Source: an uncultured archaeon
GTDB taxonomy: Archaea; Thermoproteota; Bathyarchaeia; 40CM-2-53-6; CALIRQ01
Reading direction: 5' to 3'
Length of the DNA: 64,000 nt
Assembly (NCBI GenBank): GCA_938042195.1
Contig: CALIRQ010000009.1
Location: 72,262-136,261, forward strand
Both the position numbers and the translations under genes were made by a program. Of this stretch, positions 1 through 64,000 are shown piece after piece. Every line of letters starts with the position of its first letter. Within the stretch, counting starts at the first letter, position 1. Below the pieces are notes generated by a model. The model had not been told where the DNA came from and did no database searches. It saw nothing but the letters and a program-made list of their open reading frames with translations.

Positions 1-824
1 GCGAGGAAGGAGGCGGAGAGGCCATTCCCTCCGAGCCAGCCCCTGATCCAATCCTCCGGCAATAGCCTCCCTATTACCCCGACGACGAAGACCCCGGTCA
101 GGAGCAGGGGGGTTATGATCCTCACGAACCACCAAGTCTCACTAAGCCATTCCCGCAGCCTATCCCGGGATATGGCCTTTAGGGCGTAGATGGCCATGGC
201 GGCTGTGAAGGCGGCCCAGACCAAGACCTTGTTGAGGTAAGGCCCACTTCTCACCAAGTAATTGGGCATTAGGAGGGAGAGTAGTATCAACAATATGAGG
301 GCAAGATCCCGTCGGGCGAAGATCCTTCTATTCGCTCGCTCCCCGCTCGGCTCCCCCGGGGCGACCGCATCTGGCCTCTCGCCTCGGAAGGCCAAGTCCA
401 TGACGCTACCTACGATGAAGGCCATGAAGAGGGCGGCGATCACCCTGGAGGCGGCCATCCACCCGCCGAGGATGCCCCCCGTGTAGGTGAGGGCCAATAT
501 GTTCGCCGCCGGCGCGACCCAGAGGACGATGAAGGCGACGCCGATCCCGGCTCCGCTATAATAAAGTCCACTCGAAACCGGGATCACGGTACAAGAGCAG
601 GCGGCCAGGAAGAAGCTGGAGGCCGCCGCCAGCGAGAAGGATTTAACCTTGTTCGCCCTCTCGCCCAACTGGTCCAAGACGACCTCCCGGTCGATGAAGG
701 TCACCATCGCGCCCGCCAATAGGAAGGCCGGGACGAGGCAGGTCAATACGTGGGCGGCGATGTAGTCCTCTAAGGCGAGCAATCCCGCGGCCGCCAAATC
801 CAAGAGCGCTTCCAACGCCATAGA
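1..824 (-). CDS. Predicted permease (COG0701/DUF318, ArsP-like); partial, C-terminus beyond window start
   Basis: Manual reverse translation from ATG at 824: MALEALLDLAAAGLL... with multiple TM helices and an AACSCTVIPV (CSC) motif typical of this permease family. It is co-located with an ArsR regulator. It is absent from the ORF track because it runs off the window edge. Confidence 0.5.
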
Positions 825-1196
825 GCTTCCTGGTGTTCTGGGGAGATATTTAAACATTTCTACGAATTTAAATATATGATCATTTAGAATTTGTTGGATT
901 GCTTCCGATCGGGGGCCCCATCGATCAGCTCTCCTCTCAGCTGGCCGGTCTCGAAAAACCGGAGGGGCAAATGAAATTGGCCTCAGGTGAGGGGTGACCA
1001 AATTGGCCCCAGGATTTGTAAATGATTCAACATAGATGCGGAAAGCGTACAGCGAAAGGTTTATTTAAACCGCGATGGATCAAGGGATTTTAGGCCTCGC
1101 TGTTCGATTTTCCCGGATTGAAGGTCTTCAATCGATTTCTGGGCCTACAATATATTTAAATATATCATCAGGACCAAAAATATATATGAGAAAAAG

Positions 1197-1583
1197 GTGC
1201 GCGCGATGTCAAAATCCGACCTTAATAGGATCCAAAGGCTTCTGAAATCCGGGCTCTCCAAAGCCGAAAGCCCAGCGCAATATATGAGGGAGCTCAAGAG
1301 GCTGGTGAGGGATGAGGTGCACAAAGGCGCGATCGAAAGGCAGAGCAAGATTCTGAAGGCCCTTTCGAATCCAGAGCGCCTGAAGATAATGAAGCTTCTG
1401 AGCGCTCGAAAAGTCTGCGTATGTGAGATAATGGCCGCCTTGGGCCTATCCCAGACTACGACATCCTATCACCTAAGGGTGCTTAGGAGCGCCGGCTTGG
1501 TGAAGGGTGAGAAAAGAGGCAAGTGGGTCTTTTACACGATATCGAGCCCGGATGCCATGAGGCTATTGGAAAAAGTCGCGTAA
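1197..1583 (+). CDS. ArsR/SmtB-family HTH transcriptional regulator
   Basis: 128 aa with a winged-HTH signature: ERLKIMKLLSARKVCVCEIMAALGLSQTTTSYHLRVLRSAGLV. Confidence 0.85.
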   Translation: MRAMSKSDLNRIQRLLKSGLSKAESPAQYMRELKRLVRDEVHKGAIERQSKILKALSNPERLKIMKLLSARKVCVCEIMAALGLSQTTTSYHLRVLRSAGLVKGEKRGKWVFYTISSPDAMRLLEKVA

Positions 1584-1595
1584 GCGCATCCCCAA

Positions 1596-2735
1596 TCAGA
1601 AGCCGATCCCCAAGAGCACGGAGGCCATCTTACCGATCAAGAATGTCAATCCCGCGGACCCCAAGCCAATCGATACAATTTCCAAGACCTTTCTCCTAAC
1701 TGGCAGGGAGGCCAAGATGGCCACGAGGAACCCAGTGATCGCCAAAGCTACAGCCGCCGATATTACGGAGAGGGGCATCGCGATCGATATCGGGAGGCCG
1801 AGGAAATAGGGGAGCAAAGGTACGAGGGCCCCAGAGATATTCGATAGCCCGGAGTAAATCCCGGCTCTGCGCGGGCTCCCCAATGATTCCCCCTTCAGGC
1901 AGTATTCCTCCTCAGCTATAATCTTGGAGAGCAGATCGTGATCCTTGGAAGATTCCTCAGCCATCGCCCTTGAGAGCTCCGTGCTATATCCCCTTTTCGC
2001 CATGTGACCAATCAGCCTCTCCTTGAATACGTGCGCGACGTACCTCGATGCGTCCCTGACCCTGCGCATGAGGTTTTCGCTGACCTGCCTCTGCGCCTTT
2101 ACGCTGGCGAAGACGCCAATCCCCATAGAAAGCGCGCCGGCCACCGCGACCACGAGCCCGCCCAAGGCCGTGTGGAAGGGGTCCCCGTAGGCCCCCGCCA
2201 AACCGGATGTGATCGACAATATCTCGACCAGCCCATCGTTCATGCCCAAGACGGCGTCCCTGATGTGGGCGATGTGCTCCTTAGCCTTGGATTCCTCCTC
2301 GAGGAGTTCCCGCTCGTGGAGGAGCTCATCCTCCAGAATCTTCCTCATTTGCTCCTTTTCCGATCCATCGATCTCGGGGCTCTCGAGGAGCTTTGAATAG
2401 AGTTCGATGGCCTCGCGCTCATCCCTCTCTAGCAACAGCAGGAAGACCCTGAGGCCCAATAATCTGTGCATGGCGAAGTGGAGGGCGAGCCTTAGGCCGC
2501 ATGCAGCCCCCTTTGGCACCAGGCGGTGCCTCCTCCTGAGGAACTCGCGCCAGAACTCGGCATGGCGGAGTTCCATCTCCGCCATCTTCTCCAATTTCGA
2601 TTCGATCGGCCTCCCCCTATGGGCGATCGCCAAGCGGTCGTATAGGATCGAGGCGTAGATCTCGTCCGATAGCGCCTTCTCGGCCGTTTCCAAGGCACTG
2701 GATGTCGATGTAAAGGCGATTGTTCTTCCGTTCAA
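1596..2735 (-). CDS. Ferritin-like (rubrerythrin/ER) domain fused to a VIT1/CCC1-family iron/manganese transporter
   Basis: 379 aa. The N-terminal region has ferritin-like EExxH-type helices. The central MNDGLVEI motif and C-terminal TM helices are typical of the VIT family. Confidence 0.75.
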   Translation of the reverse strand: MNGRTIAFTSTSSALETAEKALSDEIYASILYDRLAIAHRGRPIESKLEKMAEMELRHAEFWREFLRRRHRLVPKGAACGLRLALHFAMHRLLGLRVFLLLLERDEREAIELYSKLLESPEIDGSEKEQMRKILEDELLHERELLEEESKAKEHIAHIRDAVLGMNDGLVEILSITSGLAGAYGDPFHTALGGLVVAVAGALSMGIGVFASVKAQRQVSENLMRRVRDASRYVAHVFKERLIGHMAKRGYSTELSRAMAEESSKDHDLLSKIIAEEEYCLKGESLGSPRRAGIYSGLSNISGALVPLLPYFLGLPISIAMPLSVISAAVALAITGFLVAILASLPVRRKVLEIVSIGLGSAGLTFLIGKMASVLLGIGF

Positions 2736-3268
2736 TGTATGTATCCCATATAAACGGGATCGAAGCCCTTCACTATTTTGGGCGGACGCCCGCCCAAATC
2801 CGTGCGGGCCATTGTCCCTTCCAAGAGTTCCAAGAGCTCCACTGGCCCTCGGGCGGCAATCCTGGTGGCATGGTGGTCTTCCCCGAATAGCTCCCTGCAG
2901 ATTCCATATACGAGCTCCCTTGTCTGCTCCTCGTCGATATGCCCCAAGCTATGGAGATATTCGTGGAGGAGCGCCACGAAAATATAGGATTTGACCTCTA
3001 TCTCGTCCCTTGCACCGGCCCTCATAGCCTCCAAGGCGAGCCTGTTCATGACTATGGAGTTGGATCCAAAGCTATGTAAAGCCACTATATTGGGCGGCAA
3101 ATCCGCCAAGACGAGCATCAGACCAGCCCTCTCCTTGCCAATGATTGCCTTGACGGCCTTCTTGACGATTAGGAATATTTCCCGGAAGTCCTCGGACTCG
3201 CCCAGGTCCAACCGGACACTTCCGGAGCCCCTCCCCAAACCATCGCGGCTTGGATCCGAGAATCCCAT
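2732..3268 (-). CDS. Small HExxH-motif protein (putative zincin-like metallohydrolase); hypothetical
   Basis: Internal Met (MGFSDPSR...) gives about 179 aa without overlapping pstA. It carries LLHEYLHSLGH (HExxHxxGH). It sits where pstB would be expected in a pst operon. Confidence 0.4.
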   Translation of the reverse strand: MGFSDPSRDGLGRGSGSVRLDLGESEDFREIFLIVKKAVKAIIGKERAGLMLVLADLPPNIVALHSFGSNSIVMNRLALEAMRAGARDEIEVKSYIFVALLHEYLHSLGHIDEEQTRELVYGICRELFGEDHHATRIAARGPVELLELLEGTMARTDLGGRPPKIVKGFDPVYMGYIH

Positions 3269-3309
3269 GGGATTCGCCCCATACTTTATTTTAGGAGCAA
3301 TTAATAAGC

Positions 3310-4152
3310 TTAACGTTGTGAAGCAAATTCCCCACCCCTCCTTATGCCATATTTGACAAATAGGTTTATCGCGAGCACGAGGAGCATGAGGATCAGGGCG
3401 GCCCCCCAAGCCTTCCCATGCCAATCGGCATAGGGAGATATAGCGTATATATAAATCATCAATGGTATTGCTGAAACCGGATGAAGGATGTCGGAGGCGA
3501 ACTTATTGCTGCCGAAGGCCGTGAAGAGGAGCGGGGCTGTTTCCCCCATCACCCTCGCCAAGATCAACAGGGTTCCGGAGGTTATGGATGGAGTCGCCGC
3601 GCCCAAAACTATGTGGATTATTACCCGCCATTTTGGGGCCCCCAAGGCTAAGCCCGCCATCCTCAAATCCAATGGGACGAGTTTAAGGGCCTCCCCGAAG
3701 ATCCTCACCATATTCGGGATGGCGAGTATGCTCAGCGCCATCGCCCCGGCCAAGGCCGAGAATCCATGCCTCAGGACCACGAAGGAGTAGACGAATACGC
3801 CAGCCACTATGCTTGGGGTTCCCGTGAAGGCGTCGTTTACAACCTCTAGAACCTCACCCAACCTTCTATCGCGATATTCCGCCAAGTATATGGCGATCAT
3901 CAAGGATGTCGGGACGCTGATCGCCATAGTAAGGGCCGCGAGGATAATCGAACCCTGTATCGCGTGCGCTATGCCGCCCCCGGCCTCGCCGGGGGGCTTT
4001 GGGAGGGAAGTTAGGAAGGCGGCATCGATTGATCGAATGCCGTTCATCGCCGTGGTCAGGATTATGTGGATCAACGGAAAGGCCACTATAGCCACCGATG
4101 ATGCCGAGAAGACCACCAATAGCCAGTCCTTTACCTCACGGACCTTTGCCAT
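3310..4152 (-). CDS. pstA: Phosphate ABC transporter permease PstA
   Basis: 280 aa polytopic membrane protein with the ABC permease EAA-like region (RVMGETAPLLFTA), downstream of pstC and pstS. Confidence 0.9.
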   Translation of the reverse strand: MAKVREVKDWLLVVFSASSVAIVAFPLIHIILTTAMNGIRSIDAAFLTSLPKPPGEAGGGIAHAIQGSIILAALTMAISVPTSLMIAIYLAEYRDRRLGEVLEVVNDAFTGTPSIVAGVFVYSFVVLRHGFSALAGAMALSILAIPNMVRIFGEALKLVPLDLRMAGLALGAPKWRVIIHIVLGAATPSITSGTLLILARVMGETAPLLFTAFGSNKFASDILHPVSAIPLMIYIYAISPYADWHGKAWGAALILMLLVLAINLFVKYGIRRGGEFASQR

Positions 4153-5135
4153 TTCATCACCACCGACCTTCCGGCCAAGTTTATGAGGAGGGAGATGAGG
4201 ATCAGCAGGAGCGCAATGGCAGTCAGAGAGGAGAGGTAGAAGATATCGGTGGCCTCCGCGAACTCATTCGCCAGCACCGAGGCCATCGTATGGGCGGGGC
4301 TGAGGAGGGAGGGTGAGATCGCATATGAGTTCCCTATCACCATCGTGACCGCCATAGTCTCCCCTATGGCCCTCCCATAGCCCAATATGAGGCCGCCGAT
4401 TATGCCGCTCTTTGCATATGGTATGCTCACGTGCCTTATGACCTCATATCTCCTAGCGCCCAATCCATAAGCGGCCTCCTTCAGTTCCCGCGGTACCATG
4501 AGGAGGCAATCCTTCGACACCGTGACGACTATTGGGGTTATCATGAACGATAGCACGATTATGGCTGCGAGCATCGAAAGGCCGCTCGGGCTCCTGCCGG
4601 AGAAGAGCGGCAAGAATGATAGCGGGGCCAGCAGTGTTTGGAGGTAATCCCTAACGAATGGCACTAGGACGAAGATGCCCCATAGGCCTATTATTACGCT
4701 GGGTATGGCGGCTATTAGCTCCACTACGGCCGAGAGTGGCTCCCTGAGGCCCCTTGGGGATATCTCGGAGAGGAATACGGCCACACCGATCCCCAATACC
4801 GCGGCCGCCAGCAAGGCGAAGGTCGAGGAAACTATCGTGCCATAAATGAACGGGAGGGCGCCGTAGACCCCATTGAGCGGATCCCATCTTTGGCCGAGCA
4901 CGAAGGCGACCCCGAGCCTTCCCCAAGTCAGGCTGGAGGCGGAGAATAGCTCGTGGATGAATATGGCCGAGAAGATCAGGAATAGGATTGAAAAGAGGAG
5001 GGTCAGGGATCCGAACTTATCCCTCATCATTTCCGGATCATCGCTATCGTTTCCAAGTTGAGCCTCTGCACCTCTGGCGGGAGAGGCACATAGTATAGGT
5101 CCTTGCAATATTTCTGCCCTTCGGTCACGGCCCAT
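4131..5135 (-). CDS. pstC: Phosphate ABC transporter permease PstC
   Basis: 334 aa membrane protein with GRAIGETMAVTMVIGN, between pstS and pstA. Confidence 0.9.
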   Translation of the reverse strand: MGRDRRAEILQGPILCASPARGAEAQLGNDSDDPEMMRDKFGSLTLLFSILFLIFSAIFIHELFSASSLTWGRLGVAFVLGQRWDPLNGVYGALPFIYGTIVSSTFALLAAAVLGIGVAVFLSEISPRGLREPLSAVVELIAAIPSVIIGLWGIFVLVPFVRDYLQTLLAPLSFLPLFSGRSPSGLSMLAAIIVLSFMITPIVVTVSKDCLLMVPRELKEAAYGLGARRYEVIRHVSIPYAKSGIIGGLILGYGRAIGETMAVTMVIGNSYAISPSLLSPAHTMASVLANEFAEATDIFYLSSLTAIALLLILISLLINLAGRSVVMKWQRSVR

Positions 5136-6157
5136 CTTAAGAAGCCCACCAAGGCTTGGGCCTTATCCTTGTCCATATAAGATAGGTCCTTATAGACCAA
5201 TAGGTAGGTGAAGCTGGATATGGGATAGGATTCCTCCCCCTCCGCGTCGACGATGCTCACTTTATCCCAAGATTCGTCTCCCCTTGGGAGCTTTGGGACG
5301 GCTGCGGAGGCGGCGCTGGCTATTGTGTCGAAGTTCGCATGGACGAACTTCCCCGCCTTGTTCTTGATGAGCGCATAAGGTATATTGTTTTGAAGGGCGT
5401 ATGTGAGCTCCACGTAGCCGATCGAGTATGGCGTTTGCTTGACGATGGCCGTGACCCCCTCGTTACCCTTGGCTTGGACCCCCCTCGCTCCAATAGCCTC
5501 GGGATAATTGAAGACCTTGCCCCTTCCCACGCCCCTCATCCAATCGCCGCTAACGGCCGATAGATAGTCCGTGAATACGAAGGTCGTTCCGCTAGAATCG
5601 GACCTCTTCACAACGACTATTTCCCTATCCGGGAGCGCCATCCCTTCATTTATTGAGGCGATCCTAGGGTCATTCCATTTGGCGATTTTGCCCAAATATA
5701 TGTCGGCCAAAACGCCGCCGCTCAACCTCAGCCTCCCCTCGATCCCCGGGAGATTATAGGCCAAAACTACGGCCCCAATGGTTTCCGGGAGATGCAGGAG
5801 GCCCGGAGCCCTCTTCGCCTCATCTGGCGTTAGGGGCGCGTCCGAAGCCCCGAAATCCACAGTTCTCTCCGATATCTGCTTTATGCCTCCCCCGCTTCCT
5901 ATGCTTTGGTAGTTAATGGCTACCATGCCATTGGTAAAGGCCTCGTATTCTTGGGACCATTTCGCTATGAGAGGGTAGGGGAACGTGGCCCCGGCCCCCA
6001 AGAGGACGATCCTCCTTCCAAGGGTGGGCTCGGTGCCGGTTTGGGTCGTAACCGTTGGTTGAGGTGGTCCGATTGGCCGCTGGAGCGTTAGAGACGCTAC
6101 CGCAATTATTACCAAAGCGAGTATTGCTGCGATTACAAACTTTTTTTGAATGCCCAT
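5027..6157 (-). CDS. pstS: Phosphate-binding protein PstS (substrate-binding lipoprotein)
   Basis: 376 aa with an N-terminal signal/TM segment and AGATFPYPLIAKW...SGGG periplasmic-binding motifs. Confidence 0.9.
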   Translation of the reverse strand: MGIQKKFVIAAILALVIIAVASLTLQRPIGPPQPTVTTQTGTEPTLGRRIVLLGAGATFPYPLIAKWSQEYEAFTNGMVAINYQSIGSGGGIKQISERTVDFGASDAPLTPDEAKRAPGLLHLPETIGAVVLAYNLPGIEGRLRLSGGVLADIYLGKIAKWNDPRIASINEGMALPDREIVVVKRSDSSGTTFVFTDYLSAVSGDWMRGVGRGKVFNYPEAIGARGVQAKGNEGVTAIVKQTPYSIGYVELTYALQNNIPYALIKNKAGKFVHANFDTIASAASAAVPKLPRGDESWDKVSIVDAEGEESYPISSFTYLLVYKDLSYMDKDKAQALVGFLRWAVTEGQKYCKDLYYVPLPPEVQRLNLETIAMIRK

Positions 6158-6239
6158 CTTTCCATCACCTCGCCGAACCTTATATAATCGCCAAATATAT
6201 ATATTTCTGCAATATTCTAAATAGTTTCCCGAAAACTAT

Positions 6240-7268
6240 ATGGGAGATGGAGGCCCATTGAGCAAAAGGGAAGTCAGGAGGATCCAAGTAACCGGCGGCT
6301 CAACCTTTATAGTTTCCTTACCGAAGTGGTGGGCGGAGGATCTGAAACTGAGGCGGGGCGACCTATTGGACATCTTGCCCCAACCGGACCAATCCCTAGT
6401 CATCATCCCAAGGGGCAGATCCGATGAGGGGAAGATGTCCGCCTCTATAGATGCTACCTCCATCGAGGATGCCGAGGGGATCGTGAGGCTCCTAATAGCG
6501 CGCTATCTGGCCGGATACGATACGATAAGCATCCGATTCAGCGGTCATGCGCCGGATTTTGGATATAGAATCAAGGACGCTATAAGGAGGAAGCTCGTCG
6601 GGGTGGAGGTCATGGAGAGTTCCTCCGATCGCATTGTGGTGCAATCCCTCATCGGACATTTGGAATTTCCACTCAAGGCCGCGATAAGCCGCATGTACGT
6701 GCTCTCCTCGATGATGCATAGGGATGCCGTCAGAGCCCTCAAGGAGGTTAATCTTTCGCTAGCCGATGACGTTGAGCAACGGGACGACGACGTGGATCGC
6801 CTATACTTCTTCGTGGTCCGGCAGCTAAAGTCCGCGGTGGTGGATAGATCGCTGATAAAGGAGTTGGGCCTCAGCGGCCCGAAGGATTGCCTCGGGTATA
6901 GGCTTGTGGCGAAGAGCCTCGAGAGGATAGCTGACCATGCCATCAATATAGCGCAGGCGGCCCGCATGCTGAGCGCGCCCGTGGGAAAGGAGCTCATGGG
7001 ATCCATCGAGGAGGTAAGCTCCGTCGCTATGAATGTTTGCGAGTATGCCATGAGGGCCCTAAGCAGGCTCGATGTGGAATTAGCGCAAAGGTCCATATCC
7101 CTAGCCCGGGAGGTTGAGGCGTTCGAGGGGACTTTAACAAAGAGGATCCTAGAATCCGGCGCGACGTCCCAGTCCATGATCGGCCTGAGACTGGCCTTGG
7201 AGAGCATTCGCAGGACGGCCGATTATGGCGCGGATATATCCGAGATCGCCATAAACCTCTCGGCCTAA
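6240..7268 (+). CDS. phoU: Phosphate uptake regulator, PhoU family, with N-terminal SpoVT/AbrB-like swapped-hairpin domain
   Basis: 342 aa with an N-terminal VTGGSTFIVSLPKWWAEDLKLRRGD (AbrB-like) region followed by two PhoU repeats (DDVDRLY..., ERIADHA...). It is divergent from the pst operon. Confidence 0.85.
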   Translation: MGDGGPLSKREVRRIQVTGGSTFIVSLPKWWAEDLKLRRGDLLDILPQPDQSLVIIPRGRSDEGKMSASIDATSIEDAEGIVRLLIARYLAGYDTISIRFSGHAPDFGYRIKDAIRRKLVGVEVMESSSDRIVVQSLIGHLEFPLKAAISRMYVLSSMMHRDAVRALKEVNLSLADDVEQRDDDVDRLYFFVVRQLKSAVVDRSLIKELGLSGPKDCLGYRLVAKSLERIADHAINIAQAARMLSAPVGKELMGSIEEVSSVAMNVCEYAMRALSRLDVELAQRSISLAREVEAFEGTLTKRILESGATSQSMIGLRLALESIRRTADYGADISEIAINLSA

Positions 7269-7361
7269 AGGGCCGGAGCGCCTGTTCCCACCCGTTGATT
7301 TCTGTTAAACGTCCCGAAATCTTTTATTACCGCTCCCGACTAACCCATTAAGCGTTCAGGG

Positions 7362-7727
7362 ATGTCCCAAATAATCAAGGCAACGTCCTCGAATTGGAAA
7401 GATTTAATGAAGTCCGAGGTACCGGTCGTCGTGGAGTTCTACACGCCCACCTGTCCGTTCTGTAGGCAATTGACCCCAATATTGGATAAGCTCTCTCGGG
7501 AGTACGCCGGGAGGTTGAAATTTGCGATGGTGGACGCATCAATGGAGAGCGAACTCGCCTTGGGATATGGCATAATGGGCGTTCCAACGATCAAGTTCTT
7601 CTGCGCCGGCAGGCCGATCGGGGAGATGGTCGGCCTCAGATCCGAGGGCGAGCTCAGGGCAAGCCTTGAGGATATATTGAAAAGATATAGGAGATGCGTT
7701 TCGGAGAGCTCACCGCTTTACGCCTGA
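7362..7727 (+). CDS. Thioredoxin
   Basis: 121 aa with a CPFC active site (FYTPTCPFCRQL) and a Trx fold signature (GVPTIKFF). Confidence 0.85.
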   Translation: MSQIIKATSSNWKDLMKSEVPVVVEFYTPTCPFCRQLTPILDKLSREYAGRLKFAMVDASMESELALGYGIMGVPTIKFFCAGRPIGEMVGLRSEGELRASLEDILKRYRRCVSESSPLYA

Positions 7728-7809
7728 CCATCCGACGGCCAAACCCCAGTGGTTGCCTGGCTAATGGGTGGAGGGGCTCCATCGCGAGCCGGTCCCCTTG
7801 GCCAATGGC

Positions 7810-10095
7810 CTAGGCCAATTTCCAGCGCTTCTCCAACGATCTGCTGGCGAATATGGCTTGGCCTATCGAGGTCCCATTATCGCCGGGTGGGATCAACTTG
7901 GGCAGGCTGAGAATGTACCCCTCCCCCTCCACCCTCTCCCCGATCGCCCTAGTTATATGCTCGTTATAGGCCACCCCGCCCGTGAACCCTATAAACTTGA
8001 CCCCCCGAGCCCCCGCCTCGCCGCAGGCCAATTCGGCCAATCCCCTCGCGAGGTATTCCTCCGAGGATCTGGCTAGGTCCTCCTTGCGGAATCGATTCCT
8101 TTGCCTGAAGACCTCCTCTAGGAGTATATCTGTCTTCAGTACCCCGCCCTCCAGCTCGGGCTCGAGCCCTAGAACGTCCCTCCCCTTGGAGGCGGCCGCC
8201 TCGAGCTTCATGGCCGGCTCCCCCTCATAGGTCCTCTCCCAGCAAATGTCCAGCAGAACAGCGATCGCATCGAGCATCCTCCCGAGGCTGGTCGTCTTGA
8301 TAGTTCCCCTCCTGGCTTGGGAGATTATCGCCTCCGCCTCCCTTGGGCCATGGGGGAGCCTCCAAGCCCTTTCGAGGAACCATTCCTCTACATCCCCCCT
8401 ACCGAGCAGTGCCCCAACCACGACCCTTATCGGATATCTGGCCGCGAGATCTCCGCCCGGGAGCGGGTGCTCTTGGAGGTGCCCAACCCTCTCGATCCTT
8501 TCGCCGTCGCAATAGAAGACCTCTCCCCCCCAAGCCTGTCCATCCAATCCATAGCCATAACCATCGCATACGATGCCGATCGCCTCCTCCAAGCCGCTCT
8601 CCTCCATGAGGCCCAATAGATGGGCATGATGATGCTGTACCCTGACGACCTCGATCCCGAGCTCCCCCCCAAACCTCTCCGCCAATGCGGTCGTATGGAA
8701 GGAGGGGTGGAGATCGCATCCTATGGCGCGCGGCTCGGCTCCCGTCAACATCAATAAATGTTCCGTCGCGGACCTCAAGAACTTTATCGAGTCCGGGGAC
8801 TCCACATCCCCTATGTACTGCGATGGGTATGCCAAGTTCCCTTTCAAAACGCATGAGCTGACATTGGCTTCGGCCCCGATGCCTATCGAATGATGGCCGA
8901 AGCCATGGGAGAGGGTTATGGGGAGGGGGACGAAGCCTCTCGACCTCCTTATGAATACCGGGGCGGTCCCGTTCACCCTGACTACGGAATCGTCGCATCT
9001 ATGGAGTATCGCCCGGTTATGGATCAGGAAATAATCCACAACCTCCCGGAGCCTCTCGAACGCCTCCCCATCGTCCTTGACTATCGGCTCTCCGGGGAAG
9101 TTGGCGCTGGTCATCACGAAGGCTGGCTCCCCAACGCCATCGAATAGCATGAAATGCAATCCCGTGTAGGGCAACATGACCCCGATGTTATGAAGGCCGG
9201 GGGATATCAGCTCCGAAAGATAGAAATCGTCGCGCTTCTTCAGGAGCACTATCGGCCTCGAGTAGGACGTCAAAAGCGATTCCTCGGCCTCATTCACGAG
9301 TGCGAAGGTCTTCACCGTTTCAAGATCTCGCGCCATTATCGCGAACGGCTTCTGCCTCCTATGCTTGAACCTCCTCGCCCTCGCGATGGCATCGGACCTC
9401 AGGGCCGATATGGCCATATGATACCCCCCTATTCCCTTTATCGCTATTATGGCGCCCCCCTCCAACAACTTCCCAGCGGCCCTTATCGGATCCCCTCCTC
9501 CAACCTTCGAGCCGTTCCTGTCGTATAGGGCCACGGCCGGGCCGCAGGCCGCGCAAGCGATCGTCTGGGCGTGGAACCTCCTATCCAAGGGATCCGAGTA
9601 CTCATTGGCGCAGGATTCGCAGAGACCGAACTCATTCATCGCCGTATTGACCCTATCATATGGTGGCCTCTCGATTATGGTGAACCTCGGCCCGCAATTC
9701 GTGCAGGTTATGAAGAAATAATCGAACCTCCTATTCCCGGGATCCCTCAGCTCGGCGAGGCATTCATCGCATATGGATATATCTGGCGGTATTATCGAGC
9801 CGGGGGATTCCCTCCGCTCATCGCTCCCCAGTATGGAGAAATCCTCTAATCCGCAGCCGGCGGGGATCTCCTCAACCGAAAGGCTCTCTATCTTGGACAT
9901 CGGAGGCGGTCCGTTGCGGAGGGCGGAAAGGAGGCCCTCTATGCCCTCGGGCTCCCCCTCCGCCACTATCTCAACCCCGGCGTCGCCAGTGTTTCTGACG
10001 AATCCCTTCAGGCCGCGCCCCTTCGCGACCCTGTAGACGAACGGCCTGAAGCCAACCCCCTGGACCACCCCCCCAACCCTTATCCTAACCCTCAA
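7810..10095 (-). CDS. hypF: Carbamoyltransferase HypF ([NiFe]-hydrogenase maturation factor type)
   Basis: 761 aa with an acylphosphatase domain (VQGVGFRPFV), two zinc-finger CxxC pairs (ICDECLAEL.../CTNCGPRF; CESCANEY/CAACGP), a YrdC-like domain and a Kae1/Tcp-like carbamoyltransferase domain. Confidence 0.95.
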   Translation of the reverse strand: MRVRIRVGGVVQGVGFRPFVYRVAKGRGLKGFVRNTGDAGVEIVAEGEPEGIEGLLSALRNGPPPMSKIESLSVEEIPAGCGLEDFSILGSDERRESPGSIIPPDISICDECLAELRDPGNRRFDYFFITCTNCGPRFTIIERPPYDRVNTAMNEFGLCESCANEYSDPLDRRFHAQTIACAACGPAVALYDRNGSKVGGGDPIRAAGKLLEGGAIIAIKGIGGYHMAISALRSDAIARARRFKHRRQKPFAIMARDLETVKTFALVNEAEESLLTSYSRPIVLLKKRDDFYLSELISPGLHNIGVMLPYTGLHFMLFDGVGEPAFVMTSANFPGEPIVKDDGEAFERLREVVDYFLIHNRAILHRCDDSVVRVNGTAPVFIRRSRGFVPLPITLSHGFGHHSIGIGAEANVSSCVLKGNLAYPSQYIGDVESPDSIKFLRSATEHLLMLTGAEPRAIGCDLHPSFHTTALAERFGGELGIEVVRVQHHHAHLLGLMEESGLEEAIGIVCDGYGYGLDGQAWGGEVFYCDGERIERVGHLQEHPLPGGDLAARYPIRVVVGALLGRGDVEEWFLERAWRLPHGPREAEAIISQARRGTIKTTSLGRMLDAIAVLLDICWERTYEGEPAMKLEAAASKGRDVLGLEPELEGGVLKTDILLEEVFRQRNRFRKEDLARSSEEYLARGLAELACGEAGARGVKFIGFTGGVAYNEHITRAIGERVEGEGYILSLPKLIPPGDNGTSIGQAIFASRSLEKRWKLA

Positions 10096-10266
10096 GACCG
10101 CGGCTCACCCCGCGAGGGGCGGGGGAAGGTTCATGGTTCCATTTGGGGCTCGGCTCTGGTTTCATCGGGCATCGGTTTCCCAATACCAGCTCTCGTCATC
10201 GCCCCGAGGCTAAAAGTTTTTATTGGTTATAATGAACCCGCTTATAAAATTGACCGAAGCCGGGCG

Positions 10267-11052
10267 ATGTCCAAGGTCATATCCTTGGCCACATATGGCC
10301 TGAGGTCGAGGGGTCAAAGGATAGCCGAATTTCTGAGGGCCTTTTGGGAGGGCCCGATACTATTCGACCTGGCGGAGGATTTCGAAGGATTCCTTAGGGA
10401 TTACATAAGGGGGGAGATCTCGGAGGCGGAGCTTTGGGACGGCTACAGGATGTTAACTGGCGCCCAAGAGGCCTTCGTGAGAGCCTCGACGATGGCGGTG
10501 GAGCCAATAATAAGGGCGCTTAGGGGCATCAGGGAGCGAGCCGCGCAGGTCCATTGCTACCAGAGCCTCAGCTCCGTCGTCGAATCATATAAGATCGCCG
10601 AGAAGATAGTCCTCCTCCAGTTCAGGTCCAAGGTCCGAGGCAAGGTTGATGTGGGGGAATGGAGGAGGGTCCTATTGGCTGAGGCGAAGTGCGCCGAGAG
10701 GTTTTGGAGCGAGACCCTCGACGCCATCGTGGAGAAGATCAAGGGATATCGCTTGGGCGCCGTGCTGTACGATGGCGACCTTGGGGAGCTGAAGCGCGGG
10801 CTTGAGGGGAAGGGGATACCCTTAGAGGTCCTCCCGTTAGGAAGGTATTGGAGGACCCCCTTGGATGTCCTCAGGGCCATGATGAGGAGGAGGGAGGTCG
10901 GTGATGAAGAGATCGAGCTGTGCGTTAGGAGGCAGATGGATTATTTGAACTTAGTCATCAGATCGGAGGACTTGGATGAGGCCCATGAGAGATGGACCGA
11001 AGAGATGGAGGCTTCCGGATCCGCTCGGTCGGGGGCTCGGGTTGATCGATAG
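10267..11052 (+). CDS. Hypothetical protein
   Basis: 261 aa ORF with coding-like composition and no recognisable motif. Confidence 0.4.
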   Translation: MSKVISLATYGLRSRGQRIAEFLRAFWEGPILFDLAEDFEGFLRDYIRGEISEAELWDGYRMLTGAQEAFVRASTMAVEPIIRALRGIRERAAQVHCYQSLSSVVESYKIAEKIVLLQFRSKVRGKVDVGEWRRVLLAEAKCAERFWSETLDAIVEKIKGYRLGAVLYDGDLGELKRGLEGKGIPLEVLPLGRYWRTPLDVLRAMMRRREVGDEEIELCVRRQMDYLNLVIRSEDLDEAHERWTEEMEASGSARSGARVDR

Positions 11053-11818
11053 CCCATTCGGCCGCATCCTTCCCTGGAAGAAGGTAAGGGATTGGTTCTG
11101 CTCAGCTTGCGGGGAATGCTGTAAGCACTTCGAGGTTCAGCTGAGCCCCTACCAGCTAGCCAAGATCGCCCCATTTGGCGCGGCATCAAGGATCCGATTC
11201 GAACATGGGAAGGTTTACCTCAGCAAGCGCCGAGATGGGAGATGCGCCTTTCAAGAGGAAGTGATGGGCCTATGGATCTGCTCGTTGGGCGATCGGAAGC
11301 CGACCGTATGCAAGCTCTGGCCCTTCCACGTATTCAATCGTCCGAACTATGGGAGGGGCGAGCAGGCAGAGTATGAATATGATGGAAGGAAGTTCTACAT
11401 ATACGTTAATTCCTATTGTCCAAATATAACGCTGGGCCGTCCAACTGAAAGGCTAACCACGCTGGTCTTACCTGAGGTCTTGGACATAGCCCTCGGGAGG
11501 TTGGGCTCGCAGAGGTATTCGACGAGCAGGATCCTCGACCACGCAATATCCCCGAGAGATCTTTGGGGCGCGCGGCATGCGCAGCCAGAAGCTCCTGCGA
11601 TCCCCGTTCGCCTTGGGCAATGCGTCGCACTGGGAGATTTGGCTAATGCGAGCTTCTACCAGAAGCGCTTCTTTAGCGCCTCCCTCTCGGCTTCCATTAT
11701 CAATTTGAAGAGCCTATCCGAAATCCTCCCTTCCTTCTTCAATATCCTCTCGGCGTCCCCCGGATCGAGCCCCTTCCCCGATAGGGCCAAGAATGCAACT
11801 TTCCCGTATTTCTCATAG
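11042..11818 (+). CDS. YkgJ/UPF0153-family putative Fe-S or zinc-binding protein (CxxCxxCC motif)
   Basis: CSACGECCKHFE plus additional conserved Cys (CAFQ, CKLWPF). A TTG at 11042 is proposed as the start, which overlaps the upstream gene by 11 nt. The C-terminal 160 nt overlap the convergent helicase and look low-complexity, so the 3' end is uncertain. Confidence 0.5.
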   Translation: MIDSPFGRILPWKKVRDWFCSACGECCKHFEVQLSPYQLAKIAPFGAASRIRFEHGKVYLSKRRDGRCAFQEEVMGLWICSLGDRKPTVCKLWPFHVFNRPNYGRGEQAEYEYDGRKFYIYVNSYCPNITLGRPTERLTTLVLPEVLDIALGRLGSQRYSTSRILDHAISPRDLWGARHAQPEAPAIPVRLGQCVALGDLANASFYQKRFFSASLSASIINLKSLSEILPSFFNILSASPGSSPFPDRAKNATFPYFS

Positions 11819-14520
11819 AGCTTCGCCGATCCCTCGGCGAACTTGCGAAGCCTCGATTCCCTGATGGTTGGATTGCCCCTCTTCTTCAAAACCCTTTTGA
11901 CGATGTCCTCCGACTCCTCGAACATCCCAATCCTTTTGGATCCGCATAGTGGGCAGGCGATCTCATCCGGCAGGTCCTCGATCCTGAAGATCTCGATGTA
12001 ATCACCGCACGAAAGGCAGGCGAACGTCCTCGATTCGCTTAATATGCGGCCCTTGGTCGACTCTACCAAGACCTTCGTGAGCTTTTCTGGGGGTATCAAA
12101 TCCACCTTCCTGCTCATCCTCTCCAATCCTAGCCTTGAGAGCGGGCTGAGCTCGCCATCGGTCCTCAACTCGATGACTTTGATCTCCCCATCCCTCATCC
12201 GCCTCAGGACCTCCATCGCGCCCCCTACATCGAGGTCCTTCTCCAATGTTTCTTTAAGCGCCTCCTCGAATATTGCCGTCCCCTCCAGACCCCTCGTCAG
12301 CTTCTCCAGCCTGACGCTCGTAAAGTCCGCCCATTTGGATATTGCGCCGAACCTCCTCGCCACGTGGATCAGCCTCCTCTTGAAGAGCCCGGTCCTGGTG
12401 ATGACCGCCCTCATTATGGCCGCGATGTCGAAGGAGACGAGTCGCTCGAGGCATTCGATTGCCTCCTTTGCCGAAGGGGAACTTGGGAATTGCACGACTA
12501 TCCTGTAGGGGTCCTGCTGCACCCCCACGGCTTCCCCAAGCCTATTCGATAGCTCGTGCCCCAACAGCCTCCCCAACGACCTGTTGACGAGGGATCCGAA
12601 GTGGCAGGTGATTACCACAAGCTCGCCGGCGCCCTCCACCGTAACCAGCCTATCGTGCGGTATCGGCAATCCCCTCCGAGCTTGCTCGAACGTTTCGGAG
12701 AGTGCCTTCCTCATAAATTCCACGGGAGCGCCGTACTTATCGGCCAGCTCCCTCAACAACTCCCCCTCACCCTTCCCAGCGGAGAGCCCCTCGCTGATGT
12801 GCCTCCTAATGGCCCCGACCTCCTGAGCCACCTCAAACGGGACGGGGATCTCCTCCCCAACCCAGCTCGGTATCGCCCCGCTCGGGTCCTTGACGGGCTT
12901 GACGTAGATCCTATCGCCGTGGATGCTCATCAGCTTCCAAGGGCTACCCCTGACTATGAACTTGGTTCCGGGGGCCCCATATTCGGCCACGAAGGCCTCG
13001 TCCAATATACCAATCGGCGAGTCGTCATCCTCGTTGATGACGAGGTATTGCTTCTCATCCGGTATCATGGAGAGCCTATCGAAATAGTACTCGTATACCT
13101 CCTTGATCCTCCTCGGCCTCATCACGACCTGATCCTCCGGGGAGTACCAAGCCATCCTCGGGTATCTGGAATGCATGTAATTGATCACCGAGACGAGCTC
13201 CTCCTCGCTCAGATCCCTGTATGGATAGGCCTTCCTGAAGAGCTCCAATATCTCCCGCACGTACCACTTCCCCTTGTTGATCAGGAGTCCGGCGATCTGA
13301 TGCGCCAAAGCATCCAACGGCTTCCTCGGGATCGAGGCTCGCTCTAGCTCCCCCTCGTAGGCCCTTCGAACGATCGCCAGCGACTCCAACGCGTCGTCGG
13401 AATCCATCGCGATTATGACACCCTCCGCCACCTTGGAGATCCGGTGCCCGCTCCTGCCCACCCTTTGGACGAGCCTCGTCACCTGCCTCGGGCTCATGTA
13501 TTGGATCACGAAATCTATCCGGCCGACGTCTATCCCGAGCTCAAGGGAGCTCGTGCAAACGATGCCCTTCAGCTCCCCTTCCTTGAGCCCCCTCTCGGCC
13601 GAGATCCTGGATGGCTTCGCTAAGGAGCCGTGGTGTATGGATATTGGGAGCCCGCCATCCCAAATCCTGAACCTGCTGGCTAGGACTTCCGCTATCGACC
13701 TAGTGTTGGTGAAGAGCAATGTGGACTCATGGGCGTTTATAAGCTTGCGCATAACCCTCAGCCTCGCCGCGACCTCCGGCCTAGTATAGAGCCTCAACGC
13801 GAGCTCCTCGTCCGAGGCGGTCGGGGTCGGATATAGGACCCTCAGCTTGACTTTCCTCTCAAACGGGACCTTGAGGACCCTCACCGGCCTATCCACGCCC
13901 ACCAAGAACTTCCCAACGATGTCCGGCGATCCTATCGTGGCCGAGAGGCCTATCAGTTGGAAATCCCTCCCCACGAGCCATCTGATCCTCTCCAAGGCCA
14001 AGGAGAGCTGGCTGCCGCGCTTATCCTCGGCGAGCTCGTGGAGCTCATCCACTATGACGCATCTCAGGGCCCTCAGGTTCCTCTTCATGAGCCTGCCGGT
14101 CAACAGGGCTTGGAGCGTCTCCGGAGTGGTTATCAGGAGGTCCGGCGGGTTTCGGGCTTGGGAGCTCCTCTCCCTGACCTCGGTATCGCCGTGCCTAACG
14201 CCGACCCTGAGCCCGAGGCGGTTGCACCACCATTCGAGCCTATCGAGCAAATCCCTATTGAGGGCCCTCAGGGGGGTTATGTAGAGGACCTTGATCCCGG
14301 GGCCAGGCCGATCGTTTATGAGGCCATTCAGCACCGGGAGTATCGATGCCTCCGTCTTCCCCGAGGCGGTCGGGGAGATCAATAGCACGTTCTCGCCCCT
14401 CATTATGAGAGGTATCGCCTCCTCCTGCGCCCTCGTGGGCGAGGAGAAGCCGAAGTCCCTCACGGCCTCTCGAAGGGGCTCGGAGAGCAACGAGAACGCG
14501 CCGAAATCGCTTGCTTCCAT
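11656..14520 (-). CDS. lhr: Lhr-like large ATP-dependent helicase (DEAD/DEAH box, Lhr-core) with C-terminal Zn-ribbon
   Basis: Walker A (SPTASGKTEA), Walker B (VIVDELHEL), SAT motif (LSATIG), helicase C (QRVGRSGH) and a C-terminal CxxC..CxxC. The start is placed at the internal MEASDFGAFSLL, because the upstream 87 codons look non-coding. Confidence 0.85.
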   Translation of the reverse strand: MEASDFGAFSLLSEPLREAVRDFGFSSPTRAQEEAIPLIMRGENVLLISPTASGKTEASILPVLNGLINDRPGPGIKVLYITPLRALNRDLLDRLEWWCNRLGLRVGVRHGDTEVRERSSQARNPPDLLITTPETLQALLTGRLMKRNLRALRCVIVDELHELAEDKRGSQLSLALERIRWLVGRDFQLIGLSATIGSPDIVGKFLVGVDRPVRVLKVPFERKVKLRVLYPTPTASDEELALRLYTRPEVAARLRVMRKLINAHESTLLFTNTRSIAEVLASRFRIWDGGLPISIHHGSLAKPSRISAERGLKEGELKGIVCTSSLELGIDVGRIDFVIQYMSPRQVTRLVQRVGRSGHRISKVAEGVIIAMDSDDALESLAIVRRAYEGELERASIPRKPLDALAHQIAGLLINKGKWYVREILELFRKAYPYRDLSEEELVSVINYMHSRYPRMAWYSPEDQVVMRPRRIKEVYEYYFDRLSMIPDEKQYLVINEDDDSPIGILDEAFVAEYGAPGTKFIVRGSPWKLMSIHGDRIYVKPVKDPSGAIPSWVGEEIPVPFEVAQEVGAIRRHISEGLSAGKGEGELLRELADKYGAPVEFMRKALSETFEQARRGLPIPHDRLVTVEGAGELVVITCHFGSLVNRSLGRLLGHELSNRLGEAVGVQQDPYRIVVQFPSSPSAKEAIECLERLVSFDIAAIMRAVITRTGLFKRRLIHVARRFGAISKWADFTSVRLEKLTRGLEGTAIFEEALKETLEKDLDVGGAMEVLRRMRDGEIKVIELRTDGELSPLSRLGLERMSRKVDLIPPEKLTKVLVESTKGRILSESRTFACLSCGDYIEIFRIEDLPDEIACPLCGSKRIGMFEESEDIVKRVLKKRGNPTIRESRLRKFAEGSAKLYEKYGKVAFLALSGKGLDPGDAERILKKEGRISDRLFKLIMEAEREALKKRFW

Positions 14521-14799
14521 CCTTATATTGCGCCTATCCCCTATCCCTATTCCCCCCCATGGCCCTCCCAAGGCTGGATCGGATAGGGATATCTTGCGGA
14601 TCAGCTTTTCGGTTGGGAAGGATACCGAAATAATAAATATTCCCGAAGCCAAATCGCCATCGAATGGCCCACGCGGATAGCATGGGCTAACCCGTTCACG
14701 GCGCTCCCGTAAGGGCCGCCGGCGCATTGGGGAACGGGCCGATGGCCCGAGCGAGGCCCCAGATGGGGCCAATAGGTTCAATCGAGCCGGTGATGGACA

Positions 14800-15132
14800 T
14801 TGGAGAGGGTTTCCGAAAAAGCGTTGAGGGAGAGGATTGTGAAAAGCATGCTAGACCTAATAGTCCTGAGGCTCTTAAAGAATAAGCCCCGTTGGGGCTA
14901 TGAGATAAATTTGGCCATACGGGAGGAGTACAAGGTTTACCTCAGCGCTGGGACGCTCTATCCACTCCTCCACTCCTTGGAGAGCGATGGATACATCGAG
15001 GGCTCTTGGGAATCCGAGGGCGGGAGGGATAGGAGGATATATAGGATAACGCCAAAGGGAGAGGAATTTCTCGCGGCTGGTGAGAGGGCCTCGGATGACA
15101 TAAACAGGAGGCTCCAATCGAAGGGGCCGTGA
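14800..15132 (+). CDS. PadR-family transcriptional regulator
   Basis: 110 aa with LIVLRLLKNKPRWGYEI...GTLYPLLHSLESDGYIE...RRIYRITPKGEE, the PadR wHTH signature. Confidence 0.8.
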   Translation: MERVSEKALRERIVKSMLDLIVLRLLKNKPRWGYEINLAIREEYKVYLSAGTLYPLLHSLESDGYIEGSWESEGGRDRRIYRITPKGEEFLAAGERASDDINRRLQSKGP

Positions 15133-15216
15133 GGACCGAAGGGATGGTATCGGAGCCGCGGGCCGCCTAAAGCTGGCCCCGATCCGGCTTATCCGATGCC
15201 CAACGATTGCACTCCA

Positions 15217-15777
15217 TCAAGGCTCGGCCTGGGGCCATGCCCTGCAGGAGCGCAAAGCCGCCATAAGATCCGAAAGCGCGTTCCGTATATCGGGTTCGCT
15301 CCTCCCGCCGGCGCATACGATATTGCCATTCTGGAAGAGCAGGAGAGAGATCCCGGAGGCCTTCACCCTATACTTCAGCCCCGGGAATTGCTCCGGATCA
15401 TATATGGCCCCGTCCAAGAAGCGGGCCGCCCTCTCCAGATCGAGGCGCGCCCCAAGCCTGCAGGAAGCCACAACGTTCCGTATGATCGCCTTGGGCCTCC
15501 CGAGGATCACTATGCCGCTCCTCCTGAGCTCCTCCACTATGGCATCTATGGCCGACTTGGCCTGCCTCTCGGATTTGGCGCCCGTGCATACTACCTTCCC
15601 CGAGCTGAATATGAGGGCGGTGGCCCTAGGGCGCTTCAAATGGAATATCAGGCCCGGGAATATCGCTGGCCTATACTCCGCGCTGGGGAGGGCCTTGGCT
15701 ATCGAGTCCAGATCGATCCCCTGGCCCAGCTCCGCGGAGGCGACGACGTTCTCGATGCTTATCTTGATCCCTTCCAA
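15217..15777 (-). CDS. tbp: TATA-box binding protein
   Basis: 186 aa with two direct TBP repeats (IENVVAS..., IRNVVAS...; KVVCTGAKS / NIVCAGGRS). Confidence 0.95.
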   Translation of the reverse strand: MEGIKISIENVVASAELGQGIDLDSIAKALPSAEYRPAIFPGLIFHLKRPRATALIFSSGKVVCTGAKSERQAKSAIDAIVEELRRSGIVILGRPKAIIRNVVASCRLGARLDLERAARFLDGAIYDPEQFPGLKYRVKASGISLLLFQNGNIVCAGGRSEPDIRNALSDLMAALRSCRAWPQAEP

Positions 15778-15820
15778 ACCCCCTCCCCTCGGACGGGCTC
15801 GAATGAGGCGTTCGGGCCAT

Positions 15821-16342
15821 TCATTTGGATCTCTTGGACCGGAGGTCGAAGGCCAAGGCCAATATGACGAATAGTAGCATCATGGCAATTCCGATCGGCC
15901 TCTTGAGCCAGAGGGCGAGGAGGCCGATTCGGGGGGCCTGCGCCACAACCCTCCCGATAACGTAATCCTCCGGGATGCCGGGCAGAGGGTCGAACCTATC
16001 CGGCGCTGGGTTGTTATCGCCCTTCGTGAGGAAGTAGATCCTCCCTCCCCTTTCGACGATCCCAATGACCCTATGGATGATGGCGCCATTTGCCAAATGC
16101 GGCGGGCTCTTGAAGACTATTATGTCCCCTACGGCTATTTCCCTTGGGCTCGCCCCTTTCACGACCACGAGATCCCCCTCTTGATAGGTTGGGAGCATGC
16201 TTCCCCCAACAACGACCATGAGGGGATACTCGCTCCCGAGAGCGAACCCGAGGGCGACCCAGCCGGAGTAGGAGATGAGGAGGACGGCGGCCATCAGCAA
16301 TAGGGATCTAAGAATCCCCTTGGGAGCCCTTGATGGAGCCAA
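15821..16342 (-). CDS. Signal peptidase I (archaeal Sec11/S26B type)
   Basis: 173 aa with an N-terminal TM helix, catalytic Ser box GGSMLPTY, His box AIIHRV and a GDNN motif. Confidence 0.85.
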   Translation of the reverse strand: MAPSRAPKGILRSLLLMAAVLLISYSGWVALGFALGSEYPLMVVVGGSMLPTYQEGDLVVVKGASPREIAVGDIIVFKSPPHLANGAIIHRVIGIVERGGRIYFLTKGDNNPAPDRFDPLPGIPEDYVIGRVVAQAPRIGLLALWLKRPIGIAMMLLFVILALAFDLRSKRSK

Positions 16343-16426
16343 GCCTCATCCGCGCCCCCATTCGGGGTTCCCCAATGCCCCCTATTTTAATTTACCCGAT
16401 GCGAGCATTTCCCTCCGCGGAGGTGT

Positions 16427-16678
16427 TTGGGGCTGGATGTGATCGATATATACCTATTGAACTTGGCCCTCACGATGGCCATGTTCTTGGTGCTCATATT
16501 CAGGGCTTGGATAGAGCTCAAGAACTATCAGATCATGTGGAGGGAGATAGGCTTCAGGAAGACGATGGAGCTTATAAGGAAGGTCCTGAGGGCCGAGAGG
16601 GATTCGTTCCTTGGGGTTGAGGGGGGACGGGAGCTCTACGAGTTGCTCTGCAAGGTCTTCGAGGTGGAGGCGGAATAG
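16427..16678 (+). CDS. Small hypothetical membrane protein
   Basis: 83 aa, TTG start, one predicted TM helix. It is weakly supported. Confidence 0.3.
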   Translation: MGLDVIDIYLLNLALTMAMFLVLIFRAWIELKNYQIMWREIGFRKTMELIRKVLRAERDSFLGVEGGRELYELLCKVFEVEAE

Positions 16679-16800
16679 GCGGCCGGCGGGCGGGGCAAAG
16701 CATAAAAATCGGGCCGGGAAGGGGTTTGGAGACGACTATGATGTCTCAAAGTTACGGTGAGCGGTGATCGAAAGGCATTTTTCTGAGTCGTCGCAAGCCC

Positions 16801-17343
16801 CTATCCCTTCTCCTTAACGATCCTGTAGAAATGGACGTCGAGAAGGGTCCTTATGGCCTCGAGCCTCATGCCGAAGATTTGCTGCAACATGGCCTTCGTC
16901 ATCTCCGAGGGCAGGATTGGATGAGCGACTTGGATCTTCTCCCCTGATATCTCGAATACCCCCAGCCCGAATTTGTTGAGCACTTCGAATGCCTCCCTCA
17001 TCTTGGCCGGGTCCTTGCCATCTATCCCCCTAATCATCATGAGGGATCCGAGGACGTCCCCAAGCTCCCTCCCTATGATCTCATAATCCTCTTCCCGCAA
17101 TTTCTGGATCATCACGTCGAGCATCCTCTTGGCGAGGATCACCACTCTAACGGGCCCGAAGTAGAAGAGGCCCCCGTTCCATCGATCAATCGTATACTCC
17201 TTCCCGAATTTGACGCATTTCTCGACGAATTCCTTCAGGGATCGTATCCTCCCCTCCTTCAACAAGCCCATTATGTACTCGAAATCCTCGGGATCGAACT
17301 CCACCGAGGTGATGTGCGACCTCTTCTTATCCTGCCTCTCCAT
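16801..17343 (-). CDS. Hypothetical protein, possibly V4R-related, divergent partner of the next gene
   Basis: 180 aa soluble protein with a similar size and charge pattern to COG1719 V4R proteins. It has no Cys motif, so the assignment is weak. Confidence 0.35.
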   Translation of the reverse strand: MERQDKKRSHITSVEFDPEDFEYIMGLLKEGRIRSLKEFVEKCVKFGKEYTIDRWNGGLFYFGPVRVVILAKRMLDVMIQKLREEDYEIIGRELGDVLGSLMMIRGIDGKDPAKMREAFEVLNKFGLGVFEISGEKIQVAHPILPSEMTKAMLQQIFGMRLEAIRTLLDVHFYRIVKEKG

Positions 17344-17479
17344 ACCCTCCGCCGCGCGCCCCTCTTGGAGGATTAGGAGCCCAGCGTCCTAGGCATCGCC
17401 GCCCTAAATGGCCCCACCCCGCCTTTTTTAACCTACTATACTGGAAAATTTAAAATATTAGTATGTCCAACAAAAATAA
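17344..17479. promoter_or_regulatory. AT-rich divergent promoter region
   Basis: Low-GC segment (ttttttaacctactatactggaaaatttaaaatattagtatg) between two divergently oriented genes. It contains TATA-like tracts. Confidence 0.4.
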
Positions 17480-18322
17480 ATGGATCCATATATGCAATTG
17501 GAAGCCGCATATCCAAGGGGGGTCAGGGTTCTTTACCCCCGGGAGCTCGAGACGCTCATATTCCCCAAAGAGGATGGGCGGATAGTGGAGGCCCTGCTCG
17601 TCCTCAAGGATAGGTCGGATTGCCTGAGCAAGGTATTCGGGTTCCTCCACGGGATCGGGGCCGAAGTGGAGCATATGGAGATGTATAGGTCCGAATGGGA
17701 TGCGGGGAAGAAGATCCTCACCATGTTTCTGTCCTTCCCCAAGGACACCTTCAAAGTCGATTCGCTAAGGGAGGGGCTTTTGGGGCTGGATGTAGCTGAA
17801 GAATTGGAAATAGTTGAGCCGCAGCCCCTTCCCTATGAAACCATGCTATTCCCGATCAGGAATCTTCATAATAGGGTCCTGCTTTTCAGGGCGGAGCATG
17901 TCCATTTCGTAATGGATAGAATGGAGAAGATACTCACGCCGGCAGGGGCCGCCGTCCTATTCTTCAATATGGGGCTGGAGAACGGGAGGGCTTTGAGGAG
18001 ATTCATGGATACGATGGCGTGGAGTAGGGATCTGAGCTTCGAGGAGAAGCTCTGGGTATTGAAACATCACCTCAAATCCGTCGGGATGGGCGTGGTGGAG
18101 TTCTTGAACATCGACCTCGAGGCGGGGTATGCCTCCGTGAGGGTTTACGGTTCATTCGAGGCCGATGGTCGGAAGAAGGGCAGGCCGATATGCCATGTGA
18201 CCCGCGGCCTCTTCGTTGGATTCTTCGAGGAGGTGCTCGGGAAGAAGGCGAAGGCAACCGAATCGAAATGCGCGGCCATGGGGAACGATTTTTGTGAATT
18301 TGAGATCCGCTTTAGGCCCTAG
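17480..18322 (+). CDS. V4R (4-vinyl reductase) domain protein with N-terminal ACT-like region
   Basis: 280 aa with the C-terminal CHVTRGLFVGFFEEVLGKKAKATESKCAAMGNDFCEFEI, which matches the V4R C...G...C...G..C.F pattern. Confidence 0.55.
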   Translation: MDPYMQLEAAYPRGVRVLYPRELETLIFPKEDGRIVEALLVLKDRSDCLSKVFGFLHGIGAEVEHMEMYRSEWDAGKKILTMFLSFPKDTFKVDSLREGLLGLDVAEELEIVEPQPLPYETMLFPIRNLHNRVLLFRAEHVHFVMDRMEKILTPAGAAVLFFNMGLENGRALRRFMDTMAWSRDLSFEEKLWVLKHHLKSVGMGVVEFLNIDLEAGYASVRVYGSFEADGRKKGRPICHVTRGLFVGFFEEVLGKKAKATESKCAAMGNDFCEFEIRFRP

Positions 18323-18326
18323 AAGC

Positions 18327-19892
18327 CTAGAAGAGGCCTTGGGTCTTGAAGTAATTCTGATCTATCACCAGCTTCGGGATCTTCAGCCGACCCAGGGGTA
18401 TGTCGCCAGCACGGAAGGCCTTGATCTTCTGATTCCTAACCACCTCCATCGTATTCCTCTGCAAATGCTCTATCTTGAACTCCGCCATGCCCATATCCGT
18501 GACTATGAAGAAGGGCTCGAGCTCGATGCTCTCCCTCATGACCTTCAGGATCTCGGCCTCGAGGGCCTCCTTGCCCCTAAGGTATTCGGCCTCAACATAT
18601 AGGACGACCTCGGGCTTTCCTCCCTTGTACCGGAGTGTCATGAACCAATCCCTTATTCTTCCGCTCTCCCTTACCCTCGAAAGGGCCCCGAAGACATATT
18701 TCACGCAGAAGGGGGCCGCCGCCACCTTGACTAGAGTCGCCTCATATCCATCCAAACCGAGCTCCGGCTCATCGACCTTCCTGAGGGCCCTGCCCAGCAT
18801 CTCGAAGGCTGGCAATCCCTTCGGGCAATCCGGGGGGTCCTGGACCTTCTTTATGATGTCGCCCGTCCTATAGTTTATCCTGACGAAGCAATCGGAATTG
18901 ACCGTGAAAACCGCCTCGCCTATCGTTCCATCCGGCACATTCCATAGGAGGCGCTTCTCGGGCTCATGATCCGGATCCCTCCTCTCCCTTTCAATCTCCT
19001 CCAACGGTATGATTAGGGGCACATAGTTATCGAAGGCGGGATGCATCTTATCCTTATGGAATCTTTCCCCCTCCAAGAAGCATTCTCCACCTCCCCCAAC
19101 GACCTCGGTTGAAGCGTAGATCATGCAAGAGGGTTTGCCGAAGAACCCCGTGAAGAGCTCGTCTTGGAAATCGGTCCTAAAATCTCCGGACATATAGAGC
19201 TGGCAACCCCTGAATGCCCTCTCGATCTTCTTCTGTGCTATAAATAATAGGATCGTGGAAAGCAATGGGATTCTCCCGTACTTCTTCAGGAGCCTCCTCT
19301 TCTCATCCCTCAGGGCTAATAGGTGGGCCACGTATGGAAGCGTGAATAGTATATCGAATCTACCGTTATCGAAGACCTTATGCCTATTTTCGCCCAGTTC
19401 GGTGAAGGGCACCCCTACAGCCTCTCTTATCCAATTCAGTGCTAGCATTGGAACGGTCATCGAAACATAGCCCATGGGGGCCCCGAGGATGAGCGCCCTC
19501 GTCTCCGGGCCGAGCCCGAAGTTGTACATAACCCTCCCTATCATCCTTCTGAGCATATCCAAATCTTCCTCCGATGCCCATACGATCTTTTGCCTCCCAG
19601 ATGTGCCGGAGGACTTCCAAAAGGCCACTGGCTCAGCCGTTATGAGCTTCTCTAGCCCCCCAACCTCGTCGGCCTTCCTCTCGATATCCTTCCAATCTAT
19701 GGCGGGGTAATCCTCCAAGTCCTCTATATCCCGTATATTCTCGGCGTCCTCGTAGACCGGATTCTTCTTCGCGGCGGGTACGACGCGATAGGTAAGCCAA
19801 TCGTTCTCGAATTGTTGCCAAAACTCCAAGGGCCAATAGGCCGTCATCTCGATGTATCTACGTATTTCATCATAGGTTATCAAAGGAAACAC
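18327..19892 (-). CDS. GH3-family adenylate-forming acyl-acid amido synthetase homolog
   Basis: 521 aa with SSGTSGRQK (P-loop of the ANL/GH3 superfamily), IYASTEVVGGG (GH3 YASSE box) and NYRTGDI (GH3 YRxGD box). Confidence 0.7.
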   Translation of the reverse strand: MFPLITYDEIRRYIEMTAYWPLEFWQQFENDWLTYRVVPAAKKNPVYEDAENIRDIEDLEDYPAIDWKDIERKADEVGGLEKLITAEPVAFWKSSGTSGRQKIVWASEEDLDMLRRMIGRVMYNFGLGPETRALILGAPMGYVSMTVPMLALNWIREAVGVPFTELGENRHKVFDNGRFDILFTLPYVAHLLALRDEKRRLLKKYGRIPLLSTILLFIAQKKIERAFRGCQLYMSGDFRTDFQDELFTGFFGKPSCMIYASTEVVGGGGECFLEGERFHKDKMHPAFDNYVPLIIPLEEIERERRDPDHEPEKRLLWNVPDGTIGEAVFTVNSDCFVRINYRTGDIIKKVQDPPDCPKGLPAFEMLGRALRKVDEPELGLDGYEATLVKVAAAPFCVKYVFGALSRVRESGRIRDWFMTLRYKGGKPEVVLYVEAEYLRGKEALEAEILKVMRESIELEPFFIVTDMGMAEFKIEHLQRNTMEVVRNQKIKAFRAGDIPLGRLKIPKLVIDQNYFKTQGLF

Positions 19893-20024
19893 ACCACTCG
19901 ATTTTTTCGCATCAAAACCTTAAAAAATTTATTATTTTCAAAAAATAAGGCAGAATTAAATTGCTTTGCATTAAAAAAACGTAGCCGATCTGAATGGACT
20001 TAAATGAAAAATTTAGCCCGGATT
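19893..20024. promoter_or_regulatory. AT-rich convergent/terminator-promoter spacer
   Basis: About 25% GC stretch with T tracts (ttattattttcaaaaaataagg) between two minus-strand genes. Confidence 0.3.
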
Positions 20025-21119
20025 TCACGTTATAAAGTTCCTCAATCCTAGTTGGCGAGCGTATGCGACGACCTCTTGGAACTCCTCCCTCCTCAGCCTC
20101 CTCCCGAGCTCCTCTACCTCGTAATACCTCCATTCGGGCCTATATTGATCCATTATGTTCACCCTTGCCCAAGCCCCCAAGTTCTTCGCTATCCATTCCA
20201 AGATCGGCTTGGCGCAGCAATCTATATGGCTCGGCAGGACGAGGACCCTCACTATTATCTCGCCGTATTCCTTCGCGGCCAATAGGTTCCTGGTGGCGAC
20301 ATCCCAATAGGATGGCGCGGAGGAGATCCTCTCGGCGCATCCCCCTGGGCCGTATTTGAAGTCCAGCAGGTATACATCGGCGAAGTGGGCCAAAAGCTTG
20401 GCCGCCTCCTCGCTATAGTAGGAGTTGCTATTCCAAACGATCGGGACGTTCTCCCTTACGTATTTGAAGGTTTCCAGCCATTGGGGGAGCCACGGCGTGG
20501 GCTCCCCGCCAACAAGGTTGGCGTTCCTGCACCCCCTCGCCCTGAGCGCTTCCACCTCCTTCGCCAACGATCGAGGAGCATACGGCCTCCCGACCTCGTA
20601 CCATTGGGATATGGACCAATTTTGGCAATGGAGGCAGGCCATCGTGCAACCGTTCGTGAATATCGTCCCCGATGGCACGAGCTCGGGCTCCTCGCCCAAG
20701 TGCTCGAATATGGAGGAGACGTGGATCTCGGCCCCGCATCTGCAATACCCCAACTCCCCCTTGGCCCTATTCCTCCGGCAGCGCCTTTCGCAAAGCCTGC
20801 AGCTCTCCAAGATCCTTCGGGCCAAGCATAGCTTGAGGTCCAAAAGGGACCTCTCCGGGATGCCCGAGCCCACACCGAGGCCCTTCGCATCGAAGGCCCC
20901 CTCAAACTCCCTGAAGCTAGATATGGCCCTTTCGTGGAGCCCCCATAGCTCCTCCTCCACCGCCCCCTCTTGGAAATCCAGCGGGATTTGTTTGCAAATC
21001 ATGAACTTGGCCAGCTTCCTGCCCTCGAATACGTCGAAATAGCGGGATAGGCTAGACCTGCAGGCCTCATCCCGTAGGACCTCTATTGAGTCCGGCCTCA
21101 GGACCCCGAAGTAGGCCAA
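20025..21119 (-). CDS. Radical SAM protein, PflX family (pyruvate formate-lyase activating enzyme-related, COG1313)
   Basis: CTMACLHC (CxxxCxxC) plus the upstream Cys-rich CRLCERRCRRNRAKGELGYCRCG typical of PflX. Confidence 0.8.
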   Translation of the reverse strand: MAYFGVLRPDSIEVLRDEACRSSLSRYFDVFEGRKLAKFMICKQIPLDFQEGAVEEELWGLHERAISSFREFEGAFDAKGLGVGSGIPERSLLDLKLCLARRILESCRLCERRCRRNRAKGELGYCRCGAEIHVSSIFEHLGEEPELVPSGTIFTNGCTMACLHCQNWSISQWYEVGRPYAPRSLAKEVEALRARGCRNANLVGGEPTPWLPQWLETFKYVRENVPIVWNSNSYYSEEAAKLLAHFADVYLLDFKYGPGGCAERISSAPSYWDVATRNLLAAKEYGEIIVRVLVLPSHIDCCAKPILEWIAKNLGAWARVNIMDQYRPEWRYYEVEELGRRLRREEFQEVVAYARQLGLRNFIT

Positions 21120-21167
21120 TTCAGCCCCCGACTTCGGTATTGAAGCCGCGGCTTATGGGCTTTTCCC

Positions 21168-21704
21168 CTAGAGGTACGTGGAGCAAACCCCGCAGTACCA
21201 GCGCCCGGCCTTGGCCTCGTAGGTCAATGGGTTGCCGCAATTGGGGCAGGTCTGGATTGGAGGAGGCGTTGGGACGAGCAGGGCCGGGATGGCTATTGGC
21301 CCGTATTTAGCCGTGAGCTCCCCCGCTTTCGTGTAGGCCAAGAAGAAGAATATGGAGGCGAAGAGGGAGCCCGTCAAAAGGCTCACTATCGCCCAGAAGA
21401 GGCATGGCGTCTTGGCCGACTCGAATCTTCCCTCATCGATCTTCTTGAGGGTGGTTATGTAGACCAGCAGGAATATTATCAGCCCGAAGAGCGCCCAAGC
21501 CGTGATCCCGGCGGCTACGTAATAGACCGGGACCGTTATGATGGGCCACCACCATATGGTCATATCCGAGTAGAGGTAGGGCCAATAGGCCCACCAGAAC
21601 CATACGCATATGCCGAGGGATATAAGGAACCCGAAGAGGTAGGAGAGTACCCCGAGCGCGGCGTAAACATGCGCGGACCAGATATCGGCCGGCCTTTGGG
21701 ACAT
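21168..21704 (-). CDS. Membrane protein with C-terminal zinc ribbon
   Basis: 178 aa with four or five Trp-rich TM helices and a C-terminal CPNCGNPL...CGVC. Confidence 0.5.
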   Translation of the reverse strand: MSQRPADIWSAHVYAALGVLSYLFGFLISLGICVWFWWAYWPYLYSDMTIWWWPIITVPVYYVAAGITAWALFGLIIFLLVYITTLKKIDEGRFESAKTPCLFWAIVSLLTGSLFASIFFFLAYTKAGELTAKYGPIAIPALLVPTPPPIQTCPNCGNPLTYEAKAGRWYCGVCSTYL

Positions 21705-22201
21705 CGCGCGGCAGCCTCTTGAATCGGAATCGCGGTTTTTAGGGGCTCTATTGGATAGATAACATTTTGCATTCGCTAACCCATCATTTTAATAAAATTT
21801 ATAAATATCTATTATAAATTTTCCCATAAAATTTTTCATCTATGGTCTATAGGATGCCAATAGGCTGCGCGCATATTCCCAATGTTTCAAAATTCACCGG
21901 CGGAGGAGGTCGATCTTATCAACATCGCGCTGTTTTTCGAATAAATTTTATATACGGCTTCTCTCCCGCAAAAGATGCGCGGAGGTTGGGCGATGCGCAG
22001 GGAGTTCCGAGGGGATTCAGTTTATACGGGTCGCTCCCATAGCGGTAGCGCGCATCGAAACTCCTGAGCCCGCACCACGAAATCTTCTGGAAACCTTTCT
22101 GGAAGCTTCGAATGGATCTAGATACAACATATTCCGCCATTCTCTCGGAATGCACCCCGCGAGACAACCTCCGAGCCTGAAAACGACTAGTTGGAGGTGA
22201 C

Positions 22202-23899
22202 ATGTTTGGAAAGGGTTTTAGGCCTGCCGTTGATAACGGCCTTAGTGGTTTTTGGGATGCCCGCACTGATAACCTTGGCCCTGATCGCTTGGGCCCTTTG
22301 GTTCAAGGGGGAGGCGGAGCGCAGATGAGCATGGCGATGGCCGAGATAGTGCTGCTCTCGATAGCGATATACTTAGCCATAATAATGGCCATGGGGTTGG
22401 CCTTCTCCAAAAGGGTCAAGACGGCCTTGGATTTCGCAACCGCCGGAGGGGGGTTGGGCTTCTGGCTTTATACATTATTGATGGCGGGCTCCCTCATGAG
22501 CGGGATGACGGCGATGGGCGTCGCTGGGCTGGGGTTCCAAGCAGCTTATCAGACTTGGTGGGAGCAGCTGGCGGTCCCGCTCTCCATAGCGATATGCACG
22601 GCCATATACGGGCCCAAGCTGAACGCCATTGGAAGGAGGCTTGGTTTCGCAACCGTACAGGATTATTTGGCCTTCAGGTATTATGACATGAAGCTGGTTA
22701 GGGGGATATCGGGCCTGATATCAATATTCGTCTCCGCAGTATACTTGATAGGGCAGTATGTCGCCATAGGCATAGTATTAAAAGTGCTTATGGATTGGGA
22801 ATATTGGCAAGGGCTGCTCCTCACCGGGGCCATAGTGATACTATACGTCATGGCGGGCGGGTTGTTCGCGGTTGCTTGGACGACGCTCTTCCAGGGCCTC
22901 ATATTGGTGATCGGAGTGGTCCTAATGGTACCCCTCGTACTGGGCTCCGTCGGTGGCTTCGCCTCCATGAACGAGGCCCTTAGCGCCGCCAAGCCCGTAG
23001 GGCCCTTCAAACCCCCCGGGCTAGACATGCCATTTGGGGGGTTCGAGTTCCTCACGACCCCCCTCTACAACCTTACGCTCTTCGGGCTATCGGTCTTCCT
23101 CGGGCTCAGCGTCGCGCCCCATATAATAAACAACGTATTCGCCTTCAAGGATGTTAAATGCATAAAGTGGGGGCCCCTCGCGGGATTCTTAATCGGCGCC
23201 ATAGTGCTCGCCTCGACGAAAATAATTGGGATAGCCGGCAGGGTGGCTTGGAGCAAGGGGCTAATCGATATACCGAGCCATCCGGTGGTCCCCGGGGCGA
23301 AGTGGTCCGATATGGTGCTCCCGGCGATGATCAAGTTTGCCGTACCGCCGGTGCTCTGGGGGCTGTTCGCAGTGGTCATATTGGCCGCGGTGATGTCCAC
23401 TACGGATAGGCTTCTATTGACCATAGGGACCAACTTCTCTTGGGACATATACCGGAACTTGATCAACCCAAGGGCCAGCGATAGGAGGATCATGTCCATA
23501 GGCAGAGCGGCCGTGGCGATCGTGGGCTGCCTGACAATATTGGCGGCGCTATCCCCTCCCGCGTTGATCGCTTGGCTCATATGGGCGGCGCTGGGCATGA
23601 TGTTCTCCACGTGGTTCGTGGTGCTCGTGGGGGGCCTATTCTGGAGAAGGGCGACCAGGGAGGGCTGCATTGGGGGGATGCTATCCGGGTTCTTGGCCAC
23701 GGTCGTCGCCGGCATAATAGACGGGGGCGGGATATGGCCTCCCCCGCTTGGGTTCCGGTTCCCATTCTACTACGCGGTCCTAGGATTCATAACGAGCTCC
23801 TTGATCTTCGTGGCGATTAGCTTGGCGACCAAGAGGCCGCCGGAGAGGGTCATTGAGGATAGCCTGACCGGGCCGTTCCTGAGGTGGGCTGGTAAATAA
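22202..23899 (+). CDS. Sodium:solute symporter family (SSF) transporter
   Basis: 565 aa with about 13 TM helices and the SSF signature. GGAGGTGAC lies 4 nt upstream of the ATG. An alternative start at MSMAMAE (22322) is possible. Confidence 0.85.
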   Translation: MFGKGFRPAVDNGLSGFWDARTDNLGPDRLGPLVQGGGGAQMSMAMAEIVLLSIAIYLAIIMAMGLAFSKRVKTALDFATAGGGLGFWLYTLLMAGSLMSGMTAMGVAGLGFQAAYQTWWEQLAVPLSIAICTAIYGPKLNAIGRRLGFATVQDYLAFRYYDMKLVRGISGLISIFVSAVYLIGQYVAIGIVLKVLMDWEYWQGLLLTGAIVILYVMAGGLFAVAWTTLFQGLILVIGVVLMVPLVLGSVGGFASMNEALSAAKPVGPFKPPGLDMPFGGFEFLTTPLYNLTLFGLSVFLGLSVAPHIINNVFAFKDVKCIKWGPLAGFLIGAIVLASTKIIGIAGRVAWSKGLIDIPSHPVVPGAKWSDMVLPAMIKFAVPPVLWGLFAVVILAAVMSTTDRLLLTIGTNFSWDIYRNLINPRASDRRIMSIGRAAVAIVGCLTILAALSPPALIAWLIWAALGMMFSTWFVVLVGGLFWRRATREGCIGGMLSGFLATVVAGIIDGGGIWPPPLGFRFPFYYAVLGFITSSLIFVAISLATKRPPERVIEDSLTGPFLRWAGK

Positions 23900-25236
23900 T
23901 GGGGCGGGCGAAGGGCGCTTTAAAGAACGCATTCTGGGAGCCGGAGGCCGAGAGGCTGAGCCCGAAGCGGATAAAGGAGGTTCAGAACGAGAGGCTGAGG
24001 GGGCTCGTGAGGAGGGTTTACGAGGGGAGCGCCTTCTACAGGAAGCTTTTGAGGGAGAGGGGCATAGGGCCCGATTCCATAAGATCCATTGAGGACCTAG
24101 AGAAGCTCCCCTTTACAACCAAGGAGGACCTAAGGGATAATTACCCCTTTGGCCTTCTGGCGGTTCCATTCTCGAAGGTCGTTAGGATCCATACGTCCTC
24201 CGGGACCACTGGGAACCCGACCGTTGTGGCCTATAGCAGGAGGGATTTGGAGATATGGGCGAATTGCATTGCGAGATGCCTCACGATGACCGGCGTAACC
24301 CCGGAAGACGTATTCCAAGTGATATTGGGATACGGCCTATTCACGGGGGGCCTCGGATTTCATTATGGTGCCGAGCTGATAGGCGCGAAGGTCCTGCCGT
24401 CGTCAACGGGCGGGACGAAGAGGCAGGTCAAGCTGATGAAGGACTTTGGGGTCACGGCCTTCACGAGTATACCGTCCTATGCGCTCTACTTAGGGGAGAC
24501 GGCCATCGAGATGGGCATCAATCCCCAAAAGGACCTGAGGGTCAAGACGATAAGCTGCGGCGCCGAGCCTTGGTCCGAGGGCACTAGGGATAAGCTCGAG
24601 GACCTATTCGGTTGCATGGTCTTCAACTCCTACGGGCTATCGGAGGTCGGCGGCCCGGGTGTGGCGTTCGAATGCATTGCCCAAGACGGGCTCCACGTTT
24701 GGTCGGATCACTTCCTCATAGAGGTCATCGATCCCAAGACGGGCGAGGCCCTCCCCCCCGGCGAAGAAGGAGAGCTGGTCATAACGACCCTATCCAGGGA
24801 GGCCATGCCGTTGATCAGATACAGGACCAGGGACATAGCGATGATCCTGGATGATGACGTATGCGAATGCGGCAGGGCCCATAGGAGGATCTCATGGATA
24901 AAGGGGCGGACCGACGATATGATAAAGATAAGGGGGGTCAACGTCTTCCCGAGCCAAATAGAACACGTTCTAATGAGGATGCCTGGTGTCGGGAACAATT
25001 ACCAGATAGTGGTTGAGAAAAAGGGCCACATGGACGAATTGAAGGTTAGGATCGAGGTCACGGGGGATATTTTCAAGGGCGAATTGAAGGATTTGGTCGA
25101 ACTCAGGGAGAGGATATCCTCGGAGCTCGAGAACGCCCTAGGACTCCGCTTGACGGTAGAGCTCGCGGAGCCGGGCTCTCTGCCTAGGGCCGAGGGGAAG
25201 GCGGTTAGGGTTCTGGATCGGAGGCCGGAGAGATGA
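23899..25236 (+). CDS. paaK: Phenylacetate-CoA ligase family (PaaK / coenzyme F390 synthetase-like)
   Basis: 445 aa with SSGTTGNPTV, YGLSE and the C-terminal GR..DMIKIRGVNVFP motif. Confidence 0.85.
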   Translation: MGRAKGALKNAFWEPEAERLSPKRIKEVQNERLRGLVRRVYEGSAFYRKLLRERGIGPDSIRSIEDLEKLPFTTKEDLRDNYPFGLLAVPFSKVVRIHTSSGTTGNPTVVAYSRRDLEIWANCIARCLTMTGVTPEDVFQVILGYGLFTGGLGFHYGAELIGAKVLPSSTGGTKRQVKLMKDFGVTAFTSIPSYALYLGETAIEMGINPQKDLRVKTISCGAEPWSEGTRDKLEDLFGCMVFNSYGLSEVGGPGVAFECIAQDGLHVWSDHFLIEVIDPKTGEALPPGEEGELVITTLSREAMPLIRYRTRDIAMILDDDVCECGRAHRRISWIKGRTDDMIKIRGVNVFPSQIEHVLMRMPGVGNNYQIVVEKKGHMDELKVRIEVTGDIFKGELKDLVELRERISSELENALGLRLTVELAEPGSLPRAEGKAVRVLDRRPER

Positions 25237-25652
25237 AGGTGAGGAAACAGATCTCCGTATTCGTCGAGAACAAACCCGGTAGGCTATCGAAGGTCCTGGA
25301 GGTTCTTAGGGATGGTGGAATAGGCGTAGAGGCCTTCATGATAGCGGATGCCGGCGAGTTCGGCATAATCCATTTGATCCTAAGCGATCCGGCTCGAGGA
25401 AAGGAGCGCCTAGTGGAGAGCTCCTTCGCGATTTCCGAGAGCGACGTCTTGGTCTTGGGATCGGTTGATCAGGATCTGCTCCTCGAGCTCTCGACCGAGC
25501 TCGGGAGGAGCGATATCAATATTCAATACGCCTACGGGTCCTTAGGCGAAAAAGATTTAATCGTCATGAAGCTCTCTGATCTGGAAAGGGGCGAGGAGAT
25601 CTTCAAGGGGATCCTTTCGTCTCGGAGGGCTCCCCCCGCATCCTCCGAATAG
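25233..25652 (+). CDS. ACT domain protein
   Basis: 139 aa with ISVFVENKPGRLSKVLEVL. Its start overlaps the paaK stop by 4 nt, the classic PaaK-ACT pairing. Confidence 0.75.
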   Translation: MKVRKQISVFVENKPGRLSKVLEVLRDGGIGVEAFMIADAGEFGIIHLILSDPARGKERLVESSFAISESDVLVLGSVDQDLLLELSTELGRSDINIQYAYGSLGEKDLIVMKLSDLERGEEIFKGILSSRRAPPASSE

Positions 25653-25917
25653 CCATCGCCACGCTCCTGAGGATCTCGGATCTCGGCCTCCCGTCCCTAT
25701 CCACCACGACGTATCCGCTCCCTTCCCACCAACTCCCGGGCCTGGAGGCGCGCTTCTTCGAATCCACCCTGAGCCCCAGCCGCGAGGAGGCCCTCTCGAC
25801 CTCCTCCAATGTCGGGGAATCGATGGCCAAGCCCCTCGGGATCTTCCTCCCCCCTCCCCTACTTTTAGATGAGTCGAGGTTCTCCAGCCAGATTACCATC
25901 TTCCCCGGTCTCTTCAT
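25603..25917 (-). CDS. srp19: Signal recognition particle protein SRP19
   Basis: MVIWLENLDSSKSRGGGRKIPRGLAIDSPTLEEV matches the archaeal SRP19 N-terminus (VIWP.Y.D...SR..GR). Confidence 0.8.
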   Translation of the reverse strand: MKRPGKMVIWLENLDSSKSRGGGRKIPRGLAIDSPTLEEVERASSRLGLRVDSKKRASRPGSWWEGSGYVVVDRDGRPRSEILRSVAMAIRRMRGEPSETKGSP

Positions 25918-25942
25918 GATCCAAGTCGATCCGGATGGGAGT

Positions 25943-26335
25943 TCATTCCAAACCCTTCAGAAGCACGGCGTTCAGGACCCCATCCTGACCGGGCCTCGAG
26001 GTCACCTTCGCCTTTCCCAAGGGCGTGGAGATTATCGCGCCCTTCGTTATTATCCCGCGGCGCTGATAATCCACATTGGCCGGGTTCTTCACCACGCCCT
26101 TCACCTCGACGACTTGGCATTTCCCGGTAGTGGTGTCCACGACGTTCGCGACATTCGCCGATAGAAGCTTGACCTTAAGGCCGCCGCCCCTCGTCCTCTT
26201 CTTCAAGGCCTTCCTCTCCCCGAGGCGGGTTTCGGACGGGGGTCCCCCCCTTTCGAAAGCCCTCTTTCCGCGGAACGGCTTCCTCTTCCCCCCGGTCCTC
26301 TTCCTCTTGTGAAGGTCGCCGTGCCACATCGACAT
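25943..26335 (-). CDS. rps8e: 30S ribosomal protein S8e
   Basis: 130 aa and basic, with MSMWHGDLHKRKRTGGKRKPFRGKR matching the S8e N-terminus. Confidence 0.9.
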   Translation of the reverse strand: MSMWHGDLHKRKRTGGKRKPFRGKRAFERGGPPSETRLGERKALKKRTRGGGLKVKLLSANVANVVDTTTGKCQVVEVKGVVKNPANVDYQRRGIITKGAIISTPLGKAKVTSRPGQDGVLNAVLLKGLE

Positions 26336-26930
26336 ATGGAAGCCCCAATCCCGGGGTTCGCGAGGGGGGATTTAAGACTTTTTCTTTAACGCCCTGGATT
26401 CCCTGGGCCTTCTCCCCCAATAGGGCCCTTAGTTGCCTTTTAAGCGTCGGGAGATCATAGCTCAGGTTGAACATATCCGAGAACATCCTGGTCGTCCTCA
26501 GGATCTTGGTCCGCCCCATCCTCTCCTCCTCCACAAGCTCCATCTCCTTCAACTTCCTGACGTGCCGATACGCGAGCTTCCCCCTCACCTTGACCAGATA
26601 GGCCTGCGTGATCGGTTGCCTAATGGCTATGAGGGAGAGCGACCTCAGAGGCCCCAAGGTCAAAAGCCTTTTGTTCGAGAACTTCTTCACGTGTTCCACG
26701 TACTCGGGCCGCAACTGCATCGCATATCTATCGTTGGGTAGCCTTAAGATCTGGATGGGGCTCCCCGAGCCATCGTATCTCTCCGCCAACCTCTCGACGA
26801 GCCCCTTCACCTCCCCCTCTGGCCTCTCAACCAGCTTGGAAAGGGCGCTTATCTCCAAGGGGCGGCCGCTCACGTAAAGGGCGGCTTCGATCAGGGCCAT
26901 GGGGTCCTTGGGATCTGAACGGCCCTTCAA
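26175..26930 (-). CDS. scpB: Segregation and condensation protein B (ScpB)
   Basis: Tandem winged-helix ScpB signature (LIEAALYVSGRPLEISAL..., LSLIAIRQPITQAYL). The C-terminal 50 aa are low-complexity and overlap rps8e by 160 nt. Confidence 0.8.
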   Translation of the reverse strand: MKGRSDPKDPMALIEAALYVSGRPLEISALSKLVERPEGEVKGLVERLAERYDGSGSPIQILRLPNDRYAMQLRPEYVEHVKKFSNKRLLTLGPLRSLSLIAIRQPITQAYLVKVRGKLAYRHVRKLKEMELVEEERMGRTKILRTTRMFSDMFNLSYDLPTLKRQLRALLGEKAQGIQGVKEKVLNPPSRTPGLGLPYVDVARRPSQEEEDRGEEEAVPRKEGFRKGGTPVRNPPRGEEGLEEEDEGRRP

Positions 26931-27598
26931 CCGGCTTCGATCCTCGGGATTATTCTTATATCCCCGATGCCATCCTCCTGGAATAGCTCGACCCTTCCCT
27001 CGTTGGCCAAGAATAGCAACATTACGAACCTCCTTATGGCTTCCAATGCCCTGAGCCCGCTGATCAACCTCAAGAAAGATATGCTCTCCCCCAGCTCCCC
27101 GTATAGCGCTACGAGCAAATCGTAAAACTCGGATATCTTGCTCTCTATATCGACCAAGAACTCATCTATCGGGGGCGGGCTGGCCTGCGGAAGGCTCGGG
27201 CCCCTCCTCGAGGATAACAACAAGGACTCGTCCAGGAGCGCATCCCTCAGGGACCTCAGGATGTCCTCCATCGGGATCGTGGCGTACTCGAACTTGAGGG
27301 GCAATGGGAGGGGGGGCGGTAGCGGGATCCGCTCCACCTCGGGCCCGGGCTGGGGGGGAGGCCTTGGGGGCTCCTCCATCTTCAGGACGATCTCGGATTT
27401 CATCCTATGGATTATCGAGGAGGAGAGGAGGGCTATGGCGGATGCGTAGAAGTCTATCGACCCGCGGTTCCTCATCTCATCCAAGAAGGAGTCCAGAAGC
27501 TCGGCTATCTTGACGTCCCAAGGCCTGAGCCTATGGAGGCGGGCCAAGTCGAAGAGCAGGGCATAGGGAGGATTCAACCAGAACGGCTTGCCCGACAT
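26927..27598 (-). CDS. scpA: Segregation and condensation protein A (ScpA, kleisin)
   Basis: 223 aa. It is translationally coupled between smc and scpB, with an N-terminal ScpA motif and a Pro-rich linker. Confidence 0.8.
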   Translation of the reverse strand: MSGKPFWLNPPYALLFDLARLHRLRPWDVKIAELLDSFLDEMRNRGSIDFYASAIALLSSSIIHRMKSEIVLKMEEPPRPPPQPGPEVERIPLPPPLPLPLKFEYATIPMEDILRSLRDALLDESLLLSSRRGPSLPQASPPPIDEFLVDIESKISEFYDLLVALYGELGESISFLRLISGLRALEAIRRFVMLLFLANEGRVELFQEDGIGDIRIIPRIEAG

Positions 27599-27737
27599 TC
27601 ATCCCCACCCGCCCGCGATTGGCCCAAGCGATGTCCCCTTTCGTCCGGGGTCCAGTATTTCAGCCTTTCCAAGGCCATGGAGGGATGGGTTGGGAAATTC
27701 TCCCCTCGGCCTTCGCCGGTTCGACCATGGGGCGGGC

Positions 27738-30700
27738 TTAGTCGCCCTCGATCTTGGGCAAGCAGACTACGTTGGATTCGCCATCCTTTAAGTATACGCC
27801 GTAGACCTTGTCCCCAGCGGATATCATGGAATCCCTGAGGGTTATGACTATGAATTGGGAATCCTTGGAGCGCTCCTTCAATATCTCGGCAAGTTTTTGC
27901 GAATTTAGCGGATCCAGATGAGCATCTATTTCATCGAAGGCGTAAAATGGCACCGGGCGGAATGCCTGCAGCGCTAAGATGAAGCACACCGTAGCGACGG
28001 ACTTCTCCCCGCCGCTGGCGCTCCCTATCGAGAGCTCGGCCTTGCCCGGGAACCTAGCCGATATATCCACCCCGCCCTCGAAGGGGTTCTCCGGGTCCTC
28101 CAAGATAAGCCTCCCCTCCCCGTTCGTCATCCTCCGGAATATTTCTTGGAAGTTTTGCGATATCTTCTCGAAGGCCGAGAGGAAGGTGGCGAGTTTCTTT
28201 TCCTCCAGCTCCGCCATGAATTTCAATATGGAGCTCTTCTCCATCTCCAGCTCCGCTATCTTGGTGGATAGTTGCTTGTAATTGTTCTTCTGCTCCTCAT
28301 AATGGATTATGGCCAATTGGTTCACCAATCCGATTCGCTCGAGCTCCTCCTCAAGCGCCTCCATCTCCCTTTGGAGTGCTTGCGAATCCAATCCCGCAAC
28401 GGTCAAAGGGGAATCGAACCCGAGGTCCTTCAATCGAATGCTGAGGAGCTCGATCTTATTCCTCCTCTCCTGAACTCCCCTGTCCAACTCCCTGATCAAT
28501 CCCTCGATCCTCTCCATCGATTCGACGATATCCGATATATCCCCCTCGAGGTTCCTTAGCTCGATCTCCAAGGCCCGCCTTTCGGAGGCGATAGATTCGA
28601 TGGATTTTATCAATTCGGCCCTCTCGGCCCTCAGGGCATCTAGCTCCCCCTCGAGGGATCTCTTCCTCCCCTCGATCCTCTTGATCTCCAATTCCATGGC
28701 CACCATCTCCACTTTCAATGCGGCGATCCTCCTCGAGGCCTCCGCCATTTCCCTAGCGTTGCCCCTGATGGAGTACTCCAAGTTCATCATCTCCCTCTCC
28801 ACCTTCGCGCATTCCTCCTTGGCCAATTCCAGCTCCCTTGAGATGCGCTCGCTCCTGGCCCTCAATTCGATCCTGACCTGGCGGCGGATCGGGTCGTTGA
28901 TCTTCGTCATATCTCCCTTCAACATCTCGATCTCCTCGAGGGCGGCTTCCCTCTCCCTTGAGAGCTCCTCAAGCCGCGCCTCGAGGTTCGCCTTGGCGAT
29001 CGCCAGATCCCTCATCTCCCCATCGATCGCCATCAACGCCGATTCCATGCGAGCGATGCCGGCATTGATTCCCTCCAATTCCCTCTCGGAGGACTTCAAG
29101 GAGGCCTCCATCATGGATTTTTTCTCCAAAATCTCCCCCATCGCTTCGGCCAACGCATCCCTCTCCGCCCTCCTCGTCCTGATTGCCTCCTCGAGCTTCT
29201 GGATGCGATGCTCCAGATCCTTCCACATCCTCAGGGCCCCGGCTGAGGATCTGGGACCCGGATCCCTATTCGATCCGCTCAAGAGGCCGCCACCGGGCTC
29301 GCAGAGGTTTCCGTTCTTCGTGACGGCCCTGATCCCCTTCGAATAGCAATAGGCGGCCGCGGCCTCGGAATTTACTAGGACCGTATCCCCGAAGACGAAG
29401 TCGACGGCGGGCCTCAGGGCCTCATCGCATTTTATCAGCTCCGATAATGGTCGGATGAGCCCGGGAAACCTCGGGGGGGAGTTTCCCCTCGGGGCCAAAT
29501 TACGTAGGGGTATTAGCTTCATCTCGCCGACCCAATAGCGCCGCGATTTCTCGATGCACGCCACGGCAGCCTCCAAATCCCTCACAACGATGGCATCCAA
29601 CCAACCATCCGAGGCCGCTTCGATGGCCCTTCCGTATTCACTCCCATACTCAATCAGATTTGAAAACTTCCCGATGAATCCGTCCAGCAGGCCCAAGCGG
29701 GCCAATTCCTCGATCCCCCGGACAGCCGAGGGGCCGAGCTCGCTTTGTAATTTGGCGCTTAACCCCGCCAGCGCCACCCTAGCTCTCTCGAGGACCCCCT
29801 CGGCCCCGCCGACCTCCTCCTCAATCCTCTCCACTTCCCCTTTCATCTTCACGAACTCCTCGCGGATCCTCAGCAGCTCCAACTCGAGCGCCTTGACCAA
29901 GTCCGATGCCCTTCCCCGGCTGGCGTATAGGGAGGCCCTCATGGATTCAAGGGCCCTCTTCCTCTCATGGAGCGAGGAGAGCCTCCCATCAACGGAGCCG
30001 AGCTCCCTCCTCGCGCCCTCGATCTTGGAGTCCAAGTTGGCCAGCCTCACCTCCAAGGACCTCCTCCTTTCCCCAAGCTCCCTAAGGAGGCCCTCATCCC
30101 TGACGATGCCATCCTCGATGGCCTTCATCTCCTCGTTCGCGGCCGACAGCTCCGATGCAAGGCCCTCAACCCTGGATCCCAATTCCCTCCTCTTGGCGAA
30201 GAGGTCTCGGTAACGCTCCGAGAGTCCCTCGATCAAGCCCCTGAGGGATGCCCACTTGGCCTCCAAGGACTTTATTTCATCCCCCATCTCCCGGATCCTC
30301 GAGGCCTTGATGCCAATCTCCGCGGATAGGGCCGATATGGAGTTGCTGAGGTCCGAGATCCCCCTCTCCAGCCGGAAGAGTCTCTCGTTGCCATTCGCCG
30401 AGAGCTCATCCAGGGCTCTCTTCTTCGCCTCGATCCCGGATTTCTTGGAGGCCAGCTCGGCCCTCCTCGCCCTCAGCTCGCTCAGCTTCCCGTTGAGCTC
30501 GGCCAATTCGAGCTCCAATGGCCGGATCTCATCCTCAATCCTATTAATCTCGAAGGAGGCGAGCATGGCTTTGAGCCTCGAAACCTCGCCCTTTACGAAG
30601 GAATGCCGGATGTAATCGTTCCTCTCCCTCTCCAAGGATTCCACCCTTTGCCTGACCTCCGCCACCTTTGCCGATGCGATCTTTATGTTCATCTCCGCCC

Positions 30701-31244
30701 TCTGCAGATGGACCTCCGCCTCCTTCTTCTTTTCGTCGTAAACCCCTATGCCGACGAGATCCGCTATGATCTTCATCCGTTCCTCGGGGGAGAGCTCGGC
30801 TATCCGGGTGACGCTGTGCTGCGGGACCATGTTATGGCCCGTCGCCATTATGTTCGCGGAGGACAGCAGATCCATCAGGTACTTCCTCGAGATCTTCCTA
30901 CCGTTTAACCTATACACCCCCTCCCCTCCCCCGCTGTACTCCCGGGAGATTGTGACTATATCCGAGTCCACCGGTATCCTTCTATCGAGGTTTTCGAATT
31001 GCAGCGAAACGTATGCGGATCCGGAGGAGGACTTCTGGCTCCTATGTATGACGTCCGATATGGCGGCGCCCCTCAACTCCCTCGGGCTCAACTCCCCCAG
31101 GGCGAACTTTATCGAATCCATTATGTTGCTCTTCCCGGAGCCGTTCGGCCCAGTAACTATCGTAAGCCCCTTCTCCAGTGATATTGTGGTTTTCTTGCCG
31201 AAGGTCTTGAAGCCCTTGATCGTAATCCTTTTTATGTGGACCAA
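27738..31244 (-). CDS. smc: Chromosome segregation protein SMC
   Basis: 1168 aa with N-terminal Walker A (GPNGSGKSN), long coiled coils, a hinge, and a C-terminal signature motif (LSGGEKS) with Walker B (DEIDAHLD). Confidence 0.95.
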   Translation of the reverse strand: MVHIKRITIKGFKTFGKKTTISLEKGLTIVTGPNGSGKSNIMDSIKFALGELSPRELRGAAISDVIHRSQKSSSGSAYVSLQFENLDRRIPVDSDIVTISREYSGGGEGVYRLNGRKISRKYLMDLLSSANIMATGHNMVPQHSVTRIAELSPEERMKIIADLVGIGVYDEKKKEAEVHLQRAEMNIKIASAKVAEVRQRVESLERERNDYIRHSFVKGEVSRLKAMLASFEINRIEDEIRPLELELAELNGKLSELRARRAELASKKSGIEAKKRALDELSANGNERLFRLERGISDLSNSISALSAEIGIKASRIREMGDEIKSLEAKWASLRGLIEGLSERYRDLFAKRRELGSRVEGLASELSAANEEMKAIEDGIVRDEGLLRELGERRRSLEVRLANLDSKIEGARRELGSVDGRLSSLHERKRALESMRASLYASRGRASDLVKALELELLRIREEFVKMKGEVERIEEEVGGAEGVLERARVALAGLSAKLQSELGPSAVRGIEELARLGLLDGFIGKFSNLIEYGSEYGRAIEAASDGWLDAIVVRDLEAAVACIEKSRRYWVGEMKLIPLRNLAPRGNSPPRFPGLIRPLSELIKCDEALRPAVDFVFGDTVLVNSEAAAAYCYSKGIRAVTKNGNLCEPGGGLLSGSNRDPGPRSSAGALRMWKDLEHRIQKLEEAIRTRRAERDALAEAMGEILEKKSMMEASLKSSERELEGINAGIARMESALMAIDGEMRDLAIAKANLEARLEELSREREAALEEIEMLKGDMTKINDPIRRQVRIELRARSERISRELELAKEECAKVEREMMNLEYSIRGNAREMAEASRRIAALKVEMVAMELEIKRIEGRKRSLEGELDALRAERAELIKSIESIASERRALEIELRNLEGDISDIVESMERIEGLIRELDRGVQERRNKIELLSIRLKDLGFDSPLTVAGLDSQALQREMEALEEELERIGLVNQLAIIHYEEQKNNYKQLSTKIAELEMEKSSILKFMAELEEKKLATFLSAFEKISQNFQEIFRRMTNGEGRLILEDPENPFEGGVDISARFPGKAELSIGSASGGEKSVATVCFILALQAFRPVPFYAFDEIDAHLDPLNSQKLAEILKERSKDSQFIVITLRDSMISAGDKVYGVYLKDGESNVVCLPKIEGD

Positions 31245-31281
31245 CCCGAGATCCCCGAGGTCCGATGGCCGGTCGCTCCCT

Positions 31282-32076
31282 CTACCTCCCGAACCTCCTC
31301 GATCTCCTTTGATAGACCCTTATGGCCCTTAGTAGGTCGATCTTCCTGAAGTCCGGCCAATATATATCCAAGAAGCAGAGCTCGCTATACGCCGATTGCC
31401 ATATCAGGAATCCACTCAAGCGCTCCTCCCCCGAGGTCCTTATGATCAAATCCGGCTCTGGTTTCGGCAAATGGGCAGTGTAGAGGTTCCTCATGAAGAG
31501 GTCCTCGTCTATCTCGCTCGGTTCTATTCTTCCCTCCTTGACCATCTCCGCGATCTTCTTCGTCGCATCCAATATCTCCGTCCTCCCCCCATACGCCACG
31601 GCGAGGTTGAAGTAGTAATCGGCATAGCCCTTCGTGGCATCCTCCAATTCGCTCAACAAAGCCCTCAGGCTTTCGGGAAGCAGGGAAAGCCTCCCGAGCG
31701 CCTTCACCCTAACCCTGTTCTTATGGATCTCCGGATTGGAGATGATCCCCCTCAGCTTCTCCTCCATTACCCGGAATATGTTCTCGATCTCCTCCTTGCT
31801 CCTCCCGAGATTCTCCGTGGAGAGTATATATACGGTGACTATCTTTATGCCGAGCTCTAGGCACCATCGCAGAAACTCCTCAAGCGTTTTGGCGCCGTGG
31901 TTATGGCCCTCGGTCATGGGCAACATCCGTTCTGAGGCCCATCTCCTGTTCCCATCCAGTATGACAGCTATGTGCTCCGGCATCCCCTTTCCCTTGATCT
32001 CGCTCAGCAGCTTTTTCTCGTACAGTTTGTAGACGCCCGTGAGCTCCAATACCCTCTTCAGCGATATCCCAGCCAA
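31282..32076 (-). CDS. uppS: Undecaprenyl/di-trans,poly-cis-prenyl diphosphate synthase (cis-IPTase)
   Basis: HIAVILDGNRRWA and YAFSTENW-like (YILSTENL) motifs, plus a C-terminal RFG. Confidence 0.9.
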   Translation of the reverse strand: MAGISLKRVLELTGVYKLYEKKLLSEIKGKGMPEHIAVILDGNRRWASERMLPMTEGHNHGAKTLEEFLRWCLELGIKIVTVYILSTENLGRSKEEIENIFRVMEEKLRGIISNPEIHKNRVRVKALGRLSLLPESLRALLSELEDATKGYADYYFNLAVAYGGRTEILDATKKIAEMVKEGRIEPSEIDEDLFMRNLYTAHLPKPEPDLIIRTSGEERLSGFLIWQSAYSELCFLDIYWPDFRKIDLLRAIRVYQRRSRRFGR

Positions 32077-32079
32077 TCC

Positions 32080-32865
32080 CTACGGCCCCCCGGTCGGGAC
32101 CGTGCAGCCGCATTTCCTCTCCGAAGGGATCGAGGCTATAACCCCTTTGAGGATCGCGTCGATGAGCGGATAAAGCCTTTCGGCCATCTCTAGCACCTCC
32201 TTGGCGGTCACCCTCTCCTGCATGCCAGCCGCCATGTTCGAAACGAAGCAGAGCGGGCAATAGCATATGCCGAGTTCTCTCGCCAAGAAGGCCTCCGGGG
32301 AGGCCGTCATGCCGACGAGGTCCGCCCCCAAGGCCCTCAGCATCCTTATCTCCGCCGGGGTTTCGAACCTCGGCCCCTCGGTCACGGCCATTACGGAGCC
32401 GCTCCGGACGACAGGAGCATGTTTTCTGGACTCCTCAAGCAAGAGGCCCGATATCTCCGGGCAGAAGGGCATGCTGACGTCTATATGGGTGACTGGGGCC
32501 GCATCGAAGAACGTCGATTTCCTGCACTTCGTGAAATCTATCAGGTCTGCTGGGATCGCTATATCCCCAGGCCTATAATCTGGGTTGATCGCCCCCACAG
32601 CATTCGTGGAAACTATTCGCTCGACGCCAATGGATTTTAGGGCCCAGATGTTGGCCCTATAGTTGATCCTATGGGGGGGAACGCCGTGCTCGGGGCCGTG
32701 GCGGGGCAGGAACGCCACCCTCCTCCCGCCAATCTCCCCCAAGGTTATCCGAGGCGGTATGCCGAATGGCGTCCCGATGAGCATGGGCTCCCCCGATGCC
32801 AATATCCTCTCGAAGCCCGTGCCGCCAATTATAGCTATCCTGACCCGATCGCTCCCAACTCTCAA
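32080..32865 (-). CDS. mtnP: S-methyl-5'-thioadenosine / purine nucleoside phosphorylase
   Basis: 261 aa with IAIIGGTGF and a PNP-I family signature. Confidence 0.85.
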   Translation of the reverse strand: MRVGSDRVRIAIIGGTGFERILASGEPMLIGTPFGIPPRITLGEIGGRRVAFLPRHGPEHGVPPHRINYRANIWALKSIGVERIVSTNAVGAINPDYRPGDIAIPADLIDFTKCRKSTFFDAAPVTHIDVSMPFCPEISGLLLEESRKHAPVVRSGSVMAVTEGPRFETPAEIRMLRALGADLVGMTASPEAFLARELGICYCPLCFVSNMAAGMQERVTAKEVLEMAERLYPLIDAILKGVIASIPSERKCGCTVPTGGP

Positions 32866-32911
32866 ATCCGGTTCGGACCGCGGTCCCGATTGAGCCGGGT
32901 CGATAATAAAC

Positions 32912-33748
32912 CTAAATTGCCTTTTTCTCCATCAAAATCTTGAACTCCTCAAAGGATAATTTCCTCCTATTTTTAAATTTCTCCGAGGCGATCCTCTCGA
33001 GCTCCTCCATCTTCCTATTCGCTCTATCCTCCTCCATGGCCTTGATCGCCGCCTTGAGACTTTTGATCCTCTCCAAGCATTCCAAGCGCTCCCTATGGGC
33101 GGTATCCGCCGCCCCCTTGACCTCCACGTATTGGCTTTCCGCCTCCTTGATCTCCGCCCTCAGGGAGTCGGCGGCTTTCGCAAGCGATGCGATCCTCGCG
33201 TGAAGCTCATTCCTCCTCCCCTCCTTTTCGGAGATCTCGGACCGCAATCCCTCGATCCTCCTCCGGATCTCCTCCAAGTCCTTCCTGGAGGAGAGCTGAC
33301 GCTTCACCTCGGCTAGCTCCGATTCCAGCCTCCTCACCCGCTCCACGAGCTCCTTCTCCCTCTCGATCGGGAGTGATGATGTCTGAATCACCCAATCCAG
33401 CCTGCGGATCTCCTCCTCCAAGCCCGCCTCGTCGAGCCTCGCGCCCCTTCCCCTCCCCAGCGCCTTGATGGCCGCCGAGGCCTTGCGCTTGAGTTCCCTT
33501 TCTTGGGCCTTCAATTCCCTAAGGCTTTGGTTGAGCTCGTCCCTCGCGCCCTTATTCAAGCGGATCTCCCGGATTATCTCCCTCAGCTTGAGGCTTAACT
33601 CCTCCCTTCTCTCTAGGATTCGCCTCGCATCGGAATTGTAGGAGTCCCTCTTAATCCTGAGCTCTTCGGCCCTCCCTTTCAGTTCCCCTATGGTCTTTCT
33701 GAGCTCCTCCGCCCTCGCCATATGATCGGCCAACTGCAATCCCACCAA
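32912..33748 (-). CDS. Archaeal coiled-coil protein (COG1340-like)
   Basis: 278 aa, almost entirely heptad-repeat coiled coil, Glu/Arg/Lys-rich. Confidence 0.5.
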   Translation of the reverse strand: MVGLQLADHMARAEELRKTIGELKGRAEELRIKRDSYNSDARRILERREELSLKLREIIREIRLNKGARDELNQSLRELKAQERELKRKASAAIKALGRGRGARLDEAGLEEEIRRLDWVIQTSSLPIEREKELVERVRRLESELAEVKRQLSSRKDLEEIRRRIEGLRSEISEKEGRRNELHARIASLAKAADSLRAEIKEAESQYVEVKGAADTAHRERLECLERIKSLKAAIKAMEEDRANRKMEELERIASEKFKNRRKLSFEEFKILMEKKAI

Positions 33749-33762
33749 AGGCCCAGAGGGGG

Positions 33763-34458
33763 CTATAGGACTATCTTGGCGTCCACGACCGCCGCGCCCC
33801 TTTCGTAGGCCATTATCGGGTTCAAGTCCATCTGGGATATCTCCTGGAAGTCCATCAGCAACCTCGACGCCTTCTGGATTATATCGACGAGGGCGCCCTC
33901 ATCGGCCTTCGGCATCCCCCTATAGCCCTTTAGGATCTCGTATCCCCTTATCTCCCTCAGCATCTCCTCGGCATCCTCCCGGGGAACGGGCGCCACCCTG
34001 AAGGTTACATCCTTGAAGATCTCCACGAATATGCCCCCCAAGCCGAACATGATCGTTTGCCCGAATTGGGGATCCCTTATCCCCCCTACTATGACCTCTA
34101 TGCCGCTCGGCGCCATCTTCCTCACCATGACCCCATCGATCCTCGCATCGGGCCTCTTCCTCTTAACGTTGTTCAAGATCATGCGGTAATGGGCCCTAAC
34201 CTCCGATGGGCCCTTCAGGTTCAAATATATCCCCCCGACATCGGTCTTATGGAGGATGTCCGCGGAAACCACCTCGAGGACGACGGGGAACCCCATTCGC
34301 TTGGCGAACTCCACGGCCTCCCCTTCGCTCCTCGCCAAGCGATATTTTGGCACCGGTATTTTGTAATCCTTGCATATCTCCTTGGCCTCGAGCCCCGTCA
34401 GGTTCTTCCTGCCCTCGGAGAGCGCCCTCCTGATTATCCTCTCGGCCCTCGCGCCCAT
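33763..34458 (-). CDS. ATP-grasp domain protein (ADP-forming acetyl-CoA synthetase beta-subunit-like)
   Basis: 231 aa with LTGLEAKEICKDYKIPVP...GFPVVLE..., the ATP-grasp of ACD beta subunits. No alpha subunit is adjacent. Confidence 0.7.
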   Translation of the reverse strand: MGARAERIIRRALSEGRKNLTGLEAKEICKDYKIPVPKYRLARSEGEAVEFAKRMGFPVVLEVVSADILHKTDVGGIYLNLKGPSEVRAHYRMILNNVKRKRPDARIDGVMVRKMAPSGIEVIVGGIRDPQFGQTIMFGLGGIFVEIFKDVTFRVAPVPREDAEEMLREIRGYEILKGYRGMPKADEGALVDIIQKASRLLMDFQEISQMDLNPIMAYERGAAVVDAKIVL

Positions 34459-34523
34459 CCGCGATTACCGAGCGCATCTCTCCTCCATGATATTAATAAA
34501 TCGCTTATGGTGGCCCAATTCCC

Positions 34524-35285
34524 TCAGGGTTCCAACTCCTCGCCCCCCCTGAGGGCCCTCGTGATCTCGGCGTAGAGCTCCGTGAGCCCGATTGCGCTCT
34601 TGGAAGATACGGGCAGTGGATGAAATTCTATGCCTATCCCGCTGATCGCCCTAGCCAGCTCCTTGGATATGAGATAGGCGGTCCCCTCGGAGGCCCCCCT
34701 GAGGGCCTCCTCCAAGTTCTCGACGTCCTCCGACCACCCAATAACGGTCCCGAGCTCCTCTTCAGACAGGAGGTCGGCCTTGCTGAGGACGTAGATCTGC
34801 GGCAACATCAGCCTCTCATAAACGGCCATCGACATATACATGTTCGAGATATAGTTCATCGGGTTCTTCGAGAACGGCCCGTCGAATAGATAGACCACGG
34901 CCTTCGGATCCTCCGTGAACTCGGCGGCTATGAACTTCCCGCTCTCCCGGAAGGCGAAGAGCTCTATCTGCCCCGGGGTATCCACTAAGACCAAATCCGC
35001 GCCCGTGGATTCGACCTCCTCCCTCAGCTCCTCGAGATAATCCCCCATCAGGTCGGCGGCCATGAGGAGGGCCCCGTTCGGGCCCAAGCCGTATTCTTCC
35101 ATGAGGCCCTCGACGCTCACGTAGGACCTTATGTCCACATCGGGATTATATGGAAGGGATCTAGCGCCAGGATCCAAGTTGAGCGAGATCGCGTCCTGAT
35201 CCTTCAACCTAATCAGGTTTAGGAGCTCGGATGTCAGGGCCGATTTACCGGAGCCGGCCATGCCGATAACGAATACGGCGTACAA
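34524..35285 (-). CDS. GPN-loop GTPase
   Basis: 253 aa with Walker A GMAGSGKS, an LGPNGAL GPN motif, DTPGQIE and SKAD. Confidence 0.85.
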   Translation of the reverse strand: MYAVFVIGMAGSGKSALTSELLNLIRLKDQDAISLNLDPGARSLPYNPDVDIRSYVSVEGLMEEYGLGPNGALLMAADLMGDYLEELREEVESTGADLVLVDTPGQIELFAFRESGKFIAAEFTEDPKAVVYLFDGPFSKNPMNYISNMYMSMAVYERLMLPQIYVLSKADLLSEEELGTVIGWSEDVENLEEALRGASEGTAYLISKELARAISGIGIEFHPLPVSSKSAIGLTELYAEITRALRGGEELEP

Positions 35286-35419
35286 GCCGATCCCCGCCTA
35301 TCCCTGTAAAGGTTTTATATTCGTGCCATCGCAAGAAGCGTTGGTTGCGATGAGGAACAGGCTAGGGCTGAGCGCCCCCCGATGATTGCGAAACCGGGTT
35401 CCTGAGCAACTGAATCCCC

Positions 35420-35911
35420 TCAACTACCCTCCCGTCCGATCAACTTGGATAAATGGGGGCCCTTGAATATATCCGATAGATAGAGGTAGACCTCCCGCGC
35501 CAACTTCCCAGCCGCCACCGCCCTAATTATATCCGTGGCCGTGATTATGCCCACGAGCGACGAATCCCTGACGACCACAAGCCTCTTGATTCCCCCCTTC
35601 ACCATCTCCCTAGCGGCATCCTCCAAGGGGGCATCCTCGGGGATCGTTCGAACCGGAGCGCTCATCACTTCAAGAACCCTCAGGTCCTTCGCCAATTTCC
35701 CCTTTGCCACGACCTTGGCCAGTATATCCCTCTCGGTGACTATCCCCACGGGCCGCCCCCCTTCCACGGCTATGATCGAGCCGACCCTGAGGCGATTCAT
35801 CCTTTCCACGGCCTCATCCAATCGATCGCCGGGGGAGCATGTCAGCGGATCCTTAGCCATGAGTTCGCGGACCCTTGTCGGCTCGGACATCGCTGGTGGG
35901 CCTTCGGGCAT
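35420..35911 (-). CDS. CBS domain pair protein
   Basis: 163 aa with two CBS motifs (GIVTERDIL..., GIITATDIIRA). Confidence 0.8.
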   Translation of the reverse strand: MPEGPPAMSEPTRVRELMAKDPLTCSPGDRLDEAVERMNRLRVGSIIAVEGGRPVGIVTERDILAKVVAKGKLAKDLRVLEVMSAPVRTIPEDAPLEDAAREMVKGGIKRLVVVRDSSLVGIITATDIIRAVAAGKLAREVYLYLSDIFKGPHLSKLIGREGS

Positions 35912-36041
35912 CCCCCTTAAAAACGAATGGGTCGACCGCTCCGAGGGGAGCGGGACCCGATGCCCCTCGAACGCTTTTAAACCCAGCAGTGGTGCGGATC
36001 AAGCGATGGTAAATGCTCGGCAACGATGGAGGTGCTTGCCC

Positions 36042-36722
36042 ATGAGGCTGGAGGACGTGGAACTTGTCCAAAGGGTTGAGGTGGGGGATGCGGATGCGCT
36101 GATAGTGATCGATTTGCAAAACGATTTCATGCCATCCGGCGCGCTCCCGGTTGAGGGGGGCGATGCCATCGTCCCATCCATAAACGCCCTAGCCGAAAAA
36201 TTCCATCGCCTCGGCAACCCGATCATCGCGACGCAGGATTGGCATCCCCCGGGCCATCTCTCCTTCGCCAGTAGCCATGGGAGGAAGCCCTTCGAGAGAT
36301 ATGAGGCTGAGGGGATAGGCCCGGTCCTTTGGCCAGATCATTGCGTCCAAGGCTCCCCGGGGGCGGATTTCCATCCGGGCTTCGATGCGAAGCTCGCCAA
36401 GGCCGTGATCAGGAAGGGTTTCCGCCCAGCCGTGGACAGCTATTCGGCGTTCGTGGAAAACGATAGGAGGACGCGCACGGGCCTCTCGGGTTATCTTAGG
36501 GAATTGGGGGTTGAGCGGATCTTCCTCTGCGGGCTGGCCTTGGATTATTGCGTCCACTTCTCGGCCCTCCATGGGAGGGAGCTAGGCTTCGAGGTCCTCA
36601 TCCCCATCGATCTCACAAAGGCCATCGATTCCCCGCCCGGCAATCTATCGAGGGCGCTGGACCTAATGGTCGGGAGGGGGGTCAAATTCACTAGATCCGA
36701 GCGCATATCCGCCCGCGGATAG
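36042..36722 (+). CDS. pncA: Isochorismatase-family hydrolase (nicotinamidase PncA-like)
   Basis: The start is placed at MRLEDVELV (ATG 36042). It has the LIVIDLQNDF catalytic Asp box, Lys, and Cys in GLALDYCV. The upstream 500 nt of the tracked ORF overlap the CBS gene and are rejected. Confidence 0.8.
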   Translation: MRLEDVELVQRVEVGDADALIVIDLQNDFMPSGALPVEGGDAIVPSINALAEKFHRLGNPIIATQDWHPPGHLSFASSHGRKPFERYEAEGIGPVLWPDHCVQGSPGADFHPGFDAKLAKAVIRKGFRPAVDSYSAFVENDRRTRTGLSGYLRELGVERIFLCGLALDYCVHFSALHGRELGFEVLIPIDLTKAIDSPPGNLSRALDLMVGRGVKFTRSERISARG

Positions 36723-36783
36723 GCCCGAGGCCGATGAGGATCCAAAATAACCATATATCGCCCCAGCTTTAGTTGAGGATTCG

Positions 36784-37674
36784 GTGAATGGTTTGAAGGG
36801 GATAATCGCGGGCCCAGCCTCCTCGGAACTCGGGGCCAAGATCGCTTCCGCGTTGGGCTGGAGGCTCATACCGTTGGAGTTTAAGGCGTTCCCAGATGGG
36901 GAATCCTATATAAGGATCGATTGGGAGGGCTTTGAAGGCTCCGACGTCGTCCTAATCCAATCAACCCATCCCCCCCAAGATAGGCATTTGATGCAATTGT
37001 TCCTGATGGCCGATGCCGCCAAGGATGCGGGGATGAGCATAGAGGCCGTCGTCCCCTACTTGGCCTATTCTAGGCAGGACAAGATGTTCAGGGCGGGCGA
37101 GGCGGTGAGCGTCAAAACCGTATGCAAGCTGATGAGGTGCTCCGGGATCGGGAAGCTCTTCGTCGTGGATGTGCATTCCGAGGAGGCCCTCGCCCGCTCG
37201 GGGATTCCAGCCAGAAATATAACGGCCATGTTAAGCATAGGCAGATATTTCTTGGGGAAGGGGTTGAAGGACCCAATCGTCGTTTCGCCCGACGAAGGGG
37301 CCAAGCGCCATGCCGAGAGGGTGGCCGGGATATTGGGTTGCGAGGCATCCAGCTTCAGGAAGGAGAGGGATCGCATCACCGGCGAGGTCTCTGTAACCCC
37401 CTCCGGGGCGCGCTTCTCGAGGAGGGACGTCGTGCTCGTCGACGATATGATCTCCACCGGGGGCAGCATGCTCAAGGCGATGGCTGCGATCAAGGCCGAG
37501 GGCCCCAATAGGATCTTTGTGGCTTGCACCCATCCGCTCCTCGGCGAGGGCGTTGGGAGAATGTTGCTGGAGGCCGGCGCCGAGGAGATCGTCGGGACCG
37601 ATTCCTTCCCGAACCCGTTCGAGAAGGTCTCTGTAGCCGACCCGATCGCGGAGGCCCTGAGGTCGAGCGCCTGA
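36784..37674 (+). CDS. prs: Ribose-phosphate pyrophosphokinase
   Basis: 296 aa with the PRPP synthase signature (VVLVDDMISTGGS) and an N-terminal AGPASSELG. Confidence 0.9.
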   Translation: MNGLKGIIAGPASSELGAKIASALGWRLIPLEFKAFPDGESYIRIDWEGFEGSDVVLIQSTHPPQDRHLMQLFLMADAAKDAGMSIEAVVPYLAYSRQDKMFRAGEAVSVKTVCKLMRCSGIGKLFVVDVHSEEALARSGIPARNITAMLSIGRYFLGKGLKDPIVVSPDEGAKRHAERVAGILGCEASSFRKERDRITGEVSVTPSGARFSRRDVVLVDDMISTGGSMLKAMAAIKAEGPNRIFVACTHPLLGEGVGRMLLEAGAEEIVGTDSFPNPFEKVSVADPIAEALRSSA

Positions 37675-38714
37675 TTGGGAGCCTCTTCTTCCTCCTCTCG
37701 AGGGATCACCCCACCCTGCCCCGGGCCGAGGTGGAGGCGATACTCCAAGCGGAGGGCTTTCGCTTCGAGATCATAAGCTCCCGGCCCGGCCTCCTGAGGT
37801 TGAGGGCTGATGCGGCGGCTCTGAGGGCGGTTGGGGCGAGAAGCCTGATGTGCAACCTCTGCGGGCTCGAGTTGGCGCATTGCGATGAGCTCGGGGAAGG
37901 GGCGATCCTGAGGGCTTGCCGCGATGTCGATCCCGGCCGTTGCTTGAGCCCAGGGAATGGGTTCGCCGTCAGGGTCCGGAGGCTCTTAGGCGCAGGGGGG
38001 CATTTGAGGAGCCCGGATTTGGAGAGATCCATAGGGGCCCTCATAGCCTCCGGATCCTGCGGGGCAAAGGTGGATCTGGAGAGGCCGGATAAATTGTTCT
38101 TGGGCATAATCTCCGATGATGGCTTCACGCTGGGGCTCGCGATGGCTGAGGGAGGCGCCAGATCCTCCGCCGCTAGGGCGCCGAGGAGGAGGCCGTTCTT
38201 CCATCCGTCCAGCATGCCGCCTAGGTTGGCCAGATGCATGGTCAACCTTTCAAGGGCCAAGGCCGGCGAGGCGTTCCTCGATCCATTCTGCGGGGCGGGG
38301 GGGATACTTCTCGAGGCGGCGTCGATGGGCTGCGAGGCAATCGGGTCGGACATCGATCTCAAGATGATCCGCGGGGCGAGGGAGAACTTGAGGCACTTCG
38401 GCCTACCATTCATCGGCCTAGTGCGATCAGACGCCGCCCTATTGCCCATCCGCGGGATTTGGGCGATCGCGACCGATCCTCCATACGGAAGGAGGGCCTC
38501 ATCGCTCAAGAGGCGCCTCGAGGAGATACTCGCCGGGTTCATCCCAAGGGCGCGCGATGCCCTAGAGCCGGGGGGCCATCTTTGCATAGCACATCCGAGC
38601 TCGATCGATGCGGCCTCGTTGGCGATCGAGGCGGGTTTCGATCCTATCGAGAGCCATGAGCTATTCGTCCACAAGGGGCTGACGAGGGTCGTATCAGTCT
38701 TCGGGAGGCGTTAA
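37675..38714 (+). CDS. THUMP-domain tRNA (guanine-N2)-methyltransferase (Trm11/Trm-G10-like)
   Basis: DPFCGAGGILLEA (SAM motif I) and DPPYG (motif IV). A TTG start is placed immediately after the prs stop. The track's longer N-terminus overlaps prs and is rejected. Confidence 0.75.
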
Positions 38715-38719
38715 GGGCC

Positions 38720-39613
38720 GTGGAGATTCGCTTCCTCGGGACCGGGGGGAGCATCCCGACCGGGTTCAGGGCCTCGCCATCGGTAGTCGTTAGGAGGGAT
38801 GAGGAGTTGCTGATGTTCGATTGCGGGGAAGGGACGCAGGTCCGCATGGCCTCTTGCGGGCTTGGCCTGAATAAGCCCATGAAGATATTCATCACCCATA
38901 TGCACGGGGATCATGTCCTCGGGCTCCCGGGGTTGATTATGAGCATGTCGCTCCTCGGCAGGACGAGGGAGCTTGAGATCTACGGCCCGCCAGGGATCCG
39001 GGAGTTCCTAGAATCGATCGGGAGGATATTGGGATATGATCCGAAGTTCCCGATCTCGATCGAGGAGGTCCGGGCCGGCGGGGCGGTGGAGGGAAGGGGC
39101 TACAGGGTCCTAGTAGAAGCGGCGGATCACGGGATCCCTTGCAACGCCTTCTCCCTAGAGGAGGGGGCCAAGAGGGAGTTCCTGCCAGAGAGGGCGATGG
39201 AGCTTGGGGTCCCGAAGGGGCCCCTTTGGAAGGAGCTCCAGCTTGGGAGGGCCGTTAGCATAAACGGGAGGATCGTGGAGCCGTCCCAAGTGCTCGGGGA
39301 GCTCAAGCGAGGGAGGAAGATAGTATACGCCTCCGATACTAGGCCCTCCGAGCCCATAATGAGCCTCTCCAGAGGCGCCGACATCCTAATCCACGATTCG
39401 ACATTCGACGATTCGAGGGCCGAGGAGGCCAAGGAGTATGGGCATTCCACCGCCAGCGAGGCGGCATCGGTGGCGAAGGGGGCCGAGGTCAGGGCCTTGA
39501 TCCTCTTCCACTTGAGCCCAATATATCGGGACCCGGCCCCTCTGCTCCTCCAAGCCAAGCGGATATTCCCAAACTCCATGGTCGCATATGATTCCATGGC
39601 GCTGGAGCTTTAG
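38720..39613 (+). CDS. rnz: Ribonuclease Z (tRNA 3' endonuclease)
   Basis: 297 aa metallo-beta-lactamase fold with HMHGDH, an exosite region and a C-terminal His. Confidence 0.9.
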   Translation: MEIRFLGTGGSIPTGFRASPSVVVRRDEELLMFDCGEGTQVRMASCGLGLNKPMKIFITHMHGDHVLGLPGLIMSMSLLGRTRELEIYGPPGIREFLESIGRILGYDPKFPISIEEVRAGGAVEGRGYRVLVEAADHGIPCNAFSLEEGAKREFLPERAMELGVPKGPLWKELQLGRAVSINGRIVEPSQVLGELKRGRKIVYASDTRPSEPIMSLSRGADILIHDSTFDDSRAEEAKEYGHSTASEAASVAKGAEVRALILFHLSPIYRDPAPLLLQAKRIFPNSMVAYDSMALEL

Positions 39614-40044
39614 CCCGATCCCGAGCGCCCCTCCGAGCCACGAGCGGCTGGCTCGGTAAGCCATTCGATGAGCGCGTCCGGGTCATCGCATTCCACCCTG
39701 ACGGATATAGGGCCCAAGGGCGATTCCCCGAAGGGCTGGGAGAAGGAGATCTTCCCCGCGAAGGCGGCCTGCTTATGCAAATGGAACTCCAAGGCGTTCC
39801 CGATTTTGGATGAGGACAAAATGGCCTTGGCGGCGCTCCTTATCCTCTCGGCCCCTATGAGGGACTTCAAGCGATCTAGCGCCTCGAGCCCCTCCGAGGA
39901 TCCCCTGAGGAGGGCCGAGCCGTTCCCAAGCCCCTCCTCAGCCAATCGCACGTTCGGGAATATATTCGCGATTGCCCTCCCCACCTTTTCTTGATCCTCG
40001 GTGGGGTTTACCATCGCGCTGACCTCTACCCTGATCTTATCCAC
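39610..40044 (-). CDS. UPF0201-family predicted RNA-binding protein (COG1931)
   Basis: 144 aa with MDKIRVEVSAMVNPTEDQEKV, resembling the archaeal UPF0201 N-terminus. It is paired with UPF0200 as in many archaea. Confidence 0.55.
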   Translation of the reverse strand: MDKIRVEVSAMVNPTEDQEKVGRAIANIFPNVRLAEEGLGNGSALLRGSSEGLEALDRLKSLIGAERIRSAAKAILSSSKIGNALEFHLHKQAAFAGKISFSQPFGESPLGPISVRVECDDPDALIEWLTEPAARGSEGRSGSG

Positions 40045-40589
40045 CTCTCGATCCTCCCCATGAGCCCCTTGAACTCCTCCTCCAAGTCCGCCAAGGTCCC
40101 CTCGTTCCGGATCACGAGGTCCGCGAGTGCTATCACATCGCCAACGCCGACCTTCAGCTCCCTTTCGTCCCTTTCCCTGAAATCCTCGGGGGACTTGGGA
40201 TCGTCCCCCCTCCCCCTCCTCAATAACCTTTCATACCTGAGCTTGGGCGGGGAATGCACCGCGACGACGATCACCTCGAAGCGCCTCCTGAACTCATCCA
40301 CCTCCTCCAAGTTCCTTATCCCCTCCACGACGACCACCTTCGATGGGTCCGATTCCACTTCCGCCGAGAGCCTCTTCACTATCGCGGCCCGACCCCCCTC
40401 CTCCCTCAACGCGAACATCAGGCCGCCCAAGGTTCGGGAATCCTTCGGAAGGCCCCGCCTCTCAGCTTCCCGGCGGACGATGTCCCCGCAGATGTACACC
40501 GGGTACCCGGCCTCCCTGAAGAGCCTCGAGAGCTCCCCCTTGCCGGAGCCGGGCATCCCTGTCGTGGCTATCACGAGCTTCGCGCTCAA
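40026..40589 (-). CDS. UPF0200-family P-loop nucleotide kinase (dephospho-CoA kinase-like/AAA)
   Basis: 187 aa with Walker A TGMPGSGKG and a kinase lid (RRGRGDD). Confidence 0.6.
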   Translation of the reverse strand: MSAKLVIATTGMPGSGKGELSRLFREAGYPVYICGDIVRREAERRGLPKDSRTLGGLMFALREEGGRAAIVKRLSAEVESDPSKVVVVEGIRNLEEVDEFRRRFEVIVVAVHSPPKLRYERLLRRGRGDDPKSPEDFRERDERELKVGVGDVIALADLVIRNEGTLADLEEEFKGLMGRIERWIRSG

Positions 40590-40647
40590 GCGCTCTCGCC
40601 CCGGGCGGACGCTCGCAGAAGATAAATAGAATCGGGCGGATTAATAT

Positions 40648-41226
40648 TTGCGAGCGCCGGGGGATGGCGCCTTGAGATGCTTCATCTCGGTTGACTTGGA
40701 GGATAGGGACTTCGTGGAAAGGGTGGGGAGGGTTCAACGCGACCTGCTGGGGATTTGCGGGGGCTTAAAGCTCGTTGAGCCCCAAAACCTCCACATAACC
40801 CTTAGGTTCTTGGGCGAGATCGATGAGCGGATGGCCTATGGGGTCTGCGAAGCGATAGGCGGGATTGAGTTCAACCCCTTCGAGGTGGAGCTGAGGGGCT
40901 TGGGGGCCTTCCCAAAGGACGGCTACGCCAATGTCATATGGATAGGGATCCGAGGGGGTCGAAGGGAGCTGGAGGAGGTATCGGGGAAGATCGAGTCGCG
41001 CTTGAGGGGGCTTGGCATCCCGCCGGATGAAAGGGGCTTCTCGCCGCATTTGACGATAGCGAGGGTGAAATCCCCCGGCTGTAGGGCGAAGTTCAAGGAA
41101 TTTCTCTCCGGCTCGAAGGAGCTGGAGTTCGGGAGGGTGCTCGTAGAATCGATAAGGCTCAAGAGGAGCGAGCTCTCGTCAGAGGGGCCCACGTATTATA
41201 CCCTTTGCGAGGCCCGCGCCAAATGA
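40648..41226 (+). CDS. thpR: RNA 2',3'-cyclic phosphodiesterase (2H phosphoesterase, ThpR/LigT)
   Basis: 192 aa with two HxT/SL motifs (HITLRF, HLTIAR). Confidence 0.85.
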   Translation: MRAPGDGALRCFISVDLEDRDFVERVGRVQRDLLGICGGLKLVEPQNLHITLRFLGEIDERMAYGVCEAIGGIEFNPFEVELRGLGAFPKDGYANVIWIGIRGGRRELEEVSGKIESRLRGLGIPPDERGFSPHLTIARVKSPGCRAKFKEFLSGSKELEFGRVLVESIRLKRSELSSEGPTYYTLCEARAK

Positions 41227-42659
41227 GGGATGTCTCCCCCGTCTTGGAGGAGGTCCTCCACGCCCTCCGCCCGGATGGGGCAGAGAGGAAGAGGATAATG
41301 GGGTTGGCGGAGGAGCTGATGAGGCGATTGGGGGAGGAGGTCCGAAGATCTGGGTTTGACATAGAGGTTAGGCTCGAGGGCTCGGTGGCGAAGGGGACGT
41401 GGATCAAGGGGGAGGCGGATCTGGATATATTCCTCAGGTTCCCGAGGGACTTCGAGAGGGGGGCTTTTCGCAAAATCGCCTTGGAGCTCGGGAAGAGGGC
41501 CCTCTCTGAGCATCAGCCGTACGAGAGGTACTCCGAGCACCCCTATGTGGAGGCGGTGGTGAATGGAGTGGTGGTGGATATCGTCCCCTGTTATCGGGTC
41601 GAGCCCAGGGATTGGCTCAGCTCCACGGATAGGACCCCATACCATACGAAGTATGTGATCGAAAGGCTCGGGGAGAGGGGGAAGGACGAGGTAAGGCTGC
41701 TCAAGAGGTTCTTGAGGGCCAATGGCCTCTACGGGGCCGATGCCAAGGTCAGGGGGTTCAGCGGAATGCTTTGCGAAACCCTGATCCTGAAGTATGGTTC
41801 GTTCGCCTCCCTCCTCGAGGGCGCCGCAGCTTGGGGGAGGCACGAGGTCATAGATGTGGAGGGCCATTATGCGGGTAGGGAGGAGGAGGCTAGAGAGCTC
41901 TTCGGGGAACCCCTTATAGTCATCGACCCGGTCGATGGGGGCAGGAACCTCGCCTCGGCCCTTTCGGAGGAGAACCTTTGGAGGTTCGTTGCCTTGGCTA
42001 GGGCGTTCTTGGAGGAGCCCTCGGCGGATTTCTTCTTCCCAAAGGAGGTGGTCCTCGGCCCAAGCGAGTTGAGGGCGGAGCTCGAAAGGAGGGGGTCCTG
42101 CCTCGTGATTCTAGCCTTTGGAGGGATCGATGCCGTTGTGGACGTCGTTTGGAGTCAGCTGAGGAAGTCGGAGGCAGTCCTCAGGCGAGCGCTCGAGGGG
42201 GAGGGGTTCAAGGTCTACAGAGCATCGGCGTGGACCGATGAGAGATCAATGAGCGCCATCGCATTCGAGTTGGAGGCGGGGGAGTTGCCGCCCTTGGAGC
42301 TCAGGATCGGCCCGCCGGTCCTCCGGAGGGCCGATTCCGAGAGGTTCTTGAGGAAGCATAGGGGCGCCAAGGATACGGTCGGCGAGCCTTGGGTTAGGGG
42401 TGATAGATGGGCCGTGGAGAAGCTGAGGAGGTTCAGGAGGGCTGGGGATGCGCTAGAGGGGTTCCTAGAGGGGGGAGGGGAGGCGTTGGGGATCCCGAAA
42501 ATGGTCGCTGAAGCGATCCGAAGGGGCCATGCCGTATTGATAAACGATCAGGTATCTTCACTCTTGGAGGACAACCAAAAGCTCAGCAAATTCCTAGCCG
42601 AGTTCTTAGGCGGTTGGCCCATGGCACGAGGGGGGATCGGGCCTCGAGCGACGAGGTGA
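41205..42659 (+). CDS. cca: CCA-adding enzyme (archaeal class I tRNA nucleotidyltransferase)
   Basis: 484 aa with GSVAKGTWIKGEADLDIFL (Pol-beta NT motif), matching the archaeal CCA architecture. Confidence 0.9.
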   Translation: MRGPRQMRDVSPVLEEVLHALRPDGAERKRIMGLAEELMRRLGEEVRRSGFDIEVRLEGSVAKGTWIKGEADLDIFLRFPRDFERGAFRKIALELGKRALSEHQPYERYSEHPYVEAVVNGVVVDIVPCYRVEPRDWLSSTDRTPYHTKYVIERLGERGKDEVRLLKRFLRANGLYGADAKVRGFSGMLCETLILKYGSFASLLEGAAAWGRHEVIDVEGHYAGREEEARELFGEPLIVIDPVDGGRNLASALSEENLWRFVALARAFLEEPSADFFFPKEVVLGPSELRAELERRGSCLVILAFGGIDAVVDVVWSQLRKSEAVLRRALEGEGFKVYRASAWTDERSMSAIAFELEAGELPPLELRIGPPVLRRADSERFLRKHRGAKDTVGEPWVRGDRWAVEKLRRFRRAGDALEGFLEGGGEALGIPKMVAEAIRRGHAVLINDQVSSLLEDNQKLSKFLAEFLGGWPMARGGIGPRATR

Positions 42660-43432
42660 GGATCGAGGTACCCCAAGGCCTCTCGTTCGAGCTCCACGGC
42701 CCCTTGCTGTGCTATCCCAAGCCCGATCCCTCTGAGTTCTCGAGAAGGGTTTCGGAGATGAGCCGCTTGGGCGTGAGGGGGCTGATCTTAGGCGGGCCCA
42801 AGGAGATCGGGCGGTTCCGGATCTTGGGGAAGGGGTGCACTAGCTTGGTTATCAAGGCCGAGGCGGCCGAGGGGATGGCGGCCCTCAAGGTGAGAAGGAT
42901 CGATGCCAACAGGCCGAGCATGGCGAGGGAGGCGGAACTGCTGGCGCTTGCAAACCGAGCCGGGATCGGCCCGAGGCTCATGGGGGCCTCGGAGAATTTC
43001 CTACTGATGGAGTTCGTGGAGGGTTACGATATATCGAGTTTATTGGATAGCTCCCTGGAGATGGGCCCCGGCCCGGAGGCGCTGAGGAGCGCCCTGCGGG
43101 CCCTCCTCCTTGACGCGTTCAAGCTGGATTCGATCGGTTTGGATCACGGCGAGCTGAGCAGGGCCGATGGGCACATCATGATAGCTCGGGACGGGAAGCC
43201 CTTCATATTGGATTTCGAATCGGCCAGCGTGAATCGGCGCCCCTCGAACCTCGCATCCCTCGCCCATTACCTCTTCCTATCCCGGCGCTCGGGCGGGCTC
43301 GCCTCAACCCTAGGGCGACCGGATCGAAAGGCCCTAATAGAGGCCCTCCGGGAATACAAAATGGGCCCATCGATCGAGCGCTTTCGGAAGGTCATGAGGA
43401 TCCTCGGCCTCGGCGAAGGAAAAGAAATATAG
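42614..43432 (+). CDS. Small archaeal Ser/Thr protein kinase-like protein (COG2112-like)
   Basis: Gly-loop LGKGCTSLV, a VAIK-like ALKVRR and a catalytic-loop-like LDHGELSRADGHIM. The true start may be the internal Met near 42758. Confidence 0.6.
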   Translation: MAHGTRGDRASSDEVRIEVPQGLSFELHGPLLCYPKPDPSEFSRRVSEMSRLGVRGLILGGPKEIGRFRILGKGCTSLVIKAEAAEGMAALKVRRIDANRPSMAREAELLALANRAGIGPRLMGASENFLLMEFVEGYDISSLLDSSLEMGPGPEALRSALRALLLDAFKLDSIGLDHGELSRADGHIMIARDGKPFILDFESASVNRRPSNLASLAHYLFLSRRSGGLASTLGRPDRKALIEALREYKMGPSIERFRKVMRILGLGEGKEI

Positions 43433-43456
43433 GCCCCTGGATGGCCCTCTAAGGGC

Positions 43457-43591
43457 GGGGCAGTCGTCTAGTTTGGTCCAGGATCCCAGAGGCCATCGGG
43501 GAGCCTGGGGCGCTGGAGACCGCTTCGAGCGGCCGAAGGTCGCGGGTTCAAAATGGCCCGAGCGGCCATGGGAATCCCGTCTGCCCCACCA
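43457..43591 (+). tRNA. tRNA with encoded CCA and two non-canonical introns; tentatively tRNA-Arg(UCG)
   Basis: GGGGCAG pairs with CUGCCCC, followed by A-CCA. U8, A14, G18G19 and A21 are present, plus an AGGUC variable region. The T-arm GCGGG-UUCAAA...CCCGU is interrupted by a 22-nt hairpin insert (AUGGCC-CGAGC-GGCCAU). About 33 nt are inserted between the D-arm and anticodon arm. The candidate anticodon loop is CUUCGAG. Confidence 0.6.
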
Positions 43592-43822
43592 AGGACCCCA
43601 TGGCGATTCGACTCAAGGATCTATGGGATCGTCCGCTCGGGGCTCGAAAACGCCCAGGTAGTGAACTCGGGGAGACATTCGAGGGAATTGGGGGGGGGCG
43701 CTCGAGGGAGCCGGGGCAAGCGAAGCTCATAGAGCTGGAGAGGAATCCATCGCCCAGCCATAGCCGGAGAAGCCCATGCGCCCATGAGCTCCGAAGTTCC
43801 GATCCTCGGAGAACAACACCAT

Positions 43823-45301
43823 TCAAGGGAGGCGCGACCCCCTCTCTCGATGCGGCGGAAGGATCCTCGCAGATCCCCCGAAGATCGCCTTGAACTCATC
43901 CCTTAGGAGCTCCGGCAGGGCGCGCCCCATATCCCTCGCGATCCCCCCCAAGGCCTTGCTCACTCCAGTCGAGTATTGAATCGCTCGCTTGGGGCGGCTG
44001 GCAATCCGCTCCGGGAGGCCGATCTCCTTGGCCAGCGCCCTGAGCAACACCTTTCTCTCCCCTCTCTCGGCATCGAGGAGGAGGCGAATGGGAAGGGAGA
44101 GGGCGAAGTCCACTATCCCGGTATCGGCGAATGGGATCCTGAGCTCCACTGATGACGCGGAGCTTATCTTATCATCGCGCTCGAAGTTCACCAGATGTGA
44201 GTTCCTTATATCCTTCAATAGCAACTCCCTAGCCAGCCGAGGGCCGCCGGAGCGATGGGCCCTCAGGGCCTTCATATAGCCCCCGAAGCATTCGTCCGCC
44301 CCCTGGCCCGTCAGCGCGACGGCGAAGCCCAAGGCCGACGCTTCCTCAAGAACCCAATAAAGCGGGATCCCGATAGCAACCTTCATCGGATCCGAATCCT
44401 CAATCAGCCAAAGGATCTTCCTCAGATCCCCCCTAACGTCCTCCGGCCCCTTCTCGACCTGAATGAGTTCGATTCCGATCTCCCCCGCGGCCCATTTCGC
44501 GAACTCGAGCTCCCCGCTGCCCCTCAGCGAGGCCGAGATCAATAGGACCTCCTTCCCAATCGCGCTCGCCATCCGGGCTATTATGGAGCTATCGAGGCCC
44601 CCCGAGAAAGCTATCGCAATGCGATCCGCATCGCGCAACCTGATCCTCAAGGAGTTCTCCATCAATTCCCCCAAGCGCGCCTTCGCATCCTCGATTCCCA
44701 GCCGCTCGATCCTCCGGCGCCCGATCCCCCGGGCCCTGCGGAACCTAGGCTCATCGCCCTCGACCACGCAAATCGATCCGGGCGGGAATGATTCGGCATC
44801 GGGTATGCCAATGGCCCAAAGCGCCTTGGCCTCGGAGGCGGCCGCGAAGACGCCCTCCCCCTTGCCGAAGTATAGGGGCTTCAACCCCAGCGGGTCCCTC
44901 CCCAGGATCAAGGAGTCCCCGCATAGCGCGGCGAACGCATAGGCCCCCTCGGCTTCGGCCAAGAGGCGTTCGAAGCGCTCCAATCCCCCGCCCCCCAAGA
45001 GCCCTCCAATGCCGCTTCGGCATTCGGGCGAGAAGACCCTCCCATCGAATGCGATCGGATCGCCCCCGGCCAAGATGGGCTGCGGCGAATCCCCCGGGAG
45101 GAGCCGCTTGAAATTATGCCCTATGGCCCTTGGGCCAATCCCCCTCAAATCCCAAGGATCCGCTGGGAAGATGACCCCGCTCGGATCGGCGATTCCGTAC
45201 CCGGTCCCTCGGTGATCTAAGGCCTTCAGCATCCTCGCCAAGGGGTTAGAAATGTCCCCCGATCCGGAGCTGGATATGGCGATGACCGAGCCCATTCCCA
45301 A
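43823..45301 (-). CDS. asnB: Asparagine synthetase B-like (class-II amidotransferase domain + PP-loop synthetase domain)
   Basis: 492 aa with the PP-loop AFSGGLDSS. The N-terminus is MGMGSVIA, without the catalytic Cys2. Confidence 0.8.
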   Translation of the reverse strand: MGMGSVIAISSSGSGDISNPLARMLKALDHRGTGYGIADPSGVIFPADPWDLRGIGPRAIGHNFKRLLPGDSPQPILAGGDPIAFDGRVFSPECRSGIGGLLGGGGLERFERLLAEAEGAYAFAALCGDSLILGRDPLGLKPLYFGKGEGVFAAASEAKALWAIGIPDAESFPPGSICVVEGDEPRFRRARGIGRRRIERLGIEDAKARLGELMENSLRIRLRDADRIAIAFSGGLDSSIIARMASAIGKEVLLISASLRGSGELEFAKWAAGEIGIELIQVEKGPEDVRGDLRKILWLIEDSDPMKVAIGIPLYWVLEEASALGFAVALTGQGADECFGGYMKALRAHRSGGPRLARELLLKDIRNSHLVNFERDDKISSASSVELRIPFADTGIVDFALSLPIRLLLDAERGERKVLLRALAKEIGLPERIASRPKRAIQYSTGVSKALGGIARDMGRALPELLRDEFKAIFGGSARILPPHRERGSRLP

Positions 45302-45310
45302 CGAACCCGA

Positions 45311-47539
45311 TCATGGCAATAGGGATCTCTGCTCAAACCCCTTTCGCTTCTCCTTCAGGAGTGCCCAATCCTCCGGGGCGATCTTCCCGCCCGCGTATTC
45401 CTTTATCCTCTTCGCGATCGCGGGGCCTATCGTCGGGACGCTGAGCAATTCACCAACGGTTGCCCTCCTGAGGCTCTCCTCATCCCTATAGCCGGCATTA
45501 TATAGCGCCCTCGCCCTAACCCTCCCCACCCCCTCGATCCTCACGAGGAACAGGAGCTCCCGCTTGACCCCATGCCTGACTCGGGGGATGAGCTCCTCGA
45601 GTACGCGCATGTATTCCCCCTTGCCCAATAGCTTCGAGATCTCCCTCGTCGCGTGGAGGAGCCATTCCGCGTTCTCGACGAGCCTGAGCAGGTCCCCCGG
45701 CTCCACCCCGTGCCTCTCCAAGATCCTCTCCTCGCCAACCTCCCCTATCCAATCCATCAGGACCGATGCGCATTTAACTTCCGCCAAGAACTCCTCATAC
45801 CCATAGTAGGATTCGGGGCTTAGGGGCTCCAATAGGAACTCGCCCTCGTGCTCCTCCGCCAATGCCTCGAGCCATTCGTATTCCCTGCGCCTCGGGTAGG
45901 GCCTCGGGGCCATATCCGGGGTCCTGGAGATGAGGTGGAGGAAGCTGAACTCCGTTATCCTCTCCGCGCCATTGAGGAGGCCGTCCCTGATTATGACGGC
46001 TGAGAGGGGATCTATGTAGAGCTCGGATACCCTCTTGCCGAACTCCGTGGCGAAGATCCTCCGCCGCCTGAGCTCGATCATGCCCTCCTTGTATAGGAAG
46101 GAGAGGACCTTCCCGAGCTTCGGCCTCACGCTCTCCATACCGTATTGGAAGGCGCAGAGGGTCTTCCCGAAGAAATCGCTCAAGCCCTCCTCGGAGCTCG
46201 CGTAGCCGGTCGCTAAGGTCGCCAATACATGCGGCCTGAGGACGCCCTCCATGGCCATCTTCGACCACAGCCTCTCCGGCTTGGCCATGACGTAGCTCTC
46301 CATCAGCATATCCCTCTCGTCCTCGCTCCTCGCGATCAATATGGCCTCACCGTAATCGTCGAACCTCGGCCTACCGGCCCTCCCGCAAAGTTGCTTATAC
46401 TCCAAGACCGAGATCGGGGATCTGCCGAAGCCTGGCTCGTACCTCTCGTGGCTACTTATTATCACGGATCTCGCGGGCAGGTTGACACCGGCCGCCAAGG
46501 TGGGCGTAGCGACCAAGGCCTTTATCCAACCATCCCTAAAGCCGTTCTCGATGATCTCCCTATCCCTCGTAGATAAGCCGGCATGGTGGAAGGCCACGCC
46601 ATCGGCCACGAGGCCCGAGAGGGCCTCGCTCAGCCTCGTTCGCGAATCGCCCTCCAAGATCGACCTCGAGATCGCCCTCAAGCGCTTAGCCTCCCCCCTC
46701 CCGAGGATGTGCTTCACGTATGCGGATGCCTTCCTCGCCATGCCCATCGCCGACCTCCTGGTATCGGAAAAGATCAAGACCTGGCCCCCCGACCTGAGGG
46801 TCTCCAAAGCCACGTCTATGACCGGATTCCCTGATTCCTGCGGGATCCTCCTCGATGAGCCATCGTTGAAGCAAACCTCCCCGTCGCAATATATCCCCTC
46901 CCTGAGGGGGACGGGCCTCCACTCGGTCGCGATGCGCTTCGCGCCAAGCCAATCGGCTATCTCGTCGATGTTGCTCACTGTGGCGCTCAGGGCCAGCACC
47001 CGGATCCTCGGGGCCACGGCCCTCAACCTTGTTAAGGTCGCCTCCAAGGTCGGCCCCCTATGGGGATCCGTTAGCAAATGAACCTCGTCCGCGACGACGA
47101 TGGAGACCTCCTCAAGCCATTTGGCCCTATGCCGGAGCAGGCTATCGGCTTTCTCGTTGGTGGATATGATGACGTCGTACCTGGAGAGGTGGGGATCGGA
47201 AGTGTCGTAATCGCCGCTCGTTATAGCGATCCTGACCTTGCCCCCCGACGCCTTCTCGAGGCCCTTGTACTTGGAGAAATCCCCGTACTTCTCCCTGGCC
47301 AGGGCCCTCAATGGCGTGAGGTAAAGCGCCTTCCCGCTCCTCTCGAGGACCTCCTTCATGACGACTATCTCGGCCACGAGGGTCTTGCCGCTCGCGGTCG
47401 GGCTCGCCAGGACCAGGTTCCCCTCATCCAATACGCCCGACCTGAGGGCATCGGCTTGGGGAGGGTATAACTCCCTATAGCCATTCTCGGTAAGGACTCG
47501 CATCAGCTCTTTGGGTATGTCCAGCTCCTCGATCCCCAA
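45311..47539 (-). CDS. hel308: ATP-dependent DNA helicase Hel308 (Hjm, Ski2-like)
   Basis: 742 aa with SPTASGKT, a DEVH box, a winged helix, and a C-terminal HhH (GIGPAIAKRI). Confidence 0.9.
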   Translation of the reverse strand: MGIEELDIPKELMRVLTENGYRELYPPQADALRSGVLDEGNLVLASPTASGKTLVAEIVVMKEVLERSGKALYLTPLRALAREKYGDFSKYKGLEKASGGKVRIAITSGDYDTSDPHLSRYDVIISTNEKADSLLRHRAKWLEEVSIVVADEVHLLTDPHRGPTLEATLTRLRAVAPRIRVLALSATVSNIDEIADWLGAKRIATEWRPVPLREGIYCDGEVCFNDGSSRRIPQESGNPVIDVALETLRSGGQVLIFSDTRRSAMGMARKASAYVKHILGRGEAKRLRAISRSILEGDSRTRLSEALSGLVADGVAFHHAGLSTRDREIIENGFRDGWIKALVATPTLAAGVNLPARSVIISSHERYEPGFGRSPISVLEYKQLCGRAGRPRFDDYGEAILIARSEDERDMLMESYVMAKPERLWSKMAMEGVLRPHVLATLATGYASSEEGLSDFFGKTLCAFQYGMESVRPKLGKVLSFLYKEGMIELRRRRIFATEFGKRVSELYIDPLSAVIIRDGLLNGAERITEFSFLHLISRTPDMAPRPYPRRREYEWLEALAEEHEGEFLLEPLSPESYYGYEEFLAEVKCASVLMDWIGEVGEERILERHGVEPGDLLRLVENAEWLLHATREISKLLGKGEYMRVLEELIPRVRHGVKRELLFLVRIEGVGRVRARALYNAGYRDEESLRRATVGELLSVPTIGPAIAKRIKEYAGGKIAPEDWALLKEKRKGFEQRSLLP

Positions 47540-47567
47540 AGCCGAAGCCCTCCCCCATCGGACCGGG

Positions 47568-49616
47568 TCATATCAAGGCCCTCTTGTACTGACCGGGCTT
47601 CGGCGAGTATATTATCCCCTCCTTAACCAGCTGGTTCAGTACAGAGGCCACTTCCGCCTCGCTCATGCCATATTGGCTCGCGAGCGTTCCCTTCAGCCTT
47701 TCCTCCTCCGCCGCCCCGTACTCCTTCTCCTCCTTGGCTATCTCCCCCATGATCGCCTGCATCTTATCCCTCAGGCTCTTGGGCTTGCCGGTCATTATGA
47801 CGTCGATATCGATCTTACCGGTCGCAACGTCGATCCCGACGTGCTGTAGGGAGATCGTCATTAACCTTATAGCGGCCTTAGCGTCCTCGGAGGTGACCTT
47901 GTCCCTGAGGAAGCACCTGGCCCTAGCCTCGGATATCCTGATCAGGGCCTCTAGCTGCCTCGGGGTTATGGCGATCGGGGAATCGGAGGCGCCTGAGGTC
48001 GCCCTCATCTTGAGGTAGAAGTCCTTCAATTCCCTTATGGCCTCATCGGTCAGGGTGGGCGTGATCCTCTTCGCGTAGCTTATGTACTTCCTCAGGATCT
48101 CGGGCGGCAATGGGGAGACCTCGGGCATGGGGGTGGCCCTGATCTGATGGGTCCGAAGTATGTGGTCCGACATCTTCCTATCGAGTTCTTCGTCGGGCAT
48201 ATCCCTGAAGACGAATATGAGGTCGAACCTGGATAGTATGGTTATGGGGAGGTTTATGTTCTCGCTAACGTTCCTATAGGGATCGTATCTGCCCAGCGCC
48301 GGGTTAGCGGCGGCGAGCACGGAAGTCCTGGCGTTAAGCGTGGCGACGATGCCCCCCTTGGCCACTGAAACGGTTTGCTGCTCCATCGCTTCATGTATGG
48401 CTACCCTATCCTCCGGCCTCATCTTGTCTATCTCGTCTATCGAGCAGACCCCCTTATCCGCCAATACCAAGGCCCCGGCTTCGAGGGCCATCCCGCCGGA
48501 TTTCTCCCTTATAACGGCCGCCGTCAAGCCGGCTGCGGTGGATCCCCTGCCGCTCGTATACAATCCCCTAGGGGCGACCCTGGCGACGTATTGCAGGAGC
48601 GCGCTCTTGGCAGTTCCTGGGTCCCCGACCAGCAATATGTTCATATCACCCCGAAGGTTTATGCCATCAGGGAGCTCCTTCCTGACGCCGCCGTGGAGGA
48701 GGTACAATATGGCCTCCTTCACATCCTCATATCCATAGATCGATGGCGCTATGGACATCTTCAGCCTATTCAGGATCCACGGATCCTTCGAGAGGCCCTT
48801 AAGGTATCTCTCATCCTCCGGCGTTATCTCGAGGATCTCCGCCTCCCTGCCGGATACGTCGACGTAGTTGGCATCGAGGTAGAGCTCGAAGGTCCTGAGC
48901 CCTCCCCTCCTCCCCGCCATCGTTTGCTGCGCCCTCACTATGCCGGTTATCGACGCCCTATCGCCAGGCCTTGCCGCATCGACCAAATCGTCCCTAAGGG
49001 TCACGTCTATGGACCTTGGGAGCTGGCCGGGTGGGAGCTCCTCCGGCTTCTCTTGGGCGCGTATCTCCTGCGAATCTATGAAGCTCGACTCCTTCTCGTC
49101 GAAATCGAATTGCCTCGCCTTGCAATTGGCACAGAAGAGCGGGACCCTCATGAGCGGCCCCTTCTGCTCGACGAGGGTTATCTCGTTGCACCTCCTGCAC
49201 CTGAAGGCCGCCTTGACGACAAGCGGCTGTACCGGGGTCGCCCTTACGATTATGGCATCGATCATCACCAATTTCCCGATGTGATCGGCTCTTATCCTCC
49301 TGAGCGACAGCCTCTCGGGCAAGCCCCTGAACCTGACGAAGAACTCCCCGACCTGCTCCGCGTATTCGGGATCCTCGATCCTCATCTGCTCCAAGATGGA
49401 TGCATTGGCGTACTTCAGGGCCTCGTCCGGGTTGTTGACGATCTCCTTCGCCAGCTCGGGGTCGAAGGCCATTAGGTCCTCGAAGTCGACGATCAGTGAT
49501 TTGGAGCCCGTGAGGGCCATTTGGGACAGCCTCCTCCTGTACTTTTGCTCCTCGATCTCGGTCCTGAAGCCCCTCAGGAATTCCCTGAAGCTCTCTTGGA
49601 GCTCCGCCGTGCTCAT
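47568..49616 (-). CDS. mcm: Replicative helicase MCM
   Basis: 682 aa with a Zn finger (CRRCNE...CANCK), Walker A GDPGTAKS, Walker B IDEIDKM, an Arg finger SRFD and a C-terminal wH. Confidence 0.95.
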   Translation of the reverse strand: MSTAELQESFREFLRGFRTEIEEQKYRRRLSQMALTGSKSLIVDFEDLMAFDPELAKEIVNNPDEALKYANASILEQMRIEDPEYAEQVGEFFVRFRGLPERLSLRRIRADHIGKLVMIDAIIVRATPVQPLVVKAAFRCRRCNEITLVEQKGPLMRVPLFCANCKARQFDFDEKESSFIDSQEIRAQEKPEELPPGQLPRSIDVTLRDDLVDAARPGDRASITGIVRAQQTMAGRRGGLRTFELYLDANYVDVSGREAEILEITPEDERYLKGLSKDPWILNRLKMSIAPSIYGYEDVKEAILYLLHGGVRKELPDGINLRGDMNILLVGDPGTAKSALLQYVARVAPRGLYTSGRGSTAAGLTAAVIREKSGGMALEAGALVLADKGVCSIDEIDKMRPEDRVAIHEAMEQQTVSVAKGGIVATLNARTSVLAAANPALGRYDPYRNVSENINLPITILSRFDLIFVFRDMPDEELDRKMSDHILRTHQIRATPMPEVSPLPPEILRKYISYAKRITPTLTDEAIRELKDFYLKMRATSGASDSPIAITPRQLEALIRISEARARCFLRDKVTSEDAKAAIRLMTISLQHVGIDVATGKIDIDVIMTGKPKSLRDKMQAIMGEIAKEEKEYGAAEEERLKGTLASQYGMSEAEVASVLNQLVKEGIIYSPKPGQYKRALI

Positions 49617-50164
49617 CGGGCATCCCCCTCAAGTGCCGCGAAGCCCTTCCAAGCCATTATCACGGATCGCACGCCCTCCAACAACAACCTCTCCTCCGGC
49701 GTGAGGTTCTTAAGCGCCTCCTCCGATTCGGCGCCGGCGGAGGCTATCGATAGGATCTTCCGGATCCTGCAGTTCAATATCTCCTCGAACAATCCCATGG
49801 CCTTCTCAAGCTCCATCAGCTTGGAGCCGTCCGCCTTGGAAGCGGCCCTCAAGTTCGATAGGTACTCCTTCATCTTGAAATAGAAATCCTTTCCTACGGC
49901 CGATATCTGCCTAGTCGCCGGGATCGTCTCCCTCCAATGGATCTTCGAGAGCTGGATCAGGTCCATCCTCGCGGAATCGGCCGGCTTCGCCAATCCGGCC
50001 TCGGAGAGCTTCCGAGAGATCCAATATAGCACCTCAATCTCCGCCCCGGCGCTTGCCTCCAGATCTCCCCCGCAGACCCTGAGCTTGACGGGCTTGAGGA
50101 GGCGCATTTTGATCGGAGAGTTCTCGAACTCGATATGTATATCCCCGAAGCTCATGCCGCCCAA
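49613..50164 (-). CDS. gins23: GINS complex subunit (Gins23-like, B-domain then A-domain order)
   Basis: 183 aa, translationally coupled upstream of mcm as in Sulfolobus. The N-terminal part is beta-rich and the C-terminal part is helical with CRIRKIL. Confidence 0.55.
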   Translation of the reverse strand: MGGMSFGDIHIEFENSPIKMRLLKPVKLRVCGGDLEASAGAEIEVLYWISRKLSEAGLAKPADSARMDLIQLSKIHWRETIPATRQISAVGKDFYFKMKEYLSNLRAASKADGSKLMELEKAMGLFEEILNCRIRKILSIASAGAESEEALKNLTPEERLLLEGVRSVIMAWKGFAALEGDAR

Positions 50165-50620
50165 GGACCCCTCGCCAGAATCGCTTATGGCGAATGGATT
50201 ACTTTACCCTTACCCCAGCCGGCGGGCCGGCCCAGGGGTCGGCGGGATCGGATGCGCCTTAAGCGATATAACGCCGTAGCCCCCTATAGGGGGGTGGTCG
50301 CAAATGGGCCGTCTTGAAATCTCGAATGAAATCAAAAGAAATCAAATGAATCGAATCCAGGCCGAAAGGGGCCCATTTTGGGCCCCATCTCGGCGAAAGG
50401 GGCTCGAATAATCGAGGGAAATCAAGCGCCAAAATCAGGGGATGCGGAAGAAAGCCTGCCGCGGCAGGCCGTACAACCGTACGACTGGGGCGGAGGAAAT
50501 CCTCGCCCCTTCGCCGAAAGCTCAATTTGGGAAAGAATGAGGCGTATTATGATTTTTTCGACCTATTTAAACGAAAGTTTTTAAAGCAATAATTCCATAA
50601 CCTTTGAATTAGGGTGTCAA
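50165..50620. promoter_or_regulatory. Divergent promoter / structured regulatory intergenic region (gins-mcm versus gdhA)
   Basis: 456 nt with perfect palindromes CCCCCTATAGGGGGG, GGGGCCCATTTTGGGCCCC and GCCTGCCGCGGCAGGC, five GAAATC repeats, and an AT-rich TATA-like tract tttaaacgaaagtttttaaag about 30 nt before the gdhA start. Confidence 0.4.
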
Positions 50621-51868
50621 TTGAGCGGAAGGGAGTTTTACCGGGATACGCTGGGGAAGATAGATCGCTCGGCCGAGAAGCTTGGGCTCGATAAGGGCGT
50701 AAGGGAGATATTGAGGTATCCCCGCAGGGTTATCGAGGTTTACCTCCCGGTCAGGATGGACGATGGGTCCCTCAAGGTGTTTTGGGGATGCCGAGTTCAG
50801 CATAACTCCGCCAGGGGCCCCTATAAGGGCGGGATAAGGTATCACGAGAGCACAGATCTAGAGGAGGTCAAGGCCCTCGCGGCGCTGATGACGTTCAAAT
50901 CCGCCGTCGCCGATATACCGTTCGGCGGGGCGAAGGGCGGGGTGGCCTGCAACCCAAAGGCCCTCTCGAGGGGGGAGCTGGAGAGGATAACGAGGCGCTA
51001 TACGGCGGCGCTGGCGAACGACATTGGCCCCTACACCGACATCCCGGCTCCAGATGTGAACACGAATCCCCAAACGATGGCTTGGATCGTCGATACCTAT
51101 AGCCAACTCAAGGGGAGGAAGGTCCCGGAGGTTGTGACCGGGAAGCCGATCAGCATAGGGGGATCCCAAGGGAGGGAGGAGGCCACGGGAAGGGGGGTGG
51201 CGATATGCGCCGAGGAAGCGATGAAGTACAAGGGGCTGGATCCCCAATCGGTAACGATCGCCCTACAGGGCTTTGGGAACGTCGGCACCCATGCGGCCCT
51301 GGCGCTCTCGGAGCTGGGCTGTAAGATAATCGCGGTCAGCGATTCGAAGGGTGGCGTTTACGATTCCGAGGGCCTCCCGATCAAGGACTTGATCGAGCAT
51401 AAGCGAAGGACCGGCTCCGTCGTCGGCTTCCGAAACGGCTCCGAGATCGGGAGCGAGGCCGTTTTGGAGGTGGAGTGCGATGTCCTCATACCGGCCGCCC
51501 TCCAGAACGCCATAACAAAGGAGAACGCGAATAGGATAAGGGCCAAGGTCATGGTAGAGGGGGCCAACGGGCCGACGACGACCGAGGCCGATAAGATCTT
51601 GGAGAGAAGGGGCGTATTCGTCGTCCCGGATATATTGGCAAACGCCGGCGGGGTCATAGTCAGCTATTTCGAATGGACGCAGAACCTAAGGAGGGAATAT
51701 TGGGACTTGGAGGAGGTCAGGGGAAAGCTCGAGAAGAGGCTCAAATGCCAATTCAAAAGGGTCTTGGAGACATCAGAGGAGTTCAAGGTCCCGATGAAGG
51801 AGGGGGCCTTCATACTTGGCATTAAGAGGGTCGCCGAGGCGCTGGAGACGCTAGGCCTCTTCCCATGA
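50621..51868 (+). CDS. gdhA: Glutamate dehydrogenase
   Basis: 415 aa with the GGxKGG active-site region (PFGGAKGGV) and a Rossmann GFGNVG. Confidence 0.95.
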   Translation: MSGREFYRDTLGKIDRSAEKLGLDKGVREILRYPRRVIEVYLPVRMDDGSLKVFWGCRVQHNSARGPYKGGIRYHESTDLEEVKALAALMTFKSAVADIPFGGAKGGVACNPKALSRGELERITRRYTAALANDIGPYTDIPAPDVNTNPQTMAWIVDTYSQLKGRKVPEVVTGKPISIGGSQGREEATGRGVAICAEEAMKYKGLDPQSVTIALQGFGNVGTHAALALSELGCKIIAVSDSKGGVYDSEGLPIKDLIEHKRRTGSVVGFRNGSEIGSEAVLEVECDVLIPAALQNAITKENANRIRAKVMVEGANGPTTTEADKILERRGVFVVPDILANAGGVIVSYFEWTQNLRREYWDLEEVRGKLEKRLKCQFKRVLETSEEFKVPMKEGAFILGIKRVAEALETLGLFP

Positions 51869-51987
51869 GCGGGCGCCATCGGCCGAGCTGCCCCGAGGAT
51901 CCCCCAAGGGGCCCAATTGAAATATCGTCGCGGCGGCCCAAAGCCTTATCTTATTATGCCCCATGAGCGGGCCTTAGGGCGATCTAA

Positions 51988-52962
51988 ATGGCCGAGGAGA
52001 GGCATATGATGTGGACGGAGAAGTATAGGCCGAGGACCTTGGATGAGATAAGGGATCAAAGCGAGATCGTTTCGAGGCTAAAGAAGTTCGTAGAGGAGAG
52101 GAGCATGCCGCATTGCCTCTTCGCCGGCCCGCCCGGGACCGGCAAGACGACGGCCGCGCTCTGCTTGGCCCATGACCTCTTCGGCGAGAGGTTCATGGAC
52201 CTGTTCATGGAGCTGAACGCGAGCGATGAGAGGGGGATAGACGTTATCAGGACGACCGTGAAGGAGTTCGCGAGGGCCGCAGCGATCAGCGAGGCCCCTT
52301 TCAAGATATTGGTCCTCGATGAGGCTGATAACATGACGGGTGATGCACAGCAGGCCCTCAGGCGGACGATGGAGAGATATACGGACACGTGCAGGTTCAT
52401 CCTGTGCTGCAATTACTCAAGCAAGATAATCGAGCCGATACAATCCCGCTGCGCCATCTTCCGGTTCTCCCCATTGGGGGAGGGAGACGTAAAGGACTTC
52501 TTGGGGTGGATAGCCAAAAACGAGGGCGTTGATATAACGGATGGGGGCTTGGGGGCGATCGCGAGGATCTCCGAGGGGGATTTGAGGAGGGCGATAAATC
52601 TCCTCCAAGCCGCCTCGTCGCTAAAGGGGGAGATCGACGAGGATTCCATCCATCGCCTCGCCGGCCGGATAGAGCCCAGATATGCGAAGGAGATATTGGA
52701 GTTGGCCATAAAGGGGAACTTCTCCGAATCCAGGAAGAGGCTGAGGAGCCTCCTCCTAGAGAAGGGCCTCTCGCCCTTGGATATCATAAGGCAGATCCAC
52801 GGCGAGATATTCCAGATCGAGCTCCAGGAGAGGGACAAGCTCCTCTTGGCCGAGATGCTCGGGGAAGCGGATTTCAGGATATCCCAGGGGGGGGACCCCG
52901 AGGTCCAGATGAGCGCCTTCTTGGCGAAGCTGGCTTCGCTATCCTCGAGGCCCAGGGGCTGA
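51988..52962 (+). CDS. rfcS: Replication factor C small subunit
   Basis: 324 aa with KYRP, Walker A GPPGTGKT, DEADNMT and an SRC motif. No intein is present. Confidence 0.95.
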   Translation: MAEERHMMWTEKYRPRTLDEIRDQSEIVSRLKKFVEERSMPHCLFAGPPGTGKTTAALCLAHDLFGERFMDLFMELNASDERGIDVIRTTVKEFARAAAISEAPFKILVLDEADNMTGDAQQALRRTMERYTDTCRFILCCNYSSKIIEPIQSRCAIFRFSPLGEGDVKDFLGWIAKNEGVDITDGGLGAIARISEGDLRRAINLLQAASSLKGEIDEDSIHRLAGRIEPRYAKEILELAIKGNFSESRKRLRSLLLEKGLSPLDIIRQIHGEIFQIELQERDKLLLAEMLGEADFRISQGGDPEVQMSAFLAKLASLSSRPRG

Positions 52963-52966
52963 AGCC

Positions 52967-54229
52967 ATGCGGCCCGCCGAGCAATGGGAGGAGAAGTATA
53001 GGCCATCCAGCATCTCGGAGATCGTTGGGAACAAGGAGGCAATCGGGCGGCTGGTCGAATGGGTTAGGAAATGGGGGAAGGACCCAAAGGCCAAGAGGGG
53101 CGCTTTGATATATGGCCCGCCAGGCAGCGGCAAGACCGTCGCGGTCGAGGCGCTGGCGAGGGACCTCGGCTTGGACCTCATAGAGGTGAACGCGAGCGAC
53201 GATCGATCCAAGGGGAAGCTCGAGAGGATGATCGGGGGCGCCGCCAGCGGGATGAGCATACTCGGCAAGGGGAAAATATTATTCCTAGACGAGGTCGATG
53301 GAATGAGCCCATCCATGGATTCGGGCGCAATGGATTACATCGATGAGCTCCTATCCAAGGCCAATTACCCGGTGATCCTCGCCGCCAATAACGCTTGGGA
53401 TCCGAAACTCGGGAGGATAAGGCAAAAGTGCGAGCTGATCGAGTTCAAGAGGATCGGGGTAAGGGAGGCGGTCCCGTTCCTGAAGAGGGTAGCCGAGGAG
53501 GAGGGCATAAGGGCCGATCCGGAGGCCTTGAAGCTCTTGGCGGAGCGGAACAGGGGCGATCTGAGGGCCATGCTGAAGGATTTGCAAACGCTCTCCCATC
53601 CCGGCGGGGCGTTGACGAAGGAGGATGTCCAAGGGGCATCCCGAAGGGATCGAACCGATTTGATATTCAACGTCCTCAAGAACGTATTCTCGGCGAAGAG
53701 CTGCCAATCCGCGAAGATCGCCATCAATGAGGCCGAGGTGGATCACGAGATGCTTTTCGAGTGGATCTACGAGAACGCCCCGCTGTGGCTCTCGGACCCG
53801 GGCGACCTGGCCAATGGTATGGAGGCCCTAGCCAAGGCGGATCTGCTCTTCAACATAGCCAAGAGGGAGCAGAATTGGGGCCTGATCTCCTACGCCATCG
53901 ATTTAATGACCGCTGGGGTCGCCATGGCCAAGGAGAGGTCGAGGGCCGGATGGGTTCCGATGAGGTTCCCCGAGAGGATAGCCCTGATGGCCAAGACCAG
54001 ATCGGAGAGGGCCATTAGGCAAAGGGTCCTCGGGAGGATCGCGAGGCGATGCCACCTCTCGAGGGCATCTGCCAGCGCGAGCGTGTTGCCCTATGTCCTC
54101 GAGATAGCCAGGAACGATTCGAAGGCCTTCAAGGGCCTCGCGGAATGGTTCGGGTTCGATGGCGAAGAGATCGAGTTCCTGAAGTCCCTTTGCGGATCCC
54201 CCGCGCGCCGGGGGTCCAAGGAGGCCTAG
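52967..54229 (+). CDS. rfcL: Replication factor C large subunit
   Basis: 420 aa with KYRP, GPPGSGKT and a DEVD box, immediately downstream of rfcS. Confidence 0.9.
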   Translation: MRPAEQWEEKYRPSSISEIVGNKEAIGRLVEWVRKWGKDPKAKRGALIYGPPGSGKTVAVEALARDLGLDLIEVNASDDRSKGKLERMIGGAASGMSILGKGKILFLDEVDGMSPSMDSGAMDYIDELLSKANYPVILAANNAWDPKLGRIRQKCELIEFKRIGVREAVPFLKRVAEEEGIRADPEALKLLAERNRGDLRAMLKDLQTLSHPGGALTKEDVQGASRRDRTDLIFNVLKNVFSAKSCQSAKIAINEAEVDHEMLFEWIYENAPLWLSDPGDLANGMEALAKADLLFNIAKREQNWGLISYAIDLMTAGVAMAKERSRAGWVPMRFPERIALMAKTRSERAIRQRVLGRIARRCHLSRASASASVLPYVLEIARNDSKAFKGLAEWFGFDGEEIEFLKSLCGSPARRGSKEA

Positions 54230-54741
54230 CCCCTCCTCAAATGCTCCACTATATGCGCCGCTTCCGGTATTATCAGGTTCTCCACGGCCAACTCGACGGC
54301 CTCGGGCGATCCGGGGAGGCAGAATATGACGGATTCTCCTCGGATGCCCGCGGCGGCCCTCGTGAGGAGGGCCGGACTGCCTATCCTCTCGAAGCTGATG
54401 TGCCTGAAGAGCTCCCCGAAGCCGGGTAGGTCCTTCTCGAATAGCTTCGATACGGCCTCTATGGTCACGTCGCCCTTCCCTATGCCCGTCCCCCCAGTAA
54501 TTATGACGACGTCGGCCCCCTTGAGGGCCTCCAATACCGCCCCCAATATGGCCGACTCCTCATCGGGGACCATTGCCCTCATGGTTAGCTCGTGGCCCCT
54601 CCTCCCCATAAGTCTCGCGATCGTTTCGCCGGAGATATCGGGCTCGCCGGAGCCCTTGCTTCGTGAAGTGCTGCATGTTATGACGGCGAATTTCACGCTC
54701 TTCGGCGCCCTCCCCTTATGCGCCTCGGAGGTCTCGCTCAA
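54226..54741 (-). CDS. moaB: Molybdenum cofactor biosynthesis protein MoaB/MogA family
   Basis: 171 aa with GGTGIGKGD and an MoaB/MogA fold signature. Confidence 0.85.
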   Translation of the reverse strand: MSETSEAHKGRAPKSVKFAVITCSTSRSKGSGEPDISGETIARLMGRRGHELTMRAMVPDEESAILGAVLEALKGADVVIITGGTGIGKGDVTIEAVSKLFEKDLPGFGELFRHISFERIGSPALLTRAAAGIRGESVIFCLPGSPEAVELAVENLIIPEAAHIVEHLRRG

Positions 54742-55196
54742 ACGGCCTCCCCCTTCCTCTTCCTCTCCACCCTTATCGCCCTTATCTCCGTGAACGGATA
54801 TTGTCCTTCCTCGTCCTTCTCGTACTTCTTAACCATGTCCCAAACGGTCAGGAGGAACGCGGAAACTGCGGCCAGCGCCTCCATCTCAACGCCCGTCTTG
54901 GACGCCGCCCTCACCCTTGCCCTGACTTCGATGGAATCCTCGTTGAGGCGATGCTCAAGTTGGACGTGTGCGATTTGGATTGGGTGGCAAAGCGGTATCA
55001 TCTGGCTCGCGTTCTTGGCAGCCATTATCGCGGCTATCTCCGCCGCGTATATGGGATCCCCCTTCTCGATCCGCTCGCCCCTTATCAGCTCGATCGTCTC
55101 CCTCCTCATTCGGATCTCGCCGAACGCCACCGCCTCCCTCACTACGTCGCCCTTCCCCGAGATATCGACCATCCTCACCCTGCTCATAGCGCTCAT
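54738..55196 (-). CDS. moaC: Cyclic pyranopterin monophosphate synthase MoaC
   Basis: 152 aa with the conserved MIPLCHP motif. Confidence 0.9.
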   Translation of the reverse strand: MSAMSRVRMVDISGKGDVVREAVAFGEIRMRRETIELIRGERIEKGDPIYAAEIAAIMAAKNASQMIPLCHPIQIAHVQLEHRLNEDSIEVRARVRAASKTGVEMEALAAVSAFLLTVWDMVKKYEKDEEGQYPFTEIRAIRVERKRKGEAV

Positions 55197-55213
55197 ATCC
55201 CCCTCGCGGCCGT

Positions 55214-56356
55214 CTACGAATGCTGGTAATTTATGACTTTATCCCACCTCAGGCCCCTGAGCCCGATGAGGGTCGTCCTCCCCCTGATGCCCGCCCCCGA
55301 GGGCCTGAGCGAGAGCAGGCCAGCGATGGAGAGCCTCCTCGCATATTTCCATAGCTGGGTATGCCGCCTCGGCGCGAGCCCGCGGAGCCCGCAAAGGGCC
55401 AAATACTCTCCCTCAGCATCCCCCATCCTAACCTCTTGGGAGGGGCCCCTCCCCAAAGCCCTCGCCACCGCCTCCAAGAACAGCCTCTCGTGATCGGATA
55501 GATCGCCGATCAAGCATGGGTCCGGCGAGGTCCGAGCTTCATGCAAAGCCCTTTCCGCATGTCCCGCGCCAACCGAGCCAGCCCCTTCGCGCTCGGCCAG
55601 CGCAGCGGCGATCCTCAGGGCCCTGATCGCGAAGCCCGCGTCCCCGAACTCGGAGGAGGCGTCGGCGATCAGATCCAGCGCTTCCCCCTCGATGGCCCCC
55701 TCCCTCAGCGCCATATTAGCCCTTTCGGCCAAGATCGCCTCGAGCTCGGCCTTCGAATATCCCCGAAGCCTCAGGATACCCCTCCTCAGCGCGCTGAGGG
55801 CGCTCCTATCGATCCCCGCCAAGCGGTTCCAATCCCCCAAGGAGAGGATGAGCCCGAGGTCCCGGATGCCAAAAGCCTCCCCGGGCCTGGAGAGAATGTA
55901 GATCGGATCGGCCCCCTCGGCCCAAAGGATCGCTTCCGCATCGTCGAGCGCTAGGATCGGGAAGATGCCGCGGTTCGGGATCTTCCCAATAAGGCCTAGG
56001 AGCTCCTTGGAGGAGCGGCCCCTGAGGCCATCCCCAGCCCCGAAGTAGGTCAAGGCCACTTCGAGGATCTTGAACAGCCTCCCCCTGGCCCTCCAGCAGC
56101 TCACGTAAGCGCATTTTATGGCCCTCCCGCGCTTCAAGCCCTCCGCCTCCATAATCTGCCCGAACCGTTTCAAAAGGGCGGTCTTCCCGCTCCCCCGCGG
56201 CCCGACGAGGACCATCAGCGGGGAGCCGCCGCGCTCAAGGGCGGGCGATAGGAAATGTTGCGCCATATCCCGCAGCTCGCGATCCCTGCCGATGAGATTC
56301 CCCGGAACGTATTCCGGCGAGAGGGGGAACGGATCCCTCAGGATCCCTTCGCCCAT
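55214..56356 (-). CDS. orc1: Orc1/Cdc6 replication initiator
   Basis: The start is placed at MGEGILRDPF (ATG 56356). Walker A is GPRGSGKT and Walker B is LALDDAE, with a C-terminal winged helix. The 116 codons upstream in the tracked ORF are Gly/Arg-rich junk that overlaps the next gene. Confidence 0.85.
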   Translation of the reverse strand: MGEGILRDPFPLSPEYVPGNLIGRDRELRDMAQHFLSPALERGGSPLMVLVGPRGSGKTALLKRFGQIMEAEGLKRGRAIKCAYVSCWRARGRLFKILEVALTYFGAGDGLRGRSSKELLGLIGKIPNRGIFPILALDDAEAILWAEGADPIYILSRPGEAFGIRDLGLILSLGDWNRLAGIDRSALSALRRGILRLRGYSKAELEAILAERANMALREGAIEGEALDLIADASSEFGDAGFAIRALRIAAALAEREGAGSVGAGHAERALHEARTSPDPCLIGDLSDHERLFLEAVARALGRGPSQEVRMGDAEGEYLALCGLRGLAPRRHTQLWKYARRLSIAGLLSLRPSGAGIRGRTTLIGLRGLRWDKVINYQHS

Positions 56357-57393
56357 CGGCCCCCGCCCCGCGATGCCGCCTCGTATAGCTCTATAACCTC
56401 GTATATGGAGTCGCGCGGCGGAGATCGGATCTCGATCAAGTCCCCGCGCGCATCGGTCAACTTGACCCCGAAGGACCCGTCCCTCATCTCTCCTATCTTG
56501 GTCGCCATGATCCCCTTCCCCCTGAGCGATCCCAAAAGCCCCTCCTCGGCCTTCGGATCGACCGAGATCAGCAGGCTCCCGGAGCCGAGCAATTTCATCG
56601 GATCGATGCCCAAGGATGCGCAAATGGCCTTGGTCTCCTCCGCGATCGGCACCCTCGCGGCCTCTATAAGGGCTCCCAGCCCCGATGCGGCCGCCATCTC
56701 CCAAACCCCGCCCAATATCCCGCCCTCTGTCGGGTCGTGGAGCGCATGGACCCCCTCGACCCTCGCGGCCACTAGCGCCTCCTCGACGACGCTTATCCTC
56801 CGGAGGAACCCCTTGGAGCGCTCGATGAGGTCCCCAGGCACCTCGAGGATATCGGGATAGCTGATCGAGATCACGGCCGTGCCCTCTATCCCGGCCGTCT
56901 TGGTCATGATTATCCTATCCCCGGGCTTGGCGTTCCTCGTTACCAAATATTTATCCTTGGGGCATTCCCCGGCCATCATTCCAACCACGATCGGGGCCCT
57001 TATGCCCGGCGCCACCTCCGTATGGCCGCCTACGACGGCCACCCCGAGCTCCTTGGCGGCCCGATCCACTTGGCCCATTATCTCCCTCAATTCGCCCTCG
57101 CCGGACCCCTCCGGCAGGAGGACGGCGCATAGGAACCATTTCGGGATCGCGCCCCTTGTCGCGACATCGTTTGCGTTTATGTGGACCGATAACCATCCGA
57201 GGTCCCTGCTGGCGGCAGTTATCGGATCCATGGCCAAGACCAGCAGCGCATCCCCCATATCTATGACGGCCGCGTCCTCGCCTATACCCGGGCCTAATAG
57301 GACCCTTGGATCCGGCCTCCCGGTGAAGCCGAAGACCAGCTCCAGCAGCCTCTCGGGGGGCACCTTCCCGGTTTTGAATCCGCCCAACCCCAA
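56338..57393 (-). CDS. AIR synthase-related (PurM-like superfamily) protein
   Basis: 351 aa with GEDAAVI and a VGGHTE PurM-fold signature. It lacks the C-terminal PRIC of HypE. Confidence 0.7.
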   Translation of the reverse strand: MGLGGFKTGKVPPERLLELVFGFTGRPDPRVLLGPGIGEDAAVIDMGDALLVLAMDPITAASRDLGWLSVHINANDVATRGAIPKWFLCAVLLPEGSGEGELREIMGQVDRAAKELGVAVVGGHTEVAPGIRAPIVVGMMAGECPKDKYLVTRNAKPGDRIIMTKTAGIEGTAVISISYPDILEVPGDLIERSKGFLRRISVVEEALVAARVEGVHALHDPTEGGILGGVWEMAAASGLGALIEAARVPIAEETKAICASLGIDPMKLLGSGSLLISVDPKAEEGLLGSLRGKGIMATKIGEMRDGSFGVKLTDARGDLIEIRSPPRDSIYEVIELYEAASRGGGRWAKGS

Positions 57394-57720
57394 GCCACTT
57401 TTCCGATGGATCCGGAGTCCAGCTTAAAAAGGCTGGCCCGTCTGATTCGCTAGCGCGATGACCATATGGAGCGCCCATGACCGTTTAGCGAATGCTGCCG
57501 GCAGGGGAGCGCTTCGGCAAGAACCCCTCCTGGCCCCGGACGGTTACAACTATCGGCTCCACCAGGCCGAGGCGGAGCCCGGAAGGCATTGGTTCATCCA
57601 GAGGGTGAGGGGGGAAGTGAAGGCGGGGCTGATGAAAAAGATGATAATTTTATGTTATTTAACACAAAAATCAGGAGGGTACGTTTTGCTGGGTTATTGC
57701 ATGGGCGAGGTCGGCCATCC
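57394..57720. ncRNA. Candidate structured ncRNA (SRP-RNA-like motif); unverified
   Basis: GC-rich 330-nt intergenic segment with many helices: GUCCAGC-UUAAAAAG-GCUGGC, a GCUUCGGC UUCG tetraloop hairpin and CUGCCGGCAGG. It also has CCAGGCC...CCCGGAAGG, reminiscent of the SRP RNA helix-8 GGAA region. No ORF of coding quality is present. Confidence 0.25.
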
Positions 57721-57953
57721 CATGCCTCGCCATGCTTCGCCTCTTGGCAATCCCCGTTAAGGCCCATCTCGGGACGCCGATCACCTGCTACCGATCTTTT
57801 CAAATGCATCCAGAATGGATATAAGAGACCATTGCTCAAAAGTGAGTCCCTCAGACCGGCGCTGAGGAAAGCCCAACCTCCCAATCCTTAAGTTGACGAC
57901 CTTCATAACTATGGGAAAAGCTTAAGTCCAGCATCAACTCGAGGAGAAATCCG

Positions 57954-58572
57954 ATGAATAATATTAATGAGCTGCTCCAAAATATCTGTCTTGATTCACT
58001 AAATGCTGGGTGGTCAAGTGAAAGAGAAAAGCTAAATCCTATTGCCGAATTTATGGAAGAAGGTTGTGGAAGCATTAAAATCGACCTCCCAATTAAATTT
58101 TATAAAAGCAAGAAACATGACGTGCCTACCAATATTATCTTAAACATAATAGCATTGCATCATAGGGATTACTTTAGAGCAATTGCGGTATTGTGTTCAT
58201 GTGCAAGGCTGTAAGCTGGGGCTTGAGGCATTTCTTAAGAAAATTAAGGAACTTGATAGTGGATTAATAAGGATAGTTAAAGGAAATTTACGCAGACTTA
58301 TCCGCCATATTGAAAGAAGGGACCTTAAGCGCCGAGATAGGATTTCCATCTGGAAATCATGGCGGAGTGGCGTAATGCTTTCAGCAGAAAAATCGGCCAT
58401 TAGACGTAAGTGCACTCCAGTCATTAAAAAAGTAAAGGTCGAACTGGTTAAAGACGAAATAGGCAAAATGCAAATAAGAGATCTTGAGGCTACACGTCCA
58501 TTAGGTTTATTTGGTTTAATGCTTCAAGAAAGTCCAATAAGTTCGGCGAATGTCACAAAAGAAAGCCTTTAG
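57954..58572 (+). pseudogene. Frameshifted or two-piece ORF in a low-GC island; HEPN-like Rx4H motif (possible Abi/toxin-like gene)
   Basis: Two ORFs (57954-58214 and 58183-58572) overlap by 32 nt in adjacent frames. Both are Lys/Ile/Asn-rich and match the local approximately 38% GC. The second piece contains RRLIRHIERRD. Confidence 0.35.
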
Positions 58573-58631
58573 AAGCTGTCTTAAGTTGTTTCCACAAACG
58601 CTTATATTTTCCCACTTTTGTACGAGGCCTC

Positions 58632-58717
58632 GTGGGCTTTATCGCTAGCCTCTCGACGAAATCGGCCAAGGAGACCGTGGAAGGAACTATGCTGTGGGCT
58701 TTATCGCTAGCCTCTCG
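58632..58717. repeat. CRISPR-like mini-array: two identical 24-bp direct repeats around a 38-bp spacer
   Basis: GTGGGCTTTATCGCTAGCCTCTCG occurs at 58632-58655 and 58694-58717 with a 62-bp period. An AT-rich leader-like 60 bp lies upstream, and a perfect palindrome ATCGGGCCGGCCCGAT (58722-58737) lies downstream. Confidence 0.4.
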
Positions 58718-60215
58718 GGGCATCGGGCCGGCCCGATTCCAACAGCGCGGCGTTGAGCCGCCCGATGAAGCCGGTGAAGCGTTCCTCAGGAACCCTGGCG
58801 CCGGCCGATGCCCTCGCATAGACAGCCGCCTTCCCTAGGGGAACGGCATATCGATGACGTATGCCACAAGCCCTCGATCCTGATGCACTCCCCGATCGAT
58901 CGGATTCAGCTCCTCTTCCCTCCTGGCGCTCTCCAGGGCCGATTCGATGAGCCCCGCGTAGGCGCTGGGCGACTCTGGCGGCGAGGTGGGAAACTACGCC
59001 CCACTTGAAATCGTAATCCCGCTTCCTACCCTCGATCCCTTGGACCAATACGCTCGTTTCGAAGTATGCGGACCTCTTATCCCAATCGCAAAGCGATCGG
59101 CCACGGCGCCGAGGATCGCCACTGGCCCCCTCCCCTGGAAGAATCGATACGCCAGCTCCGAGGCCGATGAGCGGATATCGTGGACGACCCTAGCGTGGAT
59201 CTCGTCATCTGATAACCCCTGGGAAGGGGATAGGGATCGATATAGACCGCATCGCCCTTCTCGCCAAGCCTCGAATCTCATCCAAGGCAGCCGATAGCTC
59301 GCTCGGGCGCGGATATATCGCATATTATGACCGAATCGCCCCTCATCCGCGCTTCTCAAATCCCCAGGAAGGCCCACCGGATGCGTGAAGAGGACCGAGG
59401 CGCCGGGGTTGGCGGCCAGCGCGAGCGCCTCGGCGCATAGCCCATCAGTCGCCGTGCGTGAACATCCTCGCGGCCATATCGAAAACCCGTTTTGGATCCC
59501 GAGGATCCGATGCGCCGAGAGATAGATAAGGATTCCACGAGCATGGAGGTGGGGCGCACGGCGCAAAGGTTCGCGGGGGCCGATGCCCGGGCCGGGTTCA
59601 GGGCGATTCTATATCCTTGAACTTCGTCGTCCCACGCAGGCTGAACCTTATTGTGAACCTGCGGGGGGATTCGCTGTCCGGGGAGCGGTAGCTCCCCTCC
59701 GCCTCCCATAGATCGCCAACTCGGCGGATCCTCCTGAACTCCACGCCGTAGCCCTTCGGGCAAACCCTTTGGATCAACCTGATGGACCTCTCCCTGACCT
59801 CCCGCTCGGTTATCCCCGGCCTTTCGAAGCGCAGGATCCCTCCACCCCGATCGGCCGTTCCGCGGCCTTGCCTTGTAAACCTTTCCAAAATGGATGCCCC
59901 ATCGGCGCGATCGCGCAATGCCCTTTCTCGCCATTCGCTCGCGCCTGAGGAGGATGTAGGAGATGGCCAGCCAGATCGAGGATCCAATAGCTGAAGCCTC
60001 TGGCCAAATAGCTTGAGGGGGGTCCGCCTGGCCCCCGCATCGGCCCCTTCGGATGGCGCGGCCGAGGCCTATGATCGATTGAAAGCCGTTCATAGACCTT
60101 AAGCATAAAATAGTGCGGTTGATATCGAAAGACCATCACCGAGTGCTCATCGACCCTGGGGCTCCCATGGGCGGCCATTGCCATCAGAGCCGCGCTCGCG
60201 AGCACGGTGGCGTAA

Positions 60216-60307
60216 TGCGGCCGCCGGGATTCGAACCCGGGTCACTGGCGCTCCGCCCGATCAAAGTTGGCAGGCCAGCGTCTTGGACCAGGCTGGACTA
60301 CGGCCGC
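60216..60307 (-). tRNA. tRNA-Gly(GCC) with a 17-18 nt intron adjacent to the anticodon loop
   Basis: Reverse complement: GCGGCCG-UA-GUCC...AGAC-G-CUGGC-CUGCCA[intron ACUUUGAUCGGGCGGAGC]-GCCAG-UGAC-CCGGG-UUCGAAU-CCCGG-CGGCCGC-A. CCA is not encoded. Confidence 0.85.
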
Positions 60308-60578
60308 ATCGAGGGGATTTCACTGCGCTCTTGGCTTTAAAATTTTGTTGGTGCCGAGGGTGTGACTTCCACCGGCTCATCGCCGGCTTTGAACACACGA
60401 CGCCCCGGTATCGGATCCGGGCGGATCTTCAGCCGGGTGCTCTCCATCGCCCCTGTGGGGGTCAGGCTGAGCTCTCGAGGGCCCTCGTCGCCGGCCTACC
60501 TCGGCTTCCCTCGGCGACCGCTTAGGTCGAATCGAGGGGGAAATAAAAAATCTTCCGCCATGGTCGCCCATGCCCGGC

Positions 60579-60956
60579 CTATGGGGGCTCAGCCTTGTTC
60601 ATCTCGATCATTATCGTATCGTTTATGCTGGGCTTGCCCAGCCTTTCGTATTCCTCCTCCGTTATCACCATATCCACCTTCGCATCCCATTGCCCCCCGA
60701 GCGAGATGGGGCCGCCGATGACGAGCCCGCCCGGGAAGGCCGCCTCGAAGGCCTGTTGGATCCTGGCGGCTATCTCCTCAGCCACCCTTTGCTCCTCCGT
60801 CCTCCCGATCGGCTCTATCCTGGCCTTCAGGCCCCTTCTGATGAGCACCATCCTGACCATGCCGCCCCCCAAGCCCATGACTTGGTGGACCCTCAGCTCC
60901 ATCAGCAACGCGGCGAACACCCGGAATGGCTTGGGAGGGGCCCTATTAAAATCCAC
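60579..60956 (-). CDS. Hypothetical small protein in a Mo-cofactor gene neighbourhood
   Basis: 125 aa with coding-like composition and no recognisable motif. Confidence 0.4.
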   Translation of the reverse strand: MDFNRAPPKPFRVFAALLMELRVHQVMGLGGGMVRMVLIRRGLKARIEPIGRTEEQRVAEEIAARIQQAFEAAFPGGLVIGGPISLGGQWDAKVDMVITEEEYERLGKPSINDTIMIEMNKAEPP

Positions 60957-61826
60957 CTAACCGCTGGCCGCCCTCCCTCGGCCAATCACCTCTATCCTGA
61001 TCGATTCATCCCCCCTTATCGAAACGCCCTTCAGCTTCGACACCATCCCGAGCACCGAGGCCCTTATGATTTCGGAGGCGAACCTCTGGATCGGGACCTC
61101 GGCGCCGCCGACGATTATCTCGGCCCTCAGGGAAGGCTTGGACCTGATCACCTCGCAATCCCCCGCCCCCGCCATGCCCTCCGAGATGGCCCTCGCCATT
61201 CGATCGCAGGAGCCCCATTCGCACCTTCCGCAATCCAAGCCCGGCAGCATGGCCCTCGCGGCCAACCTAGCCCTCTCCCCCGAGATGAAAGCGATCGCCC
61301 CCTCTACCAAGCCATTGAGAGCATCGGCCGAGCCGGGCCCCGGGGAATACACGCCTATCACCTTACCCTTGGCCCTGGCCGAATAATATTCGGCGTCCTC
61401 CGCTCTCGCGGCGCAGATTATCTTCCCAACGCCCTCGTCCTCCAGGACCTTCGCGGAGAACCCCTCCAACACCATCGAATCGGCCCCAATGGCCGATGCT
61501 AGCGCCTCCAGCGAGGCGATGTCCAACTCCCTGTTCAAGATGATCGCCGTTTGGCCCTCCGAGGCGGCCATCGAGATCTCGGCCCCGGCTTCGGAATGCC
61601 TCCAAGTATCCGTCCCGGCCCTATCGATCGAGAAGCCCTTCTCCGCGATGTGCTTAACGGCCGCCGGCCTATGGCCGCGCCTCCTGAGTTCGCGCAAAAG
61701 GGCCTCGACGAGCGACGTCTTCCCGCTCTTCTTCCGCCCGATCACGGCCACCTTTGGCAACCGGGCGGGTCCTCCGAGGCCCATCGGCGATCCCTTGCCA
61801 TTGGGCGCATCGGCTTTGGGCATCAG
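60957..61826 (-). CDS. mobB: MobB (molybdopterin-guanine dinucleotide biosynthesis protein B) fused to a C-terminal Cys-rich domain
   Basis: P-loop AVIGRKKSGKTSLVEAL...AVKH, and a C-terminal CGRCEWGSCDRMA...DC. The start is placed at the internal MPKADAPNG to avoid overlapping hisC. Confidence 0.7.
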   Translation of the reverse strand: MMPKADAPNGKGSPMGLGGPARLPKVAVIGRKKSGKTSLVEALLRELRRRGHRPAAVKHIAEKGFSIDRAGTDTWRHSEAGAEISMAASEGQTAIILNRELDIASLEALASAIGADSMVLEGFSAKVLEDEGVGKIICAARAEDAEYYSARAKGKVIGVYSPGPGSADALNGLVEGAIAFISGERARLAARAMLPGLDCGRCEWGSCDRMARAISEGMAGAGDCEVIRSKPSLRAEIIVGGAEVPIQRFASEIIRASVLGMVSKLKGVSIRGDESIRIEVIGRGRAASG

Positions 61827-62938
61827 GATCCACCGCCGGCTCCGATCCTGCGCATCGCCGCGCCGAGCTCCCTCAGGAAGGCCTCGTTCTCCTCCCCCCT
61901 GCCTATCGTCACCCTGGCGTGCTTGGGGAGGCCCCAAGGCCCCATATAGCGCACCACGATGCCCGCCCTTAGAAGCTCATCGCAGATCGCCTTGGCCTTG
62001 GGCCCCAAATGGACCAAGAGGAAGTTGGCCGCGCTGGGGACATACTCGACGCCCAGCTCCTCGAGGCCTCGATACAATTGGGATTTGCCAGCCTCCGTCA
62101 TCTCCCTGACCCAAGCCAGATATTCCTCGTCGTCCAACGCCGCCAAGGCGGCCGCTTGGGCCAGCGAGTTGACGTTGAAGGGCTCCCTCACCTTGTTCAT
62201 CAGCCCTATGACCTCCGGAGACGAAACGGCGTAGCCGATCCTCAGGCCGGCTAGGCCGTGGATCTTAGAGAAGGTCCTCGCCGTTATGACGTTCCCCCTC
62301 GATTGGTATTTGAGCGAATCTGGGTAATCCCCGCCCTCCCTGTAGGCGTATTCGAAATAGGCCTCGTCGAAGAAGACGAGGCAATCGCTCGGGACGGAAT
62401 CGAGGAACTCCTCCACCTCCTCATTCGAAACATATGTCCCGGTGGGGTTGTTGGGATTGGAGATGAATATCAAGCGCGTCCTCGGCCCTATCCGGGAGGC
62501 CATCGCCCTCAGATCGTACCTATAGTTCCTCAGCGGGACTTCCTTCACCCCTAGCCCCTCCGCCTTCGCCGCTATCCTGTATATCAAGAAGGTCGGCGCG
62601 GCCGTTAGGATCTCGTCGCCCTTATCGGCGAAGGCCCTTATGGCCATCACTATCAATTCGTCCGATCCGTTTCCAAAGATCAGCCTCTCCTCATCGAAGC
62701 CGAGCTTCTCAGAGAGGCGCTTCCTTAGATAGTAGCAACCGCCCTCTGGATACCTGTTGACGTTGGGCAGGGCCTCCCTGAGGGCCTCCAGGGCCCTCGG
62801 AGATGGCCCGAAGGGGTTCTCATTCGAGGCCAGCTTCACGACCTCCTTTAGGCCGAGCTCCCTCTTGACCTCCTCTATTGGCTTCCCGGGCTTGTAAACC
62901 TCCAGATCCCTCAGCTCCGGCTTTACCCTGAGCCCCAA
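61823..62938 (-). CDS. hisC: Histidinol-phosphate/aromatic aminotransferase (class II, HisC family)
   Basis: LASNENPFGPSP, a PLP-lysine region and YPEGG. A TTG start is proposed at 62938. The track's upstream extension to 63100 is not convincing. Confidence 0.8.
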   Translation of the reverse strand: MGLRVKPELRDLEVYKPGKPIEEVKRELGLKEVVKLASNENPFGPSPRALEALREALPNVNRYPEGGCYYLRKRLSEKLGFDEERLIFGNGSDELIVMAIRAFADKGDEILTAAPTFLIYRIAAKAEGLGVKEVPLRNYRYDLRAMASRIGPRTRLIFISNPNNPTGTYVSNEEVEEFLDSVPSDCLVFFDEAYFEYAYREGGDYPDSLKYQSRGNVITARTFSKIHGLAGLRIGYAVSSPEVIGLMNKVREPFNVNSLAQAAALAALDDEEYLAWVREMTEAGKSQLYRGLEELGVEYVPSAANFLLVHLGPKAKAICDELLRAGIVVRYMGPWGLPKHARVTIGRGEENEAFLRELGAAMRRIGAGGGS

Positions 62939-63503
62939 GCTCCAGCACGCTCCGGCGCACCCCACCGGGCCGGCAGGGCTTAAAAAACCATCCCCTAGGA
63001 GGGCGAAAGGGGGACCGAACTTCCCCGAGCTCGTCCTCGAAAAGCTCCTCACCCTGTTGAGCTCCTGAAGCCCCTTTTCCTTGGCCACTTGACCGAGCAT
63101 CGATGCCTGATGCTCCCATGTCCTTCAGGGCCCCGATCTTTGCCTCCTTGACGATGCCTATCTCCTCCAAGGGCTTCGATATCGCCCTTTTTGCCAGCCC
63201 TGCATCATTAGGCAAGGATGGCTTATCCTCCCCAATCGAACTCTGCTATGCTATGTGCGTATCGAATTAAGCCATGAGCATATAGCGCCTCAATCGAAGC
63301 CGGCCCTTGATCGCCTTGGGATCCGTCCCATCGAGCTCGCAATAAGGGGCCCAAGGCCCCAGGGCAGACCGCGGTCATCGGATAGGATTTAGCGGCTAGT
63401 TATCGAACTGCCTCCTCGCCTTCCCATCCCAGAGAAGGCGGGGCTTATTTGGGCCTCAACCCACTGAATAATGGGCTCGTAAAGGGGATTCGCTTAAATA
63501 ATT

Positions 63504-63581
63504 TGGTGGACCGGCGGGGATTTGAACCCCGGACCTTCCGCATGCCAAGCGGACGATCATACCAGGCTGATCTACCGGCCC
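63504..63581 (-). tRNA. tRNA-Ala(GGC), intronless, CCA encoded
   Basis: Reverse complement: GGGCCGG-UA-GAUC-AGCCUGGUAU-GAUC-G-UCCGC-UUGGCAU-GCGGA-AGGUC-CGGGG-UUCAAAU-CCCCG-CCGGUCC-A-CCA, with the G3:U70 Ala identity pair. Confidence 0.9.
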
Positions 63582-63726
63582 CGGCATAGTCGAATCCGGA
63601 TCGCCTTTATAAATATCTCACCTGCCGAGCCGGAGTCCATGGGGAATCGTTCCCAGCCGCGGCCTCAAGCTTTATCATTGGAAGGATGCGATTATCCCAT
63701 GGGGGAAAAGAGGGGCTGCGTAGATC

Positions 63727-63954
63727 ATGAGGAAGGAGGAGCTGCTGATATTGACCATTTTGCTTTTTGCCATGCTGGTCCTATCGGGCACCATACCGAT
63801 CGGTCCCGCGGCTCCGAGGCCGCAGCAAACGATCATCCCGGCCCAGACCGCCGTGATGACCGTCACCCCCGTGACGGCAATCCTCCCGATCAACTCCACG
63901 GCCGTCCCAGAGATAAGGAGCACCCCGGCCCCTCCCTCGACCCTAAGCGGCTGA
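63727..63954 (+). CDS. Possible small secreted/TM protein (weak)
   Basis: 75 aa with an N-terminal hydrophobic helix followed by a Pro/Thr-rich tail. It competes with an antisense ORF, so support is low. Confidence 0.2.
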   Translation: MRKEELLILTILLFAMLVLSGTIPIGPAAPRPQQTIIPAQTAVMTVTPVTAILPINSTAVPEIRSTPAPPSTLSG

Positions 63955-64000
63955 GGGTTGGGGGCCCAGCCCAATGGGCCGCTAATTAATGCGTAGCCTC

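Follow-up and report, generated by a model that had tools for sequence, protein, structure and literature searches.

A rare gene pair encoding a divergent ANL ligase and a V4R protein beside an SSF-PaaK-ACT operon in a Candidatus Bathyarchaeia genome

Gene content and setting of the interval

The interval 16801-25652 of the window, which is the whole stretch of 64,000 nucleotides that was analysed, contains eight open reading frames (g1 to g8). All eight were present at the coordinates given for them in the preliminary description of this DNA and conserved among the MAGs of related Candidatus Bathyarchaeia, and six of the labels proposed there (g2 and g4 to g8) hold at the family or superfamily level. 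The block had been described as an accessory-type cluster, but it is flanked by housekeeping genes (TBP, signal peptidase, Lhr, SRP19, S8e, ScpAB and SMC) and block and flanks are syntenic in relatives, which argues against this view. The GC content of the block is 0.547, compared to 0.581 for the window. The coding strand alternates along the interval and the genes have their own AT-rich spacers, so they would belong to different transcription units. Spacers with 71-80% AT lie upstream of g2, g3 and g5. As judged from geometry only (orientation and AT-rich spacers), at least five transcription units are indicated in the interval.

The SSF-PaaK-ACT operon

Four overlapping genes on the forward strand constitute, by their geometry, one operon with translational coupling, and operons of this kind recur elsewhere. 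The first is a small membrane ORF (22197..22328, +) of 43 codons from GTG, recognized by direct reading and hydropathy; it is annotated at 39-40 aa in L002, L005, L093 and L094, and tblastn showed 80% identity in L002. The second, g6 (22325..23899, +), encodes a 524-aa sodium:solute symporter family transporter. The earlier assignment of g6 as an SSF symporter agrees with its Pfam SSF score of 206 bits and with TIGR00813 (185.3 against a cut-off of 184), while its scores against the PutP, PanF and ActP equivalogs were all below cut-off. The true start of this gene is most likely 22325 and not 22202 as previously given, because g6 overlaps the 43-codon ORF by ATGA and the annotations of relatives show a 524-aa SSF protein together with an ORF of 39-40 aa. 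g6 in turn overlaps g7 (23899..25236, +) by 1 nt. The 445-aa product of g7 is a PaaK-type aryl-acid CoA ligase with Pfam AMP-binding and AMP-binding_C_2 domains, and members of its cluster are named phenylacetate--CoA ligase by PGAP. Its full-length alignment to TIGR02155 (502 bits, residues 18-442 against model positions 1-422) supports the previous naming as a PaaK aryl-CoA ligase, though the equivalog cut-off of 646 was missed; a second PaaK equivalog gave 491 bits against a cut-off of 700. The start of g8 (25233..25652, +) overlaps the g7 stop by ATGA, and g8 encodes a 139-aa tandem-ACT protein (ACT_8, 64 bits).

Among 80 metagenomic PaaK-like loci, the neighbours of the ligase gene included ACT in 45, IorA in 21, SSF in 3, and radical SAM and V4R in 1 each, in line with the earlier remark that ACT proteins are the usual partners of PaaK. 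The SSF/PaaK/ACT trio was found in three unrelated contigs, L010 (a Planctomycetota MAG), L035 and L040, and a g8-like gene also stands beside PaaK in the bacterial loci L010-L012. The overlapping genes, the recurring trio and the general PaaK-ACT adjacency support the proposed role of SSF-PaaK-ACT as an uptake and activation unit for an aryl or acyl acid. The operon would import an aryl or acyl carboxylate, the inferred substrate, and convert it to a CoA thioester, and g8 probably acts as the small-molecule-sensing partner.

With its full-length PaaK and the g7/g8 overlap, the operon resembles the PaaK-ACT(-IOR) modules of anaerobic bacteria and archaea, but it differs from PaaK-ACT-IOR modules in that no IOR gene lies within the window, g7 scores below the PaaK equivalog cut-offs, and an SSF transporter and the 43-codon membrane ORF are joined to the pair in one operon. 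Judged from what is known of these families, the PaaK-ACT module of other anaerobes would either supply indolepyruvate:ferredoxin oxidoreductase or be supplied by it. For archaeal PaaK enzymes, activity on phenylacetate has been demonstrated biochemically (PMC10581246), and M. maripaludis makes aromatic amino acids from aryl acids by a route that runs via IOR (Porat et al., as cited in PMC4162585).

Within the 492-bp g5/SSF spacer lies a conserved non-coding island (21865..22035), which is 60-72% four-way invariant as compared to 5-30% for the flanking spacer and about 70% for coding sequence. It carries TATA-like boxes, AATAAATTTTATATA near 21940 and GTTTATAC near 22017; no Rfam match and no conserved fold or covariation were found for it. 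Expression of the SSF-PaaK-ACT operon is probably controlled from this island.

The radical-SAM unit

The gene on the other side of this spacer, g5 (21168..21704, -), encodes a 178-aa membrane protein that carries a zinc ribbon at its C-terminus, and was found only in close relatives. Its hydrophobic segments (residues about 10-41, 54-90 and 99-125), consistent with 3-4 membrane helices, are followed by CPNC-x14-CGVC, and together they uphold the label of Zn-ribbon membrane protein, with Pfam zinc-ribbon matches below threshold. g5 is located 48 bp upstream of g4 (20025..21119, -) and shares its strand, which makes co-transcription of the two probable. The 364-aa g4 protein belongs to an uncharacterised activase-like (PflX-type) radical SAM family; Radical_SAM (67 bits), Fer4_12 (33 bits) and CX3CX2C at residues 158-165 confirm its earlier classification at the superfamily level. 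The CX3CX2C core and Fer4_12 are common to g4 and the PflA, NrdG and PflX group, and NrdG and PflA are its best weak matches. However, the scores against the NrdG, PflA and AmmeMemoRadiSam models were all far below cut-offs (33 against 131 and 26 against 232 for the activase models), and g4 has a 150-residue N-terminal extension with additional cysteines (C107-x2-C110-x3-C114 and C126-x-C128). The window contains no glycyl-radical enzyme, the missing partner having been pointed out before. No sequence relative of g4 was found in the PDB, and neither a characterised member of this activase-like type nor literature on it was found. In Natronorubrum, Microvirga and Vescimonas, the neighbours of g4 homologues are unrelated and include no PaaK, ACT or SSF gene; g4 is without a consistent gene partner. 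Together, g5 and g4 would form a separate membrane zinc-ribbon/radical-SAM unit that has no glycyl-radical partner.

Alternatively, g4 with g5 might be functionally tied to the divergent SSF-PaaK-ACT operon, sharing 21865-22035 as a control region and acting on the same aryl-acid pool. The two units diverge around a spacer with strongly conserved blocks, and in the independent contig L040 a 36%-identical g4 homologue (E 6e-46) is located between SSF and PaaK-ACT-PaaK-IorA. On the other hand, the one g4-type gene among the 80 PaaK-like loci compares with about 0.3 expected by chance (a rough estimate), a g5 homologue was not found in L040, and the three other contexts of g4 homologues contain no PaaK, ACT or SSF gene. 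We regard such a tie as unlikely.

The divergent ANL ligase g3

g3 (18327..19892, -), with a probable start at the TTG at 19883, encodes a 518-521-aa divergent ANL adenylate-forming enzyme that is GH3/PaaK-like. The 132 bp that separate g3 from the stop of g4 (19893..20024) are the probable g3 promoter; this spacer is 71% AT and contains TATA-like runs, and it is poorly conserved (34% four-way invariant). Judged from its family-conserved motifs SSGTSGRQK (94-102), YASTE (259-263), YRTGD (341-345), GR (367-368) and LGRLKIPK (K504), g3 is certainly an ANL enzyme, which would adenylate a carboxylate and then transfer it to a thiol or amine acceptor. By its profile scores g3 is very divergent and misses both GH3 and PaaK cut-offs: the GH3_N match, 55 residues long, gave 21.3 bits (cut-off 23.6), and the PaaK N-terminal matches are equally weak. 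The former designation as a GH3 homolog is thus sustained as far as the ANL superfamily, by the motifs, and not as GH3 membership. In other members of the family, a GH3_C match reached 16 bits, and a partial sequence is named 'GH3 auxin-responsive promoter family protein' by PGAP.

Like the plant GH3 enzymes JAR1, GH3.5 and GH3.6, g3 has ANL chemistry, the P-loop SSGTSG-x-x-K, Y-A-S-T-E, Y-R-T-G-D, P-x-F-x-x-x-G-R and the C-terminal G-x-L-K-x-P-K, but the plant GH3 chains of solved structure exceed it in length by about 60-80 residues, and g3 scores below the Pfam cut-offs and has an obligatory V4R neighbour. PaaK was favoured over plant GH3 by both Foldseek and PDB sequence matches. With the low-confidence g3 model (pLDDT 52), Foldseek retrieved ANL enzymes only, PaaK1 first at 1e-10 and GH3.5 after it; the best fold matches, PaaK1 and PaaK2 of Burkholderia cenocepacia and BT_0428 of Bacteroides thetaiotaomicron, had E values of 1e-10 to 1e-9, and GH3.5, GH3.6 and JAR1 1e-7 to 1e-6. 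The sole significant PDB sequence match was PaaK 4r1l (E 0.0024). g3 has the same N-terminal helical microdomain region and P-loop as solved PaaK enzymes, but only 14-16% identity to them, and it is without AMP-binding_C_2, the GRxDD hinge and the C-x-C-G motif. An insertion at residues about 292-315 is absent from solved PaaK and common only to a small set of uncharacterised ANL proteins. The g3 family comprises 7 clusters among 5.8 billion (5.8e9) proteins and one full-length representative among 1.84e9 representatives, with the next matches at E about 1e-22.

The V4R protein g2 and its conserved adjacency to g3

g2 (17480..18322, +), convergent with g3 across a 4-bp gap, encodes a 280-aa, predicted two-domain ligand-binding protein with a C-terminal V4R domain (Pfam, 60 bits against a cut-off of 31, residues 220-277). 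Its C-terminal half matches V4R of the phenol sensors MopR, DmpR and PoxR and of the stand-alone archaeal MJ1460 (PDB 2osd, 5kbe, 5fru), with PDB profile matches to MJ1460 and the MopR sensor domain. C238, C264 and C272 are invariant, and their spacing of 26 and 8 residues is identical to that of the MopR zinc cysteines C155/C181/C189; E261 is likewise invariant. The g2 zinc site would thus be of the MopR type and structural. Unlike MopR-type sensors, which pair with a promoter, g2 has an enzyme as its partner, has no AAA+, DNA-binding or other output domain, and carries an extra N-terminal domain that may be ACT-like, as weakly suggested by an hhalign match of residues 38-89 to the ACT family (E 0.0017, probability 15%).

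In all eight loci large enough to show the neighbourhood, g2 adjoins g3. Close relatives (g2 at least 70% identical) are syntenic with the housekeeping flanks included, and the synteny of all eight genes, confined to them, is uninformative. In the distant loci L001, L006, L007 and L008, where the ligase is 50-54% identical, the V4R and ligase genes alone remain adjacent, and no radical SAM, SSF, PaaK or ACT gene lies beside the pair. The two genes are co-directional in these loci, in contrast to their convergent orientation here, with gaps of 11 to 386 bp and wholly different flanks. g2 and g3 are the only pair of the interval conserved over evolutionary distance, the g3 family having been seen in only about 8 lineages and the co-conservation statistic resting on four independent distant loci. 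A NitT/TauT-type ABC importer accompanies the pair in all four: the ATPase gene follows the ligase in each, a permease is present in all but L008, where the contig ends, and L001 and L007 also have an NMT1/SsuA-like binding protein. Two of the loci, L001 and L006, have a TrmB regulator upstream. In those lineages the importer and, in two loci, the regulator would serve the pair.

Interpretation of the interval

Building on the superfamily-level gene identities, operon geometry and co-conservation patterns established here, we read the interval, with a probability of about 0.6, as a mosaic of independent units, the SSF operon, g2 with g3, and g5 with g4, that belongs to the core part of a Candidatus Bathyarchaeia chromosome. 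SSF-PaaK-ACT is an ordinary uptake and activation operon, and the truly unusual part is the rare and conserved pair of the g3 ligase and the V4R protein g2, in which the interest of the interval, modest overall, resides.

The preliminary description had instead suggested that the genes could make up one module. In such a module, an aryl acid taken up by SSF would be activated by PaaK and the GH3-like g3 and conjugated to an amino acid, V4R proteins would sense it and the radical SAM protein would modify it. The eight genes are indeed contiguous in five sequenced relatives, aromatics are sensed by V4R domains in MopR-type regulators, g3 bears GH3-like motifs including the C-terminal G-x-L-K-x-P-K, L040 brings together SSF, a g4-like radical SAM gene, PaaK and ACT, and the SSF-imported acid could still be a g3 substrate in the same clade. 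However, the contiguity is genus-level synteny that takes in TBP, SRP19 and SMC, and the eight genes are not co-conserved when followed through g3, whose four distant loci retain a V4R neighbour alone. Strands and spacers split the genes into separate units, PaaK-ACT(-SSF) is widespread without g3 or V4R, and the neighbours of the g4 homologues in Natronorubrum, Microvirga and Vescimonas are unrelated. A single pathway therefore appears improbable.

For the pair itself, we considered that g3 might be a protein- or cofactor-modifying adenylyltransferase resembling F390 synthetase or LuxE, in which case g2 would be either the target of g3 or a subunit that sets its specificity. g3 falls within the PaaK/F390-synthetase/GH3 branch of ANL enzymes and is obligatorily paired with a non-enzymatic, output-less protein, and a homologue of V4R, Bet3/TRAPPC3, binds fatty acyl groups (PMC2253512), the similarity of the two being remarked on in the MopR paper. 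But the conserved cysteines of g2 correspond to the structural zinc site in MopR and are therefore unlikely acyl acceptors, g3 had no match to the F390 synthetase and LuxE models, and the importer beside g3 in distant loci points to a small-molecule substrate, which leaves this alternative with very little weight. That the adjacency is a historical accident with no functional relation whatever is likewise very improbable, since it outlasts 50% sequence divergence, inversion and the turnover of every other neighbour in four independent loci, even though the family is small with its known members all from one class, the gap ranges over 11-386 bp and orientation varies between clades. We infer instead that g2 and g3 are coupled physically or functionally: the ligand of g2 is most likely a small hydrophobic or aromatic compound, and g2 would gate g3 or hand over substrate to it.

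g1 and the g1/g2 spacer

The 180-aa product of g1 (16801..17343, -) occurs in close relatives only, and its family was not assigned by Pfam or NCBIfam (zero matches). Two V4R-like proteins had been reported at this locus, and this is half verified: g2 has the Pfam V4R domain, whereas V4R-likeness of g1 was not demonstrable by hhalign against the g2 V4R family (probability 0.2%) or by a fold search with its single-sequence AF2 model (pLDDT 49), which gave no match. The divergent spacer between the two genes (17344..17479), formerly taken for an AT-rich shared promoter, is promoter-like only in the 60 bp beside g2 (17420-17479, AT fraction 0.75) and not in the 76 bp on the g1 side (17344-17419, 0.30). 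In the g1 model, a strand at residues 13-15 and helices at 18-29 and 36-46 suggest that the N-terminus is possibly beta-alpha-alpha (RHH-like) and joined to a helical domain, which would fit a local regulator, the role that g1 may have in the clade of this genome.

Organization of the interval

The window comes from the core part of a Candidatus Bathyarchaeia chromosome. Copies of its proteins, exact or 94% identical, were found only in Bathyarchaeia MAGs, and elsewhere it encodes MCM, Cdc6, a Hel308-type helicase, RFC, a CCA-adding enzyme, SMC/ScpAB, TBP, SRP19 and S8e. A preliminary description, made from the sequence alone, had proposed that eight genes at 16801-25652 form an accessory-type cluster acting as one module for aryl-acid conjugation or sensing. 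All eight ORFs were found and the gene list was largely right. The accessory character was not borne out, as the block differs little from the window in GC content and housekeeping genes lie all around it. AT-rich, promoter-like spacers are present upstream of g2, encoding a V4R protein (75% AT), g3, encoding a divergent ligase (71%), and g5, encoding a membrane zinc-ribbon protein (80%). The probable transcription units are g1 (minus strand), g2 (plus), g3 (minus), g5-g4 (minus), and a small ORF followed by g6, g7 and g8 (plus).

In four close relatives (L002, L005, L093 and L094), whose g2 is 70-84% identical, all eight genes are present together with each flanking housekeeping gene, in the same order, so synteny at this distance is uninformative. 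Four further loci (L001, L006, L007 and L008) encode a g3 homologue of 50-54% identity in completely different surroundings, and tblastn with all eight window proteins detected g2 and g3 alone in them. The neighbourhood comparison upholds the g2-g3 pair; no other gene of the interval is co-conserved with it in the four distant loci. The reading of eight genes as one pathway fails the co-conservation check that the preliminary description itself had set. Gene families, operon geometry and co-conservation are direct observations here, and we read the interval as a mosaic of separate units, with a probability of about 0.6.

The units of such a mosaic would have distinct tasks. The SSF symporter would import an aryl or acyl carboxylate, and the PaaK-type ligase would convert the imported carboxylate to its CoA thioester, with the ACT protein modulating this step. 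For the g2-g3 pair specifically, we hypothesize that g3 would adenylate a carboxylate, a different one or possibly the same, and then transfer it to a thiol or an amine, while g2 would bind a hydrophobic or aromatic ligand, gating g3 or supplying its substrate. Transcriptional control would fall to g1 in this genome and to TrmB at the other loci that have it; g5-g4 would act independently.

The g2-g3 pair is retained across lineages

In the distant loci the pair is co-directional, V4R gene first and ligase gene second, with gaps of 11-386 bp. In the window, g2 (17480-18322, plus strand) and g3 (18327-19892, minus strand) are convergent and separated by 4 bp, and in L002 a 4-nt overlap is found instead. 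An inversion has occurred without separating the two genes. Since the distant loci keep g2 and g3 alone, their adjacency has outlived about 50% divergence, this inversion and the exchange of every other neighbour. An ABC ATPase gene lies downstream of the ligase gene in all four distant loci and a permease gene in three, the L008 contig being cut off at this point. L001 and L007 also encode an NMT1/SsuA-like binding protein, a marker of the NitT/TauT type, and a TrmB-family regulator is encoded upstream in L001 and L006. The pair is new within known superfamilies, very rare and unannotated, and no description of it was found in the literature.

The product of g3 had been labelled a GH3 amido synthetase homolog, a label that the curated models do not sustain. 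GH3 membership was taken to mean that the Pfam N-terminal, middle and C-terminal domains each reach at least the gathering score. GH3_N reached 21.3 bits on g3 (cut-off 23.6), over residues 65-119 only, and GH3_M and GH3_C gave no match to g3 itself in the Pfam search; GH3_C scored 16 bits (cut-off 23.6) on P0004, another member of the g3 family. The match to the PaaK N-terminus is equally weak. Against the PaaK NCBIfam models, g3 scored 18.5 bits for TIGR02155 (cut-off 646) and 29 bits for NF041878 (cut-off 700), and the Pfam search detected no AMP-binding_C_2 domain. By curated criteria g3 belongs to neither PaaK nor GH3.

The ANL adenylation motifs of g3 have the form SSGTSxGxxK, YxSxE, YRxGD and a C-terminal GQxKxPR lysine, which we take to be the GH3 consensus. 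They read SSGTSGRQK (residues 94-102), YASTE (259-263), YRTGD (341-345) and LGRLKIPK (K504), invariant or near-invariant in an alignment of eight family members that also shows the GR motif. The only PDB match by sequence is a PaaK (4r1l, E 0.0024). An AF2 model built from the eight-sequence alignment reached a pLDDT of only 52 and was good enough to confirm ANL-type matches but not to analyse the pocket. Foldseek with this poor model returned ANL enzymes only, in the order PaaK1 (1e-10), BT_0428, then plant GH3.5 (1e-7), GH3.6 and JAR1, all with TM-scores of about 0.3. When aligned with its nearest relatives and g7, g3 differs from PaaK in missing the GRxDD hinge and the C-x-C-G motif, whereas its P-x-F-x-x-x-G-R segment and G-x-L-K-x-P-K tail are GH3-like, which places it between the two families. 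The PDB match, the fold matches, the motif alignment and the weak GH3_C score together show that g3 belongs to a new subfamily, divergent and separate from both families, within the PaaK/GH3 branch of the ANL superfamily.

This family is strikingly isolated. It comprises seven clusters among 5.8 billion proteins, whether the query was a single sequence or, in a second word-indexed search, the family profile, which recovered the identical seven proteins. When 1.84 billion representatives were searched exhaustively with an HMM, one full-length family representative and one fragment turned up, and a scan of GTDB genomes with the family alignment gave no confirmed relative. The next matches beyond the family (E about 1e-22) are uncharacterised proteins at the border between AMP-binding and GH3_N. 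PGAP annotates g3 as "hypothetical protein", and literature searches on prokaryotic GH3 proteins and on V4R proteins with CoA ligases found nothing relevant. A metagenome scan with the next-nearest ANL group (P0010-like) gave for the most part ordinary PaaK loci, since PaaK has the seed pattern too; its output was of use as a PaaK neighbourhood sample and not for g3. The four true P0010-like loci are arrays of ANL paralogues with no V4R gene. The nearest outgroup of g3 (P0010-like ANL proteins, E about 1e-22) is encoded at L015 2414-7452 and L013 3329-7506 in runs of two or three consecutive ANL paralogues that include a PaaK-like gene, with no V4R, ACT or transporter gene nearby.

As a separate observation, C230, C256, C271, H279, H284, C335 and C356 are invariant in the g3 family (protein region 230-356), and several of them lie within or near an insertion not found in PaaK. 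They may form a family-specific metal site or redox feature.

The preliminary description had named two V4R-like proteins, of which one stands. The g2 protein scored 60 bits against Pfam V4R (cut-off 31) and has an invariant cysteine triad, C238/C264/C272; E261 is likewise invariant. Its C-terminal half resembles V4R, the stand-alone archaeal MJ1460 and the phenol-sensing domains of MopR and PoxR, and the triad has exactly the spacing of the zinc-coordinating C155/C181/C189 of MopR. This likeness suggests that the cysteines hold a structural zinc next to a ligand pocket and are not reactive thiols, and their reading as Bet3-like acyl acceptors was rejected in favour of such a site. The N-terminal 120 residues align weakly with the ACT family built from g8 homologues (E 0.0017, probability 15%), on the canonical beta-alpha-beta region. 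The protein is without an output domain and resembles in this respect the PYP-V4R proteins, which carry two input domains (PMC12826048). A homologue search with g2 recovered five close relatives only.

For g1 (16801-17343, minus strand), similarity to V4R or any other family was undetected: Pfam gave no match even at E 10, and hhalign to V4R returned a probability of 0.2%, with the cysteine triad absent. A single-sequence AF2 model had a pLDDT of 49, and its Foldseek matches were meaningless. Between the signal peptidase gene and g1 lies an 83-aa ORF (16427-16678, plus strand) with a hydrophobic N-terminus, whose counterpart of 73-81 aa is annotated in relatives at the same position.

The interest of the pair is that a tiny, isolated ANL ligase family is always accompanied by a V4R/ACT-like ligand-binding protein. 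It is an attractive but unproven idea, drawn by analogy, that the interval holds two ANL ligases, each with a small-molecule-binding partner, PaaK with ACT and g3 with the ACT-like/V4R protein. A fuller proposal, which we consider unlikely, would make g2-g3 a previously undescribed, Bathyarchaeia-restricted two-protein system in which the ACT-like/V4R protein, devoid of an output domain, binds a hydrophobic or aromatic carboxylate and presents it to the GH3-like ligase or gates the ligase allosterically, a dedicated importer feeds the system and a conjugate is formed. The conjugate would be either a thioester or an amide of the kind that plants make from their hormones; the importers would be NitT/TauT ABC systems in other lineages and, in this genome, possibly the SSF next door. 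If true, prokaryotes would have a GH3-type conjugation pathway in which V4R acts as the specificity or regulatory subunit. Cooperation between g2 and g3 would provide a new accessory-subunit logic for adenylate-forming enzymes and would give V4R proteins, whose archaeal roles are mostly unknown, a concrete enzymatic partner.

The SSF-PaaK-ACT operon is of a common type

The mosaic reading leaves uptake and activation to an operon in which a small ORF, the SSF gene (g6), the PaaK gene (g7) and the ACT gene (g8) overlap serially (ATGA, 1 nt, ATGA). The small ORF (22197-22328, plus strand; 43 codons, GTG start) is hydrophobic, and its end overlaps the start of the SSF gene by ATGA; therefore the 565-aa SSF ORF described earlier is too long, and g6 most likely starts at 22325 (22325-23899, plus strand). 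Counterparts of the small ORF are annotated in relatives as 39-40 aa, and it has the look of a leader of the symporter or of a small membrane subunit. The SSF label of g6 is confirmed by 205.7 bits for Pfam SSF (cut-off 22.8) and 185.3 for TIGR00813 (cut-off 184); none of the substrate-specific SSF equivalogs was reached.

The g7 protein (23899-25236, plus strand) aligns over its full length with the PaaK models and has both AMP-binding and AMP-binding_C_2 over the Pfam cut-offs, and PGAP names members of its cluster phenylacetate--CoA ligase. Its scores of 502 and 491 bits do not reach the equivalog cut-offs (646 and 700), so the models predict a PaaK family member with no particular aryl acid assigned. 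Directly after it, with a 4-nt overlap, g8 (25233-25652, plus strand) encodes a tandem ACT protein with an ACT_8 domain pair (64 bits, cut-off 23.5). That it is the usual partner of PaaK agrees with our sample of 80 PaaK-like loci fetched from genomes and metagenomes, in which PaaK has a g8-like ACT gene as its neighbour in 45, with IorA present in 21 and SSF in three. SSF, PaaK and ACT occur together again in a Planctomycetota MAG (L010, PaaK-ACT-SSF-PaaK), in L035 (PaaK-ACT-SSF) and in L040. Another locus of the sample (L087, 3693-9680) encodes a PaaK-like ligase that is preceded by a molybdopterin oxidoreductase and followed directly by a stand-alone V4R protein of 192 aa and then by a class I/II aminotransferase, a second case of a V4R protein beside an ANL ligase and in an aromatic-looking context.

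The operon is an instance of the aryl-acid activation module well known from anaerobes. Archaeal PaaK enzymes form the CoA ester of phenylacetate in vitro (PMC10581246), and in Methanococcus maripaludis, according to the account of Porat et al. cited in PMC4162585, aryl acids feed aromatic amino-acid synthesis via indolepyruvate oxidoreductase. No IOR gene was found within the window. The proposed uptake and activation of an aryl or acyl acid is upheld by the overlapping genes and the recurring trio; this part is ordinary and of a common type, and its annotation as a unit for aryl-acid uptake and activation is reasonably secure. The practical outcome is a correction, namely that SSF-PaaK-ACT is not to be combined with the adjacent genes into one novel pathway. 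Bathyarchaeia are abundant, largely uncultured and proposed users of aromatic and lignin-derived compounds; therefore genome-based reconstruction of their metabolism hinges on the correct reading of such clusters.

The g5-g4 unit and its relation to the PaaK operon

The g5 gene (21168-21704, minus strand) encodes, as described earlier, a Zn-ribbon membrane protein, with hydrophobic stretches consistent with three to four membrane helices followed by CPNC-x14-CGVC. The g4 protein (20025-21119, minus strand) has the radical SAM core CX3CX2C (C158-x3-C162-x2-C165; Radical_SAM, 67 bits), a 150-residue extension and an additional N-terminal cysteine cluster. The radical SAM part of its former name, a PflX-type activase, holds, but no curated activase family (PflA, NrdG, PFLE_PFLC or YjjW) reached its cut-off. 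The best scores were 32.7 bits for NrdG2 (cut-off 131) and 25.9 for PflA (cut-off 232), with AmmeMemoRadiSam likewise far below. No relative of solved structure was found by sequence, and a literature search on g4-type PflX/COG1313 proteins found nothing relevant. The reported lack of a glycyl-radical enzyme partner was confirmed, as the window ORFs of at least 680 aa are all explained (Lhr, SMC, HypF, the Hel308-type helicase and MCM), and no such enzyme was seen beside g4 homologues in L040, Natronorubrum, Microvirga and Vescimonas.

We treat g5-g4 as a separate unit and keep open a link of g4 to the PaaK operon. In a digester metagenome contig (L040, 180-8704), genes for SSF, a g4-like radical SAM protein, PaaK, ACT, PaaK and IorA stand in a row, so that a homologue 36% identical to g4, on the opposite strand, lies between SSF and PaaK-ACT-PaaK-IorA. 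However, this is one of the 80 loci and the sole independent co-occurrence of a g4 homologue with a PaaK module, and the homologues in Natronorubrum, Microvirga and Vescimonas have unrelated neighbours. A 138-aa ORF upstream of the L040 radical SAM gene was rejected as a g5 equivalent, being a low-complexity translation with no similarity.

Conserved spacer and other features of the window

The spacer between g5 and the SSF operon (21705-22196, 492 bp) contains an island at 21865-22035 that is 60-72% invariant across four genomes, compared with 5-30% on either side. TATA-like boxes lie at about 21793, 21806, 21940 and 22017, and a conserved TTGGATAGATAACATTTTGCAT block lies farther left, at about 21750-21770. 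The island is probably promoter or operator DNA. It may instead be an unannotated small RNA, but the block has no Rfam match, a weak consensus fold (-9 kcal/mol) and no covariation, and on these grounds a riboswitch or sRNA was set aside.

Two minor features lie outside the interval. A tRNA match at 60216-60307 (minus strand; Rfam 54.8 bits, 92 nt) is absent from the ARAGORN output and is probably an intron-containing archaeal tRNA. The region 57900-58720 has the lowest GC content of the window (0.478 over 58001-59000) and short ORFs only (86 and 129 aa); it may represent a small insert of foreign DNA, or else a non-coding locus, and an exact 24-nt direct repeat has its copies at 58632 and 58694.

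Follow-up and report, generated by a model that had tools for sequence, protein, structure and literature searches.

The genes between positions 36784 and 43591 of the window (the whole 64 kb stretch of Bathyarchaeia DNA analyzed here) are one instance of an ancient and widespread archaeal tRNA-maturation gene cluster; here it comprises three transcription units followed by a tRNA gene. Its tRNA side is made up of aTrm11, RNase Z, the CCA-adding enzyme and ArkI, all four of them proven tRNA enzymes, together with one RNA-end enzyme (ThpR) and the tRNA gene. Within the cluster lie UPF0200 and UPF0201, for neither of which was a function reported in the literature searched, in agreement with the first-pass annotation of this DNA. 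UPF0200 is probably an adenylate kinase (AK)-type phosphotransferase that would act in complex with UPF0201 on a nucleotide-phosphate acceptor, and it looks more like a nucleotide (adenylate-type) kinase than an RNA-repair 5'-OH kinase.

Gene content of the cluster

Family and profile searches, together with the ORF table, locate all the genes previously named here, with coordinates that match within a few bases. The layout is prs-aTrm11-RNase Z on the forward strand, UPF0200-UPF0201 on the reverse strand and ThpR-CCA-arkI on the forward strand, followed by the tRNA gene. The genes are closely spaced, and several overlap. The functions given below for the two forward-strand units are those predicted from firm family membership.

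The first unit would supply a PRPP synthase, a G10 N2-methyltransferase and a 3'-trailer endonuclease. It is headed by prs (36784..37674, ribose-phosphate diphosphokinase, or PRPP synthase; TIGR01251, E = 6e-78; PF13793 and PF00156), which is a nucleotide-supply gene and encodes no tRNA enzyme. The following gene, aTrm11 (37671..38714), encodes a THUMP and class I methyltransferase protein (UPF0020; PF01170, E = 2.6e-30), predicted to make m2G10/m2,2G10 in tRNA. Its best solved relatives are tRNA G10 N2-dimethyltransferases (PDB 5e71, E = 2.5e-35; 6zxw, 1.3e-32), while the THUMP match is weak and the match to TIGR01177 (E = 2e-75) falls under the cutoff of that model. The start of aTrm11 is uncertain: the TTG that serves as start over the prs stop in a relative is CTG here, and the nearest in-frame upstream start is TTG at 37524. 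RNase Z (38720..39613), the tRNA 3'-trailer endonuclease (TIGR02651, 331.5 bits vs a cutoff of 293), carries the HMHGDH motif and is convergent with UPF0201, the two stops overlapping by 4 nt.

The enzymes of the second forward-strand unit would open 2',3'-cyclic phosphate ends, add or repair CCA, and place a 2'-phosphate on U47. ThpR/LigT (40648..41226, with a second possible in-frame start, TTG at 40672) is a 2H RNA 2',3'-cyclic phosphodiesterase (TIGR02258, 140.9 bits vs a cutoff of 65.7; PF02834), whose extended motifs HITLRF (residues 49-54) and HLTIAR (residues 134-139) agree with HxTxxF / HxTxxR of E. coli ThpR (PMC4201822). The archaeal class I CCA-adding enzyme (41205..42659; TIGR03671, 429 bits vs a cutoff of 281; PF09249, PF21133 and PF01909) is encoded by cca, which overlaps thpR by 22 nt. 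The last gene (42656..43432) had been described as a small kinase, correctly as to kinase, but its identity as ArkI was missed: it encodes a homolog of the ePK-like tRNA U47 2'-O-kinase (PDB 7vnx, TkArkI, E = 4e-14), and the P-loop KG, N-lobe Lys and Glu, HG(E) and DFE of the two proteins line up. It starts at a GTG over the cca stop (GTGA), and its 258-aa product is 78% identical to that of the 258-aa gene of a relative. The arkI-cca operon is already known from the literature, a cca-arkI operon having been described in S. tokodaii (PMC9095486).

The cluster is tRNA-centered, as the first-pass annotation had it, and its arrangement is conserved across phyla. The further claim that seven of its genes act on tRNA holds for aTrm11, RNase Z, the CCA enzyme, ArkI and (at the level of RNA ends) ThpR, but not for prs; for UPF0200 and UPF0201, also counted there, a tRNA activity is at most putative. 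Assuming that tRNA-processing genes make up about 2% of all archaeal genes (our own estimate), five such genes among eight consecutive ones are expected about 4e-4 times per genome. Independently of this number, the clustering is not due to chance, because it is conserved across phyla.

Conservation of the neighborhood

Synteny was analyzed in 80 genome loci around UPF0200 homologs, using unbiased clustering and HMMs built iteratively from the window proteins. UPF0201 lies directly downstream of UPF0200 in 54/79 loci, and an MBL ORF resembling RNase Z (the true enzyme or its β-CASP paralog) lies within 2.5 kb in 42/68. A divergent ThpR is present in 35/73 loci and CCA in 27/61 (about 45-48% for ThpR(-CCA)). 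None of the percentages from this survey is phylogenetically balanced, the 80 loci being the best tblastn matches to a Bathyarchaeia-centered query. The adjacency of the pair to thpR and cca in other archaea, which the first-pass annotation had proposed as a check, is therefore strongly conserved, and the link of the UPF0200/UPF0201 cluster to tRNA is supported. Less frequent neighbors are aTrm11 (20/59 loci) and ArkI (6/55), and prs adjoins aTrm11 and RNase Z in 17/59 loci with enough flank. The complete order of the window is found in Bathyarchaeia, Nitrososphaerota (L004), Desulfurococcales (L021, L064) and Asgard archaea (L057, L075, L078); aTrm11 is absent from L060 and L074, both of them marine thaumarchaeote loci.

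Two other nuclease-like families recur beside the pair. A small β-CASP nuclease, closest to the ligase-associated exonuclease TIGR04122 (E = 3e-29), occurs in soil Bathyarchaeia and lies immediately 3' of UPF0201 in 20 Bathyarchaeia loci. An MJ1311-family TIM-barrel protein with distant similarity to EndoIV shows translational coupling with the kinase in a locus where UPF0200 and UPF0201 are fused, and is encoded directly downstream in 16 more loci, other lineages included. Around the fusion gene, CCA and ThpR are likewise upstream and RNase Z convergent.

UPF0200, its partner and its probable acceptor

UPF0200 (40026..40589, reverse strand, TTG start) is a P-loop kinase that belongs with AK1 and the UMP-CMP kinases; its T. 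kodakarensis homologs were assigned to arCOG01045 in the paper on them. The Sulfolobus ortholog SSO1041 (PDB 3h0k, E = 8e-33; 3lw7, E = 7e-33) was crystallized 'bound to AMP'; the AMP in 3lw7 may occupy the ATP site. The family profile matches AK1 at 7e-13 and UMP/CMP kinase at 1.6e-8, both above CoaE, and the structures nearest to the AF2 model (pLDDT 94) are SSO1041, followed by AK1, AK5 and UMP/CMP kinases. Residues K17, R62, R92, E96, R118, R125, R127, R140 and N162 are invariant in 81/81 sequences, and R39 is kept in 80/81. The GDxxR, EGxR and RLxxRGRxDD segments align with AMP-binding and lid residues of AK1, and the matching residues are kept in 74-81 of 81 sequences.

The start of UPF0201 (39610..40044, reverse strand; PF01877/DUF54, E = 1.3e-15; PDB 3d7a, 2nwu, 2pzz and 3c9g) overlaps the 3' end of UPF0200 by 19 nt, and the two are naturally fused in 307-aa proteins (P0222-P0229) and in AF_1395. 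COG1931 was linked to the UPF0201 family in a paper on that family. The protein has a uL5-like RRM fold; beyond its own family, only ribosomal uL5 proteins resemble it in fold. Its conserved residues are T15, E16, K20, N27, K91, Q92 and E107-SPLG. According to its crystallographers, UPF0201 is unlikely to bind RNA through its surface (PMC2596488); bulk charge gives no answer either way.

We propose that UPF0200 genuinely transfers phosphate, by the chemistry of adenylate kinases (AK1, UMP/CMP kinase). Its acceptor site would hold a nucleoside 5'-phosphate group through R39 and R92 and would read a specific base through E96, the positional counterpart of the Gln with which adenylate kinases read adenine. 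It would work in complex with UPF0201, consistent with the translational coupling and occasional fusion of their genes. For the acceptor, a nucleotide phosphate, not a 5'-hydroxyl, is the most likely identity, as suggested by the conserved residues and the alignment to AK1 (22-24% identity), which together make up the evidence on this point. It may quite conceivably be a free NMP, in which case UPF0200 would be co-regulated with tRNA genes, much as ribosomal-protein operons contain adk and cmk, and the presence of prs would also be explained. Most archaea may lack a known GMP kinase, an idea on which literature searches returned nothing. Housekeeping NMP kinases normally do without a dedicated, sometimes fused, partner protein. 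A more tentative candidate acceptor is the 5'-terminal nucleotide of RNA or tRNA presented by UPF0201; since nearly all the recurring neighbors cleave phosphodiesters (ThpR, RNase Z, the β-CASP nuclease and the MJ1311-type protein), a polymer-end substrate fits them better than a free nucleotide.

The first-pass annotation instead read the cluster as an end-healing toolkit like T4 Pnk-ligase or Pnkp/Hen1, in which UPF0200, together with UPF0201, phosphorylates polynucleotide 5'-OH ends alongside 2',3'>p removal by ThpR and 3' rebuilding by the CCA enzyme. A variant of our own would have UPF0200 prepare cleaved RNA for exonucleolytic decay that depends on a 5'-phosphate. We consider this model unlikely. 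The kinase domain of T4 Pnk is itself adenylate-kinase-like, the invariant D36 of UPF0200 could act as a general base, the uL5-like fold of UPF0201 is an RNA-binding one, and the β-CASP and MJ1311-family neighbors would cut phosphodiesters and leave ends. However, archaeal RtcB joins 3'-P or >p ends straight to 5'-OH with no need for a 5' kinase, and 3' end repair by the CCA enzyme requires none either. Dephospho-CoA kinase activity, one of the small-metabolite roles named as a competing possibility, is ruled out, purified T. kodakarensis homologs TK1334 and TK2192 showing none (PMC6650551), which counts in favor of the model. The product of characterized ThpR is a 2'-phosphate end rather than the diol that CCA addition would need (PMC4201822). 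No polynucleotide kinase (T4 Pnk, Clp1 or PNKP) is among the 60 profile matches listed for UPF0200 or its best 50 fold matches, and searches covering the 64 kb window and ±8 kb in relatives found no ligase, 3'-phosphatase, KptA, RtcB or Clp1. As a candidate 5'-OH kinase, UPF0200 is thus not supported: the acceptor-phosphate arginines and lid aspartates of AK1 are kept, and its ortholog was crystallized with AMP.

It is very unlikely that the clustering is a frozen ancestral gene order of no functional meaning, with the pair serving an unrelated pathway. In keeping with such an origin, prs travels with aTrm11 and RNase Z despite having no known tRNA role, and in Thermococcus and Methanomicrobia UPF0200 lies downstream of Hel308 (immediately so in Thermococcus), without thpR-cca. 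The Hel308 of the window sits in a replication cluster with MCM, GINS, RFC and Cdc6. Against it, the divergent thpR/UPF0200 junction (0-300 bp) persists in Bathyarchaeia, Nitrososphaerota, Desulfurococcales, Asgard archaea and the fusion-protein lineage, which would be hard to maintain without selection for co-regulation, and RNase Z stays beside the pair even where thpR-cca is missing (L049, L062, L079).

Archaea already possess a separate Fap7 ortholog, and least probable of all is an AK-like ATPase that, as Fap7/AK6 does in small-subunit rRNA maturation, would serve with UPF0201 as an assembly or release factor on RNPs or tRNA-processing enzymes, with no transferase activity in vivo. The AK-like fold, the ribosomal-protein (uL5) fold of the obligate partner and the location among RNA-processing genes would suit such a factor (Fap7 binds ribosomal protein uS11, according to a paper cited within PMC8305020), but the full NMP-kinase acceptor-site and lid constellation and the base-reading position, which a pure ATPase would not need, are kept over several phyla.

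Predicted promoters and the three-intron tRNA gene

The divergent UPF0200 and thpR genes are separated by 58 bp (40590..40647), containing two TATA-like A/T-rich boxes, aagataaatag (40619-40629) and attaatattt (40640-40649, extending 2 nt into the thpR ORF), and this spacer is predicted to hold back-to-back promoters. In most loci that have ThpR, its start likewise lies 0-300 bp from that of UPF0200, on the opposite strand.

The intron-rich tRNA reported earlier is present as tRNA-Pro(GGG) with an encoded CCA (43457..43591, forward strand), 43591, the end coordinate given before, being the A of the CCA. The unspliced gene has no match by ARAGORN or Rfam, but ARAGORN returns a perfect cloverleaf after removal of three segments: I1 (43490-43503, 14 nt, position 30/31), I2 (43519-43538, 20 nt, position 45/46) and I3 (43553-43574, 22 nt, position 59/60). 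The exons are the same in two relatives (L081 and L083), and all intragenic differences fall inside predicted intron loops. A TATA-like box, AAATATA (43425..43431), precedes the tRNA 5' end by 26-32 nt and overlaps the arkI stop codon; it is kept in relatives, whereas the leader right after it diverges, and it is the predicted promoter of tRNA-Pro.

Gene content and layout of the cluster

Every gene that the first-pass annotation had placed at 36784-43591 is present there, as judged from the ORF table together with Pfam, NCBIfam and PDB searches, and the nearest database proteins come from Candidatus Bathyarchaeia MAGs. Judged by their spacing, the genes form three transcription units: prs-aTrm11-rnz and thpR-cca-arkI, both on the plus strand, and between them UPF0200-UPF0201 on the minus strand.

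In the first unit, prs (36784-37674, +; TIGR01251, E = 6e-78) overlaps the gene for a THUMP + UPF0020 methyltransferase (ending at 38714, +), archaeal Trm11 (aTrm11). Its best solved relatives are the tRNA G10 N2-dimethyltransferases PDB 5e71 (E = 2.5e-35) and 6zxw (E = 1.3e-32), and it matches PF01170 (E = 2.6e-30) and contains the DPPY motif as TDPPYG; the THUMP match is weak (17 bits, cutoff 20.6), and the TIGR01177 match of 254 bits lies below its cutoff of 316. The start of aTrm11 is uncertain within 37524-37680: in the related locus L081 a TTG start sits on the prs stop (TTGA), the window has CTGA there, and the options are a non-canonical CTG or ATT, or a TTG at 37524 that overlaps prs by 150 nt. 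After a gap of 5 nt follows the gene for RNase Z (38720-39613, +; TIGR02651, 331.5 bits, cutoff 293), whose translation contains the HxHxDH motif as HMHGDH.

The minus-strand unit consists of UPF0200 (40026-40589, -; matching SSO1041, PDB 3h0k, E = 8e-33) and UPF0201 (39610-40044, -; PF01877/DUF54, matching PDB 3d7a, 2nwu and 2pzz), which overlap by 19 nt, and the 3' end of the unit and the RNase Z stop share 4 nt. At its other end, the divergent starts of UPF0200 and thpR flank a 58-bp spacer with two A/T-rich boxes, putative back-to-back archaeal promoters.

In the third unit, ThpR (40648-41226, +; TIGR02258, 140.9 bits, cutoff 65.7) carries the 2H motifs HITLRF (residues 49-54) and HLTIAR (residues 134-139), corresponding to the extended HxTxxF and HxTxxR motifs that define the E. 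coli ThpR subfamily (PMC4201822). Its gene overlaps by 22 nt that of the archaeal class I CCA-adding enzyme (41205-42659, +; TIGR03671, 429 bits, cutoff 281), in which all three domains (PF01909, PF09249 and PF21133) were found, and the arkI gene then begins with a GTG placed on the cca stop (junction GTGA). A linkage of LigT and CCA genes in archaea was reportedly noted in 2002 by Mazumder et al. in work on 2H phosphoesterases. In the lineage with a fused UPF0200-UPF0201 protein (L085:3495-4068), thpR is called as two pieces of 101 and 103 aa with one LigT_PEase half each, either a frameshift/pseudogene or a split gene.

The unannotated "small kinase" behind cca is re-labelled here as a probable ArkI orthologue by sequence, ArkI (COG2112/AQ578) being the archaeal RNA kinase responsible for 2'-phosphouridine at tRNA position 47 (PMC9095486). 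The ePK-like protein matches TkArkI (TK2051, PDB 7vnx; phmmer E = 4e-14) over residues 64-260 of its 272-aa ORF, and the aligned residues include KG of the P-loop, Lys and Glu of the N-lobe and DFE of the metal loop. Mutagenesis of TkArkI identified K32/G33, K51, E65, H130, Q132, K137, D149 and K201 as required residues (PMC9095486). In the alignment with TkArkI, the window protein retains KG, the Lys and Glu, and one residue in each of three motifs (H in HGQ, D in DFE, K in YKR); it differs in having HGE for HGQ (Q132 to E), YKM for YKR (R202 to M), G at the K137 position and hence no equivalent of that lysine, and ∼25 additional N-terminal residues. YKR is retained in a 78%-identical relative. 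A cca-arkI operon, in which the CCA enzyme gene is likewise directly followed by an ePK-like kinase gene, is known in Sulfurisphaera tokodaii (STK_09520-STK_09530; PMC9095486, Ohira et al. 2022), and the adjacency in the window is therefore already-known biology, although here thpR joins the unit.

The components of the cluster are known families. The present analysis adds the recognition of ArkI, a reconstructed tRNA gene, the evidence from fusion proteins, the cross-phylum synteny of UPF0200/UPF0201 with thpR-cca and rnz-aTrm11-prs, and a residue-level case for UPF0200 as a putative AK-type kinase whose base-reading position is occupied by an invariant Glu.

Conservation of the neighbourhood across archaea

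Gene context was compared in 80 loci around UPF0200 homologues, one genome per species, with a query alignment of 13 sequences. All ORFs of these loci were searched with iterated HMMs seeded by the window proteins, and all neighbours were also clustered without reference to the window proteins; the two approaches agree. Among loci with sufficient flank, UPF0201 lies directly after UPF0200 in 54/79, a divergent ThpR gene lies within 0.8 kb of UPF0200 in 35/73, CCA lies behind ThpR in 27/61, aTrm11 and prs are near UPF0200 in 20/59 and 17/59, and ArkI is beside CCA in 6/55, proportions that are not balanced frequencies because the sample is skewed to Bathyarchaeia and the HMMs overlook divergent UPF0201 copies. 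Despite this bias, the recurrence across phyla excludes a chance grouping. The count of RNase Z-like neighbours takes in a beta-CASP paralogue, and the true RNase Z cluster comprises 31 loci.

The complete gene order of the window occurs in Bathyarchaeia, Nitrososphaerota (L004), Desulfurococcales (L021, L064) and Asgard archaea (L057, L075, L078). Two marine thaumarchaeote loci (L060, L074) have the same order minus aTrm11, and in Hydrothermarchaeota (L026) UPF0200-UPF0201 are found together with RNase Z-aTrm11-prs. The adjacency of UPF0200/UPF0201 to thpR-cca is thus conserved in other archaea, and the link to tRNA drawn in the first pass holds. In Thermoproteota, Nitrososphaerota, Asgard archaea and some Euryarchaeota, thpR-cca(-arkI) and RNase Z-aTrm11-prs accompany UPF0200 and its uL5-like partner, and the cluster is a conserved tRNA-maturation neighbourhood, most parts of which are understood.

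Other neighbours recur in subsets of the loci. An AP_endonuc_2 TIM-barrel protein of the MJ1311 family lies directly 3' of UPF0200 in 16 loci including Methanomicrobia (for example L049:10543-11316), and in the fusion locus L085 its gene (6921-7661) is translationally coupled to the fused UPF0200-UPF0201 gene by a 4-nt overlap. This protein matches PDB 3wqo (MJ1311 family, E = 7e-39), is distantly related to the TTHB071 protein (PDB 3ayt), and might act as a phosphoesterase partner. In ∼20 soil Bathyarchaeia loci, including L010, L017, L019, L025, L029, L036, L041, L065, L068 and L071 (L071:10960-11976), a 338-aa MBL + RMMBL (beta-CASP) nuclease is encoded directly 3' of UPF0201 on the same strand. 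Its nearest families are TIGR04122 (annotated as a ligase-associated DNA damage response exonuclease; E = 3e-29, a score under the cutoff) and CPSF73/Ysh1. The window lacks this nuclease, and RNase Z converges there instead. In Thermococcus and Methanomicrobia, Hel308 is encoded upstream of UPF0200 on the same strand, immediately so in Thermococcus; it was considered as a cluster member and excluded, since in the window it sits with MCM-GINS-RFC-Cdc6.

UPF0200, its UPF0201 partner and their possible substrates

UPF0200 corresponds to arCOG01045, a family that almost every archaeon encodes; for a long time it carried the wrong annotation of dephospho-CoA kinase, and its function is described as unclear (PMC6650551). 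The family is probably essential in archaea, and our full-text literature search found no functional characterisation of UPF0200 or UPF0201. Dephospho-CoA kinase (CoaE) can be rejected: the matches to PF01121 (20.8 bits, cutoff 27) and TIGR00152 (19 bits, cutoff 65) fall short, and the purified T. kodakarensis members TK1334 and TK2192 have no dephospho-CoA kinase activity (PMC6650551).

A profile of 19 UPF0200 members retrieves AK1 adenylate kinases (7e-13) and UMP/CMP kinases (1.6e-8), both before CoaE. The AlphaFold model of UPF0200 (pLDDT 94) is nearest to SSO1041, followed by AK1, AK5 and UMP/CMP kinases, with CoaE and shikimate kinase later; the SSO1041 structure 3lw7 was deposited as "bound to AMP". 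Polynucleotide kinases of the T4 Pnk/Clp1/PNKP type are absent from the best 60 of 172 profile matches (E <= 1) and from the top 50 Foldseek matches of the model.

The HMM alignment places GDxxR (D36, R39) of UPF0200 on AK1 D41/R44, EGxR (R92) on AK1 R97, and RLxxRGRxDD (R125, R127, D129, D130) on the AK1 lid residues R132, R138, D140 and D141. These equivalents (R39, R92, R125, R127, D129 and D130) are conserved in 74-81 of 81 UPF0200 sequences, with R39 in 80. Across the many phyla in this alignment no substitution occurs at K17, R62, R92, E96, R118, R125, R127, R140 or N162, and the window protein carries all 10 positions that are fully invariant. E96, four residues past R92, aligns with AK1 Q101, the adenine-reading glutamine of adenylate kinases. 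UPF0200 thus shares with AK1 and UMP/CMP kinases the fold, the P-loop, the acceptor-phosphate arginines of GDxxR and (D/E)GxR and the RLxxRGRxDD lid, but differs in its low identity (only 21-24%), in E96 replacing the base-reading Gln, in the extra invariant R62, R118 and N162, and in having a dedicated partner protein. The predicted active site is of the NMP-kinase (AK1/UMP-CMP kinase) type, and its conservation suggests an acceptor that carries a phosphate beside a specific base, which argues for nucleotide-kinase chemistry over hydroxyl phosphorylation. In addition, UPF0200 resembles, over its C-terminal half, the kinase-like domain at the N terminus of NCBIfam NF041025 (E = 1.6e-8), the anti-phage dCTP deaminase family. 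The latter domain handles nucleotides, which is a small extra hint of a nucleotide substrate.

Structures of UPF0201 proteins resemble ribosomal protein L5, and their authors deemed RNA binding unlikely (PMC2596488); the structural paper of 2008 described no motif conserved throughout DUF54. In a Foldseek search with the confidently modelled UPF0201 half, DUF54 structures are followed by uL5 and by nothing else. In the 61 UPF0201 sequences encoded beside UPF0200, conserved polar residues are found at T15-E16 (directly following strand 1), K20, N27, K91-Q92 and E107-S-P-L-G111 (window numbering), a set that suggests a defined binding or catalytic site.

The two proteins also occur as natural fusions, namely AF_1395 and the 307-aa proteins P0222-P0229, in which the kinase is joined directly to UPF0201; at the locus of the latter, CCA and ThpR genes lie upstream and RNase Z is convergent. 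In the predicted structure of the natural fusion the kinase half has pLDDT < 50, because just four near-identical fusion sequences covered it, and the model carries no inter-domain inference. Bulk charge and pI of UPF0200/UPF0201 give no discrimination when compared with the known RNA enzymes of the cluster. The previously solved members SSO1041/SSO1042 (S. solfataricus) and AF_1395 (A. fulgidus; 3h0k, 3lw7, 2nwu and 3c9g) belong to the same families, with the kinase followed by the uL5-like domain, the pair adjacent or fused, and ∼36% identity between their kinase and the window UPF0200. Those entries came without genomic context or function, whereas for the window pair the context is a neighbourhood with thpR-cca and RNase Z-aTrm11-prs that recurs across phyla. 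Synteny, fusion and the NMP-kinase active site together make a conserved hypothetical protein experimentally tractable.

Genomic context points to a link of the pair with RNA, probably tRNA, on account of the predicted divergent promoter shared with thpR-cca, the convergence with RNase Z, the nuclease and phosphoesterase neighbours, and the coupled or fused uL5-fold partner. The acceptor is more likely than not a nucleoside 5'-phosphate group, which the active-site residues would suit. Of the two forms of this reading we tentatively favour a free NMP; the terminal nucleotide of an RNA presented by UPF0201 is the less likely one. The free-NMP reading would explain the presence of prs in the cluster, and by analogy it has a precedent in adk and cmk, which are embedded in ribosomal-protein operons (the spc operon and cmk-rpsA) as nucleotide kinases that lie amid translation genes without acting on the machinery. 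Those kinases are standalone enzymes with known substrates, whereas UPF0200 has a coupled or fused partner and RNA-end enzymes as neighbours. An ordinary nucleotide kinase would close a pathway gap, a useful yet unsurprising outcome. One sub-hypothesis would have UPF0200 fill the place of a putatively missing archaeal GMP kinase; the literature search returned no statement for or against it.

A possible but rather doubtful alternative is that UPF0200-UPF0201 form an RNA-directed phosphotransferase of AK ancestry, in which the uL5-fold subunit would dock tRNA or another structured RNA and the kinase would phosphorylate the terminal nucleotide. The target would be a 5'-phosphate, a 5'-OH, or a 2'/3' end produced by ThpR, RNase Z or the beta-CASP nuclease. 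If true, the RNA-directed phosphotransferase would establish a new class of kinases acting on RNA ends, would be the missing piece of a pan-archaeal tRNA end-surveillance pathway, and would give a role to a protein that is among the few near-universal ones in archaea still without an assigned function.

The first-pass annotation had instead read the cluster as an RNA end-healing toolkit akin to Pnkp/Hen1 or T4 Pnk-ligase, with UPF0200 as a 5'-OH polynucleotide kinase. The likeness to T4 Pnkp + Rnl1 and bacterial Pnkp/Hen1 lies in the co-location of genes for a kinase, a cyclic-phosphate esterase and a 3'-end enzyme, and ThpR has itself been termed an "end healing" enzyme (PMC4201822). Unlike those systems, the cluster has no ligase and no Hen1-type methyltransferase, the kinase is outside the Pnk/Clp1 family, the genes are in separate transcription units, and the esterase is a 2H enzyme with a 2'-phosphate product rather than a DxDxT or calcineurin-type phosphatase. 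RNA ligase, RtcB, RtcA and the Hen1 domain were found neither in any scanned ORF of the window nor within ±8 kb in relatives, and no 3'-phosphatase, KptA or Clp1 was found in the 64-kb window. Moreover, the product of characterised ThpR ends in a 2'-phosphate (PMC4201822). Neither ligation by archaeal RtcB nor CCA repair requires a 5' kinase, and we consider 5'-OH phosphorylation unlikely. The first-pass interpretation is thus supported in part: the tRNA link and the conserved adjacency stand, the 5'-OH healing kinase does not.

A linkage of UPF0200/UPF0201 devoid of meaning and a Fap7-like ATPase role for UPF0200 are both improbable. A "2'-phosphate cycle", in which ArkI writes the mark, KptA erases it with NAD+, ThpR opens Appr>p, and PncA and Prs recycle nicotinamide, was rejected as the main explanation because there is no KptA and PncA is adjacent in 1/80 loci besides close relatives. 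The pair is a good, tractable lead on a near-universal archaeal protein, by itself no new kind of system.

The three-intron tRNA-Pro(GGG) gene and the flanking regions

The cluster ends with a tRNA-Pro(GGG) gene (43457-43591, +) with encoded CCA and three introns. Neither ARAGORN, even with anticodon-loop introns allowed, nor Rfam (in gathering and E-value modes) found a tRNA at 43.45-43.6 kb. An acceptor stem of 7 bp (GGGGCAG...CUGCCCC-A-CCA) and a T-loop with an interruption can be made out by eye, and the gene was solved by enumerating deletions and testing each product with ARAGORN. Removal of intron 1 (43490-43503, 14 nt, position 30/31), intron 2 (43519-43538, 20 nt, position 45/46) and intron 3 (43553-43574, 22 nt, position 59/60) gives a perfect cloverleaf with G37, the variable loop AGGUC, the T-loop UUCAAAU, A73 and the encoded CCA, in which ARAGORN assigns a 7-bp acceptor stem, a 5-bp anticodon stem and a 5-bp T stem with one G-U pair. 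The intron-rich tRNA proposed in the first pass, and its end coordinate, were therefore right.

BHB pairing was judged by inspection, with cleavage assumed after the second bulge base. On this basis, the motif is complete in intron 3 (hBHBh', with H UUCA/UGGG, the bulges AAA and AAU, and h' UGGCC/GGCCA), near-complete in intron 2 (3/4 H bases paired, h' CCGC/GCGG), and only relaxed in intron 1 (H UCCC/GGGG, no outer helix). The RNAfold MFE structure includes the intron 2 and intron 3 hairpins. An AAATATA box lies 26-32 nt 5' of the tRNA, on the arkI stop. A relative with 84%-identical UPF0200 has the same tRNA gene with different flanks; in L081 and L083 the exons are identical, and 5 substitutions and 1 indel all fall within the three intron loops.

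Multi-intron tRNA genes with non-canonical BHB introns have reportedly been described in Thermoproteales by Sugahara (2008) and Fujishima (2010). The likeness extends to three short introns at non-canonical positions with BHB-like junctions and to a gene missed by standard tRNA finders; the window differs in its Bathyarchaeia host and in the merely relaxed motif of intron 1. A three-intron tRNA overlooked by standard tools bears on estimates of the tRNA complement in Bathyarchaeia MAGs. Elsewhere in the window, Rfam detects a 92-nt tRNA at 60216-60307 (-; 54.8 bits) that ARAGORN misses, presumably a further intron-containing tRNA, while tRNA-Ala(GGC) at 63504-63581 is found by both. In the marine thaumarchaeote locus L060 (7247-7320), an intronless tRNA-Pro(GGG) adjoins arkI in the opposite orientation to that of the window tRNA, which may be a remnant of shared synteny or coincidence.

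To the left of the cluster are genes for PncA, a CBS protein, a GPN GTPase, an ATP-grasp protein, DUF7121, a protein of the purine-nucleoside-phosphorylase family, UPP synthase and SMC-ScpA-ScpB. To the right are an AsnB-like PP-loop protein, Hel308, MCM, GINS, glutamate dehydrogenase, the RFC small and large subunits and Cdc6/Orc1 (55214-56704); the stretch from 45311 to 57000 is, from its predicted genes, a replication neighbourhood, and a replication origin may lie next to cdc6. The flanking genes add nothing to the tRNA theme, and the cluster limits drawn in the first pass are kept.

Between the tRNA and the asnB-like gene, relatives encode a 477-aa PAS/GAF/DUF835 sensor (L081:3500-4933), where the window instead has ∼230 nt of non-coding DNA with nine consecutive G (43592-43822), an indel between close relatives. 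Class II glutamine amidotransferases need an N-terminal Cys2. The AsnB-like protein (43823-45301, -) starts MGMGSVIAIS and lacks this residue, and its GATase matches are weak and its PP-loop Asn_synthase domain strong, so that it may not be a true asparagine synthetase; in the Hydrothermarchaeota locus L026 a homologue is encoded 259 bp upstream of UPF0200. An Lhr-type helicase (11656-14781, -; 1041 aa, with DEAD, DEAD_assoc and WH_Lhr), encoded 22 kb upstream of the cluster, appears unrelated to it.

Follow-up and report, generated by a model that had tools for sequence, protein, structure and literature searches.

The 135 nt at positions 43457-43591 (forward strand) of the window, as we call the whole 64,000-nt stretch of DNA that was analysed, very probably form a functional Bathyarchaeia gene for tRNA-Pro(GGG) with three short introns, placed at 30/31, 45/46 and 59/60; from the sequence comparisons described below we put the probability of this reading at about 90%. 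The Bathyarchaeia are a little-studied group, here home to an already known type of gene. Removal of 14 + 20 + 22 nt would leave a canonical 79-nt class-I cloverleaf with an encoded CCA end. The proposed parts of the gene are as follows.

43457..43489, + strand: exon 1, tRNA positions 1-30 (acceptor 5' strand GGGGCAG, U8, D-arm GUCU-AGUUUGGUCCA-GGAU, C26, anticodon-stem CCAG)
43490..43503, + strand: intron 1, 14 nt, AGGCCAUCGGGGAG, position 30/31, relaxed bulge-helix-bulge (BHB)
43504..43518, + strand: exon 2, tRNA positions 31-45 (C31, loop CUGGGGC, stem 3' strand GCUGG, A44 G45)
43507-43509, + strand: anticodon GGG, in exon 2, flanked by U33 and G37
43519..43538, + strand: intron 2, 20 nt, ACCGCUUCGAGCGGCCGAAG, position 45/46, relaxed BHB
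43539..43552, + strand: exon 3, tRNA positions 46-59 (variable-loop GUC, T-stem 5' strand GCGGG, T-loop UUCAAA)
43553..43574, + strand: intron 3, 22 nt, AUGGCCCGAGCGGCCAUGGGAA, position 59/60, strict hBHBh'
43575..43591, + strand: exon 4, tRNA positions 60-76 (U60, T-stem 3' strand CCCGU, acceptor CUGCCCC, discriminator A73, genomic CCA)

With carets for the proposed cut sites, the full parse is GGGGCAG UC GUCU AGUUUGGUCCA GGAU C CCAG^AGGCCAUCGGGGAG^C CUGGGGC GCUGG AG^ACCGCUUCGAGCGGCCGAAG^GUC GCGGG UUCAAA^AUGGCCCGAGCGGCCAUGGGAA^U CCCGU CUGCCCC A CCA. The exon junctions of this model read ...CCCAG^CCUGGGG..., ...GCUGGAG^GUCGCGGG... and ...UUCAAA^UCCCGU..., corresponding to G30-C31, G45-G46 and A59-U60. 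An earlier note on this DNA, made from the sequence alone, had described a tRNA-like gene with a perfect terminal helix of 7 bp (GGGGCAG, 43457-43463, with CTGCCCC, 43581-43587) followed by A-CCA, and with U8, A14, G18G19, A21, AGGTC and GCGGG-TTCAAA; all of these elements were found where it had placed them. The spliced product was identified by ARAGORN as tRNA-Pro(GGG) of 79 nt, and the call survived -ps115 (115% threshold). The spliced cloverleaf is free of defects and has U8, A14, G15-C48, G18G19, A21, U33, G37, G53-C61, U54U55C56, A58, A73 and CCA. Its anticodon stem CCAGC/GCUGG is perfect (5 bp), the anticodon loop is CUGGGGC, the variable loop AGGUC has 5 nt and the T-loop is UUCAAAU. 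The gene also contains G1-C72, G2-C71, G3-C70, A73, G35 and G36, which we take to agree with archaeal tRNA-Pro. The same anticodon arm, CCAGC-CUGGGGC-GCUGG, with a 7-nt loop, U33, a purine at 37 and a 5-bp stem, is present in 10/10 orthologs.

The earlier note had suggested tRNA finders as a check, and the outcome was divided. On the unspliced gene ARAGORN was silent, both by default and with -i; the spliced form it called as tRNA-Pro(GGG). Nor was a tRNA reported at 43457-43591 by Rfam cmscan (gathering and E-value thresholds; permissive search on 43300-43750), and ARAGORN at -ps80 gave only a spurious minus-strand match on the locus. Over the whole window, default ARAGORN found only a tRNA-Ala(GGC) gene at 63504-63581. 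Rfam found the tRNA-Ala(GGC) gene and, in addition, an intron-containing tRNA at 60216-60307 that had been missed by default ARAGORN. Examined by eye, the latter gene (minus strand) encodes tRNA-Gly(GCC) and has a canonical 37/38 intron of ~17 nt, with helix H CUGC/GCGG and 3' bulge AG^C. To look for other tRNAs rich in inserts, the window was crudely scanned for a T-arm motif together with 7-bp termini; the matches were mostly noise, and no clear candidate was added to the three known genes.

Orthologs were searched for in close relatives in two ways. With the neighbouring asparagine-synthase-like protein as query, two Bathyarchaeia/Bathyarchaeota MAG contigs were retrieved (74% and 86% identity), both carrying the gene, and an exon-anchored pattern with free gaps detected two further gene copies in metagenomes. 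The exons were 100% identical to those of the window in four further genomes or metagenome contigs of Bathyarchaeia, and in each case the gene was located directly behind the same RIO-like kinase ORF. When the five sequences were aligned, 15 of the 58 intron columns were variable, versus 0 of the 79 exon columns (Fisher P ~8e-7). Identity of the exons was thus perfect although the flanking proteins were only 74-86% identical. One of these sequences, L003, has the bulge AA^C; here only the cuts CCAG^...AA^C and UUCAAA^...AG^U yield the conserved product, and therefore the junctions are fixed at 30/31 and 59/60. Recurrence with identical exons in close relatives, and in recognisable form in distant ones, points to more than chance.

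More distant orthologs were reached through homologs of the kinase, which led to syntenic contigs. Relative to the window, identity of the kinase was 52% in L006 and ~45% in L010, L014 and L015. In the tRNA-Pro(GGG) genes of these four CCAGCCUGGGG is contiguous and the variable loop has 5 nt, which is direct proof that exons 1 and 2, and likewise exons 2 and 3, belong together. All four contain a canonical 37/38 intron and a 59/60 intron, they are without the 45/46 intron, and their exons 1 and 2 are contiguous at 30/31; absence of the 30/31 intron was noted specifically for L006 and L010. An intron at 37/38 is present in L006, L008, L010, L014 and L015 and is lacking from the window gene. The 59/60 intron was kept in the distant orthologs, with compensatory changes in its helices. 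Because it is retained where the kinase is only ~45-52% identical, it does not have the look of an intron gained recently in one lineage. When the window gene was aligned in a gap-tolerant manner to the mature tRNAs of L006 and L010, gaps of exactly 14, 20 and 22 nt opened at the proposed sites. No tRNA-Pro was found beside the kinase homologs in L007, L011, L012, L013 and L016, where synteny was lost.

These comparisons bear on the isotype. The earlier note had tentatively read the anticodon as UCG, which would make the gene a tRNA-Arg(UCG) with two introns, namely a 22-nt intron in the T-loop and a single insert of ~33 nt between the D-arm and the anticodon arm GACCG-CUUCGAG-CGGCC. Both the pair CCCAG...CTGGG and the hairpin GACCG-CTTCGAG-CGGCC on which it drew can be read in the sequence. 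In a brute-force approach, ~100,000 two-deletion constructs were enumerated and scored with ARAGORN. Solutions for Arg(UCG) as well as for Pro(GGG) passed, up to -ps115; a construct with the GACCG-CUUCGAG-CGGCC arm was accepted as tRNA-Arg(TCG) to that same level. However, the passing Arg construct needs an anticodon stem of 6 bp that includes an A.C mismatch, and the construct taken literally from the earlier description was rejected. Since Arg(UCG) and Pro(GGG) constructs both pass, a gene finder alone cannot discriminate between them, whereas the comparative data do. Among orthologs with identical exons the supposed Arg loop reads CUUCGAG, CCUCGAG (U33 replaced by C), CCUCAAG (position 36 changed) or, in L003, the 6-nt CUUCGG, so that 3/7 of its positions vary or are deleted. 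In the outgroup orthologs this hairpin is wholly absent and the GGG anticodon arm is there. Beside invariant exons, a genuine anticodon loop would keep U33, position 36 and its length, and the tRNA-Arg(UCG) model is therefore refuted by the comparative data; we give it next to no credence. The anticodon is accordingly GGG (Pro), and the introns number three (30/31, 45/46, 59/60) rather than two. What had appeared as one insert of ~33 nt is the introns at 30/31 and 45/46 placed around the true arm CCAG^C-CUGGGGC-GCUGG, and GACCG-CUUCGAG-CGGCC is the inner hairpin of intron 2, the loop of which is not conserved.

In a close relative, L004, a further tRNA-like sequence was noticed at 5060-5178 (+), GGGCCCG...CGGGCCC-G-CCA, with normal D and T arms and ~45 extra nt between them. 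Deletion enumeration gave ambiguous isotypes for it.

The geometry of the BHB motifs was calibrated on the canonical 37/38 introns of the orthologs L006 and L010. In these, helix H joins exon bases 32-35 to four bases near the 3' end of the intron, with just the final two intron bases lying beyond them; a bulge of 3 nt comes after either strand of H and is cleaved between its second and third bases. Intron 3 has the complete arrangement. Its outer helix h is the T-stem GCGGG/CCCGU (5 bp), H is UUCA/UGGG (4/4 pairs) with bulges AA^A and AA^U, and UGGCC/GGCCA forms the inner helix h' (5 bp). It was the top-scoring BHB of the region in a pattern scan. Over 8 distinct orthologs 94.6% of the cells were paired and 6 pairs were altered on both sides; the covariation score was reached by 0/500 shuffles, and slid controls were only 35-59% paired. 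The 22-nt T-loop intron described in the earlier note, with CCCGT downstream of an insert containing the hairpin ATGGCC-CGAGC-GGCCAT, was thus borne out, both in its sequence elements and by a strict hBHBh' at 59/60.

The other two introns are bounded by relaxed motifs. Intron 1 has H UCCC/GGGG (4/4 pairs) with AG^A and AG^C as its bulges and an inner helix of 1-2 bp, and is without an outer helix; its loop is small and variable, ranging from 6 to 11 nt among the orthologs, and GGGG and the bulges are constant. In intron 2, H is CUGG/CCGA (3/4 pairs, with one C.A mismatch), the bulges are AG^A and AG^G, the outer helix is 1 bp, and an inner hairpin CCGC-UUCGA-GCGG contributes 4-5 bp. The 3' strand of this H is CCGA, CCAA or CCAG in the orthologs, and pairing is kept or improved: U41.G is replaced by U41-A among orthologs, and L008 has C40-G instead of C40.A. 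For the inner helix, the window has CCGC/GCGG and L008 has CCUAG/CUAGG. Taken over 10 orthologs, all of the proposed introns (27/27) share the H and bulge geometry, with 3-4 of the 4 H pairs formed, and each of the 10 spliced products was called as tRNA-Pro(GGG) by ARAGORN. The expectation that BHB motifs would be present at the junctions was thereby confirmed for H and both bulges in all three introns, but in strict form only at 59/60, the motifs at 30/31 and 45/46 being relaxed. The broader claim of a tRNA gene with several non-canonical introns is upheld by the ortholog comparison and by BHB geometry.

The number of introns could be lower if the 20-nt segment at 45/46 were not removed at all. 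The tRNA-Pro(GGG) would then have introns at 30/31 and 59/60 only and would keep the segment as a long, class-II-like variable arm. The segment does hold a conserved hairpin of 4-5 bp, and constructs of 99-100 nt that retain it were likewise called as tRNA-Pro(GGG) at -ps115. Long variable arms are, however, a property of Leu, Ser and bacterial Tyr tRNAs, not of tRNA-Pro. In L006, L010, L014 and L015 the variable loop is of the ordinary 5-nt size, so an extra arm is not common to the orthologs. The segment itself shows BHB geometry: the hairpin is followed by 6 more bases, of which 4 (CCGA, CCAA or CCAG) are complementary to positions 40-43 as the H of a BHB requires, and in L008 this complementarity is perfect. 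At 45/46 the bulge sequences (AG^A and AG^G) correspond to the ones in intron 1. Retention of the segment as a variable arm is, on this evidence, very unlikely, and we treat it as intron 2 of a three-intron gene.

The pattern scan also showed how little a relaxed motif means by itself in this G+C-rich sequence. It returned 890 relaxed BHB candidates in 135 nt, among which only the T-loop intron stands out alone. Relaxed matches are very common by chance here; alone they are weak evidence and cannot place introns 1 and 2. The predicted minimum of the precursor (MFE fold, -70.1 kcal/mol, nearest-neighbour) differs from the three-BHB structure (-36.5 kcal/mol), although MFE folding is uninformative for motifs that are recognised by a protein. 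Because chance relaxed BHBs are abundant and the three-BHB fold is far from the MFE, introns 1 and 2 rest mainly on the comparative evidence.

A 9-nt string, CGAGCGGCC, was found to be common to introns 2 (43526-43534) and 3 (43559-43567); it is not common to the two introns in L001 or L003. It could be due to chance in G+C-rich sequence or to a common origin of the introns by duplication or transposition.

An ortholog with more inserts was found at 3316-3486 (+) of L008, with an identical copy in L009. These are two independent Bathyarchaeia MAG assemblies, GCA_038852745.1 and GCA_038870415.1. The gene occupies 171 nt for a 76-nt product and contains the following inserts.

20b/21: 16 nt, H UGGU/GCCA, 4/4 pairs
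30/31: 18 nt, H UCCC/GGGG, 4/4 pairs
37/38: 18 nt, H CUGG/ACAG, 3/4 pairs
45/46: 22 nt, H CUGG/CCAG, 4/4 pairs
59/60: 21 nt, H UUCA/UGAA, 4/4 pairs

The spliced product was called as tRNA-Pro(GGG) by ARAGORN, and gap-tolerant alignment likewise needed five gaps. The L008/L009 gene thus appears to carry five BHB-bounded introns. Its 37/38 intron (~3394-3401) holds CCAGGAUC, and the same 8 bases are found in the spliced D-arm/position-26 segment CCAGGAUCCCAG of that gene. This repeat may be either a chance match or a trace of how the 37/38 intron arose.

Upstream of the window gene the following features were located.

40648-41226: LigT-like 2'-5' RNA ligase/phosphoesterase
41205-42659: CCA-adding enzyme
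42614-43432: RIO-like kinase, with the tRNA-Pro(GGG) gene next
43421..43432, + strand: A/T-rich TATA-like box, AAAGAAATATAG, overlapping the kinase stop codon and preceding the mature 5' end by ~25-35 nt

The string GAAAGAAATATAGG is conserved upstream of the orthologs in L001-L005. From archaeal promoters generally, we presume that the TATA-like box serves as a promoter. The succession of LigT-like gene, CCA-adding enzyme, kinase and tRNA-Pro(GGG) (40648-43591 in the window) is conserved, being found also in L005, L006, L008, L010, L014 and L015, and tRNA-processing genes therefore adjoin a heavily processed tRNA gene. On the downstream side, the distance from the tRNA to the asparagine-synthase-like gene is filled by ~1.5-2 kb of coding sequence in the relatives (L002 7500-9500, L001 5700-7150) versus ~230 nt in the window. 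At 43600-43893 (+) the window has an ORF of 97 aa that looks like a deletion remnant; its last residues, …AKLIELERNP, match those at the C-terminus of the relatives' longer gene.

Rejection of the unspliced sequence by standard tRNA finders would also be expected of a decayed, non-functional pseudogene or a tRNA-derived element, such as the remnant of an integration site, from which the inserts are never removed. Such an element would hardly keep perfectly conserved exons beside variable inserts across genomes whose flanking proteins are 74-86% identical. Compensatory changes maintain the BHB helices, the place behind the kinase gene is conserved together with the upstream TATA-like box, and the spliced cloverleaf is without defects. 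We consider decay highly improbable and retain the interpretation as a functional three-intron gene.

For this gene a route of maturation can be proposed. The precursor would be transcribed from the TATA-like box at ~43421-43432 and the ends of the transcript trimmed. EndA would then cut the precursor at the three BHB motifs, that is in six bulges, probably in a broad-specificity form as in other TACK archaea, and the exons would be joined by RtcB-type ligation to give a tRNA reading CCC/CCU. Cleavage of relaxed BHBs at non-canonical positions is ascribed to endonucleases of the (alpha-beta)2 or epsilon2 type, which are known chiefly from TACK archaea (PMC4033280, PMC8450103, PMC7714728), and the TACK superphylum, in which the (alpha-beta)2 enzymes mainly occur, includes Bathyarchaeota (PMC7714728). 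The H helices of introns 1 and 2 occupy positions 25-28 and 40-43, on opposite strands of what is to become the anticodon stem. As predicted structures, the BHBs of these two introns are compatible with each other and incompatible with the anticodon stem, which could thus form only after both introns have been removed.

The literature describes archaeal tRNA genes in which as many as three BHB introns occupy non-canonical positions, and it accepts relaxed forms of the motif for this family (PMC4033280, PMC8450103, PMC7714728). The closest parallel is provided by the multi-intron tRNA genes of Thermoproteales (Pyrobaculum, Thermofilum, Caldivirga; Sugahara et al. 2007/2008, as presented in PMC4033280 and PMC8450103). 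As far as those accounts go, the window gene resembles them in its short introns (13-22 nt), in their location at non-canonical sites of the D, anticodon, variable and T regions, in strict or relaxed BHB bounds, in up to three introns per gene, and in being missed by ordinary finders. It differs from the genes covered there in that its host belongs to the Bathyarchaeia and its 59/60 intron is retained across deeply diverged relatives; moreover, one Bathyarchaeia ortholog appears to exceed the maximum of three introns given in those accounts. The H, bulge and cut geometry of the window introns is the same as that of the canonical archaeal 37/38 hBHBh' intron, of which the tRNA-Gly(GCC) of the window (60216-60307) gives another example, but none of the three is located at 37/38. 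The three-intron nuclear tRNA genes of Cyanidioschyzon merolae (PMC3728597, PMC9602550) are alike in architecture only; they belong to a red-algal nucleus, are served by a different endonuclease complex and stand in a lineage unrelated to that of the window.

The window gene has the tested features of the known family of multi-intron tRNA genes, and its three introns equal the published archaeal maximum. A literature search for Bathyarchaeia tRNA introns and for positions 30/31, 45/46 and 59/60 yielded no specific description. Since the family features are present and the search gave no Bathyarchaeia example, we regard this as a known type of gene newly placed in the Bathyarchaeia. It is rather likely that the Bathyarchaeia are a second, so far undescribed hotspot where tRNA introns accumulate, a process recorded here at the tRNA-Pro(GGG) locus: relatives have two introns (37/38 and 59/60), the window has three, with 37/38 lost, and L008/L009 have five, the 59/60 intron being old and stably inherited rather than a recent insertion.

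Genes of this kind are invisible to Rfam and ARAGORN, and an essential isoacceptor can consequently seem to be missing from Bathyarchaeia genomes; such apparent loss affects estimates of completeness and the inference of codon usage. Multi-intron tRNA genes would not be confined to Thermoproteales, which bears on the co-evolution of tRNA gene structure with endonuclease specificity. If confirmed, the five introns of L008/L009 exceed the published maximum, and the locus presents a series of two, three and five introns. Orthologs of these three kinds at one syntenic locus offer a clean natural case for dating the gain and loss of introns, and with two BHBs on the two strands of one stem, the order of cutting becomes a testable question.
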